Shown: piece after piece, positions 1 through 64,000 of the stretch | Layout of the letters: each line of letters opens with the position of its first letter | How positions within the stretch are numbered: the first letter of the stretch is position 1 | NCBI GenBank assembly: GCA_032718475.1 | Contig: JAUCBJ010001486.1 | Span: forward strand, 32,458-96,457 | Direction of reading: 5' to 3' | DNA length: 64,000 nt | Source: Nemertoderma westbladi | Lineage: Eukaryota; Animalia; Xenacoelomorpha | Position numbers and translations under genes: made by a program | The notes under the pieces: model-generated | Seen by the model: only the letters and a program-made list of their open reading frames with translations | The model's database searches: none | Told to the model about the DNA's origin: nothing

Positions 1-1002
1 TTACCGGTCACTACAGTATTTTGCAACCTTATTGCTTACTGCAATAAGATCGTTAACTGTTACTGTTCGACAGAACAGTATTAAACTGTATTTAATGCCT
101 ACACTTGCAACCTTATTGCCTACTGCAATAAGATTATAACTGTTACTGTTCGCGCTTTTGAAGACCTTTAGCAGTTTAACCTGCCAAAATTTATATGTCT
201 TTTAGTTAATTAACACACCTTTAGCATACGACAATATTTTATGCTAATAAACAAATCATTAGCCGAAGCCAGCCCATGCGCGATCATTCACCCGATGGAT
301 CTACACCCGGGAGGCTGAATTCGGATGCTTAGATTTTATTATTGCAGTGTAAGGTTGCAGTGTAAGCCTACTGTATTATTCGATTGATCGCTAATATGTA
401 ATTTCTGACAGATATTATTAACTTTCGGGAAATATTAACAGTTCCTTTAGGACGTGGCGCTCTATCTATTTAAACAGAGCTAGGACTTATACTAAACGCA
501 ACGATAAGGCTTATGATTAAAGTATAAGTCGCATTCTTTAGGAAATGCTTTGTTACCAGTCACATCACACTCACAATCATGCACACTATTCTGCCGACCG
601 TCAGTATATTTGATCACACATAAAGAGAACAGCAATTGACTCAGGTAGTGTCTACTAAATAACATTAGATTCAATACACACCACATTGATATAAATCGCA
701 ATTGTTATATATAGCCCGCCTCTCTAACCTGTAGTGTATCAAGAAAATTGGGAATTTTGGGTGATTTATCCGTATTCTCCAAAGAGCAATATTTCCATCA
801 ACAAATAGATACAATTAATAACTGACGGTAAATAGCAGTACAAACAATATGATTAGTGCAGTTAAATTAAGTGAGGTAACACCGCCGGTAACAGTTATAC
901 TTTCTATAATCTAAGCAGTTTACTATAGTTCTTCCCAAAAAGCCGGTGTTTCTGGCTTAGACAGCAATAACAACAAAGTATCAAGTAAGGCAGTAAGACT
1001 GA

Positions 1003-3072
1003 ACACGTTCGTGGGGACTTCGCGCAGCACGAGGCCTAGTTATTATATACAAATTAAAATGCAGCGACTGTATCACAAAATCAGGTTTTGAGAAATTTAC
1101 CCACACCACCAATCAATCAAAGAAAGGTGGACAGTACGTGTTCACCCCTTTTAATCTCCCCCCCCCCCCCCCCCCCACCCTTCCCAACCACCAATACATA
1201 ACCGCGACATCTACCACCCACGGAAGGGTAGCACGAACTTATTTCCAATCGCACGTTAAATATGCAAAGCCAGGTGGTTTATAGGAATATAATAAACGCA
1301 GTACTCGTTTTCATTATAAGCCTCTTTGCGTTCGTCCTGTTTTGTATTTAAATATATTTCTTAAACGCAAGCTAGGACGATCTTTATAATAATAATAACT
1401 AGGGATGCGATCAATATGTGAAGCCAGGTGGTTTATATAATAATTTAGTCAACGCAGTACTCGTCTTCATTATATGCCTCGTTGCGCTCGTCGCTTGTCC
1501 TGTTTTGTCATAAAATATTTTTCCTAAACGCAGACTGACGATCTTTATACAGTTATAACTATGCGAAGTTTCGAAACTGTGCGAGTAACTGTTGATACAT
1601 CTATGTGGAGATGTGTGATATGTGGAGATGTGTGATACAACGCCAACGCATCTTATGCCGATGTAGTAATATGGGTATTGAAATAATATTAAATCAATGT
1701 ACACTCTTAAAGCTGCAGCGAAAAAATGTAGCTAATTTCCTAGGTTACATATAAAATAATAATATTATTTTTAAGAACATTAATTTTACTACTTTGCAAA
1801 AATTCAATTAAAAAATAACCAGACATATACATTGTGGAATAAATCTGTCATTTAACTGAGATAGCAATAGTAGTAATAGTCGAACGGTTATGCGGCCCGT
1901 CCAGCCTATAATAAACACAATTCAGTGATTGGGCTGAAATAGCAATACTGGTTGCCTCTATTACAATTCCTCTCAGGTTAGTCTACAGCCACAACTCCCA
2001 GCAGCTAGCTCCACACCAGCAGAGACTTGACCAATAATGGGAAGGATTAAATTTGTACTCAATAATTGTGCGGTTTAATTACGTTTAGATCAATTAAAGA
2101 CACATTTATTAAAGCAAATCACTTAAACTAATTAAAAACTATAATAGAATGGCGTATGGGGATTATATCTGTATAATTTTTAAGTATAATTATTTAAATC
2201 TTATACTGTAAAACAATTAATTTCCTTTAAAAGGCAGGTTGAAAATGGCGTTTTCACCGCAATCAACTTAATTAACTAATTAACTGCTATTATCTTAGCT
2301 TCTCGAAGGCCACACGGAAATTCTACTTGGAAAATTTCTAAACTTTTGCCAAACAACATGTGTACCAAGTTTGGATAGATTTCATCAAGGATTGGCCGAG
2401 TTATTAACGTTTAAAATTGAACACGACAGAACGACAGAACGACAGAACGACAGAACGACAGGTTGATTAATGGTACCACTACGCTAAGGCTCACTCACTT
2501 CGTGGCTCGCCCCACAATTCCTCTCAGGTTAGTCTACAGCCACAACTCCCAGCAGCTAGCTCCACACCAGCAGAGACTTGACCAATAATGGGAAGGATTA
2601 AATTTGTACTCAATAATTGTGCGGTTTAATTACGTTTAGATCAATTAAAGACACATTTATTAAAGCAAATCACTTAAACTAATTAAAAACTATAATAGAA
2701 TGGCGTATGGGGATTATATCTGTATAATTTTTAATTATAATTATTTAAATCTTATACTGTAAAACAATTAATTTCCTTTAAAAGGCAGGTTGAAAATGGC
2801 GTTTTCACCGCAATAAACTTAATTAACTAATTAACTGCTATTATCTTAGCTTCTCGAAGGCCACACGGAAATTCTACTTGGAAAATTTCTAAACTTTTGC
2901 CAAACAACATGTGTACCAAGTTTGGATAGATTTCATCAAAGATTGGCCGAGTTATTAACGTTTAAAATTGAACACGACAGAACGACAGAACGACAGAACG
3001 ACAGAACGACAGAACGACAGGTTGATTAATGGTACCACTACGCTAAGGCTCACTCACTTCGTGGCTCGCCCC
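1003..3072. mobile_element. Non-autonomous HINE/Helentron-like (DINE-1/pearl-like) element with a tandemly duplicated end
   Basis: Interrupts the LTR with no clear TSD (A|A junction). Termini ACACG..GTGGGGACTTCGCGCAGCACG and CTTCGTGGCTCGCCCC are shared with 32193-32713. Contains an (ACGACAGA)n microsatellite, a TGTACCAAGTTT core motif and ~155-bp internal direct repeats at 1260-1560. Confidence 0.65.
1963..3072. repeat. Near-perfect tandem duplication (1963-2513, 2514-3072)
   Basis: Two ~550-bp copies beginning ACAATTCCTCTCAGG and ending GGCTCGCCCC; the second has one extra ACGACAGA unit. Confidence 0.95.
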
Positions 3073-3504
3073 ACACTCTCCTTATGATCGGCTGAAAAGC
3101 TACACGTCGACAGGAAAAATCGCTCTGATTGGCTCAAGCCAAACAAAGAACTATGCATCCAATGGCTGTTTCCATGTCAGCAACCAGCTGTTAGATGTCG
3201 TAATATGAATCATCACGGCTAAGCTGTGAAAGGTAGTTGGTGCATTACAGGTTTTTTGCCTTACCATGTCCGCCAAAACACGTATATAGCAGAATGACTT
3301 TTATGTCCGTTAAAACACCTGTAACGGTACCTTGCGGGCGAGGGGAATATATATACAGTTAGAGAACCCTTTTAGAGTATTCCAGCGCCTGGGGGAAACT
3401 GGATTGCGAAGCAAAAGGGGCCAGTTATATCCCACAGAAGCTTTTACAGTAATATATCATATTTTTAAATTTCTTCAGTTAATTTAAATTATTATCATTT
3501 TCAG

Positions 3505-4268
3505 GGTATTTTTTCCTGGTGCAGAAATCATTCTCAATCGCTTCGATCGTCCTCACTGTTATTATAATTCGTCTCCAACATAGATGCCACACGTGTTACG
3601 AGTTCCCCCAACATCTGCGTGGGATATTCTTCAACAAGTTGGCCCCGTGGTTCGGTGTTCAACTTCCTCCTGTTGTCATTCAAAGAGCCCGCGCAAAACG
3701 AGAGAGAACGAGACGCCAATCATTTGTCACCAAATCTGATGAAGTCCAGGCAACCATACAACGCCGTCTTAGTATAAAAGTTGATAATACTGATGACGTT
3801 AGTACTGATGATACTGGGGAGGCGAATTTCAACATCTCTGAGCGCAAACATTCGTCGCGGACAACGTGTAAAGGAAAACTACATAACAGACATAATATAT
3901 TCCGGTTACATAAAAGTATAAAAGAAAAGATAAATACCAGCTTAGTTTCTCGGAAGTACACCAAAAAGAACTCACCAAAGAAAGTGAACCTCAGTGAATA
4001 TTCGCCTATTCCAGAGATAAGACGATGTAATATTCTAGACAATGATTCGTCCAGTTATTTGCTTTCACAAGCTTACGAATTGGTGAAGAATGTTGAGTTG
4101 ATGGCAGCTATGGCTAGTTCAACACCAACTGTTAATGAAATGGAATGGACCATCAGTGCTTGTATTCTAGAACGGATTGTTGGTTTATTATTCGCTATAT
4201 TTTCTGTTGGGACAGCTATTGGAATACTAACTGTTGCGTCATTGAGTCAGTATAAATGTTTAGGTTAG
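3505..4268 (+). CDS. Terminal exon of a Cys-loop ligand-gated ion channel (nicotinic acetylcholine receptor-like) subunit: M3, cytoplasmic loop, M4
   Basis: Acceptor TCATTTTCAG at 3495-3504. The frame reads YFFLVQKSFSIASIVLTVIIIRLQHR..EFPQHLRGIFFNKLAPW (M3 + MX helix pattern) and EWTISACILERIVGLLFAIFSVGTAIGIL (EW..A..DR M4 pattern). Upstream exons lie outside the window. Confidence 0.85.
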
Positions 4269-6450
4269 CTGCAAGTTCAGAAGCCTTTCTGTCGAAAAAC
4301 TGAAAACGAGGGCAATAATATTTATTTATTTCTTGGTAAATAAAATGTAGAACATTATTTTACTATTACTTTACTTTACTATTTTACTATTTTACTATAT
4401 ACACGATATATTTACCAAGTGTAGCGATGTTAATACAATCAGATTATTAGTAGGCAAATAGCCAGAGCCAATCAGAAGCCTTGGTTAACTAAACCAATCA
4501 CACAGTAAGCCCTCCCAATCTCCGTTAGATCACTACTGGGTACACAGTACCAAAAGTAAGTACCAAAAAAAAAATGTATAAAAAGGATTCAACTTAATGT
4601 AAAAACTCAACTCTAGTATCGTAACGAAATTCAGATTTTGATAACAATTTTGGACTACTTACAACGTCACCCTCCCCACCTATACCAACAAAGCATTGTA
4701 GAAATAACTGCGTGAAAATATTTGTAGAAACATTGGGTGGAAGGAATAATTACGACACTATATTCCAGGATATGGTGTATAGCGTGACCTGAATACTGTA
4801 ATTTACACATCCCCCGTGAGGGCACGCCCCAACCAAAGAGTCTCGAGTGAGCGAAAGTTGTACTACTGTATCTTGCAATGTTTTCTATGAATTTTCGTGA
4901 GAAAAATAGGATTTTTCATAAAAATTATTATTTATTTCATGGGAAAAAAGTAGAACGTTTTTCATTATTCACGAAGAATTTTATTTACCGGGCGCTAGCG
5001 AGGTTAATAAAGGGTCGAGAGAATATTGAAAAAAAAATGTTCTACTTTTTTTCCTATGTAATACGTAATTTTATTCTTAAATTTGTACTTTTATGTTACT
5101 CAATTCTTCAATAAAAGATAGAGTGTTATTAAATATATTGAACTGTAGTATTTACTATATTGCTTCCATAGTTACTGCGATTCAAATTACTGTACTCTTC
5201 AACTCCTGATGCTGCCATTAAATAATTTATTGTTCTCGAATATTTATTTAGAGAGCCGCTTAATAAGGTAACTAAGGTTGTAATAACTTTTGAGTGTGTG
5301 CATGGATTTTTCTCAAATTACGTGCAAATCTTTTCTACTTCGATGCTTTTTCAACACCATGTAATACAATTTAGGAAAATCCACCAAAAATATTTTATTT
5401 TACTTGTTCGCCGTGAAAAAAGTAAAATCAATGCCATCCTATGGGTTATTTTTTTCCCTAGGCAAAAAAGTGAAAATTTTTATCCCCATTTTGGAGTATG
5501 TTCGAGCGAAAACGTAAAAATTTAAGAATAAAATATATAATTATATTCTGATTACAGTTCTCAAAACTACCCGGTGGTATAGAATTATTAAACAACATTT
5601 TTTTTCCCATTGTGCAGGCCATGTGTCATGTTACTTTCGCCTGGTTGAGGTTCAATGGTGGCATTCCTCTGCCACCTTTGACCCCCCAGGGTTTAGCGCA
5701 TATGACAAGACCAAGCAGTAGATGAAAAATCAGCTGACTACGAGTATCATGCAAAGAACTCAGTTATCATTGCAGATGAAGTCTTGTTGGATAGAATATC
5801 GTCCAACTGTTGGACTGTTGGTCAGCTTGTACCGCACGTACCGCACATTTGCGAACGAGTGCGTTAAGTTGCGGAATGCTCGGCTTGGTCTGCCCTACGA
5901 TGACATCATGATGCTGGTCCAATCGTAGTCCGTGAGGATGGCTCGACTGCTATAGCTTATGGCCAAGCTCAACCCAATCCTGATGTCGGGCCCCAACAAT
6001 GTAACACACAATGCCTTTCAAAGCTCAGAATGAGGTGATTCACGCCATTGCCACATGTCCTCATCAAGGATCTCATCGCCAAAGTCAACGGCTCAAGCTA
6101 CATTGCCATGCTGGATGACAAGACGGATGTGAGCTCCACACAGCAGATTATGCCAGTCTGTGTATGGTTTACTGATGGGAACAACAGCACGGTAAGTTTC
6201 TTTGCTCCGTGCAGGTCAGTTATGGATTTCACTGGCCCAAGGGTACGATTTGTATCGACTACGATGTCCGTCCAGTCACCTTAAAGGTGTCTTAACCTCG
6301 AATGATAAGTTTATTTTACCGAAAATAACTTATCTTTTATTGGCGCAATTGTAGGACTAATCCCATCACATGCGTACTTTTTAACCGGGTAGTGTACAAA
6401 TTTAAGAATCGCGTAATTTTTATTGAAATTAATATCTCATATCTCTCCAA

Positions 6451-6493
6451 ACCACGTACGCGTTTCGACCTTACTGGGTCTCATCAGCGTGGT
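6451..6493 (-). ncRNA. Minimal type I hammerhead ribozyme (Penelope-type)
   Basis: Minus strand ACCACG-CUGAUGA-GACC-cagtaa-GGUC-GAAA-CGCG-UA-CGUGGU: 6-bp stem I, 4-bp stem II, intact core, short palindromic stem III, GUA cleavage triplet. A degenerate inverted copy (CTGTTGA) lies at 6503-6535. Confidence 0.9.
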
Positions 6494-6649
6494 GTCGTCG
6501 ACACCACGCTGTTGAGACCCAGTAAGATCGAAACATAGGGATTAGTCCTACAATTGCGCCAATAAAAGATAATAATAATAATAATAATAAGTTATTTTCG
6601 GTAAAATAAACTTATCATTCGAGGTTAAGACCCTTAGATCCCTTCCTAT

Positions 6650-7331
6650 TGAAAGTCCTCAGCAAGTCTCTGATCGGATGAGCATAAGCTCAAAGGATGG
6701 TATGCTTGAGCATGTGGACGACTTCTGTTACCTGGGAGCATGGATCCGGAAGTCAGGTGAGGACCTTCGAATACGTAAGGGAAAGGCATGGGCAGCCTTG
6801 AATAGGCTTTCCAGGATTTGGAAGTCACCGAGAATTAATCGGAAACTTAAGGTCCGATTATTTAGAGCAGCAGTAGTTCCAGTACTCCTCTACGGGAGTC
6901 CATGCTGGGCTCTAACTGCTGAGGACACCAAATCTCTGGATGGCACATTCACAAGAATGCTACGCCGGGTACATTGTGTCAAGTACAATGCACACATCTC
7001 CAACCAGACACTATATAACATTGGAGGTGTCTCATTGGTTCCCCCAAGCTTGACACTAGAACAAAATCGCCTCCGCTTTGCAGGACATTGCTTTCGCCGT
7101 GAGGACCAGCCAGTGCATAATCTTGTACTTTGGCAGCCTCATGGAGTGAATAAGCATGGTGGACAGCCCATGACTTTCTTGAGACGCATCTTAAAGGACA
7201 CTGGCCTTAAAGATGCGGATGAACTAGCAAATGTCATGGGTGATAGGGAGTTGTGGCGGTGCAATTTTGTTGACAAGCCGGCACAGCATTCTTAAAAATG
7301 CAGCTGCAATGCAGCATGCCGATCCTAGTAG
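6650..7331 (+). mobile_element. 5'-truncated RTE-clade LINE (RT C-terminal part)
   Basis: ORF 6678-7295 with VDDFCYLGAWI, VPVLLYGSPCW and RLRFAGHCFR; TAGTAG tail; 11-bp TSD TCCCTTCCTAT (6639-6649, 7332-7342). Confidence 0.9.
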
Positions 7332-7871
7332 TCCCTTCCTATAATAAATGTATAATAACAAACACCTCGAAAATTACAGCATGCCAACACATTGTTACTA
7401 TCAATAATCCTTAAAGGTGTGCAACTGTTGATTAGGAAGCAGTTCGGAAAGACTCTCGCCATCTATCGTTGGATGAGATGAGCTCATGGGGAGTGATTGT
7501 GGAAGCAAATCCCATAATTATGTGAAACTGCTCAAGGGTATAAAGTATAGTATCGTAACATTCGTAATGGTGATTGTAAGGACTGGTGAAACAGATTTTC
7601 GACTGGACATTGTAGAAATTGCTATTCGCAATTTGGTTGACACTTAATAGGGGGATATTATGCTGATACCGGCATATTAGCAGGAACATGCACCATATGT
7701 TTAGGTGTAGAACTGTCACTGTTAGCGCTTTTTAAATATTTCACACTGTTGTCATTAAAGTGATAATTGAATGTACCGACATACTGACTAACAGGGTTTT
7801 TTAAATGTATATATTAACTTAAAAGTAAACACAAGATTCTTACACCCCTTAAACTACAAAAAAATATAGAA

Positions 7872-7934
7872 TCAGGACATTAAAGCCCAAAATACTCTCC
7901 AGTCTGGAAAGTATTTTGGGCTTTAATGTCCTGA
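7872..7934. repeat. Near-perfect 63-bp palindrome
   Basis: TCAGGACATTAAAGCCCAAAATACTCTCCAG-T-CTGGAAAGTATTTTGGGCTTTAATGTCCTGA, one mismatch. Confidence 0.9.
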
Positions 7935-8329
7935 ATTAATTATTTTTGCTCTAGTCCTACCTCTTCACGGCGACAAAATTGTCCTATATATTTCTTATAG
8001 AATATAGGCTTAGCTTTCGTGCAGTTTATTACTGGTATCATTTAGTGTATGGCGGTTAGGTTTTAGGCTTGCATTTAGTTTTATTACAGCCATACCCATA
8101 CAAGTGTAAAAATAATGCTCTCTGGCCTGTACATTTCCTTATAAAGTTAGACAACAATATTCAATCAATTAATTTAAAATTGTCGATCTAAAAATTGTTT
8201 AATTTATTATAATTAGAGACCGTTAGGGCTTCTTGTTGTCAAAAAACATATGTTTGTTTGTTTGTCTGTGTGTGTGCGTGCACATTGATATTGGCTTGGA
8301 AGAGAACCTGTTCTACATGTTGGGATGTC

Positions 8330-11190
8330 AAGTATATGTGGAGGTTTAACTCTGTCTTCGTTCAATCCAAACCATCACCCCATCATCATAATGATGATCT
8401 AAGGACATGCGTAGAACATAGTCAAGCACAATTATGAACAAGAATGGTGCAAGTGCGTCTCTCTGGAGGACGCCCCATAACACTTCAAATGGTTATGTGT
8501 CACTGTCAACAGTAGACACAAATGTTGTCGAACCATCGTATACTGATCTGATTGCTGCAATAATTTCATCAGGAATCCCATATAATGAAAGTATGCTGAA
8601 CATACGTGAGCGAGAGACTGAATCAAAGGCCTTGAAGAAGTCAACAAAGATAACAGCCAGATGCCTGTCTTTCTTTTTTGATAACTCTTCAAGTATCCTT
8701 CTAAGTGCCAAAATGGGCTCCATGGTCCCACGACCTTTACGGAACCCATTCTGATTTCCACGGAGCAGTCTCTCAATGGGATCCCTGATGCGTTTATTAT
8801 AATTCTATTGTATAGCTTTGCAGCAATTGAGATCAATGAGATTCTCCGAAAAGAACCATAGTGTTAGGTTGCCCTTCTTGGGAACTGGCACCACTTTGTT
8901 TTTATTTCTTGTGGGACTCTTGTTGATCGGTACATGTCTACTAAGATGGGATAGATGAGCTTTAAACACTCAGGTATTTCAAAGACCCAGGGGGAACACC
9001 ATCTACTCCACTGGCACGATTGGTCTTAATGCTCTTTGCAGCAACCTTCACTTCTGCAAAGGAGATATCGACAATGGGAATATCTGGGAGTACAGACTCA
9101 GACACTTTTACTTCTTTAAAGTTATCAGGCAATACCCTGTCATTATTGAGGAGCTTTTCAAATTGGGCCTTCCAACCATTGAGGTGATTCAGCATTAACC
9201 TTGGTGGTTGGTTGGCTTTTCCGACCAGTAAGCAAATTGATCGATTTCCATGCCTTGGATGATTTCCTGCTGTCGTCAGCATCATTGATGGCAACAACCT
9301 GCTGGTTTATTAGCTCCTGTAGATTAACAGAGTACTGCCTGTTCAGGGACCTAGATGCAGCCTCAACTGCATTCTTTGCCGCTGTAGTCTTTTGAGTCGG
9401 GACTCTTTCTGCGCCTTATAGAGGTCATTTCGGCACTTCTGAATTTTGTTGTCAGTCCAGGGGGCCCTTTTCCTGTTTCGAGGGTATACAGGAACTGTTT
9501 CTGCAGCTTAAACTTAACTGCTTCTGTGAAGGCAGTATAGCCCTCACAGTGATCTGCCGCCTCAGAGGCAAGAACCTCATACCTGTTGCTCAGCTGTAGT
9601 GTGAAGCTGGATCTCACACTTGGCTGTTGCAACAGAGAGGACCAGTCATGCCGCGACAAGGCAGATTTCATTGTTCTGCTAGCACGCAGACTAAGTCTTA
9701 CCTTGGCCACAATAAGGCAGTGATCGCTGGAGAAAGGTCGAAGTGTAAATGCATTACAGTCTTGTATAGAGCTCCTGTATTTCCTACGAAACAGAATATG
9801 GTCTATCTGGGACTTGTGACCACTGGGTCCACTATGAGTCCATAGCTTTCCAGTTCGCATCTTGAACTGGGTTCCAGCCGAAAACAATCCATTTCCAGAG
9901 ATAAAATCCTGAAGATGGACGGAATTTCGGTTAACACTATTGCTATAGACCCAGGGCGATGTAGGTGATTGATGCAAACTTGCATTAAAGTCTCCCAGGA
10001 ATGCTAAGAATGCATGCTGATCCACTCCATCAGTAGCTGCTTGTAGATTGTGGTAGAAATTCTCCACCTCCTCTACAGGGGCAACACTAGTTGGAGAGTA
10101 GCACACAATCAGAACCACCATAGGAAACTTCTTAACCAGTCTTCCAGAACATGAGAAGTGGCAACCGATGATGCGGTTAGAGATTTGGTCTATTTTGTCC
10201 AATGCCGCATGTGCAGTTGGATTCATCAATAGACCAATTCCACTATTGCCACAATCATCTGCTGCCGCGAGGGCGAGTCACCAACCGCCTCCATGTCCTT
10301 AATCAGAACCTCATCAGTCTGTCCAGTCTGCATTCGGTGCTCTTGAACACCCACTGCGCTAAGAGAAACGTTATCTGCCAAGACAGTCAGCTCACATTGT
10401 CAAATTGGGGATCCGAATGTTAGGGTGTTTACTGAGGCTAGTCTAGTGACTTGCCTCAGATTCACCAATGGCTTTGTTGGTCGGGGTGGAACATGAGAGT
10501 AGCCTCCAACTCCAGAATCCCTCTCCCCCTCACAATCTGGCCTCCCTGGTGACCCAGGGATTGGGCCAGAAAGGTCATCAGGAAAGGGACTCAAAGAATT
10601 GTTGGCTGCTCTCCCTCCAGTAGGGGGTGAGACAGGCAGCCGGTCAGGAGATAACTGACGCCTGTGAGGCCGATTGTGTCCGGTAATTCCACCGGTAATT
10701 CCGCATTACTAATGTAATCCAAAGTGGGGGTTGGGGGGTGCTTTTTTGCCGAGTCAGTTCTCGGGGCAAATACCACACCCTGGTTTGCCATTCCACAGGG
10801 TGGGTGTCGCAGCGGAGTCAGATATGAGGCCCATGACCCATATCTACTCTGGCGCACATGACCCACCATTGGCTGTGCAGCTCATCTGCTGGGTCATGCC
10901 CTGTACCCCTGCTGCCAGGTACAGGTCGCAGTGAAGTGCACTCAGAGTGGACATGAGAACACTCTACTCCTGACCAGCCATTGGTAGATCACCATCTGCC
11001 TGGCCAGGCCATATACCCCTGCAGCCAAGTATATGGGTCCTTAATCCAGGACCAAGGGTGTCCTTACCCCAGAACGAAGTGGGTCTTAGTTACAGGGCCA
11101 GATTTGCCCTAGTAAGAGGGTCTATGCAGCTACAGGTGGCACCTACTTTATGCTGCATGGAGGTGGCAAGTTTTCTCGATCAATGACCTA
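8330..11190 (-). mobile_element. Degenerate RTE-clade LINE with 5' UTR, APE endonuclease and N-terminal RT; 3' end lost
   Basis: Frameshifted ORF pieces: YSPT, LGDFNA, QIDHIL and SDH (APE, 9363-10229); RASGVDGVP (8962-9297); FVDFFKAFDSVSR (8493-8723); GVLQRDALAPFLF near 8430-8476. Confidence 0.9.
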
Positions 11191-11215
11191 GAAAACCTGA
11201 CCTAACCTGACCTGA

Positions 11216-12706
11216 GGACCAAATCCACGAACAAGGACCAAATCCATGAACAAGGACCAAATCAATGAACAAGGACCAAATCCACGAACAGGGACCAAAT
11301 CCAAAATCAAGAACCAAATCCATGACCAAAGTTCAAATCCACGAACAAGGACCAAATCGACGAACATGGACCAACTCAAAATCCAGGAACAAGGACCAAA
11401 TCCACGAACATGAAACAACCCCATGAACAAGGACCAAATCCACGAACAATGACCAAATCCATGAACAAGGACCAAATCCTCGAACAAGGACCAAATCTAC
11501 AAACAAGGACCAAATCCATAAACTTGGACTAAACCCATGATCTAGGATCAAATCCACGAACAAGGACCAAATCCACGAATATGGACCAAATCCATGAACA
11601 AGGACCAACCCCATGAACAAGGACCATATCCAGGAACAAGGACCAAATCCACGAACAAGAAACAACCCCATGAACAAGGACCAAATCCACGAACAATGAC
11701 CAAATCCATGAACAAGGACCAAATCCACGAACATGGACCAAATCCACAAACATGGACCAAATCAACGAACAAGGACCAAATCTACGAACAAGTATCAATT
11801 CCACGAACAAGAACCAAATCCATGAACATGGACTAAACCCATGAAGAAGGACCAAATCCATGATGACGAACCAAATCCATGAACAAGGACCAAAACCACG
11901 AACAAGGACCAAATACCACGAACAAGGACCAAATCCACCAACAAGGACCAAATCCACAAACAAGGAGCAAATCCACGAACATGGACCAAATCCACGAACA
12001 TGGACCAAATCCACGAACAAGGCCAAATCCATGAACAAGGACCAAATCCACGAACAAGGGCCAAATCCACGAACAAGGACCAAATCCATGAACAATGATC
12101 AAATCCATGAACAAGGACCAAATCCATGAACATGGACCAAATCCACGAACAAGGATCAACCCCATGAATAAGGACAAAATCCTTGAACAAGGACCAAATC
12201 CACGAACATGGACCAACCCCATGAACAAGAACCAAATCCATGAACAAGGACCAAATCCACGAACAAGGACCAAATCCACGAACAAGGTCCAAATCCATGA
12301 ACAAGGACCAAATCCACGAACATGGACCAACCCCATGAACAAGGACCAAATCCACGAACATGGACCAACCCCATGAACAAGAACCAAATCCATGAACAAG
12401 GACCAAATCCACGAACATGGACCAACCCCATGAACAAGAACCAAATCCATGAACAAGGACCAAATCCACGAACAAGGACCAAATCCACGAACAAGGTCCA
12501 AATCCATGAACAAGGACCAAATCCATGAACATGGACCAAATCCATGAACAAGGACTAAATCTACAAACAAGAATCAAATCCACGAACAAGGAACAAATCC
12601 ATGAACAAGGACCAAATCCATGAACAAGGACCAAATCCACAAACAAGGATCAAATCCACGAACAAGGAACAAATCCACGAACAAGGACCAAATCCATGAA
12701 CAAGGA
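11216..12706. repeat. 19-bp minisatellite (GGACCAAATCCAYGAACAA)n
   Basis: Direct reading of tandem units; explains the repetitive spurious ORFs on both strands. Confidence 0.97.
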
Positions 12707-13544
12707 CATGATGGGTGATTGTAGACCTCCAAGTACACTACAGATATTAGATACAGAACGCGTGATGGGTGATTGTAGACCTCTAAGTACACTACAGATA
12801 TTAGATACAGAACGCGTGATGGGTGATTTTAGACCTCCAAGTACACTACAGATATTAGATACAGAACGCGTGATGGGTGATTGTAGACCTCCAAGTACAC
12901 TACAGATATTAGATACAGAACGGGTGATTGTAGACCTCCAAGTACACTACAGATATTAGATACAGAACGGGTGATTGTAGACCTCCAAGTACACTACAGA
13001 TATTAGATACAGAACGGGTGATGGGTGATTGTAGACCTCCAAGTACACTACAGATATTAGATACAGAACAGGTGATGGGTGATTGTAGACCACCAAGTAC
13101 ACTACAGATATTAGATACAGAACGCCTGATGGGTGATTGTAGACCTCCAAGTACACTACAGATATTAGATACAGAATAGGTGATGGGTGATTGTAGACCT
13201 CCAAGTACACTAAAGATATTAGATCAGAACGGGTGATGGGTGATTGTAGACCTCCAAGTACACTAAAGATATTAGATACAGAACGGGTGATGGGTGATTG
13301 TAGACCTCCAAGTACACTAAAGAAATTAGATCAGAATGGGTGATGGGTGATCATAGACCACCAAGTTCACCACAGATATTAGATACAGAACGTGTGATGG
13401 GTGATTGTAGACCTCCAATTACACTACAGATAATAGATACAGAACGCGTGATGGGTGATTGTAGACCTCCAAGTAAACTACAGATATTAGATACAGAACG
13501 GGTGATGCGTGATTGTAGACCACAAAGTACACTACAGATATTAG
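12707..13544. repeat. 54-bp satellite, left part
   Basis: Unit GTGATGGGTGATTGTAGACCTCCAAGTACACTACAGATATTAGATACAGAACGC; resumes at 20166 after the LINE. Confidence 0.97.
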
Positions 13545-15483
13545 TAGAGTAGAAGTTCAAAACCGCTTTGAAGCACTTCAGTCAATGGATGAAGACCAAT
13601 CCACCGATTCAATATACCAGAATATAATAACAGCCCACAAGGAATCAGCTTAAGAGGCATATCCCCCAGAAACCTAAACGAAAACAGTATGTGCCATGGC
13701 AAAACTCTGAGGTTACTTGTAAGAGAGAAGATCTTAAGATAGCCTACAAAGTTAAAACCGAACAACCAACAACCGAAAACATTAACAAGGTTGAGAAAGC
13801 TAAGGACGATCTTAAATGGGCCTACAACATCAGCCAGGAAAAGTACATACAGGATAAAACTGAAGCAATTACAACTGCTCACATACAGCAACAATCAAGA
13901 CTTACCTGGCAAACTGTAAATGAGGTATCTGGTCGGAAATCTTGTGCAAAGGGGCGCCTCAAAGCTGATAGTCCTGAAGAACGTGTTGGTAAGTGGAAAA
14001 ATCACTTCAGCAACTTGCTTGGGCAGCCACCAAACATCGAGGTCAGCCCTACAAGGAAAATATATGACAAGACACTACCTATAGAAACAGGGGACTTCAC
14101 ACCTGCCGAACTCCAAAGAAGCATTAAAAGCATGTCCAATAATAAAGCGAGTGGATTAGATGAAATCCCAGCGGAGGTATGGAAAACCGGAGTGCTAAAT
14201 AGACCATTATTGAATGTTTGCAACCGGATGTTAAAAGGGGAAAAGCCACCACCAATTTGGACTAAAGGTCAACTAAAGCATCTCCCTAAGAAAGGAGACC
14301 TCGGCATACCAACAAACTATCGTGGGATATGTCTGCTTGTGGTAGCTGCCAAAATATACAATAATATGATTCTATATAGGATTAGGCCTCACATAGAGAA
14401 ACTACTGCGTAAGAGCCAAAACGGATTTCGACCAAGTAGATCAACAATAGCTCAGATACTTGCACTACGGAGACTGATTGAAGGAATTAAGTCAAAGAAT
14501 CTCCCCGCAGTCATGACTTTTGTGGACTTCAAGAAGGCATTCGACTCCATCCATAGAGGTAAAATGCATGAAATCCTAAGAGCTTATGGAATACCAGAAG
14601 TAATTGTTGCTGGCATTGGATTGTTATATTGTGACACAGAAGCGCAGGTACTCTCACCAGATGGAGAAACTGAGTTTTTCTCAATCCTGGCTGGCGCACT
14701 GCAAGGTGACACATTAGCACCATTACTATTTGTAATTGTGCTGGATTACGCAATGAGGGCGGCCACAAAGGGTGAAGATCTGGGATTCACACTTCAAGAA
14801 TGCAGAAGTAGTAGATATCCGGCAACTACAGTCACAGACACCGACTTTGCGGATGACATCACCCTGCTCTCTAATATGCTAGAAGATGCACAGCGTCTAC
14901 TAAATAAAGTGGAGAGGGCTGCTAAGGAGGTTGGATTGCATATAAATGCTACCAAGACCGAATTCATGACCTTTAATGTTGATGGAAACTTGACAACCAT
15001 TGATAATAATCAACTAAGGAAGGTCGATGACTTCCAGTACCTTGGATCATGGATAGAGAGTAGCAAAAAGGACATAGAAGTTAGGAAAGCAAAGGCTTGG
15101 GTAGTTCTATCAAAAATGGATACCATCTGGAAATCAGATCTCTCCAGGCACCTGAAGACTAAGTTCTTTCGAGCCACAGTGGAAAGTGTATTTTTATACA
15201 GGGGTGAGACTGTAGTGGTGGTCGCTCCGTGTGATACCTGGGGGAAAAATAATAATAATAAGATTACTGACTGTTCTGATAGGTACTACTGTACTATGAC
15301 TGTACCAGGAGCCAGGAGCTCGGTACTGACTGACTGATGGCATTTATATATATATATATATATATCTGTATATCGTATTGCTTGTTATATATATTGTATA
15401 TGTATTGAACATCTGAATGGTATTACACTGACTTTATGAGATAACGATATTATATGTTGTTCTCCCAACTACCTTCGTTATAT

Positions 15484-15496
15484 TGGTGACCCGGAC
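15484..15496 (+). promoter_or_regulatory. Primer-binding site (tRNA-Trp-like)
   Basis: TGGTGACCCGGAC just after the 5' LTR; close to the complement of the tRNA-Trp 3' end (TGGTGACCCCGAC). Confidence 0.75.
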
Positions 15497-15548
15497 AGCC
15501 AGAACCTTTAATAAACATAATTTATCAATACAACACAATACAGCAATA

Positions 15549-16409
15549 ATGCCAGACGGACCAGCCGACGGAGTAGAGCAAGCGGGTATCGATAACAACA
15601 ATCCAACCGGTCTGCCGGTAAACCGGATATCAGTAAAACCTCCTGTCTTTTTCAGGTCGAACCCTGAAGTTTGGTTCAGAACCCTGGAATCGCACTTCGC
15701 ATTGTCAGGTATTACCAACGAAACTACGAAATTTCACCACGTCATGGCGAATCTACCGGAGGATGTTGCGATAAACATATCCGCTGACATCGATACCTAC
15801 ACCAACATAAAAGCTACGATATTAAACCTCTACCAAAAGACAAAATCTGAATTGCTAGAGGAGGCTCTAGGCCAAGTTACGCTTGACGGGCAGAAGCCGT
15901 CACTGGTCTACCTACGAATCAAAAGGAAGTTGCAACAATGCAACCTGACAGCTGACGACGACCTCGTCCGTCACAAGTTGCTTCAAGCCCTTCCAATCAC
16001 AGCAAGATCCGCTTTACTCGCTCATCTGAGTCTGCCACCTGAGGAATTTGCTTCCCTCGCTGACACAATCCTGCAATTCACCGGAAACCAACCTACACAC
16101 GCTGTAGCCAAAGTTCAACTGGAGTTCAATGGAGATTATCAGGATAGACCCCAGCCCCAGCAGTATGAATACAAACTGAAAACGAGGCAGCCACAATCGT
16201 ACGGTTCATTCGGTGCCCTCTATCCATTTTCCGAGGGCCAGAAACCGAAAGTATGTCGGTACCACGTGTTTTACGGCGAGAATGCGAAAAAGTGTAAAGA
16301 TTGGTGTCGCTGGCCTGGACGTAAACCGCGATCTATGGATCCTTCGTCGAGGGCCGGTTCGCGTTCAAGTTCGCCCGTTCCCCCCGCTCAACACGACGCG
16401 GGAAACTAG
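15549..16409 (+). CDS. gag: Gypsy Gag (CHCC type)
   Basis: KPPVFFRSNPEVWF..ESHF N-terminal motif and CRYHVFYGENAKKCKDWC (C-x2-H-x9-C-x3-C); ends GGGAAAC-TAG. Confidence 0.9.
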   Translation: MPDGPADGVEQAGIDNNNPTGLPVNRISVKPPVFFRSNPEVWFRTLESHFALSGITNETTKFHHVMANLPEDVAINISADIDTYTNIKATILNLYQKTKSELLEEALGQVTLDGQKPSLVYLRIKRKLQQCNLTADDDLVRHKLLQALPITARSALLAHLSLPPEEFASLADTILQFTGNQPTHAVAKVQLEFNGDYQDRPQPQQYEYKLKTRQPQSYGSFGALYPFSEGQKPKVCRYHVFYGENAKKCKDWCRWPGRKPRSMDPSSRAGSRSSSPVPPAQHDAGN

Positions 16410-19400
16410 ATACCCTCAGTGTAAAAGCTGCGAACACTGAGGGTGAAGGTGCAGCCGTATTCTTGTTTACCGCGGCACTACTAGGCTCAGTAAACTCGCA
16501 AGAATGTTCTACCTCCTTCCTTGTGGATACGGGATCACAAGTCTCTGTACTCCAACCAAACACTGTGAAAAATTGTATTTGGAATCATACAACAACTAAA
16601 CTCACTACAGTATCAGGGTCCAACATCAACGTCCATGGGAAAGCAACTATCCGAGTAAAAATGCTCCGTAGAATATTTCAATGGACGTTTTATATTGCAG
16701 ACATTACTGACAATATTCTTGGGTTGGATTTTCTCTCTAATTTCAAGTTAATTCTAGATTGCGGTGAAAAACAAATAATAGACAAAGATACATTACTCAG
16801 CCGACAATTACAAACATCAAATTCAAAGAGTTTCGGTATACGGAAAGTAACTTTGACACACCCCAACGATTGTTTAAACAAACTGTTAACCAACTATTCT
16901 GAATTATTCGACCCTGAATTTGCGTTTCAGGGCCCTCCAAAAACAGACACAGTTCATCGTATAATCACAACGGATTGCCAGCCCATTCACGCAAAACCAC
17001 GCCAGTTGAGTGGTCAGAAACTAATAATTGCCAAAGAGGCATTTGCAGACCTACAAGAGAAGGGAGTAATTCGCCCATCGAGTAGCCCATGGGCATCACC
17101 GCTTCATATGGCACCGAAACACAACCAAAAAGATCAGTGGCGTCCATGTGGGGATTATAGGGGATTAAACCGAGTAACACAACCAGATCGATATCCAGTC
17201 CCTCACATTAGCCACTTCCACAACCAGTTCAAAGGCTCTACAGTGTTCAGTAAAATCGATTTGACCAGGGCCTACAACCAAGTCGCAGTAAATCCAGAGG
17301 ACATTCCGAAAACGGCCGTTGTAACACCCTTCGGTTTATACGAATTCGTCCTTATGCCCTACGGATTAAAAAACGCGGGTCAGACGTTGCAACGCCACAT
17401 GAACGAGGCCTTTGGCGATCTACCCTTCGTTTTCATCTATGTGGATGATATCATAATACACTCAACAGATAACGATGAACATTATCAACATCTAGAAATT
17501 GTATTCGAGCGCTTGAGAAAATATAACCTAAAGGCGAACTATTCAAAGTGCGTATGGTTTCAGTCATCGTTGGTATTCCTCGGTTACTTGGTTTCATCCG
17601 AGGGTATATCCCCTCCAAAAGAGCGTGTCGAGGCATTAAACAGTATGCCTGAACCGACCAGTTACAATGAACTGCGCCGTGTACTCGGGATGTTTAACTT
17701 CTATCGACGGCACATCCCAAACTACAGTTCAATAACAAATATATTACAAACGTTATTGAACAGCACGCAACCAACGAGCAAGAAACTCCCAAAAAGGAAC
17801 TTTATCGATGACGAATGGACCGAAGAACACTCCGCTGCATAGAACACTCTGCTGCATTTGCGTCATTAAAGAAATCCCTTTCAAATGCTATAACTCTACA
17901 TCACCCCTCTACAACCGACTGTCCAGTGTCGATCACAATTACTAGCGACGCATCCAATATAGCTATCGGTGGGGCGCTACACGAGGTCGACTTACAAGAG
18001 GACGCATCACCATTGGGTTTCTACTCACGGAGACTCACTGAAAGAGAACAGAAGTGGTCCCCATTCGAAAGGGAATTGTTAGCAGCATACGAACTGGCAG
18101 TACGTTATCGCGAAATTATTGAAGGACGTCATGTAACTCTATATACCGACCACAAACCTTTGGTCGGCGCATTCGACAAAGCAAGTAGCCTCTCCCCGAG
18201 ACAGAACAGACAACTTTCGTTTTTAGCGGAATATATCGACAAGATAGAATATATACCAGGAAATACCAATATAGTCGCCGACACCCTGTCAAGGCAGGTT
18301 GCCGCAACACATATTGATTCATTCGGGCTAGATGAATTAGCCGAGGCACAAAGTATTGATACAAACTTACTTTCTAAACCAACCTCATTTAATATCAAAA
18401 CATTCAATATTGCCTCAGGTAAACCGCTTCTTTGCGATACCAGTACACCGTATCCGCGTCCCATTGTTCCAGAAACACTCCAAAAAGTAATCTTTGATGA
18501 ACTTCATAATTTATCACATCCAGGTATCAAGGCAACCATTAGACTAATAACAGACAGATATATTTGGATCAATGCTAAACGGGACATCGCGAACCTATGC
18601 CGACAATGTATTCCATGTCAAACAGCCAAAATCAATCGACATACGAAAGCCCCACTAGAACCTCTTCCATTCTCAAATCGGTTCTCACATCTTCACACCG
18701 ATATCGTGGGACCCCTACCTGAATTAGATAACCAACCGTACCGTTATCTTACAACGTTTATCGACAGAGAAACTGGGTGGGTCGAAGCGGCTCCAGTAAG
18801 TTCAATAACAGCCGTTGCCATAGCAACCGCGTTTCTTAATTGCTGGTTCGCACGTTTTGGCGTCCCATTACAGTTATCAACGGATCGCGGATCTCAATAC
18901 GAATCGGAACTCTTTGCAGAAGTTGCCAAACTCATTGGATTTCATAGAATGAGAACTACCGCGTACCACCCTCAAGCTAATGGCAAAATCGAACGCTTTC
19001 ATCGAGTACTTAAAGCCTCCCTAAAAGCTCGAGGATCTGATTGGTTGTCGTCACTGCCAATCATTTTATTCAGCCATAGAATCACGCCATCCCACGTCAC
19101 CGGCATATCACCCTTCGAGCTAGTGACCGGGACACTGCCTTTAATCCCATCCAGTTTGGTAGTGCCGACAGACGTGACATATAACCATGATTTTGTTAAA
19201 CTGCTTCATAAACATGTATCTGAACTAGGGTTTATCGCTCAATCTAAGTATATGGACCAACCGAACCCAAACCGACTCATCAAGAGTTACATTCCAACAG
19301 CATTACAGACCAGCGACAAAGTCTTTGTACGGGTTGATAGAGTGAGGAAATCGCTAGAGGCGCCCTACCAAGGTCCCTTCAGGGTTATCTCCCGTACCGA

Positions 19401-19500
19401 TAAACATTTTACCTTAGAGACACCTAGCGGTTCAAAGGTGATTTCGATAGACCGACTCAAACCATATCTAGACTTCAGACGTAAAATGAAAACTGTGTAG
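16406..19500 (+). CDS. pol: Gypsy Pol (PR-RT-RNase H-IN), reached by -1 frameshift and broken by a 17-bp duplication at 17824-17857
   Basis: LVDTGS, YVDD, SDAS..IGGAL, HPG..C..C, DIVGPL, TDRGSQY, NGKIERFHR, PYQGPF. Confidence 0.92.
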
Positions 19501-20165
19501 TGGTGGTCGCTCCGTGTGATACCTGGGGGAAAAATAATAATAATAAGATTACTGACTGTTCTGATAGGTACTACTGTACTATGACTGTACCAGGAGCCAG
19601 GAGCTCGGTACTGACTGACTGATGGCATTTATATATATATATATATATCTGTATATCGTATTGCTTGTTATATATATTGTATATGTATTGAACATCTGAA
19701 TGGTATTACACTGACTTTATGAGATAACGATATTATATGTTGTTCTCCCAACTACCTTCGTTATAAGACCTGGACACTGACTAAATCACTTGAACAACGA
19801 ATTGATGGTTGCTACACAAGACTACTAAGGGCAGCCCTAAACATCAGCTGGAGACAACACATGACAAACGCCGAGCTTTATGGTACAATACCACCTGTAT
19901 CAACCACCCTCCGTGAACGCAGATTAAGATTCAGTGGGCACTGCTGGCGAAGTAAAGACGAGGTCATACCAGATCTACTTCTCTGGCAACCAACTCATGG
20001 AAAGCATAGTCGTGGACGACCTGCCATAACATATATAGATCAACTTGAAAGGGATACTGAACTTGGGAGAAACGAAATTGCGACAACTTGGAGAATCGCG
20101 AAGCCTGGAAGGATCTCATTTCCACAGTCCGAGTTCGCTCGACCTAGTAGTAGTAGTAGTAGTAG

Positions 20166-21598
20166 ATACAGAACGGGTGATGGGTGATTGTAGACCTCCA
20201 AGTACACTACAGATATTAGATACAGAACGCGTGATGGGTGATTGTAGACCTCCAAGTACACTACAGATATTAGATACAGAACGGGTGATTGTAGACCTCC
20301 AAGTACACTACAGATATTAGATACAGAATGGGTGATGGGTGATTGTAGACCACCAAGTAAACTACAGATATTAGATACAGAACGGGTGATGGGTGATTGT
20401 AGACCACCAAGTACACTACAGATATTAGATCAGAATGGGTGATGAGTGATTGTAGACCACCAAGTACACTACAGATATTAGATCAGAATGGATGATGGGT
20501 GATTGTAGACCACCAAGTACACTACAGATATTAGATACATAACGCGTGATGGGTGATTGTAGACCACCAAGTACACTACAGATATTAGATACAGAACGGG
20601 TGATTGTAGACCTCCAAGTACATTACAGATATTAGATACAGAACGCGTGATGGGTGATTGTAGACCACCAAGTACACTACAGATATTAGATACAGAATGG
20701 GTGATGGGTTATTGTAGACCTCCAAGTACACTACAGATATTAGATACAGAACGCGTGATGGGTGATTGTAGACCTCCAAGTACACTACAGATAATAGATA
20801 CAGAACGGGTGATGGGTGATTGTAGACCTCCAAGTACACTACAGATATTAGATACAGAATGGGTGATGGGTTATTGTAGACCTCCAAGTACACTACAGAT
20901 ATTAGATACAGAACGCGTGATGGATGATTGTAGACCACCAAGTACACTACAGATATTAGATACAGAACGCGTGATGGGTGATTGTAGACCACCAAGTACA
21001 CTACAGATATTAGATACAGAACACATGATGGGTGATTGTAGACCACCAAGTACACTACAGATATTAGATACAGAACGGGTGATGGGTGATTGTAGACCTC
21101 CAAGTACACTACAGATATTAGATACAGAACGCGTGATGGATGATTGTAGACCACCAAGTACACTACAGATATTAGATACAGAACGCGTGATGGGTGATTG
21201 TAGACCACCAAGTACACTACAGATATTAGATACAGAACACATGATGGGTGATTGTAGACCAACAAGTACACTACAGATATTAGATACAGAACGGGTGATG
21301 GGTGATTATAGACCTCCAAGTACACTACAGATATTAGATACAGAACGGGTGATGGGTGATTGTAGACCACCAAGTACACTACAGATATTAGATACAGAAC
21401 GCGTGATGGGTGATTGTAAAACTCCAAGTACACTACAGATATTAGATACAGAACGGGTGATGGGTGATTGTAGACCTCCAAGTACACTACAGATATTAGA
21501 TACAGAACGGGTGATGGGTGATTGTAGACCTCCAAGTACACTACAGATATTAGATACAGAACGGGTGATTGTAGACCACCAAGTACACTACAGATATT
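20166..21598. repeat. 54-bp satellite, right part
   Basis: Same unit as 12707-13544; the long ORFs here are artefacts of a stop-free 54-nt unit. Confidence 0.97.
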
Positions 21599-22133
21599 AT
21601 TCATTCTTTTATTTTATTTCATTATTCTATAAGATATGAAAAAAAATACATTTGAAAATTCGAAGTCTTTGGTATAATTTTAGTTAGAGCCAATTACCTA
21701 CGTCGCGCTAGACATAGGTTTGGGGCTTCTATCTATGAGAAATAACTGGCCCACTAAATTTAGGGGCTTTATTAAATAACGCGAAATAAACGGAATCTGA
21801 AAGGGCTGACCCTGGCCCACCTACAAATTACAATACAAATTAACTAATTTTGTGGTTAGATTTTCAGACTGTTATGAACCTAAAACAATTAGATTTTCAA
21901 TCGACTCAAAATATAAAAATTTTAAAAATTAGAATATGGTCGAACTAATTATAATTAGTCACTGTGAATAAAATAATGTAAATAATCTGTCTGACTAATA
22001 AGGGAAGCAGCTTGTATATTCGAATTATTTGGTAAGGATTTATGCGACATAATAATATATGAACCGAACACGAATATATTGCAATGAATAAAAACGATAT
22101 CAAATGGTATATAAAATGATTAATTATTCGACT

Positions 22134-23126
22134 TTATGTAACTGAGTTGGTAATTACAGGACTAATGACGTAATGGCCTCTTTGCAACTGAGAGATATAG
22201 ACCTTGCACTTAACCCCGTCAGTTCGTTTAACCCAAACCTCATTGCCGTTTATAAGAGTTATATAACCTTCTATCATCCGTTCCCGTGAGTCTGCCGGTT
22301 CCACAACCACTTGCGTTCCTCGCGAGAAGCAACGGCCGCGGTAGTACAGCCGTCCGTCTACCGCGCGGATCCGATACGGAGTCGGTTTGTACGAAGCGAC
22401 TCGATGCGGAGTCGGTTTGTACGAGGCGACTCGATGCGGAGTCGGTTTGGTACACCGCGCACGCGATATCGCGGCCCAGTCTTCCATTATCTCGCGTTCC
22501 CGGAGCATATAGACGAGATACGGTCCGGAGACAACGACCGGACTCCGGTCTCGTTTAGCCGGACGAGAGAAGCGACGGGGGCGATGGTACTCCGAGTACT
22601 GCGTGGAAAGTTCCGCGCGTTGCCGTTCCGCTTCCAGGGATCGCATCGAGCGTTCCACATCGCCGCGTAGAAAGTCGGCTAGAGCCGCTTTCTCGGAGGA
22701 CAACGTTTGCAACGAGGATTGTAAGTCACAGTCGTAGTTCTTTGAAACCGACTCGATCTGCAACTCGCGGGTAATTTGGCCAATTTCTTTACGAATATTC
22801 CAGGATTGTTCCAAACGATCGCGTTGTAGTTGGAATTCCGCAGCCGTTCCATCCTTCACCTTTACTATCTGCAGTTCCACTTGCTTCAACCGTTCTCTAT
22901 ACAGCTGCTCCTTAAGGTTTTCGAACTGTTTATCCAACTGCTCGAGTTCCTTCACGACGCATTGTCTCCGGATCTCGTATTCGTCCTCATCCACTTCCGA
23001 CGAACTAATAATCGAATCTTCCTCTTCCGATGACGATTTTCCCGAACCCTCTTTAGTTTTGCGTTTTCGTTTGGATCGTGTTTGCCGAACGTTTTGCTGT
23101 TCTTCTATCAATAAATCGCTTGCCAT
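22134..23126 (-). CDS. BRMS1: BRMS1/BRMS1L-like Sds3-family Sin3-HDAC subunit, single-exon ORF (330 aa from ATG 23126)
   Basis: Acidic N-terminus, LEQLDKQFENLKEQLYRERL coiled coil, SPVVVSGPYLVYMLREREIMEDW signature and a C-terminal EVWVKRTDGVKCKVYISQLQRG segment. Confidence 0.88.
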   Translation of the reverse strand: MASDLLIEEQQNVRQTRSKRKRKTKEGSGKSSSEEEDSIISSSEVDEDEYEIRRQCVVKELEQLDKQFENLKEQLYRERLKQVELQIVKVKDGTAAEFQLQRDRLEQSWNIRKEIGQITRELQIESVSKNYDCDLQSSLQTLSSEKAALADFLRGDVERSMRSLEAERQRAELSTQYSEYHRPRRFSRPAKRDRSPVVVSGPYLVYMLREREIMEDWAAISRARCTKPTPHRVASYKPTPHRVASYKPTPYRIRAVDGRLYYRGRCFSRGTQVVVEPADSRERMIEGYITLINGNEVWVKRTDGVKCKVYISQLQRGHYVISPVITNSVT

Positions 23127-23254
23127 ACTGCAATTATGTCTTACGTACTGCAGTAGGCCAGTAGGCCTACAGATGTACAGTACAGTACAGTACCGGCAGA
23201 CCGGCAACAATACTGCCTGAAAACATTAGTGACAGCACTAACAGACTAACTGAT

Positions 23255-23335
23255 CTGCTAAAGCCAATAGGAAAACAGTATTTAATCATCCAATCGTAGC
23301 GCATTTGTTCCACTAATGGCTCCGCCCTCCCATCA
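23255..23335 (-). promoter_or_regulatory. Putative BRMS1-like promoter (two CCAAT boxes, GC box)
   Basis: GCCAATAG near 23263, CCAATC near 23290 and CTCCGCCC near 23320, about 135-200 bp upstream of the ATG. Confidence 0.4.
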
Positions 23336-24632
23336 ACCTTCATCTATATTTAACGTTATTGCAGTCTAATCCCGTAGTCTATGATACACCTCAATACCGA
23401 TTTATTTTAAAACATTTCGATTATTGGATGAACCCCGCCTGAGACCCATACACTAACCCTGTTGCTGTTAGAAGAAATGGCACTGTCCAAAATGGTTTGT
23501 AGAACTAAACTGGGAAGATTTTTAAAAATGACATCTAATTTTGTCGAATTAAAAGCCGGGATTATTTTAAAATTATTATTAATATTATTACACTCTATTA
23601 AAATTGTTCTATAAATAGGCTATACATAATTCAAGTTTAAAATGTAAAAAAAATGGACCTTGATACGTAAACACTTCAAAATAAAACAGAAATAAAAATA
23701 AAAACGGCTCGTGGTAGACCAAATACACAAAATCATAATAAAAAATAATCTATACCCCCCCAGCGGGGGGAATTGTTTTATAACTGGTTCATAAAAAATG
23801 GTAAAAAAATTAGTAAATAGTTTTATTAAATAATTTTTATATTTTTTTTAATTTAAATTTGTTGTTTTAAATAAAATTGTATTTAATGAAAATGAATGAA
23901 TATTTAATGAATTTATTTAATTTTAATTTGGTTTTTTATTTCATTTCGCTCTGTGTTATCATCATGCCCGACCTTTTAACCCCATTTTACTGAGTGCTGT
24001 TTATTTTTTTTAGAAAGCCCCACTCGTTTACAGTCGATTAATTGTATTACTTGTATTGTACATGTTTTAAAATAGTCGGCCTAGGCCTATAGTATAATAC
24101 AATGAGATATGTGTTTGATACTACCAATTATATCTCATTTTCAATAATCGTCATTCATTCATCCATTCCTTAAATATTATTGTAAACTTAACACTCACTA
24201 CAACGCAGTCAATATTAATAAATCTGGCCGGATCTTACCACAACCAATAACAAGCCAATCTATTAGCTTGACCGAAGACTCTAACATAAATTGCTATGAC
24301 CAGCGGAGTCTGTTGCCTACCTCTTTATGGCAGCCGCTTACCACTTTGTGGATGCCGCCTTGCCACTACGACAAACAATGGTATTCATTGGCTTGCCCTA
24401 ACATCAATTAACTTGGCCGCCATTGAAGTGTACTTGCGTACTGTACTAGCTTGTCGTCATAAAGTCTGTATACGGCTGCTCCACTGGTTATCTCAATGTC
24501 ATGCTGATAGGTTACGTAACAGCCTAACTTTCCTTCTTGTTTGGCAGATTAGTTTAGACACCCATATGATGAGTATTTGATTGGCTGTGGCAGATCTGTT
24601 GATGCTGAAACGGCTGAAACGGCTGACACTCA

Positions 24633-25750
24633 ATTTTTTCACCAATTTCAAATTTGTGTAAAAAGACTTTATTCGTAATTTTTCGACTCATGTAAAGTAA
24701 TACCAGACTTTTTGCTGTTATATTTCACTTTGTAGTATAAAGTACTATACATGCACATGTGAAGAATACCAGGTTTTGACACTCAGCCGATTGTCAGACC
24801 AACAGCTGTGCAGAGGCTTTATTCAAATATTTTGCGAGTAAACGCTTTATTGCTGAGCTTAACTACAGATCCCCGTAGCTACCGGACGGTTTCTGAAAGC
24901 CACAGCCCCACAAGAGAGATTTTCTTCTAAAGAAGCTCGGTAATCGAATAGACATAAAATTATAAGACTATTATTCTGTTTTAAAATGTACGCGGAATGC
25001 ACCGACCGATCTTTATTACTAGTTTTCCGTTTAGCGAAATAGAACTCTGTCCGAAAGGTTGAGTTTTACACGAGTTTGTAAGTTTTACTGCCAACATGTG
25101 GAAAATTCAACACACGAATAGGGGAGAATATCTTAATTTCAGATAGCGGTGCAATTTGATCGCAAGTGAATAAGTGATCTTCATCGCAAATTGACCGCAA
25201 ATAAAATAAAACTTTCGTTTATTGTTTTGGTTAGAAAACGCAACCTCTGCTCCTTTCCCTTAATGTTTTAAATTAAATGGTTTACTAGGTTACATCCACT
25301 AAAACACATAGTTGGTGTTTGCGGTTATTTTGCACCGTTGACCAGTTGACTCCTAAATTTTGCTAAATACAATGAATGGAAAGGCGTTGGAGCTCATGTT
25401 TTATTTTAAAATATATCACCAAGTGTTATCACTGGATACGTAAACGTACACACCAACTAACACTTTATTGTATTGTTCAATTAAGTACCGTACAGTTTAA
25501 ATTTTAAAAAATTCGTCTTTTTTCAATTATCCAGGTATTCGTATAGGTACTCATTGTTCATTGTTTTGGTTGGATTCAGCTCTTCTGAAACCTGGGTTTT
25601 TAGTTAAAACCTGGTATTCTTCACATGTGCATGTATAGTACTTTATACTACAAAGTGAAATATAACAGCAAAAAGTCTGGTATTACTTTACATGAGTCGA
25701 AAAATTACGAATAAAGTCTTTTTACACAAATTTGAAATTGGTGAAAAAAT
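24633..25750. repeat. ~145-bp inverted repeat pair (24633-24777 / 25606-25750)
   Basis: Reverse-complement match with no difference I could find. The left copy is flanked by the direct repeat GACACTCA. Confidence 0.93.
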
Positions 25751-26370
25751 GTTATTGAAATTGTTCATCATGAGTTTTACTCATTTGATAGAATATTAGT
25801 AAAACTCTAATTTATCGAATAAAACTAATTGTAATTTTAATGAATAAATTAAACATTAAACAAAAAAAATCACCTTAACGTACGTAAAGTATTGGCACCT
25901 GTTTTTAGACTCACCAAAAACAGTTGAGGAACTTATTCCTGTTATTATTTTTATTTCTATCATGAACTACATTATAGACCACTGTATAGTTATACAATTT
26001 TTGAGATAGGGCCTACCATTGCATTACTTTGTTTTTTTTTGTTGTTGTTGGGGGGGGGGGGGGGGGGGGGGGGGGGCATCTACCTATTATAGTATTTGGG
26101 CGAAAACTATCCCGAAATCGGGATCCCGAGAGTAATAATTCCGATCCCGGAAATCCCGAAAAGTTTGATCCCTTTAAACACTATATTAATATTAATAATA
26201 TTCTAGCGTTTTGAGAACAGCATCGAATACATACCATACACACACATTAAGCACTATTTCAAAACTTTAAAATTCACATACAATTGAATAAACAGATAAA
26301 ACACTATGTTTATAAAAATAATGTTATATATATGGATAGGCTGATAGGGCTATTACTTAACACTTACAGT

Positions 26371-26698
26371 TACTCTGGAGTCCCGAATAAACGTGGTGGG
26401 TGAAAAATTTTGAAAATGTATACCTACTTACTTAACATACAGTATAGGCGTACAGGTACAGTAGTAGTATTAACGGCTACCGTATACTCGCACTTGGTAC
26501 ACGGTTTTGTTTTGTTTTCTTTTACTTTCAACTCTCAATTATTATGAGAACAAACGTTTATTTACTCATAATAAAAAATGTACTTAATTTTATAGAAACA
26601 AATAATAGTCGGGGTGTCTGGAATAAGATAATTGTGGGTGGATTTTTTTTTCAAAAATTATTAGCCGTGTCGCCCCGTCTATTCGGGACTCCAGAGTA
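26371..26698. mobile_element. Tc1/mariner(pogo)-like MITE
   Basis: TA-CTCTGGAGTCCCGAATA ... TATTCGGGACTCCAGAG-TA terminal inverted repeats with TA flanks. Confidence 0.75.
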
Positions 26699-26741
26699 CA
26701 CACGAGTAACATTGAATAATAATAGTTTTACAGATCAACTA

Positions 26742-27887
26742 TCACATTTTATTTTGTCGTTGTTTCAGATCCCGCCTTCGTTTATTCTTTTTATACTTTT
26801 TAGATTTAGTCCGGTAAAAACCTGTTCCCATTCCACTCTCGTATAGTTTCAATTGAGAACGACTTGTTATCCCCAAATGAAAACGATTCACGTGCTCCTT
26901 GAGATGCCTATTCTTTCGGAAAGCTAAACTGCACTCCTGACACTTAAACAGCGAAACGCCGTGCTCGGATTTAGTGTGTATGATGAGGGAAGCTACGTTA
27001 GCGAGGGTAGCTTTACAAATGGAGCATTTCTTCTGCGGATGTTTCATATTATTATGATCATCCAAGGATCGACTCGACTTAAACACCATTCGACAGAGTT
27101 CGCAACGGAAGATATGTGTCCTCTGAAGATGCTTGTAATATCGCAATCTCTTAAAGAAAGATTTACCGCAATAAGGACAATTATTGTCGACACGCCTGTG
27201 TTGCTTGTTGACATGGGTTTTCCGTGTGTTTCGAGTCTTGAACACCAAGCAACACCCATCGTAGGGGCACTGGAATCCACCAAACTTCGTATGAATTTGT
27301 TTAATATGATTACTTAAGTATTGACGGTTGGGTCCCTTAACATCGCAGTATGGACATTGAAATTGCTTGTGTTTCTTAGTATTATGCTGTGCAGAGCCAA
27401 CAACAGATGCACTAGGGACAGCAGATGCCGTTGCATCAGTTGTAATCGGTAACGGTACTTCGTGGTCCTTCTTTACAAAACTATCAACACCGTGATATTC
27501 AATCTCTTCATCTTCACTACATGAACTATCGAAATCAATTTCTTCATAAAATTCATCGTCTATATCAGATTCACCTTCGTCGGTCTCATTAAATTCAGCC
27601 AATGTTGTTACACTTAGAACCTTTAAACTTTCACTTTTGTTGGGTAGGCCAACTTTTGTTTCTCCAACAACTTTCAAATTGCTGCTTCCAGCTACCGGTA
27701 CTGGTACAAGAGATTCTATATTAGTAGTAGGTCTATTAGGTTCGAGGATGTCACTTATTGGTTCTTCCTGAAGGTTTTTCGTTTTGTTTGCGTAAACGTT
27801 TTGTACCCCATCAAGCTCTAGTGGTATTTTGCCTTCCCCTTTACTGTCTATAATCGTTGATGTTCCGCGATTTCCTGCTCCTTCCAT
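26742..27887 (-). CDS. C2H2 zinc-finger protein (6 fingers, acidic region, basic C-terminus)
   Basis: Six C-x2/4-C-x12-H-x4-H units (CPYC, CPYDGC, CPYC, CELC, CSIC, CQEC). First in-frame ATG is at 27887; an upstream exon is possible. Confidence 0.85.
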   Translation of the reverse strand: MEGAGNRGTSTIIDSKGEGKIPLELDGVQNVYANKTKNLQEEPISDILEPNRPTTNIESLVPVPVAGSSNLKVVGETKVGLPNKSESLKVLSVTTLAEFNETDEGESDIDDEFYEEIDFDSSCSEDEEIEYHGVDSFVKKDHEVPLPITTDATASAVPSASVVGSAQHNTKKHKQFQCPYCDVKGPNRQYLSNHIKQIHTKFGGFQCPYDGCCLVFKTRNTRKTHVNKQHRRVDNNCPYCGKSFFKRLRYYKHLQRTHIFRCELCRMVFKSSRSLDDHNNMKHPQKKCSICKATLANVASLIIHTKSEHGVSLFKCQECSLAFRKNRHLKEHVNRFHLGITSRSQLKLYESGMGTGFYRTKSKKYKKNKRRRDLKQRQNKM

Positions 27888-27935
27888 TGTTTGTAAATCG
27901 ACGTACTTTAGGTACCGACACTTTAGGCTATAATC

Positions 27936-29806
27936 CAAGGACTACTGAAGCAAGGACTGGCACACAGTAAATCCAGACTTCACTAGCAAAGGCGATGTTG
28001 TTTTTGTTACTGGTAACAAGTTTGAATGATAAACATACACATTCTGGGGTAAAAAATTATGGAGAATCTATTTATGGTATTAGTTTTTCAATTATCTGTT
28101 GCTTTCATGAATTATTTTCTATATTTTTGTGTTTATAAATTATGTAGTCCCTTTCGTTATACTGTTGTCCTTTTGATTTCCTTCGTTATCAGGTGCCGTT
28201 ATTTAGTTTCTATGTATTATTTTATTTTGTTTATCCCTTTACTGCATGAATTATAGATGCTCCGAAGAAAAAAAATATTTTTAAATTACAATAAAAATAA
28301 TACAAAATACAATACTAAAAATTTGGAAATTTTTTTTAAAAATATATACTAGCACTTTTTGCACCACTGTTGCACTAGTGCAACATCATGCATAAAGGGG
28401 ATATAAATATACATAATATTTGGCGAATTGTAAAGATGATTGTTTTCTTGATTCTTGTGTTGTATGGTTTTATGAGGGTTATGAATTCCATGGAATATAT
28501 AAAAATGGCATGAGACATCTCAAACTTCTATATTTCAGCGGTAGGTCGAAAATTTGGTGGCAGACCAATTTTTGAAAATCCTTGCAATAGATGAATTGAT
28601 TATAAGATATTGTTTCATATTGTTTAACATATTGCGTTATACTGGTTTATGGCGATTCTGAAAGTAATGAAATTAATAAAAATGACACTAGACATCTCAA
28701 ACTTGTATTTTTCGGTGGTGGGTGGAAAATTTGGTGCCAGCACCAATTCTTGAAAATACTTGCAATAGATAAATTGATTGTGACATCTTGGGGTCACTAG
28801 ACATCTCAAAATCGCATTTTTTGGCGGTGGGTGTAAAATTTGGTGCCCGGCACCAAATTTTGAAAATATATACAATAGTAATTGTTGTGCGACATATTGT
28901 TTCCCTGCATTATACGATTCATAAGGGTTCTAAATTAGAAAAATAAATGTTAATTTTTATGAATTTAGAATGCATTATTTTATTCTAGAAATTATATTGC
29001 ATATAACAATATTTGCATAGGCCTGCCTATTATTGCATAAATATTGCATTGCACGAGTTTTCTATTTTTTGTGGAAATCTAAGAAATAGTTTTTACTTTT
29101 CAAGTACCACTTCTTATCTTTCACTATTTTCAGTGTCACGTCTTTACTTTTCAGTAAGTAAGTAAGTTTTAATTATCACTAATAATAGTGAATGAATGTC
29201 TGTCAATATATCTAGTAACAAGAAAGCACAAAACCATGATAAGATTTTTGCTGTGGGGGTTTTCCTGGTCGCTGATTTCATTACTGAGGTCAGTTTTCAC
29301 TTTTAATGAAATCTAGTGTGTATGTATGTCTGTCTGTCGGTCTTTCAGACTATCCGACTATCTGCCTGTCAAATATAAGAAAAAGGCACACCATTTAGCT
29401 AAAAGTTTAGCTATAGGGGTTTCCCTGGTCGCAGAATTCATTTCGAGTGTCAATTTTAACATTTGATGACTTCCAAATTGTCTGTTTGGCTGTCAGACTG
29501 TCGGTTATATTTTGACAGACAGACTGACAGGCATACAGACAGAACCGACAGGCCAAATTTGATTATGACATCAGAAATGAAGTCACCGACCACGAAAACC
29601 CTTACAGGGAATTTTTTAGACAGATAGTATGCTTTTTATTGACGGACAGACATACTGACGGACAAACCGACAGTAAAACGGACAGGCAGCCATATCTCGA
29701 GAAGTAAGACAGATCTTGCTAAACGGTTTTCAAATTTGGAATCTTGATAAAAATCTGCTCTAGATGAAATAAAAAAAATTTTGCAAAAAATTATTGAAGT
29801 AGCGCT

Positions 29807-29838
<32 letters not shown>

Positions 29839-32073
29839 TTATTGAAATTAAAGTCAATTCCGATGAGGCCATATCTTAGATGTAATAGACATACAGTAGA
29901 CACCCAAATTTAACTCTATATAAATGACCTAAATGTATAAAATCAACCGAAATTTCTGAAAAATCAGCAGAACGAATTTTGTGCCTTCCTGCATGATGTT
30001 GCATTTGTGCAACGGTCAGTTTTTCAGGTCTGCACGCCTCTAACAGATATTATATGGAAAGTTAAGGTTATTTTATGAAAAAATACATATTTTATTATTA
30101 TTATAGTAACTATATTATTGTAGTAACTTTCTACAGGAAGATAACTTTGTTGAAATTCAGGAAATTTACAATTAAGGATATACAATATTTGAATTACATC
30201 ACTGAATTACCAGCTGGACTAAATATGTCAAGTGACCAATCAAATGAAAGCTTAATATACCCTCTTTCTCACTGCTTGATCCTCATTGGCTGTTTTCCTA
30301 CTTAGGAGAAATAAGAACAGGAAATGTTAGTATACCAGTGCAACACTATGCAGCAAAGGGTTAAAGATGCACAACAAATTTCATTGATTTATAATTACTT
30401 AATAGGCCTATTATTATTTAGGTATTTTATATTATCACTTTATATAATAAATACTGTACTTTTTATTACTATCAGGTACTTATTACAGTATTATGTTATT
30501 ACATTATTATTTATTATTACGATTGCCGACCAAATATTCCCCACTCTCAGAAAACACATCAATGGTACTGATGGGCTCTTCATTAATTAAATAGATTAAG
30601 TAATAACTTTGATTTTGAAATGGAAATTTTGAATGTGCCCTCTTAAAGTGAGGCACGAAAAAACAAGTAGTGGAAATATGTAATGAAAAATCACGACAAA
30701 ATCAAATTGATTTTATGACCATGTGGGTTTTTTGGGATGCTGATCACGAATATGAAACTGAAATTTATTATACCTTTTCAATTAGAGCATTTTTGGATAT
30801 GTGTCAATGTGCGGCACGACAAATACATGTTAGCACAAATTTGATAATCAAAAATCATTTCCAAATCAATTTGATTTTAAGACATTATGGGTTGTCTGTG
30901 ACGCTGACTACGAATATGACACTCAGAAATATCGTATTATCCAACCAAGTTCACTTTTCTTCCCCTGGGGGACAAAAATAGCACCAAAAATGATGGTTAT
31001 ATTGCCAGAAAGTATTTTTTATATGTTCTGACGTGATCAGCGACCTCGAAAACCCTTATACCATCGAAATTATAATTTTTGAGCCAAGATCCAAAAAATT
31101 TCAAAATGACCCCTCCCCCGGGCCAATTACGTTGTAAAATCGCCCAGGACAGATAAAGAGATAGTGTTAATGGATAGCCTTGGATTGCGACCATCTGACC
31201 ATGCATATATAATCAACCTTTGTTGAGTATGTCTTTGAACAATGTACTTCAAGTTGGCGAGTCATAAACACCAAATGACTCTGGTGTTTCGAATTCCCAG
31301 AGTCAACGACCTTCCAAATAAGTGAATCCGGTCCTGGAGACTGGAGGTACCCTATAGCGGCGACCATAGCTATTGCGACCAACGGAACAGTTGGTTAAAA
31401 TATATTTGGTCCCAGGCAATGACGCAACGACAAACGATCACCATCGGAATTGTCTACGGAAACATAAATATCGGAACATAGTCTGATAGTACAGTAGTAG
31501 TGCCATCAAGTGAATGTTTACATGATCGATGTATTTTTCCTCAAAGAAAAGTGTGAGAAAGAAAAGATGAGTTCCAACTCAAGGGTTTGCCTTTTAATAA
31601 AAACGTCCATCGATACTGCAGTGCATGGAAGATCGTGCACCCAGGAGTAGATCCCAGCATCACGTTCCACGAACCCAGCTACCAAGTCCAGAAGTCCTTC
31701 GAGTTCAAGGAGCCAATCTATCGTTCTTCGACAGGGGGAGTTTGACGTGGCATCGGAGGTGCTCGCAGTATACAGGTTCCAGGTCGATGGTACCGTACTT
31801 CGGGAAAATCATTTGGTGTAACAGTTGGTTGCATCGACAGATCGACCCAACCGGCTACCTTGATGCAGTGATACCGGTACATGAAAGAATAGGTAATTGA
31901 AAAACTAAAACCAGAAATAGATTCTACATATTTTTTTTACCCCAGAATGTGTATGTTTATCATTCACACTGGTTAGGTTACCGGTAACATAAACAACATG
32001 GCCTTCGCTAGCGAAGTCTGGATTTACTGTGTGCCAGTCCAGCAGTCCTTGCTTCAGCAATCAGTAGTCCTTG
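27936..32073. mobile_element. 4.1-kb non-autonomous cut-and-paste DNA transposon (P- or hAT-like), carrying nested repeats
   Basis: ~120-140-bp imperfect TIRs beginning CAAGGACTACTG / ending CAGTAGTCCTTG; 8-bp TSD CTATAATC (27928-27935, 32074-32081). Confidence 0.88.
28365..30040. repeat. Nested repeat with subterminal inverted repeat, internal tandem units and GACA microsatellite
   Basis: CTGTTGCACTAGTGCAACATCATGCA (~28367) vs TGCATGATGTTGCATTTGTGCAACGG (~29990). Three GACATCTCAAA..AAAATTTGGTG units at 28514-28900. GGGGTTTTCCTGGTCGCTGA motifs. Confidence 0.55.
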
Positions 32074-32192
32074 CTATAATCTGATATACAACAGTACTGC
32101 AATAATAATCAATAGCAAATGCTGAAATGGCTGAGTGGTGCTTAGATCGTGGCTTTTCCAGTTAACATTATTCCATGTTGTAGGCCTATAAA

Positions 32193-32713
32193 ACACGAAG
32201 TGGGGACTTCGCGCAGCACGAAGTTGGCGAAGCCTTAGCGAATTGACACTGTTAGGGGGTGGGTCAATTTATGCAAATAGTTGTCGTTGTCACGTTGGCC
32301 CTCTAGCGGCAGACTGGAGAACTGCAGATGGATTCGCCTCCTTTGAAAGTCACAGCTAATGGTCTAATACATATCTGCCAAGTTTCAGCTTAAACGGATT
32401 AAAAGCAAAGAAATGGGAGGGCATTTAATGTTTAGACATGTGGCCCTCTAGCGGGAGACCATTGCACTGATGGTGTGATGGCGATGATGGTGATGGTGAC
32501 TTTTGCTCATATTGATACCTACAAATTTTCAACTTGGCAGCTTTAAATCCGACAAAGTTATTAGCATGTCAAAATCGTAACGACGACGACGACGACAACG
32601 ACGACGACGACGACAACGACGACGACGACGACGACGACAACTATTTGCATAAATTGACCCACCCCCTAACAGTGTCAATTCGCTAAGGCTCCGCCAACTT
32701 CGTGGCTCGCCCC
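32193..32713. mobile_element. HINE/Helentron-like MITE with ~75-bp subterminal inverted repeats and (ACG)n
   Basis: Inverted repeat at 32217-32291 / 32631-32705; same termini as 1003-3072; CCAAGTTTCAG core motif. Confidence 0.7.
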
Positions 32714-33209
32714 ACAAGTAATGTGGTTGGAGAAAGCTGCTTCTAAGCAGCAACCAATCACGTTAATCCTGTTTAACACAGAGTCAATGGGAATGGAATA
32801 TTGCTAACAAGAATAAAGTTCAAGGTTACCATTATTCCATATCTCAGTATCTGTAGGCCTATTCACTATTATGCATTCACTACTCAGTATCTGTACGCCC
32901 TACCCTACCCTTGCTGATGAGCTTGTCTGTTACATTATCTGTTGTACTTATAGGAATGTTAAACTGTTAAACGGGTAGTTGAATCTGTGGAACTCAAACT
33001 CAGCCGCGCCATCCCTGATCCCCAATCTATTTCGTATTTCTGTATTTGCAGTTGATGATGAGCAGAGAGCCAGTAAACGGTCAACACAAAACGTAGACCA
33101 CCAACCACGGTTTGCCAAACCCAAACCCCACAAAAAGACCAGAAGAATAAGTGAAGACTTAGTGAATATAAGAATTAGTGAAGAAGCTGTCCAGCACTGT
33201 TCTTTTTGT

Positions 33210-33507
33210 TACACGCGTGTTTGGAATGCTACATACGTGGTACATAGTGCGGGTCCCCTTCGCGCCCTGATTATGAAACATCGGAATTCCGTCCATAATG
33301 CTAATCGTAAATAATCAAATTGGAGAACATTTTTTAGACGCACACCCTGGCCAAAGTAGTGAACCACACCCCTTTAGCATCAAACTTCGTTTTAAATGCA
33401 AAGATTGGACTGACAGGAAAATCACTGAAAGGTTTTTAATTACTCACGAACACCCCACACTCAATAGACAGTATAATATTCCACATACCGGTAATAAAGG
33501 ATGGTAA
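33210..33507 (+). pseudogene. Penelope-like element GIY-YIG endonuclease remnant
   Basis: ATYV..SAGPLRALIMKH..IGEHFLDAH..RKITERFLITHEHPTLNRQ matches the PLE endonuclease C-terminal pattern (L..R..EH, EH...H, E...I....P.LN). Confidence 0.7.
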
Positions 33508-33870
33508 TTTTTTGTTGTTTTAACTTTTTTGCGGCGTTTTGTTTTTTCATACAAGTACAGTAGGCCTATATGTCCTAAACCCATTATTTTTTGTATTTTT
33601 TACATACAGAATTGTTAGTTGGTTTCATTTAAATTTCCATATATATTTTTCTTTAACCTGCAATACTATAACAATTAATAATAATATTTTTCTACGCGTA
33701 GGTGATTGGGATATGTTGAACCACTGAATTAAACAGTACCGCGGTACATATCCCAGCAAAGTCACATCCTTCGAAATTGCTACTAATATGCTGCTAATTT
33801 GATCGAAATAAATGTTCTTCGAAATTATCAGCATTTTCGCCGTCTAAATTGTCTGATAATTCAGACTACA

Positions 33871-34232
33871 ATTCGTAGGATAAATTATCCTTCTAAACGA
33901 AGGATAAATTTGAAGACTATTTGAAGAATCTGAAGATTTATCTAGTTTTTAGCCGGCAAATAGAAGGATAAATATGCCTACTGTTATCCTTCTAAACGAA
34001 GGATAAATTTTTCGAAGGGTGGATGAATTGATAATTTTTATCCTTCGTTTAGAATGATAATTTATGGTGCTATTCGAAGGATAAATTATCCTTCTAAACG
34101 AAGGATAAACTTGTAGACTTTTTGAAGGGTGGATGAATTTAGGGTTTTTATCCTTCGTTTAGAATTATAATTTATGCTACTATTCGAAGGATAAATTACC
34201 TTTAAAACGAAGGATAAATTTGTAGACTTTTC
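33871..34232. repeat. Array of alternating direct/inverted GAAGGATAAATT...ATCCTTC units
   Basis: Repeated AGGATAAATTATCCTTCTAAACGAAGGATAAA and its reverse complement. Confidence 0.8.
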
Positions 34233-34786
34233 AAATAGCTTAGTTTTGTTTAGTTATGCCTGTATAGTTATGTAGTTACTGTATGTTATGTTTTATCCGG
34301 CAAATACTGTAGAGTAAAATGATAATTATATAGTTATGCCTACTAATAATCCGTATATTACTATCTGGGGACCATATTTAGCAGTAAATTAGTACAATGT
34401 TATCAGTTCTTTATAACTGTCGATTATATAATAATATCATATGATGCAAAGAAAATTGATCTGTATTATGTCCAGTATCATTCATATTGTTTTATGAAAT
34501 AAATCCATTAATTACTGTGTGATGCTGTGTCTGTCTTTAAAGGCGCGGTAATCCATGTATCCAGAGTGTGAGTATATGGTAGAGCTACATAGAGGTAAAG
34601 GCGATGTCCTTACTGCACTGCCTTACTGTCAGAATGTCAGACTCCTGTATAAGGGAAGGCTATCTGACTACGCCTTTCAGGGAAATAATGGGGACAAACA
34701 AAGCACATATTAATACGTGTACTATATCCGAAACTGAAAGTTTTTAAAAATAGAGGTGTAATATTATGGTTTTGTCCAGAAGTGGG

Positions 34787-34895
34787 AAAAATGAGAAAGC
34801 GCGTCACCGGGGGTTGAACCAGCGCTATACGTACATTTCGGCCTAACAGGCCTCATCAGTAGCGCTAACCAGCTCAGCCACTAGCCCCTGACACT
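34787..34895 (-). ncRNA. tRNA-like Pol III transcription unit containing a hammerhead ribozyme
   Basis: Minus strand: A box TGGCTGAGCTGG (34880-34869), hammerhead, B box GGTTCAACCCC (34820-34810), TTTTT terminator (34791-34787). Confidence 0.8.
34821..34866 (-). ncRNA. Type I hammerhead ribozyme
   Basis: AGCGCUA-CUGAUGA-GGCC-uguua-GGCC-GAAA-UGUACG-UA-UAGCGCU: perfect 7-bp stem I, GC stem II, intact core, near-palindromic stem III, GUA triplet. Confidence 0.92.
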
Positions 34896-37800
34896 CACAC
34901 TCCCACCTAATCCACTCCTATTGAACGGGCAGTCTTAAGTTGCTTATATTCCATCTCTAACAGCGGACCTAACGGCCTCAAGTATGATACTGTAGAGTGA
35001 AACAGGAGGGATGTACAAATAAGTAGATATTCAGCTCGAGTATTGCTTCCAGGTGATATTAATTAAATAAATTTGTAAATAATTTTTTTTTCCATTTCTG
35101 AACAAAACCATAATATTACACCTTTAATTACAGTTGCAACATTGTAAAAGCTTTTGCGGACATAACAAGTCATTTTCCCGCAATGCGCAGTGTAGGTGCT
35201 TTTGCGGACATAACAAGTCATTTTTGCCGCAATGCGCAGAATACTCTAAGATAGCCCTAAATTTATCCAACGACGGGAAGAGATTGGAGCTCAGATGACG
35301 AAATCTGTCAGCTGATTTCCTGTAGACGTGGAACCTCTTTGTTCTGCCTATTCAGCCAATCAGAGTGATTTTCACTTTATGTTGGACAGAGGCCTATGGA
35401 AAACCGTGCAATGCATTACGGTCTTTGTTTACCTTTTTCTGAGCCTAAGAACCGGCTTGGAATTTTCTGTACTTCTGTGTAGAAGTTTCAGACTTTGGCC
35501 TAAACATCTGATGGCTTTGATTATAAGAACGTAAAACTATTAACAATTCAACATTGCTGCACATGGAACACTGCATAAGTAACACATACTGACTGTTCAC
35601 TGCATTATTTTACTTCTGTCATTAATCGTTGTTATATTGATGGATATGTTGTTATATTTGGAGAATACCGATAAATAATCATAAAACCCCTAATCTTCTT
35701 GATTACTGAAGGTGAGAGGAACAGGTTTACCGGTAGCAACTGCGACTTACATTATAGTGGTTTTTGTGTGAATTAAATGCTATTTCATAATCCCTACATG
35801 TGTCAGTTGCGATCCTCCTTATATATGATCAAATTCAGTGACGGTCGGCAGATCAGTGCGAAATAGTGTGAAGTAGTGTGAAGTCGTATGAAGTAGTGTG
35901 GACGGTCGGCAGATCAGTGCGAAATAGTGTGAAGTCGTGTGAAGTAGTGTGAAGGTTAATAAAGCATCTCCTAAAGAATGCGCTATTTACGAAACTCAGT
36001 AGCCATCTAGTTGTGATTAGTATAAGTCATAACTCTGTTTTTATACTTAAAGCGCCACGTCCTAAAGGAACTGTTAATATTTCCCCGAAAGTAAATATAT
36101 TGTCAGAGATTATATAGTAACGATCAATCGAATAATACAGTAGGTCTACACCGCAATCACTATCAAAGCATCCGAATCCAGTCTCCCTTAACTGTGGGTG
36201 AAAGGTCGCGCACAGACTGGCTTCGGCTGATGTAACTTCAGTACATTAAATAATCGATATAGGCTAAAGTCGATTTATAAACAAAAGGACAACTAAAATT
36301 GGCAGGTTAAACTGCTAAAGGTCTAAAAGCGCGAACATTAATAGTTGTAAACTCTTGATTGCACAGTAGGCAATAAATATATTTGTCTATTGTTCTGGTA
36401 AGAACAATAATATATTTTAGTTTCTTTATTGCACTGTAGGCAATAAAGCCGAATGTACCGGTCGGACGGTAAACTGTAGGCCTAACTGCCCAACCACCCG
36501 AACCGGTACGTACAGGTGCCAGTATTAGTTCGATTATGAAATATTGTATATTGTAGGCTGTTAGGGGATTAGGGATTGATCACCCCTTATTCCTTTGTAT
36601 GGTTTACTTATTTCTGTCAGTTTTATTTATCTGTAAGTGTAATATTGAGCAGAAGGCGTGTAAGCCTGCTCAGATTGTACAAATAATTTGTAGGCCGGAT
36701 TGTTGTCTAACTGTTGTTAGGTCTGAAGCGATTGCAGTGTGTGTAGAGTGTCTGTCCGATAAAGTGCTGGTTAGGAAGGTGGGGGCATCCAGTGTTATAA
36801 GGTAAATCCCCCCGAAAGAATAAGTCGTACTACTTGGTTAGAACGCCTACTAACTAACCATTTCGGAGTCTGCATATACTGTAGTTTATTTAGGCTTGCC
36901 AGTAGTCTGCCAGCATTTGGTCTGTATTTTGTTTGTATAGTCTGCACGGGTAGCGTAATATTTATTATTCAGAGTCTATGCGAGTATTCGCAACCACCAA
37001 CTCCCCAAGTTTATTCCTACAGTAATTGTGTTTGTTATACATACCGTTATAGTTAAATTAACCCCGGTACTACATCAGGGCTGCTTGGCGTATGTAAAGA
37101 CTGGTGATTTTGTGCTCTGGTCACTCCAGCAGATACCATGGTTCTTTTGGCTATTCAAGTATATTTAACTGCTGGTTACTTGTTGTATAAGTACTTGTAC
37201 CTAATTTAGGGTTTAGAGTACAGTACTTTCCGAAAGTAATTTAGTGTGTGGGCAGTATATTTGTGTTGTAACGTGGTTAATAGGCACGTTAGCTCTGGTT
37301 GGCTTCGGTAATTAACCTCTAGGTAAGGACACTTCGGGTACATAATGTAGTACTTATAGAGCTAAGACTATAAGTTGTCAGACGGTGGTATTTCCTTATC
37401 TGGACAACGCAATTTATTTACTACTACTTTATTGTTTTCAAATACCGTAGTTTCCTGTCAGTTTGTAAGAACCAGAAATTCTAACTCCTTGTTAGGATGG
37501 TTTGTAGATTTCTTGTAAAATTACCCTAACAAATTGTAAGTGTAACTTTTAGTGTTTATTTTGAGATTGTAATCTCAAACTGTAATTGTAAGTAATTTGT
37601 AGTGATAAGTAACTTAGTAAAGTAGAATTATTCGTTTTAGTATCCAACAAGTAGCACTCCACTGAGAGCGTTCAGCTTCTGTGTAGTGACTCCTTACCCA
37701 GGAAATAATAACATTTATTTCAAATATTGTCAAAACCCATTGTACGGGTATATATATATATTATAAATCAACTTAAACAGATTTATAAAATAGTAGGCCT

Positions 37801-38182
37801 GTTATACATCAATTAGGTCTTAATATCAGTTGGACTACTGCTTAATAACAGTAATAAGTAAAAGGGAAGTAACCCTAAAATTCAGAAATTCGGTTATTAG
37901 CAATAATTGACATTACCGGTATTTACGGTAGGCTTATTATATTTATTTCTATAAATTTAGGCTGAAATTATATACCAGTATTCTGTGACTAATCCTAGTC
38001 TATAATAATACTTATATATATACTATAAGTGTATACCGGTATTTTAATATATTATATATATATATCACGTTACACTGAGTAACGGTATCGGTAATTAATT
38101 ACTAGGCTTACAGTTGATACTGAATTACTAGACTTGCTTTGACTGTCGTTATAGTAGTAGGCATTCAACTGTAAAATAAATT

Positions 38183-41100
38183 ATGGCTGACACAAAGCAA
38201 ACACTGTCAGATAGTCTCCTAGAAAGAACAGTCTGTGACTCAGATAGGAGTATAGAAAAATCTGAGACCGAAGTCCAAGTCCCCTCCTACTGTAAGAAAG
38301 GTCATCCCTACAGTAGTAGTATCAGACCCTAGGCTAGTAAAGCACCATAGGTCTATCATAGGCACTAGGGCTCAAGTCAAGCGGGACCAAGAGGCAGCTG
38401 TTAAACAGCAGCAGCACCCGAACCGAGAACTTATTTATCAACGGCCTGATAACTCTAGCAGTTCAAACACCGAAGAGTTGACACCCGAGATCGGAGCAAG
38501 GATGGCAGAAGTGGTTTATCCACTCATCCAGATCCACTTCTAATTCTTCCTGGAGCCGTACTCACTAGAGTGTTGATAGCTGTGGAGGAACATCAAATAG
38601 ATTGGGCGAGAAGTAAGCGATCGACCAGGGACAGTTATGCGGGACACATGATGGAGGAATTAAGGTCTATTGTCGAGGCGCAATTGAAATTCCCCGGACC
38701 CGGACTCCCATTTGACTTATCGGAAGCTGCCTGGGAGGACTTATACAGGATGGGAGTAGTAAGGGACACTCGAGATCCGGCTATGTGGAAGAGGTCGGCA
38801 GCAGGATATGTCCAGGGATTCTTCAGTTCTTTGGAGCGATTAGAAGAACACCTATTTCAACAACGACAAGGACCTCAAGAGCAGGGAGAGCTGCTTTATC
38901 AAGTGCGAGAACAAATTTTACAGATCAGACTAATCCTTTCAGCCTTTGAGGAAGCCTCGAAGAGGAGCCAAGACACATCGTTGCAAGTGGCCGTAAAAAC
39001 TTGGTTGCAACGGGTGAGTCTTAAAGTCCAGGGAACGACACAATGGAAAGCTCAGCTAACTGAGCGCATAACCCACGGAGAATCAACAGACGCTACCTTT
39101 TCTCAGGTGGAAGGCGAAGTTACATCCGAGAAACCTCAGAAGAAGGATGCTATTGACATCTATCTGTCGGACTATCAACGATTTATAGGTGACAAAGAGT
39201 TAAGGAGACGGCTAGCTGGACTTCACCCTAATAGTGAGGGAGCCAAATTTGTGTTGGAACTCGTTAGATGCGGAAATATTAGCCGCGGAGCAGGCTAAAT
39301 TTGATGAAAGCATCCTCATCGCAATGGACCAAGAAGAGCAGCTAAAGAAAAAGCAAATAGAAGACCGAAGGTCAGCGGCTGCGGCAGAATCTGAAAGGAA
39401 AGCGGCAGCGGTCGCGGCAGAATCTGAAAGGAAAGTGGCAGAGGCTGAAAGAAAAGCGGCAGCGGTCGCGGCAGAATCTGAAAGGAAAGTGGCAGAGGCT
39501 GAAAGAAAAGCGGCAGCGGTCACGGCAGAATCTGAAAGGAAAGCGGCAGAGGCTGAAAGAAAAGCGGCAGCGGCAGCAGCAGAATCTGAAAGAAAAGCGG
39601 CCGTGGCTGAAGCAGAAAGACGGGCATCGGAAGAGACAACCCAACTAGAGTTGGAAAATCTTCAAGCGAAGCAAGATTACTTAAATAAACAGAGAACAGC
39701 TACTCAGATGCAGCTGCTAAGTCGATCTACTCCCAGGAGACAGGGATTTACATCCTCTGATGAAGGTGATATAACAGATCCTGAAGGTAGAGGAAATAAA
39801 TCTCGTTCCAGCGGACGTAGAAGAGCGCCACACCGGCAGAAATTACCTAATTTGCCTCCAGCTGTGAGAAGGCAACTAGCTAGTGTAGATTTAAGTAATC
39901 CTGAGCCTACAGACCAAATTATTAGAGTAGAAAGACTCCCTACTATAGTAGATGAGCCTGAAATAATTAGGCCTGTTCTCGAAGCCACTCCCTCTGTGAT
40001 AGAGACACCTGTACTTCCAGAACCTAACTCTAAATTCCCTTTGCACAGTACTAAACTACCTGTGCCCAGTAGACTAGCCCCTGAATCACTCCCAGTCCTG
40101 GATGCCGAGCAAGACATAAATGACTTGTCGCCCGTCGTCCCTACGCATCAACCCGCTACTATGTTGGCGGCTCCCACTTCGGCGGTTGAATGGGTAGAAG
40201 AGGGACAGCGGGGGATGGATCGCCTGCTCGGGCAGCTGGAGGAACATAAATTACATTCTTCCCAGCAGGTCCGAGAGTTGGAAGGGACTGTTCAGCAGTT
40301 AAAGGGAACAGTAAGAGAGAGTAGGTTAGAGTTGCAAGAAGTGCAGCAGAGTATCGCTTTAGAGCGCGATAAATTAGTAAATATACAAATGGGTATACCA
40401 CCACCCCCTGTAACGATGTGTCAACCTGTTAGGTCTGAAGTATTTCATGCGCAAGGTGTGGAGCCTACACGCATCTATACTGCTAGTGAAGTAGAAACTC
40501 CTATAGTAAACCCTCTTAAGGGTAATTATAAACCTGTTGATAATGATATTCCATATAGACCTGATCATAATCCGAGAAATTTATATACCGATAACTCGAT
40601 ATTAAATAATACGATGGCCCAAGAAAGTTTTACGCATCAAAGGGCTAGAACCGAAGCCCGTCAAGCGGTAAAGGTGGGAGAGGTCGTCAAGTTCAATGGA
40701 GATGATATGAAATGGTTACCTTTTAATGAATATTATAAAGATAACATACAGAACTCTGTACTATCTAACGGAGAGAAACTTAGATTCCTCATCGAGTGCT
40801 TGGAAGGACCTCCCAAGTTAATGGCGTTAAAGTTTATTGGACATCCAGATGGATTAAGACAAGTTTGGGATACACTAAACATCAGGTATGGTAATAGGAC
40901 TAACATAGCTAGGTATTTGTATGCGAAATTAGTAGCGCCCCGAAAGTTCCTTAGCAGCGGGATTATAGAGTTTTCCGATGAGATTTATAGGAGATCTGTA
41001 GACAACTAGATTGGTTAGGTAAGTCTCAGGAATATCAGAGTTCCATGGTTGTTGGAGCTGTAGCATCTACTTTGCCAAAGGGTGGAGTCGGTACTCGTTG

Positions 41101-44100
41101 GGACAAAAGAGTTCTCTATATGATGGACCAGCAACAAAGGGACCCTACCATGGCTGATCTCATGTCATTCTTAAATGGAGAGGTAAGATTACAGCTCCTA
41201 AAGCAGTCCCGAGAGAAGACACCGGAAACTAAGGTGAGTGAAAAACCCGTTTCTAGGAGAAAGGTAACACCAGTGTGTTATATAGACGACGGCGAAAGCC
41301 AAACCTCCCACGAGGAGAACAGCGGGAAAGACACCGAAAGTTCTTATTATGTCAATAAAACTCGGAAAGACGTAAGTAAATCTAAGTCTCGAACCAGTGA
41401 CAGGAGAGAACAGGTAACAACAACTCCTCCCACGTCTCCTAAGAGAATTCATGGAAGAAAGCCCGAGGAAAGAACAGGTATGCACAACGCCACACAGGTT
41501 AAAGTAAGTAATATCAAACCCAAATATGCATTGTGCGACGGGCCCCATCGCTTAAGTGGGTGTGATGAATTCTTGAAGAAATCCCTTAAGGATAGACGTG
41601 ATGTCATGTGGGATAAGCGGTTGTGTTATAATTGCCTCAGACGAGGACACCAACGGCAGACCTGTTACTCCGATGCTAGGTGTGCTAAGTGTGGCGCGAA
41701 ACATCATATCTTGCTGCACACAGAATTTGACAGAACCCGCACGAGTCAGGTAAGTGAGCCAGAACTACATGTCCAATTCATGTGAACGACACTGACCACA
41801 GCTCTGAGATGGAAGGATTCTACACGGACGAATTCTCTGACGAAAACGAATCCTGTTATATGATAAACACCGCAGTGTATCGAGCACTTACGTATGAGAC
41901 TGAAACAAGCGATGAAGATCCTCGACTGACTATTCTGGACCGGCAACCATCTTGGAAAGCACCGACTTCCAACGTCGGAATCCAGGAATTCCCTGTAGTG
42001 CAGCTGAGAGTCCATGGACTAGGGAAAAGCTTGATAGTAAATGCCCTCCTTGACTCCGGCAGCACAGGTACATTCATCGACAAAGAACTAGCCGAAGACA
42101 TCTTTGCTGGACAACCCAAGTTCTGAACTAAGTTGAACCTTTCAGGAATTATGCAGGTTTGGAAATCCACAGTAGCTACAGATTACTATGTGGGTGCGTT
42201 GTCCACTCCCCAGGATGAACTAGGAGAACATAGCATAAGGTCAGTAAAAATGGTGGCGATAAAGAACTTTGCTACCAGCCAAGTGGAACCTTACAACTGG
42301 GATGAAGACCATTTTACCCAGCAGCATGATATCCCTAGATTCAACACCGACTACCCAGGGGTGCAGATATTAATCGGCCAAAATGCGCACGAGGCGCTTG
42401 AGACATTAGAAAAATGGCCTGCTCGACCGCAACCATTACAAACGTACGCGGGAAGAATGAGAGTAGGTTGGTACTTCACTGGACCTTCCCGTAGAACACT
42501 AATGGAAAGACTCCCTCATGAGAGGATACATCAGGTGAGTGAATGGGAAGAAGAAATCAGTGAGGGAGAAACCACAACTGAGGGAACACCATACTCCTCA
42601 GATAATGACGATATTAACCAATTATACGACGAGGAAAATACAATCGACCTCCTCACCAAAAATGAAACTTGGTTAAACCAAGTAAACCTGTGCCATCTCA
42701 TCAATCATGGCGGACAATTCACCTACAACGATGAATTAAACGAAGTGATAGATCGATACAACAATAAAATTCGCGATGAACACGCCGTACGATTCTTTAC
42801 TCAAGAAGCCGTAGAGCCTAATTCCTACGACAAGGCCTTGTCCATCGAGGAAGAGAGAGCCAAGCAGATTCAGGAAATGACTACCTGTTTTCTGAAAGAT
42901 GAAGGTCGCTATGAGATTGGTCTTCCGTTCCGACGGCGAGAACCCAACTTTATAAATAACCGACCTTTAGCGGAAAAGAGAATCGCGCAACTACATCGGC
43001 GTCTTACGGCCAATGTTTCAGCTAAGGAAATGTATAAAACCCAGCTGAAGAAATTTATCGATAAGGGATACGCGGAGCGAGTACCGGAAGAAACACCCAT
43101 AACAGAGAGAACGTATTATCTAACACATCATTACGTTCCCAAACCCGGTAAACCCAACGAAGTCCAGGTAGTGTTCAACGGCTCCGCCCTTTACATGGGT
43201 CAATCCCTGAACTCTGAATTGTTGCCGGGACCCAACTTACTCCAATCCTTGTTGGGAATACTATTAAGATTACAGCAATATTCTATCGCTTTCGCTTCGG
43301 ATATAGAAGGCATGTTCTAACAAATCAAGGCGCTGGATAGGGATCGAGACAGCCTACGATTTCTGTGGTGGCCTGAAGGAGACCTCAACCAAAAACCGGT
43401 GGAGTACTGGATGACCATCCAGGCTTTCGGGATCATCTCGAGCCCCTCGAACACTTGTTCAATAGTACGTACCACTGCTGATGACAACCGAGACGCCTTC
43501 TCTAAAGCGGTTATCGACAACATCAAATGGGATATATACATGGACGACAATTTAAAGTCCCTCCCACCGGTGGAAGAAGCCATTGATGTTGCCAAGGGAA
43601 TGGTGGAGTGCTTGCAACGCGGTGGATTTCGACTAACCAAATTCACGAGTAACTCCCGAGAGTTTCTGGAATCGATCCCGGTAGAAGACCGAGGTGTTAA
43701 AGATCTGGACCTCATCAAGGACGACCTTCCAGAAACCAAGACACTTGGTTTAAAATGGGACACGGAGAGAGATATCTTGTTTTTCCAGTTAAAACAGCGA
43801 GATAATCCAGTTCGAACTAAACGGATTTGTCTAAGTATCCTGAGCACTTATTTCAATCCATTGGGATTTATTAGCCCAGTTATATTGGTTGCTCGGAGCT
43901 TAGTACAACAAATGTGGCTTGAAAACCACTCGTGGGATGATCCACTTAAGGGAGAACTACTAAAGAGGTGGATGAAATGGGAAGATTCTCTACCATCCAT
44001 CGAGAACTTTACGATTTCCCGTTCATATTTTGGTCACGTTCTCCCCACATATTCCTATCAACTCCATGTGTTTGAAGACGCCAGCGATATGGGAATAGGT

Positions 44101-46422
44101 ATAGTAGCCTACCTGAGGGTTGAAACTCCAGATGGAATTAAAGTTGCCTTGGTCACCTCTAAGGCCTTGATAAACAACAAACTACGAGTTCCTCGAGCAG
44201 AGTTAAAGGCGGCTCTATACGCTACAGCCATCGGCCGGAATGTAACAGAACAGATCGACTATCCACTGGAGAAAACTGTCTATTGGACTGATGCTTTCCT
44301 CGTTTTGGAGTATATAACCAATGAAGTCTATCAGTTCAGCGTCTTCGTTACCAACAGAGTAGCCATTATACTTAGTCGCTCTAATGTAGATCAATGGAGA
44401 CATTGCCCTGGGACGATTAATCCAGCCGACATCGCCTCCAGAGGAGCAACTCCTCATGAACTGATAGATACTCCAGACTGGTTAGGTGGACCCGACTTCC
44501 TAAGTAAAGAAGAGGATGAATGGCCTCCTCATCTTACCACGGCTGAGATTAGACAAGCCAAGGGAGCGGAGGAAGTCAAACCTAAAACCCGGATGAGTAA
44601 ATCAAAGTTATTTAAACCCATGATAGATCTGTCTGTACTACACATTTCCAGGGACGACGCTGTGGATCTAAACTCCCCCACCACGAACAGATCTGTTATA
44701 GACATCAGAGAAAGAGACTGTAAATCTGGAACACCAGACGTCTCGCAAGGACTCTCACCTCTCCTGCAGAGAGCAATAAATCACTATAGCTCCTGGAATC
44801 GGCTTTGCAAGGCTGTCGTGTATCTGAAGCGATGCTTCCATCATCACTATTCCAGGACGAAGATCGCTAGTGATACCGCTCCACTGACATCCGAGCAGGT
44901 CCATGCTATTAAAGATCTTCCCACATACAAGGTGTCGGATAGGTTTCTGACGGAGAAGATCAGTTACCAAGAGCATGAAGCAACCAATAAGCAGATACTG
45001 AGACTCTTGCAATGCTATGAAGATTCCGATAAGTATTTCCTGTTGTTGAGAAATCCACAGATGCGCTTAAGGGATCGTTTCTCTAGCACAATGATAGATG
45101 GGTTAATACGTGTTGGAGGGAGACTAACTAATGCTCCATTATCCTTTGACACTAAATTTCCCATACTCATTAGAAATCTTGAAATACAAATCAAGATGAT
45201 TGTAGATGTTCACAGTAGGCTTTACCATGCTGGTAGAGAACGAGTTCTTAGCGAAATTCGAACTCGCTATTATTTCCATAAACCCCGTAGAGCTCTGAAC
45301 CAAATTCTTAGGAACTGTATATCCTGTAGGAAAGCATTCAGTAGGCCTTTAACACAGCGAGAGGCAGAATTACCTAGGGAACGAGTAAGCTTCTATGAAC
45401 CACCCTTTACTAATACTGGTGTGGATTTATTTGGCCCTATTGAAGTATATTGTGCTAGGACTATAGTCAAGCGATGGTGTGTCATCTTTGTCTGTATGAC
45501 TTGTAGAGCGATCCATCTAGATATGGTGAACGATCTATCTACCAACAGCTTCATACTGAGTTTACGCCGACAGATCGCTCGCTTTGGAACTAGCAACACG
45601 ATGAGATCTGATAAGGGAATGAACTTCATTGGCGCCAATAATGAGATCAAAGCTTACGTTAAAGATTGGAACCAAAGACAGGTGGATGATCAGCTAAGGG
45701 TAACATCATCTAGCTGGACCTTCAACGCCGCCGACGCCCCTTGGTGGGGAGGAAGTTGGGAGAGATTAATAAGGAGCGTGAAGACCGCATTTCACTTTAT
45801 AGTGCCTTGCCGCTCGTATCTCACCGACGAACTTTTGCGAACGTTAATGGAAGAAATCGCCGCCTATCTTAACGAGAGACCGCTTATGCCAGTCTCATCG
45901 AGTCCCGACTCCCTAGAAGCGCTAACACCCGCGCATTTCCTACTGAAGAAACCTGTAGCCATGCTCCCACAATCGGAAATCACGGACGGAGACGAATACT
46001 GCCGACAAACTTGGCAACTCATGCAGTTATTATCCCGTCGTTTCGCTGACCATTTCGAAAATCATTATCTGCCTACGCTACAACTTCGAACTAAGTGGTT
46101 TGCGCAGCAAGAAAACGTCAGCGCCGGAGATATGGTCCTTATTATGGAATCAGATCTTCCACGTATGCGGTGGCAGACAGGTTGTATCATCAAGACTCAT
46201 ATATCCGATGATGGTTTAGTGCGATCGGTAGAACTCGTCGTCATGCGACGTAACTTTAAGAAACCTGGAATTGTATTCGAAACACAACAACTCAATCGCC
46301 CAGTCGGTCGTTTATGTTTACTGGAAAGAGACAGAGAGCTATCCGGAAACTATGGAAGGCAAGATACTCTTCCCACGACCACCTCCCTAATCCAACAAAC
46401 ATCTAGGGACTCCTCAACGTAA
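38183..46422 (+). pseudogene. BEL/Pao gag-pol of copy A with several frameshifts and stops
   Basis: Fragments align to the 2625-aa ORF of copy B: triple Cys/His Gag motif, ALLDSGS, YMDD, HVFEDAS, DLFGP, SDKG, WWGGSWERL. Stops at 42124 and 43318. Confidence 0.93.
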
Positions 46423-46949
46423 CAGCGTCTGGAGTGGGTGTGTGACTACATTATTTTATATCTGTTTTTATTATTTTTATACTTATGTATGTATTATTAT
46501 GTAATTTTATTATAATCGTTTTCTTTAATTTTATTTAGTAGAATATTATTTTAGCGATTATTTAGTAGATTAGTGCAATATATATATATTTGTGTTTATT
46601 ACTTAATTACTTAACATTATATATTTAGTTTAACGGCGAGAAATAATTCTTTTTTCTCTTTCCTTACTGTCCGTATCATATTATAAATACGTGACTACAG
46701 TAAGATGAAATGTCCGTACTTATTAAAGTACAATACCGCTCCTACTATACTCAAGTATTATTGGTAAGTAGAGTATTAGGAATGCAAAGTTCAGATCCTC
46801 GTGTCTCGGCTAAACCGAGCTCTGGGTAGACCTTGGAAACGACTTGCCTCTTCTCACTGACATTGCTTCTTGCAATATTGCTCTCATACCGTATATTAAA
46901 TAATACATATAGTAGAATGATGTCCCTTTAACAGTAGCGTAAAACGCAA

Positions 46950-47370
46950 AATAAATCTGTTAAACCCTTTGACCATCTGTAATTCTAGTCGATTAAGATA
47001 TCGTGGCACCCACCGATATACTTGAAAGAAAAAATTCTAGAATCAGTGGTTAACGTCCCCAGACATGTTCTGGAATAAATCGGTGCCCATCTCAAATATT
47101 AAATATTTAATAAATATTTATAAAATCTATTAAAACAAATGTTATAATAGAGTCAATGCATACAAATAAACTCTAAGGAGTTTGTAAACCAAGAAAATCT
47201 ATAAAACAAAAATCTGTTAAAATTCAGATCCTTTAAAATTCTAGTCAATTAAGATATCGTAGCACTTACCGATACTCTTAAAAGGACAAATTTCCTAGAA
47301 TTAAGGATCCTAGTCCCCAGACATGTTCTGGAATAAAATTGTGTCTATTTTAATATTAAATAATAAAATT
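46950..47370. repeat. Diverged tandem duplication (~260-bp period) in the pol-accessory ORF spacer
   Basis: AATTCTAGTC.ATTAAGATATCGT.GCAC and GTCCCCAGACATGTTCTGGAATAAA each occur twice. Confidence 0.8.
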
Positions 47371-48158
47371 TACGGGAATAAATTTTCAATTCATATCCTC
47401 TCATGAATTTGATAAATTGTCATTTTATACAATTTATAACATTCCCAAAATTCCATTAATTAATAGATCATTGGAGCGGAGATTCACTCTATTAAGTGTA
47501 TTAGTGTACGAGAATCTCCAATATATAGTCAATAGCCGATAAAATTCATAAAATCATGTATAAAGGGGATATTGACCATTAAAGAATTACTATTAAATAG
47601 CATCCCAGATCTGTATGCATGAGAATTACCCTAATTCTACCGCTAGCTTTCCATAATGTCACCATGGCAACAACCACGCTAGAATTAGAAGTGAGTTAAA
47701 GAAACAATAGAAAGCTTGCCCCATTGAATAGCATAGGGAATAAATAGCGCACTGCTAGTATCCAAGGATACATAATAATAACGTGACATTCTGGAAGGTA
47801 CTGACTAACGGACAAATGGCCCGAATGTGTACAGTTTGTGACAGTTGTGTTGAATTTGTGTGTTTATAGGTGAATGTTACTGCTAAAGTGTGTTTACAGT
47901 AGCGAGTCGCAATTGTGAAAGTAGCCCTACTCTGCCGAAAGAACCTGAAGTACATCTAAGCCTTTGGGACGGACAGTGGAGTGACTTGTGCCGGTTATCG
48001 TTGTCATTGTGTAGCTACATCGTTGGCGAAAGCACAGCGACGACGGTACATCGGCGCTGAGGATCTTGCACTGTCCGGGGGCAAAGAGGGGTAGGCAGCG
48101 ACGCCCGCTAGCCTAAAATATAAACTCATTATAATATTGATAAACTCATATAGCAGAT

Positions 48159-49052
48159 ATGACTGAGTTGATAGAAGATGATCTTGGTATCAGGGAGCGA
48201 TATACTCTACCTTTACAAGCGTTTGTCGATAGCTTGATACGTGGCGATGCTGGTCCAACTACTACGGAGGATGATGGTCATTATATCGAACCGCCAATGT
48301 CCCAGGAGCAACTTATGCGTGAATTGGATTAAAGAAAGTTCACCGCTCGCTATACGCATCGTAATGGTACGTATATGGACTTCTTAACTACTGGTCATCC
48401 TATCGATTTACACGATACGGACGATGTAGACACCCAAAGGGAAATGGTCCTATTTAAATATCATACCCAGCGGAGTCGGAACGATAAACTGAGAATCGAA
48501 CATGAGAATTCTATTCGAAACTGACTCGAAAGAGAAGACTTTGAAGAACCGGATAAACGCAGTGACTTCAACGACTATTTGGAATTCTTGAGAGAAACAT
48601 ATCTCAATGTAGCCAGTCAACAAAACCTAGAAACTCGATATCCTCAAGGTATACATCATGACCCTATGATAGAACTCAAACGACTCTATTTCACTATGAT
48701 GTATCTTACCGCCGATCGACCGCTACCTGTTGTACCGGATAGCTTCGAACAGATGGAGGAATATTGTAAAACTGGAGAAAGATCACCCGCGTTTCCCCTA
48801 CAAGAAGTGCGTCTTTGGTATTATTGCGATGAATGCCCTAGACCCAACCAACAAATGTAAAGACATAAACATCCGCGGAGATGTTGCGCTAAACACAGTT
48901 TTACTCGCTATACTTACGGGAGTTTCGAGCAAAACTTGTTCGATGTATCACCTACGCTCGCTCGACTCAAACGATCCTTAAATAAACCGATGATCAGAGT
49001 TCCGGAATACTCGGTCAGATCTCCTCATTCCCTGGTGAGACCTCAGACTCTT
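48159..49052 (+). pseudogene. Accessory 3' ORF of BEL copy A, N-terminal part (3 in-frame stops, no frameshift)
   Basis: ATG at 48159; a single frame runs to the insertion site. Homologous to 51480-51749 (-), where two of the stops are sense codons. Confidence 0.8.
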
Positions 49053-50405
49053 TGTACGCGCTTTTGAAGACCTTTAGCAGTTTAACCTGCCAAAATTTAT
49101 ATGTCTTTTGGTTTATAAATAGACTTTAGAAGTTGACAAATATTTAATACCAATAAACACAACATTAGCAGAAGCCAGCCTAGTGCGCATCCATTCACCC
49201 GCTGGATATACCCGGGAGACTGGATTCTGAGGGCTTAGATTATTATTGCAGTGTAAGCTTACTGTATTATTCGATTGATCGTTAATAATTAATTTCTGAC
49301 TAATATTATTCACTTTCGGGAAATATTAACAGTTCCTTTAGGACGTGGCGCTCTATCTAGGTAAACAGAGATATGACTTATACTAATCACAACGGTAAGT
49401 CGGTAAGGCTTATGATTCACGTATGAGGCGCATTCTTTAGGAAATGCTTAGTTATCAGTCACAATCATGCACACTACCGGTACCGGTAACACACAATACT
49501 GCTCACTAATTTGCCGACCGTCAATGAATTTTATCATATATAAAGAGAACAGCAACGGACTCATGTAGTGCTTATCAAATAGCATTAGGTTCACTACAAA
49601 TCACAATAATATAAGTCGCAATCGCTATATATAACCCGTCTCTCTAACCAGTAGTGTATCAAGAAAATTGGGAAATTTGGGTTCTTTATAGATGTTATCC
49701 AAATAATATTCAACCAACTGATACAAAATATGACAACAGCAAACAGCAGCACAACAATGTATGTTGAACCGATAATGCAAGACTGAACGGAGTTGCACCG
49801 ATTGTTATGCACTGATAACAGTTATACGCTCTATAATTTAAGCCTACTAATGTTTCTTCTAAAGTATGAAAACGAGTTGACTCTAGAGCCGGTGTTCCTG
49901 GCCTAGATAGAAACAACACAACAGTAACAAGAAAAACAGTAAGACTGAACACTCCTAGCATGATCTGCCAAAATATCTCCACATCGACAGAAAAAATCGC
50001 TCTGATTGGCTGTTAAGCTAAACAAAGAACCATGTGTCCAATGGCCGTTTCCATGTCAGCAACCAGCTGTTAGATGTCGTAATCTGAATCATCAAGGCTA
50101 AGCTGTGCCAGGGTATTTGGTGCATTGCGGGTTTTTTGCCTTACCATGTCCGCCAAAGCACACATATAGAAGAATGACGTTTATGTCCGTTAAAACACCT
50201 ATAACGGTACCTTGCGGGCGAGGGGGATATATATATAGTTAGAGAGCTTTTTAGAGTATTCCAGCGCCTGGGGGGAAACTGGATTGCAAAGCAAAAGGGC
50301 CAGTTATATCCCACAGAAGCTTTTACACCGCTCCCAGAAAATGGGATTTGAGTCTATAAAATATACAAAATCACAGTTTCTAATATACGTAAATACTCTA
50401 AACAG

Positions 50406-51749
50406 TTAGTCTTTCTTACGCGGACGGCGTTTACGCAGTTTTTTAAAGCTAGCCAGAGTCTCTTTCTCTTTGGGGCGAGCCACTTTACAAGGAGGGCTAT
50501 AACTCCTGGGTGAAGGGTGCAATATGATTGCATCAGAGGGTGTAGGATTATGGTCGGTGTATCCGCCAGTCGAAGTACCGGGTTGATTGACATCAACGTC
50601 GGGGGAGAGGGGTCTAACGGCTTTGAGAGCTCGTTTTAAGACAGCCGCTCTTATGGGTCCTTTACGAGTGGTCTGAACGAGAGCCGTGGGTGGACCATAG
50701 GCAGTTAGAAACCTCCGGGGTTAAATGGTTCTTTCCAACTCGCGTTCGCAGGCTCAGTATTCATAAGGCCGTCGATATACTTCCTGTAACTCGGGGTGTG
50801 AGTTAACAAATAAGTCTCCATAGTCCGGGTCCTGACGGATATAATTGATTAAGCTATAGGAATGAAGGTCGCTAGGATTAACACTCCTGAGAAATTTGCG
50901 TACGAACTTGGTGGAAATGCATTCTCCAATGCGCTTCAGTAGTTCGTAACTCGATATGCGTGATTTCTGTTCGACAGAAGCGAATAGATAAGGATGGAAC
51001 GCATAAACTCCTTCGTAAGCGCGTCCAGGATAATAATGATGGTGCGAATCACAATGTAAATCAGCGTCCGCTTCCCAAGCTCTGATGTAACGTAGTGTGA
51101 TCATTTCATCTACGCTTTCCAAATCGTGATTAAAAAGGGCAATCGAAACTGGCGCGTCTCTTTAGTTGACAATGTTGCCATTGAGTCATAAATTGAGGGC
51201 AAACTGCAAAAATGTGCAAGTTATTGAGTCTGCAATACGCGCAATAAATTTCCATCGCCGGTTGTTCGTGGAAATAGGAACAGCGGACGTTTGTGTCCAT
51301 GGGCGTAACATGGTCTCTCGATGCGCATAACCGACAACGTTGCCGAGAAACATAGTTGGCATGGCGATAATCGTACGCAGTGAGACACTGTGGACCTTGA
51401 TACCATTCTAGGATGTAATCGTTGTCGCTGTTCCGGGCGCGATAGGCTGAATCTCCTCAGATTCTAGGCATATTGGTTCGTCTTCCCAGTCTGTTACGAA
51501 TAGAATTTTCGTGATCTATTTTCGGTTTATCGTTACGACTCCGCTGGGTATGATATTTAAATAGAACCATTTCCCTTTCGGTGTCTACATCGTCCGTATC
51601 ATGTAAATCGATAGGATGGCCGGTAGTTAGGAAGTCCATATACATACCATTACGATGCGTATAGTGAGCGGTGAATTTTCGATAGTCCAATTCACGCGTA
51701 AGTTGCTCTTGGGACATCGGCGGTTCGATATAACGACCATCGTCCTCCG
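50406..51749 (-). pseudogene. Accessory 3' ORF of BEL copy B (internally deleted; Zn-knuckle-like motifs; basic C-terminus)
   Basis: Reads EDDGRYIEPPMSQE..., then past a TGA to CRLCASRDH..CAYCRLNNLHIFAVC..HCQLKRRASFDC. A 1-nt slip near 51132 leads into ORF 50754-51122, and the same frame continues through two stops to KKLRKRRPRKKD* at 50406. Confidence 0.7.
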
Positions 51750-54700
51750 GCGCTGACGTTTTCTTGCTGCGCAAACCACTTAGTTCGAAGTTGTAGCGTG
51801 GGCAGATAATGTTTCTCAAAATGGTCAGCGAAACGACGGGATAGCAACTGCATAAGTTGCCAAGTTCGACGGCAGTATTCGTCTCCGTCGGCAATCTCCG
51901 ATCGTGGGAGCATGGCTACAGGTTTCTTCAGTAGGAAGTGCGCGGGTGTTAGCGCTTCCAGGGAATCGGGACTCGATGAGACTGGCATAAGCGGTCTCTC
52001 GTTGAGATAGGCAGCTATTTCCTCCATTAACGTCCGCAAAAGTTCGTCGGTGAGGTACGCGCGGCATGGCACTATAAAGTGAAATGCAGTTTTGACATTT
52101 CGAATTAATCTCTCCCAACTTCCTCCCCACCAAGGGGCGTCAGCGGCGTTGAAGGTCCAGCTAGACGCTGTTATCCTTAGCTGGTCGTCCACCTGTCTTT
52201 GGTTCCAGTCCTTCACGTAAGCCTGTATTTCGTTGTTGGCACCAATGAAGTTCGTTCCCTTATCCGATCTCATGGTATTACTCGTCCCGAAGCGAGCGAT
52301 CTGTCGCCGTAGACTTAAGACGAAGCTATTGGTAGATAGATCGTTCACCATATCGAGATGGATGGCTCTACAGGTCATGCATACGAAGATGACACACCAT
52401 CTCTTGACTATAGTCCTAGCACGATATACTTCAATAGGGCCAAATAAATCTACACCAGTATTAGTAAAAGGTGGTTCATAGAAGCTTACTCGTTCCCTAG
52501 GTAATTCTGCCTCTCGCTGTGTTAAAGGCCTACTGAATGCTTTCCTACAGGGTATGCAGTTCCTAAGAACTTGGTTCAGAGCTCTACGGGGTTTATCAAA
52601 ATAATAGCGAGTTCGAATTTCGCTAAGAACTCGTTCTCTACCAGCATGATAAAGTTTACTGTGAACATCTACAATCATCTTGATTTGTACTTCAAGATTT
52701 CTAATGAGTATGGGGAATTTAGTGTCAAAGGATAATGGCGCATTGGTGAGTCTTCCTCCAACACGTATTAACCCATCTATCATTGTGCTAGAGAATCGAT
52801 CCCTTAAGCGCATCTGCGGATTTCTCAACAACAGGAAATACTTTTTGGAATCCTCATAGCATTGCAGGAGTCTCAGTATCTGCTTATTGGTTTCTTCATG
52901 CTCCGGGTGACTAATTTTCTCCTTTAGAAAACGGTCAGATGTCTTATATTTGGGTAAATTTTTAATAACATGAACTTGCGCAGATGTCAATGGAGCGGTA
53001 TCACTAATGGTCTTCGTCCTGGAGTAGTGATGATGAAAACATCTCCTTAAATATGTGACGGCTTTACAGAGCCGATTCCAGGAACTGTAGTGATGCATTG
53101 CTCTCTGCAGCATAGGTGAGATTCCTTGCGAGACGTCTGGTATTCCAGATTTCCAATCTCTATCTCTAATTTCCACAACAGACTTATTTGTGTTGAGGGA
53201 TTGTGGATCCGAAGCATCATTCCCGGAAGTATGTAATACAGATAGATCGATAGTCGGTTTAAATAACTTCGATTTACTCGCCCGGGTTTTAGGTTTGACT
53301 GTCTCCGCTCCCTTGGCTTGTCTAATCTCCGCCGTAGTAAGGTGAGGAGGCCATTCATCCTCTTCCTTGCTCAGGAAGTCTGGTCCACCCAACCAATCTG
53401 GAGTATCTATCAGCTCCTGTGGAGTTGCTCCCCTGGAGGCGATATCGGCTGGATTAATCGTACCAGGGCAATGTCTCCATTGATCTATCTTTGTGCGACT
53501 AAGAATAATAGCTACCCTGTTAGTAACAAAAACGCTGAACTGACAGACTTCATTGGTTAGATATTCCAACACGAGTAAAGCGTCGGTCCAATAAACCGTT
53601 TTCTCCAGTGGATAGTCGATTTGTTCCGTTACGTTCCAGCCGATGGCTGTAGCGTATAAAGCCGCCTTTAACTCCGCTCGAGGAACCTTTAACTTGTTGT
53701 TAATCAATGCCTTAGAGGTAACCAAGGCGACTTTGATTCCATCCGGGGTTTCGACTCGCAGATATGCTACTATACCTATTCCCATGTCGCTGGCATCTCC
53801 AAACACATGGAGTTGATAGGAATACGTAGGAAGAACATGGCCAAAATATGCACGGGAAATTATAAAGTTCTCGATGGCAGGTAGAGAATCTTCCCATTTC
53901 ATCCATTTCTTTAACAATTCTCCCTTAAGCGGATCGTCCCATGAGTGGTTTTCAAGCCACATTTGTTGTACTAAACTCCGAGCAATCAATATAACTGGGC
54001 TTATAAATCCCAATGGGTCGAAATAAGTGCTCAGGATACTTAAACAGATCCGTTTGGTCCGAACTGGATTATCTCGCTGTTTTAACTGAAAAAACAGGAT
54101 GTCTCTTTCAGTGTCCCACTTCAAGCCTAGCGTCTTGGTTTCAGGAAGATCGTCCTTTATTAAGTCTAGGTCTTTCGTTCCTCGGTCTTCTACCGGTATG
54201 GCTTCCAGAAACTCACGGGAGTTGCTAGTGAATTTCGTCAGTCGAAATCCACCTCTTTTCAAACACTCTACCGTTCCTTTCGCGACATCTATGGCTTCTT
54301 CTACTGATGGAAGGGACCTTAAATTGTCGTCCATGTATATATTACGTTTTATGTTGTCTATCACTTCTTTTGAGAAGGAGTCTCGGTTGTCATTCGCAGT
54401 GGTTCGCACCACGGAGCAGGCGTTGGAAGGGCTTGATATGATTCCAAAAGCCTGGATGGTCATCCAGTACTCTACCGGTTTCTGATTGAGGTCTCCTTCA
54501 GGCCACCACAGAAATCTCAGGCTGTCTCTATCTCTATCCAGCGCCTTGACTTGTAAGAACATTCCTTCTATATCGGAGGCAAACGCGATGGAATATTGTC
54601 TTAATCTTAAAAGTATTCCCAACAAAGATTGGAGTAAGTTGGGTCCTGGTAACAACTCGGAATTGAGGGATTGGCCCATATATAGGGCGGAGCCATCGAA

Positions 54701-57700
54701 TACGACTCGTACTTCGTGGGGTTTACCGGGTTTGGGAACGTAATGATGTGTTAAGTAATACGTTCTCTCAGTCACTGGTGTTCCTTCCGGTACTCGCTCC
54801 GCGTATCCCTTTGTTATAAATTTCTTCAGCTGAGTTTGGTACATTTCTTTAGCTGAAGCATTAGCCGTAAGGCGTCGATGTAATTGAGCGATTCTTTTCT
54901 CTGCCAAGGGTCTGTTATTTATAAATCTAGGTTCTCGTTTTCGAAATGGTAGGCCGATTTCATATCTACCTTGGTCCTTTAAAAAACGTGTAGTTGTTTC
55001 CTGGATTTGCTTGGCTCTTTCTTCTTCTATCGATAGGGCCTTATCATATGAATTAGGCTCTACCAGTTCTTGAGTAAAGAATCGTACGGCTAGTTCGTCC
55101 CGAGTTCTAGCGTTGTAGCGCTCTATCTCATCGTTTAGTTCGTCATTGTAAGCGATGGGTTCCGATGGGCGAATCAGTTGACATAGGTTCACCTGATTTT
55201 TCCAAGTTTGGTTTTCTGTAAGTAGGTCGATTGTGTTCTCTTCATCGAAGAGTTGGTAGATGTCGTCATTATCTGAGGAGTATGGTGTTTTCTCAGTTAG
55301 TTCGTCCACCTCACTGCTCTCCACTTCCCAATCGTTTACTTGGCATATTCGTTCTTGTGGCATTCTCTCTTCGAGAGTCCTGCGGGAAGGGCCAGTAAAG
55401 TACCAACCTACTCTAGTTCTTACCGCATAGGTTTGCAGTGGCTGCGGTTGAGCAGGCCATTTCTCCAATGTTTCGAGCGCCTCATGCGCGTTTTGGCCGA
55501 TGAGTATTTGCACTCCAGGATAATCTGTCTGGAATCGAGGTATCTTAAGATGTTGGATGCTTTCATCCTCGTCCCAATTATAAAGGTCTGCTTGAGTAGT
55601 AGCGAAGTTCTTTATAGCCACCATTTTTACCGACCTTATACCTTGTGCTCCTAACTTATCCTGGGGGGTGGACAATACACCTACATAGTAATCTGCCGTT
55701 AGGGTAGATTTCCAAACCTGCATAATTCCTGACATATTCAATTTAGTCCGGAATTTGGGTTGTCCAGCAAAGATATCTTCGGCTGGTTCTTGATCGATGA
55801 ATGTTCCTGTACTGCCGGAGTCAAGGAGGGCGTTCACTATGTAACTGTTGTTAAGACCGTGAACTCTTACCTGCACTACAGGAAATTCTCTGATTCCTAC
55901 ATTGGAAGTTGGAGCTTTCCAAGATGGTTGTCTGTCAAAGGTAGTTGGGGGGAACTCATTTTCGGTGTCCTTTTCATAAGTAAGTGCTCGATACACCGCG
56001 GTATTGATTAGGTAACAGGATTCGTTGGCGTCGGAGAATTCGTCAGTATAGAATCCTCCCATCTCAGACTCCTGATCAGTGTCATTTACATCACTGAATT
56101 GGACATGTAGTTCGGGCTCACTTACCTGACTCTGTTTGTCTCGTTCGAACTCACTGTGTAACAAGATGTGATGTTTCGCGCCACACTTTGCACACTTTAT
56201 GTCGGAGTAACAGGTTCGCCGTTGGTGTCCTGGTCTGAGGCAATTATAGCATAACCGCTTATCCCACACGACTGCACGTCTGTCTACAAGGGATTTCTTT
56301 AGAAATTCAGCACACGCACTCAAACGGTGGGTTCCGTCGCACAGCGCACAGTTAGGTTTTATGTTACTCACTTTACCTTGGGTAACTTGATGCACTCTCG
56401 TTCTTTCTTCGGGTTTTCTTCGGTGCATTCTGTTAGGAGACTGAGGAGGGGTCTTGGCAACCTGTTCTCTCCTATCGTTGTTTCGAGCCTTGTATTTACT
56501 TACGTCTTTTGAGGTTTTGTCAACATAGTAAGATCGATCAGTGTCTTTCCCGCTGTCCTCTTCTTGAGAAGCTTGGCTTTCGCCGTCGTCAGTGTAACAC
56601 ACCGGTGTTACTCTTCTCCTAGAAGCGGGTTTCTCACTTACCTTATTTTCCGATGTTTTCTCTCTGGACTGCTTGATGAGTTGTAGTTTTACTTCACCAT
56701 CTAAGAAGGACATGAGATCAGCCATGGTAGGGCTTCGTCGTTGCTGCTCATTCATATACAACACTTTCTTGTCCCAGCGTGTACATACTCCACCCTTTGG
56801 TAAAGTAGAGACTACTGCTCCAATAACCATGGAACTCTGATATTCATGAGACTTACCTAACCAGTCCAGTTGTCTACAGATCTCTTGAATCTCATCAGAA
56901 AACTCTATAATCCTGCTATTAAGGAAGTTTCGGGGGGCTACTAATTTTGCATACAAATACTTAGCTATGTTATCCTTGTTACCATACCTGATGTTTAATG
57001 TATCCCAAACTTGTCTTAATCCTTCTGGATGTCCAATGAACTTTAACGCCATTAACTTGGGAGGTCCTTCCAAGCACTTGATGAGGAACCTAAGTTTCTC
57101 TCCGTTAGATAGCACAGAGTTCTGTATGCTGTCTTTGTAATATTCGTTGAAAGGTAACCATTTCATCTCATCTCCATTGAATTTGACGATCTCTCCCACT
57201 TTGACCGCTTGGCGGGCTTCTGTTCTAGCCATCTGACGCGTAAAGCTTTCTTGGGCCATCGTGTTATTTAATATCGAATTATCGGTATATAAATTTCTCG
57301 GATCATTATCAGGTCTATAGGGAATATCATTAACAACAGGTCTATAATCACCCTTAATAGGGTTTGCTATAGGAGTTTCTACTTCACTAGCAGTATAGAT
57401 GCGTGTAGGCTCCACACCTTGCGCATGTAATACTTCAGACCTAACAGGCTGACACAATGTTACAGGGGGTATGGGTATACCCTTTTGTATGTTGACTAAT
57501 TTGTCGCGTTCCAGCGCGATACTTTGTTGCACTTCTTGCAATTCTGCCCTACCTTCCCTTACTGTTCCCTTAATTTGGTAGACAGTCTCCTGCATCTGTC
57601 CGAGCAGGAGATTCATCCCCCGCCGTCCCTCCTCTACCCACTCGACCGCCGAAGCGGGAGTCGCCAACATTGTAGCGGGCTGACGTGGGACGACGGGAGA

Positions 57701-59569
57701 CAAATCTTTGATTTCTCTCTCAGCTTCCAGGACAGGGATATTCTCATGGACTGTTCTACCGGGTACAGGCAGTGTAGTACTGTGTAAAGGGAATTTAGAG
57801 TTAAGCTCTGGAAGTACAGGGGTCTCTAGCACAGTAGTGGCTTTGGGAACGACAGGCCCAATTATTTCAGGCTCATCAACTATTGTAGGGAGTCTTTTGA
57901 CCTTAATAATTTGGTCTGTAGGTTCTATACTACCTAAGTCTGGGCTAGCTAGTTGTCTTCTAACCGCTGGGGGCAAATCAGGCAATTTGTGATGGTGAGA
58001 TGTTTTTCTACGCCTGCTTAGACGAGATCTATTTCCTCCGCCTTCAGGATCGGTGGTTTCGCTTTCCTCTGATGAGGTGTATCCCTGGCGTTTGGGAGTA
58101 GATCTTCTCATCATCTGCATGTGACTAGCAGTTAACTGTTTATTTATGTTGTCTTGCGTCTCTTGAAGATTTTCCAACTCCAGTTGTGTGGTCTCCTCAG
58201 ACGCTCTCCGTTCTGCTTCTGCTACTGCCTTTGCTGCTTTTCTTTCTGCTTCTGCTTCTGCCGCCGCTGCCTTTCTTTCTGCTTCTACTTCTGCCATTGC
58301 CGCTGTTACTTTTCTTTCTGCTTCTGCTTCTGCCGCCGCTGCCTTTCTTTCTGCTTCTACTTCTGCCATTGCCGCTGTTACTGCAGCTGCCTTTCGGTCC
58401 TCTATCCGTTTTTTCTTTACTAGTTCTTCTTGGACTCTAGTGAGGCGGAGTTTTTCATCAAACTCAGCTTGGTTAGCAGCTAACATTTCAGCATCGATTG
58501 AGTCTAACACACACTGGGTTCCTTCACTATTAGGGGAAAGTCCAGACAGCCGTCTCCTCAACTCTTCGTCTCCTAGGAATCGCTGATAGTCGGACAGATA
58601 TATGTCGATGGCGTCTCTCGTTCGTGGTCTCTCTGCGGTCTCTTCGCCTTCCACTTGAGAAAGGGTGGCATCGGTTGGTTCTTCATAGGTTAGTCTCTCA
58701 GACAGCTGGGATTTCCACTGGTCCGTTTCTTGTACTTTGAGACCTACCCGCTGGAACCAAGTTTTGACAGCAACCTGCAGCGACGTGTCCTGTCTTCTTT
58801 TGGAAGTTTCCTCAAAGGCTGATAGGATTAGTCTAATGCGTAGGGTTCTTTCGCGTACTTGATATAGCAGCTCTTCCTGCTCTTGAGGTCCTTGGGGTTG
58901 TCGAAACAGTTGTTCTTCCAATCGCTCTAAGGAGCCGAAGAATCCCTGCACATATCCTGCTGCCGACCTCTTCCAAACAGCTGGATCCATCGTATCTTTA
59001 GCCACTCCCATCCTGTGTATATCTTCCCAAGTAGCTTCGGACAAATCTAACGGGAGTCCGGGTCCGGGAAAGTTCCATTGTGACTCGACAACAGACATCA
59101 ATTCTTCGCTGGCGTATCCTGCATAATTATCTTGGGTCGCTCTCATACTTCTCGCCCAATCGGCTTGATGTTCTTCCACCGCAATCAATATAGTAGTTAG
59201 TACTGCGGCAGGAAGGGTGAGAAGGGGGTCCGAGTAGGCTGTAGCCGCCATCTGCAATCCGCGTTCGGGGGTCAGCTCTACAGTATCCGAACTACTGGAG
59301 CTATCTGATCGCTGGGAACAAGTTTCTTGACTAGGATGTTGCTGCTGTTGGACAGCTGCTTCCTGGTTCCGTTTGACTTGGGCCCGAGTGCCGATGATAG
59401 ACCTACGGTGTTGGATTAGCTTAGGGTCTGATACTACTACTGGAGGGATGACCTTTCTTTCAGTAGGAGGTGAGCTGAACTCCTTTCTTAATCGCTCCAC
59501 ACTCCTATCTGTGTCACAGATGGTTGTATCGATTAGACTGTCTGACAGGTTTTGCTGGGTGTCAGACAT
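51692..59569 (-). CDS. BEL/Pao Gag-Pol polyprotein (2625 aa; integrase C-terminus truncated by deletion)
   Basis: CALC..H..C / CYNC..H..C / CAKC..H..H Gag knuckles, ALLDSGS protease, YMDD RT, HVFGDAS RNase H, HAG..CIPC plus DLFGP/SDKGTNF/WERL integrase. Confidence 0.97.
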   Translation of the reverse strand: MSDTQQNLSDSLIDTTICDTDRSVERLRKEFSSPPTERKVIPPVVVSDPKLIQHRRSIIGTRAQVKRNQEAAVQQQQHPSQETCSQRSDSSSSSDTVELTPERGLQMAATAYSDPLLTLPAAVLTTILIAVEEHQADWARSMRATQDNYAGYASEELMSVVESQWNFPGPGLPLDLSEATWEDIHRMGVAKDTMDPAVWKRSAAGYVQGFFGSLERLEEQLFRQPQGPQEQEELLYQVRERTLRIRLILSAFEETSKRRQDTSLQVAVKTWFQRVGLKVQETDQWKSQLSERLTYEEPTDATLSQVEGEETAERPRTRDAIDIYLSDYQRFLGDEELRRRLSGLSPNSEGTQCVLDSIDAEMLAANQAEFDEKLRLTRVQEELVKKKRIEDRKAAAVTAAMAEVEAERKAAAAEAEAERKVTAAMAEVEAERKAAAAEAEAERKAAKAVAEAERRASEETTQLELENLQETQDNINKQLTASHMQMMRRSTPKRQGYTSSEESETTDPEGGGNRSRLSRRRKTSHHHKLPDLPPAVRRQLASPDLGSIEPTDQIIKVKRLPTIVDEPEIIGPVVPKATTVLETPVLPELNSKFPLHSTTLPVPGRTVHENIPVLEAEREIKDLSPVVPRQPATMLATPASAVEWVEEGRRGMNLLLGQMQETVYQIKGTVREGRAELQEVQQSIALERDKLVNIQKGIPIPPVTLCQPVRSEVLHAQGVEPTRIYTASEVETPIANPIKGDYRPVVNDIPYRPDNDPRNLYTDNSILNNTMAQESFTRQMARTEARQAVKVGEIVKFNGDEMKWLPFNEYYKDSIQNSVLSNGEKLRFLIKCLEGPPKLMALKFIGHPEGLRQVWDTLNIRYGNKDNIAKYLYAKLVAPRNFLNSRIIEFSDEIQEICRQLDWLGKSHEYQSSMVIGAVVSTLPKGGVCTRWDKKVLYMNEQQRRSPTMADLMSFLDGEVKLQLIKQSREKTSENKVSEKPASRRRVTPVCYTDDGESQASQEEDSGKDTDRSYYVDKTSKDVSKYKARNNDRREQVAKTPPQSPNRMHRRKPEERTRVHQVTQGKVSNIKPNCALCDGTHRLSACAEFLKKSLVDRRAVVWDKRLCYNCLRPGHQRRTCYSDIKCAKCGAKHHILLHSEFERDKQSQVSEPELHVQFSDVNDTDQESEMGGFYTDEFSDANESCYLINTAVYRALTYEKDTENEFPPTTFDRQPSWKAPTSNVGIREFPVVQVRVHGLNNSYIVNALLDSGSTGTFIDQEPAEDIFAGQPKFRTKLNMSGIMQVWKSTLTADYYVGVLSTPQDKLGAQGIRSVKMVAIKNFATTQADLYNWDEDESIQHLKIPRFQTDYPGVQILIGQNAHEALETLEKWPAQPQPLQTYAVRTRVGWYFTGPSRRTLEERMPQERICQVNDWEVESSEVDELTEKTPYSSDNDDIYQLFDEENTIDLLTENQTWKNQVNLCQLIRPSEPIAYNDELNDEIERYNARTRDELAVRFFTQELVEPNSYDKALSIEEERAKQIQETTTRFLKDQGRYEIGLPFRKREPRFINNRPLAEKRIAQLHRRLTANASAKEMYQTQLKKFITKGYAERVPEGTPVTERTYYLTHHYVPKPGKPHEVRVVFDGSALYMGQSLNSELLPGPNLLQSLLGILLRLRQYSIAFASDIEGMFLQVKALDRDRDSLRFLWWPEGDLNQKPVEYWMTIQAFGIISSPSNACSVVRTTANDNRDSFSKEVIDNIKRNIYMDDNLRSLPSVEEAIDVAKGTVECLKRGGFRLTKFTSNSREFLEAIPVEDRGTKDLDLIKDDLPETKTLGLKWDTERDILFFQLKQRDNPVRTKRICLSILSTYFDPLGFISPVILIARSLVQQMWLENHSWDDPLKGELLKKWMKWEDSLPAIENFIISRAYFGHVLPTYSYQLHVFGDASDMGIGIVAYLRVETPDGIKVALVTSKALINNKLKVPRAELKAALYATAIGWNVTEQIDYPLEKTVYWTDALLVLEYLTNEVCQFSVFVTNRVAIILSRTKIDQWRHCPGTINPADIASRGATPQELIDTPDWLGGPDFLSKEEDEWPPHLTTAEIRQAKGAETVKPKTRASKSKLFKPTIDLSVLHTSGNDASDPQSLNTNKSVVEIRDRDWKSGIPDVSQGISPMLQRAMHHYSSWNRLCKAVTYLRRCFHHHYSRTKTISDTAPLTSAQVHVIKNLPKYKTSDRFLKEKISHPEHEETNKQILRLLQCYEDSKKYFLLLRNPQMRLRDRFSSTMIDGLIRVGGRLTNAPLSFDTKFPILIRNLEVQIKMIVDVHSKLYHAGRERVLSEIRTRYYFDKPRRALNQVLRNCIPCRKAFSRPLTQREAELPRERVSFYEPPFTNTGVDLFGPIEVYRARTIVKRWCVIFVCMTCRAIHLDMVNDLSTNSFVLSLRRQIARFGTSNTMRSDKGTNFIGANNEIQAYVKDWNQRQVDDQLRITASSWTFNAADAPWWGGSWERLIRNVKTAFHFIVPCRAYLTDELLRTLMEEIAAYLNERPLMPVSSSPDSLEALTPAHFLLKKPVAMLPRSEIADGDEYCRRTWQLMQLLSRRFADHFEKHYLPTLQLRTKWFAQQENVSAGGRWSLYRTADVPRATYA

Positions 59570-60889
59570 GTTTAGCTATACAGTTGAATGTCTACTGCTA
59601 TAGTTACAGTTAAAGCAAGTCTATTAATTCAGTATGACCGTTGGCCTAGTACCGGTAATTTATTGCAGTATATTAGAATACCGGTATACACTTATAATAT
59701 ATATAAGTATTGTAAACTAGTTTTGTCACAGAGTACCGGTATATAAGTTTAGCACAAATATATATAAATATATAATAGGCCTATCGTGAATACCGGTATA
59801 CAGCTTACACTTATAGTATATATAAGTATAATTATGAACTAGAATTAATTACAGAGTACCGGTATGATTTCAGCCCAAATTTATAGAAATAAATATAATA
59901 AGCCTATGGTAAATACCGGTATGTCAATTATTTTAGAAAAATTGAATTTCTGAATATTTTAGGGTTACTTGGTTACTTTAACTTACTTTATTACCGTTAT
60001 TTAAGCAGTAGTCCAACTGATATTGAGACCTAGTTGTTGTATGGCAGGCCTACTATTGATAAATCGTTTGAGTTGATTTATAATATTTATATACCCGTTT
60101 AAGATGGGTTTTGTCAATATTCGAAATAAATGTTATTATTTCTGGGGGGTCACTACACAGAAGCTGTGCGCTCTCAGTGAAGTGTTAATTATTGGACACT
60201 AAAACAGATAATTATAATTTACCTAAGTTACTTAATACTACAAATTACGTACGATACGGGTGAGATTAAATCTCTAATTAAACACAACAAAAATATTACG
60301 TACGAAATTTTAGGGTAATTTTACAGGAAGTCTACAAACCAGCCTAACAAAGGGCTAGATTTCTGGTTATTACAACGGACAGGGTACTACGGTATTTGAA
60401 AATAATAAGTAGTAGTAAATATATTGCACTGTCCAGATAGGAAAATACCACCGCCTGACGACCTATAGCTGTATCGCTATAGGTACTACGTTATGTATCA
60501 CGGAGTGTTCCTACCTGGAAGTTAATTACCGCGGACTACCAGATCCAACGTGCCTATTAACCACTTTACAACACAAATATACTGCCTACACACTAATTAC
60601 TTCGGAAAGCACTGTACACTAAACCCTAAATTAGGTACAAGTACTGGTACAACAAATAATCAGTAGTTAAATATACTTGAACAGTTAAAAGAACCACGGC
60701 ATCTGCTGGAGTGACCGAAGCACAAAGTCACCAGTCTTTTCCTACGCCAAGCAGCCCGTGTAGTACCGGGGTTAATTTAACTATAACGGTATGTGTAACA
60801 AACACAATTACTGTAGGAATAAACTTGGGGACATGAATGTTGCGAATAATCGCATAAACTCTGAATAATAAATATTACGCTACCCGTAC

Positions 60890-61385
60890 AGAATACTCAA
60901 ACAAATACAAACCAAAACGCTGGCAGACTACCACCAAGCCGAAATAAACTACTGTATGTGCAGATTCAAAAACGGTTAGTTAGTATGCGTTCTAACACGG
61001 TAGTACGACTTATTCTTTAAGAGGGGATTGACCTTACAGCTATGGCTGCCCCAACTTACTAACTGGCACTTTATCAGACAAACTCTACACACGCAGCAAT
61101 CTCTTCAGACCTAATAATAGCTAGACAACAATCCAGCCCACAAAATATCTGAGTAATAACTATTACGGTACCTGAACAGACCACACAAACAAACACAGGC
61201 CAAAACGCTGGCAGAATACTGTCAAGCCTAAATAAACTACAGTATGTGCAGATTCCAAAATGGTTAGTTAGTATGCATTCTAACACGGTAGTACGACTTA
61301 TTCTTTAAGAGGGGATTGACCTTACAGCTATGGCTGCCCCAACTTACTAACTGGCACTCTATCGGACAAACTCTACACACGCCGT
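60890..61385. repeat. Tandem duplication in the copy B 5' leader
   Basis: CCAAAACGCTGGCAGA...CAAACTCTACACACGC occurs at ~60912-61095 and ~61200-61382; copy A has a single unit. Confidence 0.85.
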
Positions 61386-63088
61386 AATCTCTCCAAACCC
61401 AACAACAATCCGACAACAGTCCGGCCTACAGTTATCTGAACAATCTGAGCAGACTTACACGTCTTCAGCTCAATATTAACTTACTAGGAAATAAAACTGA
61501 CAGAAATGGACCTAAGTAAAATCCCAATAAAAACCAGGCGTCCCCGATTTAATATCGAGACCTACCGGTATACAATAATCAAAATCGAATAATACTAATG
61601 TACTTATACTGGAAGTACCGGTTAGGATGGTTGGGCCTACAGACCTACAGAAGTACCGGTTCTGGCAGTTGGACCTACAGACCTACAGCAGTACCGTTTC
61701 TGCCAGTTGGGCCTACTGACCTACAGAAGTACCGGTTCAGGTTTACCGGTCGACCGGTACTTTCAACTTTATTGCTTACTGCAATAAAGACGATAACTGT
61801 TATTGTACGCGCTTTTGAAGACCTTTAGCAGTTTAACCTGCCAAAATTTATATGTCTTTTGGTTTATAAATAGACTTTAGAAGTTGACAAATATTTAATA
61901 CCAATAAACACAACATTAGCAGAAGCCAGCCTAGTGCGCGTCCATTCACCCGCTGGATATACCCGGGAGACTGGATTCTGAGGGCTTAGATTATTATTGC
62001 AGTGTAAGCTTACTGTATTATTCGATTGATCGTTAATAATTAATTTCTGACTAATATTATTCACTTTCGGGAAATATTAACAGTTCCTTTAGGACGTGGC
62101 GCTCTATCTAGGTAAACAGAGATATGACTTATACTAATCACAACGGTAAGTCGGTAAGGCTTATGATTCACGTATGAGGCGCATTCTTTAGGAAATGCTT
62201 AGTTATCAGTCACAATCATGCACACTACCGGTACCGGTAACACACAATACTGCTCACTAATTTGCCGGCCGTCAATGAATTTTATCATATATAAAGAGAA
62301 CAGCAACGGACTCATGTAGTGCTTATCAAATAGCATTAGGTTCACTACAAACCACAATAATATAAGTCGCAATCGCTATATATAACCCGTCTCTCTAACC
62401 TGTAGTGTATCAAGAAAATTGGGAAATTTGGGTTCTTTATAGATGTTATCCAAATAATATTCAACCAACTGATACAAAATATGACAACAGCAAACAGCAG
62501 CACAACAATGTATGTTGAACCGATAATGCAAGACTGAACGGAGTTGCACCGATTGTTATGCACTGATAACAGTTATACGCTCTATAATTTAAGCCTACTA
62601 ATGTTTCTTCTAAAGTATGAAAACGAGTTGACTCTAGAGCCGGTGTTCCTGGCCTAGATAGAAACAACACAACAGTAACAAGACAAGAAAAACAGTAAGA
62701 CTGAACACTCCTAGCATGATCTGCCAAAATATCTCCACATCGACAGAAAAAATCGCTCTGATTGGCTGTTAAGCTAAACAAAGAACCATGTGTCCAATGG
62801 CCGTTTCCATGTCAGCAACCAGCTGTTAGATGTCGTAATCTGAATCATCAAGGCTAAGCTGTGCCAGGGTATTTGGTGCATTGCGGGTTTTTTGCCTTAC
62901 CATGTCCGCCAAAGCACACATATAGAAGAATGACGTTTATGTCCGTTAAAACACCTATAACGGTACCTTGCGGGCGAGGGGGATATATATATAGTTAGAG
63001 AGCTTTTTAGAGTATTCCAGCGCCTGGGGGGAAACTGGATTGCAAAGCAAAAGGGCCAGTTATATCCCACAGAAGCTTTTACACTCTT

Positions 63089-63952
63089 GATCCTAATAGT
63101 ATCACGGATCCTCCCGAACTGTACTCACTGTTCAAAGATCTAGTGTTACCCGAACAATTAATCGGTGGCACTCCGGTAGTGGGCTCTCTAGATATTCGCC
63201 CATCCTACCTAGCCGGATTGGGACGCGGACATTTAATATCGCCGTTTAACCCGTATAATCGTCCCGGTTTAACCCCGATACAACCCATCACCGAAGTCGA
63301 GGAGAGCGTTGTACGAAACGCGTTAGACGCTATTCGGCAAAAGATCGGAAAAGGAACTTACGATTGTTTAGATAAACGTAAATTGCAGCAGCAAGTCCAA
63401 CCGGTAAAAGAATTAGCTTTACCTCAGTTCGATCGAGAAATCCAGAATCTCGAGGAGGACATCGAACTTGGACGAACCTACTCTCTACAAGAGTTTTTAG
63501 ACGAACGCTTCCAACGACAAGCGGAGGAAAATCAGCTCGAGGAGAAGCATATCGAAATGGACGAGAGAGATGAAGCAGCTTTAGCCCAACCAGAAGCTCA
63601 AATCCTTATGACTGATCTCTATTCCAAAACCATCATTCATCCCTCGTTGGTTCCCCATTTCGGAGACAAACTCTTCGCCACGGTACAACCCCAACCGGTT
63701 GATATCAACCTAAGTTGTGTCGCTTGTGTCGACGGTATACTCGTTGAACCCCTGGACAATCGAGCGGATATTGTCCGTCGTATGGTACACGAGGTCAATC
63801 TACGCGCTAGACCTTTACCGAACTCATTTTATGGGATCAAAGACCACCCTTATTATGTCAATCTAACTCAATATTATATGGTGAAACCGGAAGATCCTCT
63901 GCATAGTTTAAAGTTTCTACCATTGATAAATCCCGCGGTGACTTGTTCATAA
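63089..63952 (+). CDS. Accessory 3' ORF of BEL copy A, continuation after the copy B insertion
   Basis: Open from 63089 (DPNSITDPPELYSLFKDLVLPEQ...) and in frame with 48159-49052 once copy B and one TSD are removed. 63937-64000 switches to GDLFINSHPELQEVHRRPYEY, matching the end of ORF 50754-51122. Confidence 0.8.
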   Translation, partial: DPNSITDPPELYSLFKDLVLPEQLIGGTPVVGSLDIRPSYLAGLGRGHLISPFNPYNRPGLTPIQPITEVEESVVRNALDAIRQKIGKGTYDCLDKRKLQQQVQPVKELALPQFDREIQNLEEDIELGRTYSLQEFLDERFQRQAEENQLEEKHIEMDERDEAALAQPEAQILMTDLYSKTIIHPSLVPHFGDKLFATVQPQPVDINLSCVACVDGILVEPLDNRADIVRRMVHEVNLRARPLPNSFYGIKDHPYYVNLTQYYMVKPEDPLHSLKFLPLINPAVTCS

Positions 63953-64000
63953 ACTCGCATCCAGAACTACAAGAAGTTCATAGACGACCCTATGAATATA

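Follow-up and report, generated by a model that had tools for sequence, protein, structure and literature searches.

Introduction

The non-LTR retrozymes of animals are noncoding units of ∼170 to 400 nucleotides (nt) that carry a type I hammerhead ribozyme with a short helix III; they are described as having a low GC content, a very high copy number, head-to-tail joining into tandem dimers to multimers, and dispersed monomers, and they are proposed to depend on Penelope-like elements (PMC7229834; 10.64898/2026.07.22.740005). Linear and circular monomer RNAs and the ligation of the circles by RtcB have been described together with the unit size (PMC7229834), and a recent preprint proposes the copying of retrozyme circles by a Penelope-like enzyme (10.64898/2026.07.22.740005). 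The canonical animal type I hammerhead is given as having a helix I of ∼6 bp, a helix II of 4 bp, and a helix III of 1 to 2 bp with a palindromic loop (PMC4209133); a helix III of 2 bp plus a tetraloop is the invertebrate type, and invertebrate retrozymes are reported to cut efficiently as monomeric repeats (PMC7229834). According to one review, animal retrozymes seem to lack promoters (PMC7761336), and the word “promoter” occurs 0 times in the retrozyme preprint (10.64898/2026.07.22.740005).

A tRNA-type RNA polymerase III (Pol III) promoter and a type I hammerhead are joined in the high-copy, SINE-like Sm-alpha and Sj-alpha retroposons of Schistosoma, in which an upstream copy must transcribe the next one (PMC6765202, PMC2770079). 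The promoter is drawn ahead of the hammerhead in these repeats (PMC6765202), and tRNAscan-SE still recognizes their tRNA part as tRNA-Gln (PMC2770079). Penelope-like elements and their pseudo-LTR hammerheads have a palindromic stem III and a tail beyond the ribozyme; their hammerheads are of the minimal type, and their promoters are described as internal, overlapping a spliceosomal intron (PMC4209133, PMC8557442). Their insertions show 5′ truncation, partial tandems, and an inverted truncated 5′ copy that forms inverted repeats (PMC8557442). Helenus, Cassandra, and Ajax are nonautonomous LTR elements with Pol III promoters, in which the A and B boxes persist although no functional tRNA fold is left; besides their LTRs they possess a primer-binding site and show target duplications, and the paper on them reports no ribozyme (PMC10886601).

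Here we describe a high-copy repeat of Nemertoderma westbladi (Xenacoelomorpha) from a 64,000-nt stretch of contig JAUCBJ010001486.1 (referred to here as the window; all coordinates are positions within it). The window family resembles animal retrozymes in its unit size and noncoding nature, its type I hammerhead with a short helix III, its very high copy number, its head-to-tail joining, its dispersed monomers, and its proposed dependence on Penelope-like elements, and it differs from them in having consensus A and B boxes and a tract of six T's (T6), whereas the described retrozymes seem promoterless. It shares with Sm-alpha and Sj-alpha a tRNA-type promoter combined with a type I hammerhead, but its hammerhead lies between the boxes, such that cleavage would split the promoter sequence, and ARAGORN finds no tRNA fold; because Sm-alpha has the order promoter, then ribozyme, and a recognizable tRNA, we do not file the window family with it. 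The palindromic stem III, the tail beyond the ribozyme, the 5′ truncation, the partial tandems, and an inverted copy on the 5′ side are all shared with Penelope-like elements, while the window unit carries no reverse transcriptase (RT) or endonuclease gene, has a canonical 6-bp/4-bp hammerhead, and has tRNA-type boxes. Like Helenus, Cassandra, and Ajax it is nonautonomous and keeps its boxes without a working tRNA fold, and it differs from these LTR elements in carrying a hammerhead. We found no hammerhead between an A and a B box in a limited search of mainly open-access literature. Within the limits of that negative result, what is new is that the boxes straddle the cleavage site with T6 just behind them; the pairing of Pol III with a hammerhead was already known from Sm-alpha.

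Hammerhead and flanking Pol III-type boxes

A preliminary description of this locus had read, on the minus strand, a hammerhead with an intact core directly flanked by consensus A and B boxes and followed by a terminator-like T tract, and had likened the arrangement to Sm-alpha. The sequence reads as claimed, the boxes are strict matches, and the comparison with Schistosoma holds insofar as a Pol III promoter accompanies a hammerhead there too (PMC6765202, PMC2770079). The features of the region are as follows.

34880-34869, minus strand: A box, a consensus type 2 Pol III element (strict consensus match)
34821..34866, minus strand: whole type I hammerhead (sequence and descriptor match)
34866-34860, minus strand: 5′ strand of stem I, which has 6 to 7 bp (sequence)
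34859-34853, minus strand: hammerhead core, C3 to A9 (sequence)
34852-34840, minus strand: stem II, 4 bp (sequence)
34839-34837, minus strand: core, G12 to A14 (sequence)
34836-34829, minus strand: stem III, short and palindromic (sequence)
34828|34827, minus strand: predicted cleavage site (sequence)
34827-34821, minus strand: 3′ strand of stem I (sequence)
34820-34811, minus strand: B box, directly 3′ of stem I (pattern match)
34791-34787, minus strand: T tract, T5 in the window copy and T6 in the family majority, a likely Pol III terminator
34894-34889 paired with 34806-34801, minus strand: closing 6-bp stem, which makes the region a long rod (pair probabilities 0.93 to 0.99)

All conserved core nucleotides and the NUH cleavage triplet are present, and the helix sizes match those of the canonical animal type I hammerhead. 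A U at position 1.7 and an A at the end of loop II are also present, residues that would take part in a tertiary contact between loop 1 and loop 2. The hammerhead is likely to be self-cutting. The same 7 letters, which are self-complementary, flank the core on both sides, so stem I could, speculatively, have begun as an insertion duplication.

The box and hammerhead motifs exceed chance expectation. A strict type I descriptor matched twice in the window (at 34859 and 6487, both on the minus strand) and never in 150 simulated 64-kb windows. A strict A-box and B-box pair occurs once in the window and in 0 of 20,000 dinucleotide shuffles of the 121-nt region, with a loose A box in the pair appearing in 4 of 20,000; when the 326 nt of the unit present in the window were shuffled instead, the strict and loose pairs were found in 0 and 9 of 20,000, respectively. 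The B box is the only match to the B-box pattern on either strand of the window, and every fixed position of both boxes has the consensus letter. The T tract is the only run of at least four T's on the minus strand of these 326 nt, and its position 27 nt downstream of T54 matches that in tRNA genes.

A search of the 34787-34895 hammerhead region against Rfam, a check put forward in the preliminary description, gave no match at gathering score; on a 101-nt stretch the only hammerhead matches, weak and far below threshold, were to RF00008 (12.8 bits, E value of 2.7) and RF03152 (12.1 bits, E value of 8.1), and RF00163 was not among the matches listed. These scores bar assignment to an Rfam family, not to the ribozyme class. 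ARAGORN, used as the corresponding tRNA check, found no tRNA in the box and hammerhead region at default settings, and it returned a single poorly paired call at a lowered threshold of 80% and poor calls alone when introns were allowed, again at a lowered threshold.

The repeat unit and its copies

Instead of the free-standing gene of ∼110 nt first proposed, the region is one part of a high-copy unit of ∼341 nt, recovered in public contigs; the larger repeat at 34748-35141 had been missed. It is made up of the following parts.

34748..35141, minus strand: whole insertion, comprising a near-complete ∼341-nt unit and an inverted piece at its 5′ side (contig depth, inverted match)
34748..34786, minus strand: unit tail beyond the T tract, shortened in the window copy (matches 35086-35129 on the other strand)
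34895..35073, minus strand: unit body, noncoding (family contigs at about one-third of the depth of the ribozyme part)
35086..35141, plus strand: piece on the 5′ side of the insertion, an inverted copy of T tract and tail (inverted match, 371-nt contig)

We aligned contigs from three public DNA runs of three studies to the region (2,646 from X1, 1,415 from X2, and 115 from X4); X1 may be the source of the window itself, and X2 and X4 come from other studies. In these runs contig depth rises at ∼34750 and falls after 35141. The median summed depth in X1 is 198,000 at 7 listed sites (34801-34873) and 58,000 at 19 sites (34894-35026), with sites 34776-34796, 34883, 34885, and 35075-35083 and repeated rows left out of the medians. 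One flank contig with zero differences has a depth of 22.4, and the summed depth of the element is 2,600 to 8,800 times this value, a ratio that is not a copy number and is meaningful as an order of magnitude only. To that order of magnitude, the ∼341-nt unit is present in thousands of copies. No open reading frame (ORF) of at least 120 amino acids overlaps the unit body at 34895..35073, and the GC content is 41.0% over 600 nt containing the unit.

The loose contig ends after 35073, 35138, and 35141 are mutual reverse complements, and the tail joins the body head to tail; contigs with this junction at the three positions number 19, 30, and 23 in X1 and 9, 25, and 11 in X2, respectively, with 4 at 35141 in X4. 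One 371-nt contig starts at 34831, crosses the T tract and tail a single time, and comes back into the unit at 35073; its last 30 letters repeat its first 30, which gives a period of 341 nt. No listed family piece spans two hammerheads, the contigs being short and unable to show arrays. The depth of the tail beyond T6 is of the same order as that of the ribozyme.

Letters 39 to 94 of the 371-nt contig align at 35086..35141 in the direction opposite to the rest of the unit, and a 44-nt inverted match of 88.6% identity joins 34748-34791 to 35086-35129. Contig joints show that other copies of the family invert at other places, and no target duplication is visible around the insertion at 34748..35141. 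The window copy is a slightly decayed, nearly full unit with an inverted tail piece on its 5′ side. Copies of the family are often inverted or truncated at the 5′ end, and the 5′ ends of the listed pieces are staggered (34880, 34895, 34905, 34929, 34968, 34993, and 35044); a depth step near 34885 might mark a start site, a reading that we do not adopt given the spread of these ends from 34880 to 35044. The inverted 5′ piece with no visible target duplication and the staggered 5′ ends fit the insertion pattern of Penelope-like elements (PMC8557442).

X4 is dominated by a subfamily that differs from that of X1, as seen at 34873 (variant at 92% of depth in X4 versus 26% in X1) and 34883 (79% versus 10%). 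A high-depth joint from 34834 to 35084 in X4 resembles a fold-back centered on the stem III palindrome. The self-closing 371-nt contig in a further run, X5, was considered as a possible circular RNA and set aside; neighboring repeats are covered too, as by a DNA trace, with X5/X1 depth ratios of 1.7 × 10^-5 to 6.3 × 10^-5 on the element and 2.7 × 10^-5 to 1.7 × 10^-4 on the repeats at 35621-36382. This run bears another organism label, can be taken as RNA by guess only, and is uninformative on expression.

Variation among copies

The X1 variation set comprises all 28 differences at 3% of depth or more. Nine of these, located from 34776 to 35026, are private changes of the window copy, in that at least 95% of the X1 depth differs from it. 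One private change, at 34835, weakens stem III in the window copy by placing a U-G pair; with the majority letter stem III is a perfect palindrome, which bears out the near-palindromic stem III reported in the preliminary description. At 34786 the window copy differs from 99% of the X1 depth, and the majority letter extends its T5 to T6, so that the terminator-like tract first described as T5 is T6 in most of the family.

The catalytic core, stem I, and the B box have no variant at 3% or more in X1, and the only A-box variant at that level, G to A at purine position 34873, keeps the consensus. The four polymorphisms between 34802 and 34882 fall in loop III, the base of stem II (G-C to G-U), loop II, and the A-box purine position, and the variants at 34840 and 34832 disfavor the ribozyme fold, the two costs being 0.8 and 1.8 kcal/mol. 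The density of polymorphic sites in X1 is the same in the box and ribozyme part (4 sites in 81 nt) as upstream (9 in 191 nt). Polymorphism being no rarer there, conservation, which is weak evidence here, does not single out the boxes.

Predicted folding

The predicted fold of a 114-nt RNA is no more stable than those of its shuffles (z score of 0.08). The favored form of the region is a rod, with pair probabilities of 0.50 to 0.87 for stem I, 1.0 for stem II, and 0.93 to 0.99 for the closing stem. Past a 4-nt bulge, six pairs between the A-box and B-box strands (probability of 0.59 to 0.77) make a distal helix I. The two box strands would thus act as promoter in DNA and, paired as the distal part of helix I, as ribozyme scaffold in RNA.

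The preliminary description had drawn a D arm, a T arm, and a closing stem, with stem I in the place of the anticodon stem, and had suggested that the arms act as a switch. All three can be drawn, and the closing stem is strongly predicted, but the D and T arms have pair probabilities of 0.00 in the 110-nt RNA. For a cloverleaf that retains the ribozyme, the best T-arm register costs 10.7 kcal/mol relative to the ensemble and the other registers cost 16.3 to 16.6 kcal/mol; the best fold with both D and T arms, which disrupts stem I and the ribozyme, costs 5.1 kcal/mol, and there is no acceptor stem in register in the box and hammerhead region. These values tell against both the tRNA-like fold and the switch. 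A tRNA gene, with or without an intron, was also rejected, as neither ARAGORN nor the fold energies give a cloverleaf with an acceptor stem and an anticodon arm. We likewise rejected a model that treats the ribozyme as a 37/38 intron of a tRNA: stem I can occupy the place of the anticodon stem, but ∼3 nt of the D arm and 5 to 6 nt of the variable loop and T stem are missing.

In the family majority, stem III consists of 2 bp and a tetraloop, the invertebrate type that is reported to cut as a monomer (PMC7229834), so dimeric cleavage, suggested earlier from the palindrome, need not be obligate. The monomeric ribozyme fold costs 4.6 kcal/mol relative to the ensemble in the window copy, a value that the majority letter lowers to 2.8 kcal/mol. 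Self-duplexes of the stem III 8-mer are predicted at −9.8 kcal/mol for the majority, −8.8 kcal/mol for a common loop variant, and −6.2 kcal/mol for the window copy; the dimer was scored as the 8-mer duplex only, its full fold being pseudoknotted. From these self-pairing energies, dimers are possible. The circularization imagined for the 110-nt RNA is not supported: a single cut yields one pair of 2′,3′-cyclic phosphate and 5′-OH ends, which RtcB could only reseal. A circle needs two cuts, and we therefore infer that transcription into the next copy would be needed.

Comparable loci in metagenomes

Sequence relatives of the family were found nowhere outside the N. westbladi runs and one trace run. 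Pattern scans returned at least 120 stretches in viral contigs (loose core and B-box pattern), 3 in prokaryote genomes (exact 19-nt stretch), and 98 loci in metagenomes; when the element was compared by BLAST with all 221 loci, only the 3 seed words matched, without hammerhead context. One viral contig from the loose scan carries a well-formed type I hammerhead with stems of 6, 5, and 6 bp (L100:260-360, minus strand).

The window family is absent among the 98 metagenome loci, which were found by a query for a core followed by a B box; the A box was not part of this query. An A box nonetheless lies upstream in 5 of the 16 loci with a stem II of at least 4 bp versus 1 of the 82 others, that one being tRNA-like. 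Four of these five loci are near-identical copies of one repeat, so that the set holds two distinct sequences, to which BLAST adds two relatives (L122 and L201). The members of the metagenome repeat family are as follows.

L134:36-125: repeat family member
L146: repeat family member
L162: repeat family member
L208: repeat family member
L127:1200-1284, minus strand: repeat family member
L201:271-360: repeat family member
L122:1190-1261: repeat family member

This family has a type III-like hammerhead fold in which stem-loop I contains the A-box motif and the B box lies just downstream, and it matches RF00008 at 27.6 bits (E value of 0.012), below the gathering score. The four near-identical copies have unrelated flanks, and their similarity ends ∼20 nt after the B box. 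One pair is changed on both sides, a count no better than that of the shuffled control. The family is probably eukaryotic, and a fungal origin is a guess. The design of a ribozyme between two boxes may therefore have arisen at least twice; we treat the metagenome family as a lead and not as support.

Discussion

The unit has a 341-nt period, is noncoding, has a low GC content (41.0%), and carries one type I hammerhead, as animal retrozymes do, and we are confident in identifying it as a non-LTR retrozyme. The motifs, the high abundance, the head-to-tail junction, and the truncated and inverted copies are all seen directly. The repeat was likely moved by a Penelope-like RT; a GIY-YIG family match was not found in the 18 ORFs scanned of the 42 listed in the window.

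For transcription, we lean toward the A and B boxes being a working Pol III promoter. In this reading, transcription by Pol III would begin near 34890 and end in most cases at T6, yielding an RNA of ∼100 nt that could cut itself once. A smaller share of the transcripts would extend into the following head-to-tail copy and be cleaved by both hammerheads, releasing a 341-nt monomer with a 5′-terminal B box and a 3′-terminal A box, which RtcB would close to a circle; a Penelope-like enzyme would then copy the circle starting from the tail, rebuilding the promoter across the junction and leaving truncated or inverted copies like that of the window. With the cleavage site between the boxes, their order would be reversed in the linear monomer, and a whole promoter sequence would exist only in circles and in DNA copies that span the junction. 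The reading we adopt, a working promoter that yields mainly the short RNA and is read through in a minority of transcripts, strikes us as close to an even call, and the complete chain, from retrozyme and Pol III promoter through circle to Penelope copying, is held tentatively, with about even or slightly poorer prospects. The second hammerhead element of the window, with its core at 6487, has no boxes, so the boxes are not a generic feature of such elements. Against the promoter stands T6, which is the family norm: five or more T's stop Pol III nearly completely in mammalian cells (PMC8466645). The tail depth is of the same order as the ribozyme depth, and therefore the copied RNA ran past T6. 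T6 is thus a puzzle, as the mobile RNA must run past it.

That puzzle favors a possible, though less probable, alternative, in which the repeat is an ordinary retrozyme transcribed by Pol II reading in from neighboring units, and the boxes and T tract are left over from the capture of a tRNA gene or SINE head and persist through their role in helix I or through the youth of the family. T6 would keep Pol III from producing the mobile RNA, and the published model for retrozymes is transcription by read-through (PMC7761336). Pairing between the boxes is predicted for the RNA, and they show no excess conservation. Yet pairing in a helix does not by itself require consensus letters, and all fixed box positions have them; the terminator-like tract has the spacing of a tRNA gene, and the acceptor stem has been lost where the boxes have not.

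It is improbable, to our minds, that the short T6-ended Pol III RNA is an abundant product that acts in trans, as a dimer partner for hammerheads in long Pol II transcripts that supply the circle. Such a role would explain why both promoter and terminator are retained; the stem III 8-mer of the majority, a perfect palindrome, has a favorable self-duplex (−9.8 kcal/mol), and cleavage in trans is reported for Sm-alpha in a review (PMC6765202). Against this role, a stem III of 2 bp plus a tetraloop is reported to cut in monomeric invertebrate repeats (PMC7229834), and the monomer fold with the majority letter lies only 2.8 kcal/mol above the ensemble. A broader composite, in which the ribozyme of a retrozyme is enclosed by a complete miniature Pol III gene, the boxes serve as promoter in DNA and as helix I in RNA, cleavage splits the promoter sequence, circularization rebuilds it, the short RNA licenses cleavage of long transcripts in trans, and the design arose perhaps twice, is unlikely, if less so than this trans-acting role taken as the explanation.

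The stand-alone tRNA-like Pol III gene first envisaged, whose D and T arms would turn the ribozyme on and off, draws on boxes and a T tract at tRNA-gene spacing and on arms that can be drawn, with a fold containing both 5.1 kcal/mol above the ensemble; membership of the region in a 341-nt unit of thousands of copies, the cost of a cloverleaf (10.7 to 16.6 kcal/mol), and the lack of any ARAGORN call beyond one poorly paired call at the 80% threshold make it very improbable. Least credible of all is a miniature inverted-repeat DNA transposon with the ribozyme as cargo: the window copy has a 44-nt inverted repeat on each side, one of them next to TTAA, and these may resemble Kolobok ends, but the ends are unequal (the right one is 12 nt longer), family contigs run on head to tail into the body instead of ending, and target duplication is not visible.

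If the boxes are a working Pol III promoter, the unit would be a natural compact cassette for the production of circular RNA. Promoter and ribozyme functions are separable by compensatory mutation, and therefore the question of how retrozymes are transcribed becomes testable in a 340-base unit that has the boxes inside the helix of its ribozyme. The ingredients (Pol III, hammerhead, and RtcB) are all known from Sm-alpha and retrozymes; the gain is therefore in architecture and not in a new class.

Neighboring repeats and genes

The window is rich in retrotransposons, with Gypsy-type, BEL/Pao, and LINE-type domains among the 18 of 42 ORFs scanned. A BEL/Pao-type element at 49052-63084 has an uninterrupted frame of 2,627 amino acids (51692-59575, minus strand) lying between direct repeats of 1,282 nt with 99.3% identity, and a broken relative, 81% identical, is inverted at 37914-46142. 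Within 11215-21599, two arrays of the same 54-nt satellite (12709-13544 and 20163-21599) enclose a LINE-type RT frame and a Gypsy-type block, and a 19-nt satellite of 78 copies adjoins this arrangement.

The second hammerhead element, at 6284-6635 on the minus strand, belongs to a different family and has inverted ends and a 73-nt fold-back at 6462-6534. It matches RF00163 at 26 bits (E value of 0.00033), below the gathering score, lacks a B box, and has no significant similarity to the first element (best E value of 0.064). Two fold-back elements, at 24633-25750 and 32217-32704, have terminal inverted repeats of 148 nt at 99% identity and 75 nt at 97%, respectively. An uninterrupted BRMS1/Sds3-like frame of 363 amino acids lies at 22134-23225 on the minus strand, its nearest relatives being eukaryotic and mostly in chordate clusters; this single-frame gene may be a retrocopy or one long exon.

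Follow-up and report, generated by a model that had tools for sequence, protein, structure and literature searches.

The locus described here raises the question of whether a BEL/Pao retrotransposon can carry, between pol and its 3' LTR, a selected gene that is not an envelope gene, and what such a gene might do for the element. The window (the whole stretch of Nemertoderma westbladi DNA that was analysed, 64,000 nucleotides) contains three copies of one family, which is very abundant in the host. Copy A lies on the forward strand, with a 1195-bp 5' LTR at 35143..36337 that is about 66% like the copy B LTR, and a broken gag-pol at 38256..46422 (start approximate), in which three frame changes and two stops fall within 38459-46422. 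Copy B, 14,031 bp long with TGT...ACA ends, lies on the minus strand at 49053-63083, nested inside the extra gene of copy A and flanked by the same five bases at 49048..49052 and 63084..63088. Its 3' LTR (49053..50327) is 99.3% identical to its 1280-bp 5' LTR (61804..63083), with four mismatches and one 5-base gap across the 1280, which points to a recent insertion. The gag-pol of copy B (51692..59569, minus strand) has 2625 codons and zero stops, and a 2.1-kb deletion with 5-base microhomology has removed the integrase C-terminus. Copy C (135..1006, minus strand) is a piece of an LTR from this family, together with the beginning of its leader. The full element sums to at least 17,106 bp, including a leader of 2.2 kb. 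Repeats are also found in its non-coding regions, and Rfam gave zero matches across 35000-64000.

Several traits place the family in BEL/Pao. The LTRs have TG..CA ends and the target duplication is 5 bp; the Gag-Pol order is protease, RT, RNase H and integrase, the first two recognised by eye from their motifs, and the Pfam families are of Pao type (in copy A, DUF1759 at 2e-12, Peptidase_A17 at 3e-35, Integrase_H2C2 at 6e-7 and DUF5641 at 2e-19). The triple Cys-His box, named as a feature of BEL/Pao Gag (PMC554778), is present as three boxes in the copy B translation.

The extra gene has the identical place and direction in copies A and B, between pol and the 3' LTR. The first-pass annotation had read it in copy A as a single frame from ATG 48159 to 63952 once copy B is removed, and the coordinates and the frame are correct: 298 codons at 48159..49052 with three stops (48330-32, 48522-24 and 48858-60), an in-frame restart at 63089 and 287 codons to a stop at 63950-52, or 585 codons across a copy B bounded by its 5-bp duplication. 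Stops number 11-23 in the other frames of the first part and 12-22 in those of the second. The stop ending at 63952 is indeed reached, but the final few codons are read out of frame, past a deletion near 63937; the middle of the gene proper is 63089..63936 (283 codons, stop-free), and 63937..64000, beyond the frame-shifting deletion, holds 21 codons that match copy B 50819-50757. Nor is excision of the nested copy the only way to recover the frame, as had been supposed, since contigs of other copies span 49052/63089 without the insert (among the matches listed, 24 of 252 loose-end rows: 18 records in X1, 14+4 in X3, 4 in X5 and 1 in X4). A codon-usage comparison failed to separate the reading frames. 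A separate nested element as the source of the gene was ruled out, copies A and B both carrying it at the same site.

Copy B supplies further pieces of the gene. On the minus strand, 51481..51749 is a piece of the 5' part of the gene (89.6% match to copy A 48265-48533), and 50406..51480 is the 3' part, seen mainly in this copy, with a Cys/His cluster at 51456-51130, a His/aromatic block, a Pro-rich stretch and a basic tail. This 3' part is broken at 51457-59, near 51130-51161, at 50754-56 and at 50721-23, and it stops 78 bases short of the LTR. Because no sequence connects the middle of copy A to the knuckle part of copy B, the single protein of about 900 residues proposed at first pass can only be inferred; in our reconstruction it would have 938 or more codons. 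Two adjacent genes, the acidic 5' one seen in copy A and the 3' one, with the knuckles, chiefly in copy B, would be compatible with the absence of any overlap between copy A 63089-63936 and copy B 51480-50820 in blastn and tblastn, and with a segment between them that could be of any length. We nevertheless think this arrangement unlikely: the copy A frame is open up to its deletion, the knuckle frame of copy B has no ATG ahead of its first Cys cluster, and the deletions in both copies join the halves with no spacer visible.

The gene is under purifying selection. Over the 87 codons shared by copies A and B, dN is 0.045, dS 0.389 and dN/dS 0.116, far below 1, the other two forward frames of the same codons giving ratios of 0.6 and 2.1; the value for pol, from 927 codons, is 0.09. 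Within the gene, the tests of selection cover its first 298 codons and 21 codons near the 3' end, and the latter differ between the copies by 15 synonymous and 2 non-synonymous changes. Among the best-supported 40 of 308 variant rows, 19 of 27 variants segregating in other copies are synonymous (expected 0.21-0.30, p <=2e-5), and 2 of 13 are so among those private to copy A. At stops 1 and 3 of copy A, more than 99% of X1 depth differs from the window, and stop 2 is a sense codon in copy B. An antisense reading was considered, as 16 of 27 variants are synonymous in the third-position-sharing frame, and rejected: all three minus frames have at least 11 stops. Extra ORFs of LTR elements are often acquired from many sources and the present gene is absent from some derivatives, as might be expected if it had been taken from the host or a foreign source and were carried as a passenger without benefit to the element. 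However, a dN/dS near that of pol between element lineages largely refutes this reading; the 5' piece also has no relative among 1.84 billion representatives, and we give the passenger view almost no credence.

We also think it very improbable that the gene is a strongly divergent counterpart of the env genes found in the Tas, Cer and Atlas elements, coding for an envelope protein or one that serves cell-to-cell transmission. The gene does occupy the usual env position, env-like genes are the sole third gene type in the ICTV profile (PMC8742986), and a hydrophobic stretch could be supplied by the unseen segment or by an upstream exon. But a hydropathy scan of the sequenced parts (about 940 residues, one segment being unseen) bears out the earlier view that there is no signal peptide or membrane anchor, with nothing hydrophobic at the ends either: the best 19-residue values in the four pieces are 0.46, 1.43, 0.83 and 0.65, and the peak of 1.43 includes two Asp and one Glu. 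The pieces contain only three N-glycan sequons, the C-terminus is basic, and the Env of Atlas virus has transmembrane helices, unlike these pieces. No similarity to a viral fusion glycoprotein was seen in Pfam, in PDB sequences or, for the 5' piece, with HMMER on the 1.84 billion representatives, and no viral envelope or host gene was matched.

What the protein does contain are the Cys/His motifs, acidic stretch and basic tail that had been named at first pass, all of which are present. The copy B spacings are C-x2-C-x4-H-x9-C and C-x2-C-x5-H-x4-C; they differ from the canonical zf-CCHC spacing, C-x2-C-x4-H-x4-C, and Pfam gave no zinc-finger match on any accessory piece. The closest clusters in the Atlas database are zf-CCHC-like with a score of 0.85, under the Atlas level of 0.9, and serve as a lead only; the Atlas search with the middle piece was blank. 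No relative of the pieces was found in Pfam, PHROGs or NCBIfam (best E 0.24) or in PDB sequences (best E 0.23), and HMMER with the 5' piece only returned 0 at E 0.001 from the 1.84 billion representatives. In the 5.8-billion library none of 235 candidates of 163-522 aa matched the 5' piece, none of 2760 of 504-2000 aa the middle piece, and none of 652 of 238-2000 aa the 135-residue piece of copy B; the homologue libraries searched are mostly microbial. Viral and metagenome contigs gave no accessory match, which says little because a pol query was equally blank in both collections, so that no close relatives of the family are there. Single-sequence AlphaFold models of the pieces were unusable (mean pLDDT 35 and 36). 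With neither a homologue nor a usable model, function has to be read from the motifs. We retain the central proposal of the first-pass annotation, an extra gene 3' of pol that is real, selected, element-borne, without env features and with no detectable relative. Two of the outcomes that the annotation had named as refuting it, a dN/dS near 1 and a match to an envelope or host gene, did not occur.

The fate of the gene in derivatives bears on how it works. In copy B the 357 accessory codons are interrupted four times and the 2625 codons of gag-pol not once (p ~2e-4); its lineage kept gag-pol open while the accessory gene decayed. Among the matches listed, its internal junction is seen again in X4 and X5, in one contig each, and further deletions inside the gene recur in up to three of the four runs. 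Derivatives without the accessory gene thus still spread, and gene loss in derivatives that remain mobile argues for action in trans. Copy B itself says little about the need for the gene because its integrase C-terminus is also gone, and it may have moved with help on that count as well.

A second peculiarity of the family concerns priming. In all three copies, diverged as they are, the 11 bases that follow the 5' LTR pair with one shared site inside it, changes on either side being matched on the other. A published criterion for self-priming asks for a stretch of at least 10 bases that begins 0-5 bases downstream of the 5' LTR and has its complement within the LTR (PMC6317226). The pairing is 11/11 in copy B (61793..61803 with the predicted self-primer at 62576-62566, minus strand) and 12/12 in copy C (899-888 with 146-135); in copy A it is 10/11, 9 of them unbroken (36338..36348 with 35533..35543, forward strand), and an alternative LTR site binds the 11-mer equally well (-7.4 kcal/mol, against -7.2 for the predicted site). 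The first 97 bases after the copy B LTR contain no TGG, and the bases there pair with the LTR. The pattern is that of self-priming in Tf1, and we predict that the element likewise needs no tRNA to begin its copying: its RNA would serve as the primer, the first 11 bases pairing next to the 5' LTR and starting reverse transcription, and the transcript would begin at about LTR base 508. We found no report of self-priming in BEL/Pao. Like the decay of the extra gene in the copy B lineage, this signature was missed at first pass.

Such priming requires long-range pairing across about 770-800 RNA bases. Together with the knuckle-like Cys/His spacing, the long leader and a genome length of 17.1 kb or more, this could suit a protein that acts on the long genomic RNA as chaperone, export or packaging factor, perhaps aiding annealing of the self-primer, and not one that acts on transcription or chromatin. 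We consider this role doubtful, as Gag already has three Cys-His boxes, the knuckles make up only about a tenth of the accessory protein, and an account of Tf1 describes self-priming with RNase H cleavage and mentions no extra gene.

The reading that we favour, with about an even chance of being right, is one zinc-binding nuclear protein of some 940 or more residues that acts in trans to raise expression of the family. A separate transcript would arise from an internal promoter shortly before ATG 48159. The non-coding spacer of copy A (46423..48158, forward strand) has 34% GC and contains a 155-bp duplication, and towards its end lie a GC- and CpG-rich patch (47900-48099) and a TATAAA at 48119. 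Patch and TATAAA make a candidate internal promoter, although TATAAA by itself (5 seen, 2.4 expected) and splice donors occur in the spacer at chance rates. The protein would be one continuous chain imported into the nucleus by its basic tail, its Cys/His clusters would bind the DNA or RNA of the family, and once bound it would raise expression in trans. Its pol-like conservation is unlike what we would expect of a fast-evolving anti-silencer. More speculatively, and with little confidence, one may picture a giant BEL/Pao lineage (at least 17 kb) that dropped the tRNA primer for self-priming and whose own trans-acting zinc-finger anti-silencer or transactivator drove it to very high copy number, with deleted derivatives as free riders. 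How animal LTR retrotransposons counter silencing is largely an open question, BEL/Pao being the least studied large group, and this very abundant family, with its orphan gene under selection, offers a concrete protein for testing. The self-priming signature makes a sharp prediction of the transcript start; if it is right, a mechanism so far listed for gypsy- and copia-type elements would extend to one more superfamily, the third. Against this, LTR elements in general commonly have extra ORFs whose function is unknown, and the function proposed here is a guess.

Set beside Belpaoviridae, whose profile lists a size of 4.2-10 kb, tRNA-Arg or tRNA-Gly as primer with an 18-base binding site, and third genes that are only env-like (PMC8742986), the present element shares the LTR ends, the target duplication, one gag-pol frame, the Pao Pfam families and the three Gag boxes. 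It differs in a primer site that pairs with its own LTR, in a third gene without env features, and in size, copy B being 14.0 kb despite its deletions and the full element at least 17.1 kb, although size is a descriptive trait and not the basis of the family. Like Tas, Cer7/Cer13 and Atlas virus, the Env-bearing belpaoviruses (PMC9094657, PMC554778), it has an extra coding region 3' of pol. Their Env proteins have transmembrane helices and phlebovirus-like glycoprotein similarity, neither of which is seen here. Cer7 is said to have a small extra ORF beyond env. Non-env extra ORFs are known in bdelloid elements (ORF3s, PMC5408684), in plants (eORFs, with 3372 Ty3/gypsy elements carrying an extra ORF, PMC6317226) and in Burro (PMC6431247); these too are lineage-specific and often of unknown function, but they belong to gypsy- or copia-type elements and several have domains (GDSL, DEDDy), whereas no Pfam similarity was found for our gene. 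Tf1/sushi elements, Tcn1 chromoviruses and TAR copia elements likewise have, directly behind the 5' LTR, some 11 bases that are complementary to an intra-LTR site; they are of other superfamilies, and the signature here is one of sequence. Finally, the VANC anti-silencing proteins of VANDAL transposons have demonstrated binding and demethylation (PMC5735166). VANDALs are plant DNA transposons. The present element also has repeats in its non-coding regions, and the likeness is only an analogy of working: a transposon-encoded, family-specific protein that acts on related copies.

The accessory gene that follows pol in copy A, a plus-strand element, is a real, selected, non-env gene of an oversized BEL/Pao-type family. 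Two long LTR elements that are related to each other lie in the window, copy A and the minus-strand copy B nested inside it; Pfam families (DUF1759, Peptidase_A17, Integrase_H2C2, DUF5641) assign both to BEL/Pao. The 5' LTR of copy A lies at 35143-36337 (+); its broken gag-pol ends at 46422 (+) and is separated from the accessory frame by a 1.7-kb spacer (+). Copy B was inserted inside that frame at 49053-63083 (-), with a 5-bp target duplication, and its LTR pair is 99.3% identical. The copies share 81% identity in gag-pol and about 66% in the LTR.

Once copy B is excised, the frame reported in the first-pass annotation is present: starting at ATG 48159 it covers 298 codons, three of them stops, and picks up again at 63089 for a further 287. 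A deletion near 63937 then shifts the frame of copy A, and the window's last 21 codons match copy B. In copy B a stretch of about 2.1 kb is missing, reaching from the end of the integrase region into the accessory gene; this copy retains 269 bases matching A 48265-48533, then skips to a 3' part mostly missing from A. Over this retained stretch (48265-48533 and 51749-51481) dS between the copies is 0.39, against 0.53-1.2 for gag-pol, and they are also closer than in the LTR (66% identity), a hint of recombination between sublineages. The proposed protein of about 900 residues or more stood in part: the non-overlapping pieces sum to 298 + 283 + 220 + 21 + 116 = 938 codons, a minimum only on the assumption of one ORF; no sequence within the window joins the middle part of A to the 3' part of B. 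Only one base of A's equivalent of the B stop at 50754-56 remains in the window, but that base excludes a stop codon, so the accessory frame probably includes the basic tail.

The coding gene claimed at first pass agrees with the divergence between A and B, with dN/dS 0.116 over 87 codons (17 synonymous, 9 non-synonymous changes; Fisher p 3e-7), far below the value of about 1 that would speak against it; the ratio is 0.09 over 927 pol codons and 0.10-0.23 in the remaining gag-pol pieces. The 21 late accessory codons show 15 synonymous against 2 non-synonymous changes. Contigs of four runs (X1, X3, X4, X5), representing other family copies, were placed on 48156-49095, and variants (40 of 308 listed) were divided into segregating and copy-A-private at 95% of X1 depth. 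Among those listed, 19 of 27 segregating variants were synonymous and 19 of 27 lay at third positions (p 9e-5), whereas the 13 private ones were spread 5, 4 and 4 over the codon positions and include 2 synonymous changes and 2 that fall in stop codons (Fisher p 0.002). This pattern argues that the gene is conserved in active lineages and that copy A decayed after insertion. Breaks in copy A are no denser in the accessory gene than in gag-pol (p 0.16).

Family members are plentiful and diverse, although summed depth does not measure copy number: records matching 48156-49095 were 9784 of 8,938,268 in X1, 2980 of 1,581,921 in X3, 34 of 15,198,257 in X4 and 131 of 1,901,655 in X5. The earlier view that the gene is recoverable only by removing the nested copy did not survive. 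Past 49051-49052, loose contig ends follow the window's sequence from 63089 onward (at least 18 in X1, 14+4 in X3, 1 in X4 and 4 in X5, among 24 of 252 listed), so uninterrupted junctions exist in other copies. No single piece among those listed from the four runs covers all of 48156-49095. Internal deletions of the gene recur (48185-48394 and 48598-48763 each in three of four runs, 48815-48900 in two), and copy B's junction at 48533 is also found in X4 and X5.

The first-pass description of the protein was borne out: no 19-residue window in the sequenced parts exceeds a mean hydropathy of 1.43, in keeping with the absence of a signal peptide or transmembrane segment, cysteines cluster with histidines, the N-terminus is acidic and the C-terminus basic. 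All homologue searches with its pieces, in mostly microbial libraries, were blank, with no known viral envelope or host gene matched; because of those libraries, and because pol also found no match in the contig collections, the protein is an orphan in these searches only. Single-sequence structure models were unusable. The sole lead is B's Cys/His-bearing knuckle piece, which resembles zf-CCHC clusters at 0.85 (below the Atlas level of 0.9; low recognition value). From the zinc-like motifs and basic tail, and by analogy with VANC and retroviral transactivators, our leading reading, held at even odds, is that the protein would act as a nuclear regulator of family expression; the main rival reading makes it an RNA chaperone instead.

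Lying 1.7 kb past the pol stop, the gene would need a separate transcript. At 47900-48099 the GC content climbs to 50-58%, from 16-46% before it, with 13 CpG in these 200 bases; TATAAA follows at 48119 and AG two bases upstream of ATG 48159; we weakly favour transcription from an internal promoter upstream of this ATG. Copy B, which by its sequence moved recently, has 4 breaks in 357 accessory codons versus 0 in 2625 gag-pol codons (p ~2e-4), with about 0.1 nonsense changes expected since insertion. Supply of the product in trans to gene-broken copies would fit both this mobility despite the breaks and the recurrent deletions across runs.

The priming signature was unexpected. No TGG-type primer site follows the 5' LTR of copy B. 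The first 11 bases there match LTR bases 508-518 perfectly as their reverse complement (62576-62566 with 61803-61793, -; 11/11 paired), and this 11-mer turned up in 3 of 2000 LTR shuffles. At the position that aligns with this site, 10 of 11 bases pair in copy A (35533-35543 with 36338-36348, +) and 12 of 12 in copy C, an LTR fragment at 147-1006 (899-888 with 146-135, -). Between A and B the LTR site differs at columns 2, 7 and 11 and its partner at the identical three (chance 1 in 165); between C and B, column 11 changed on both sides. Next to the LTR end each copy has its own Watson-Crick pair, and column 2 is broken in A. We think it likely that the family is self-primed, from a comparison of only three copies in which the 11-mer is nearly palindromic and the LTR of A has a rival site binding it equally well. 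Hairpins are predicted near the LTR 3' end in all three copies (around 61804, 36337 and 147) and, in B and C, also just past the primer-binding position.

Further fragments of this LTR family lie at 1-1006 and 3075-3448; stretch 1-75 has another LTR end together with the start of a leader. Gag has variable Ala/Glu/Arg/Lys repeats (39373-39617, 58211-58382), and the leader of copy B has repeats of 288, 123 and 38 bp. Elsewhere are long tandem arrays with units of ~55 bases (11215-13544, 20160-21599; one unit shared by 12709-13544 and 20160-21599), direct repeats of 272 bp (15211-15482, 19496-19765; 99% identity, 4.3 kb apart), which may belong to a further young LTR element, and 148-bp inverted repeats (24633-24780, 25603-25750; 99% identity, ~1.1 kb in total span), which may bound a non-autonomous DNA transposon of young age.

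Our comparisons draw on parts of PMC8742986, PMC5735166, PMC3118150, PMC5408684, PMC8556966, PMC554778, PMC6317226, PMC5443660, PMC3601003, PMC7175516, PMC6431247, PMC12440569 and PMC9094657. In this open literature, with subscription journals and Repbase reports outside its coverage, we found neither a non-env BEL/Pao accessory gene nor a named case of BEL/Pao self-priming. LTR elements in general often carry extra ORFs; the ORF3s of rotifer elements have an established, spliced transcript of their own (PMC5408684). VANC (PMC5735166) offers a functional analogy only for the predicted regulator. The ICTV Belpaoviridae profile (PMC8742986) gives sizes of 4.2-10 kb, priming by tRNA-Arg or tRNA-Gly, and third genes that are env-like and have no known function; the present family is larger, though supplementary lengths in PMC3118150 may bear on that claim, and a self-priming signature is unexpected in it. 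Self-priming is recorded for Tf1/sushi, Tcn1 and TAR elements (PMC6317226 and others). In Tf1 the primer site pairs with the initial 11 bases, which RNase H cuts; here the geometry likewise puts the 3' end of a putative LTR-derived primer at the LTR edge, in a BEL/Pao family.
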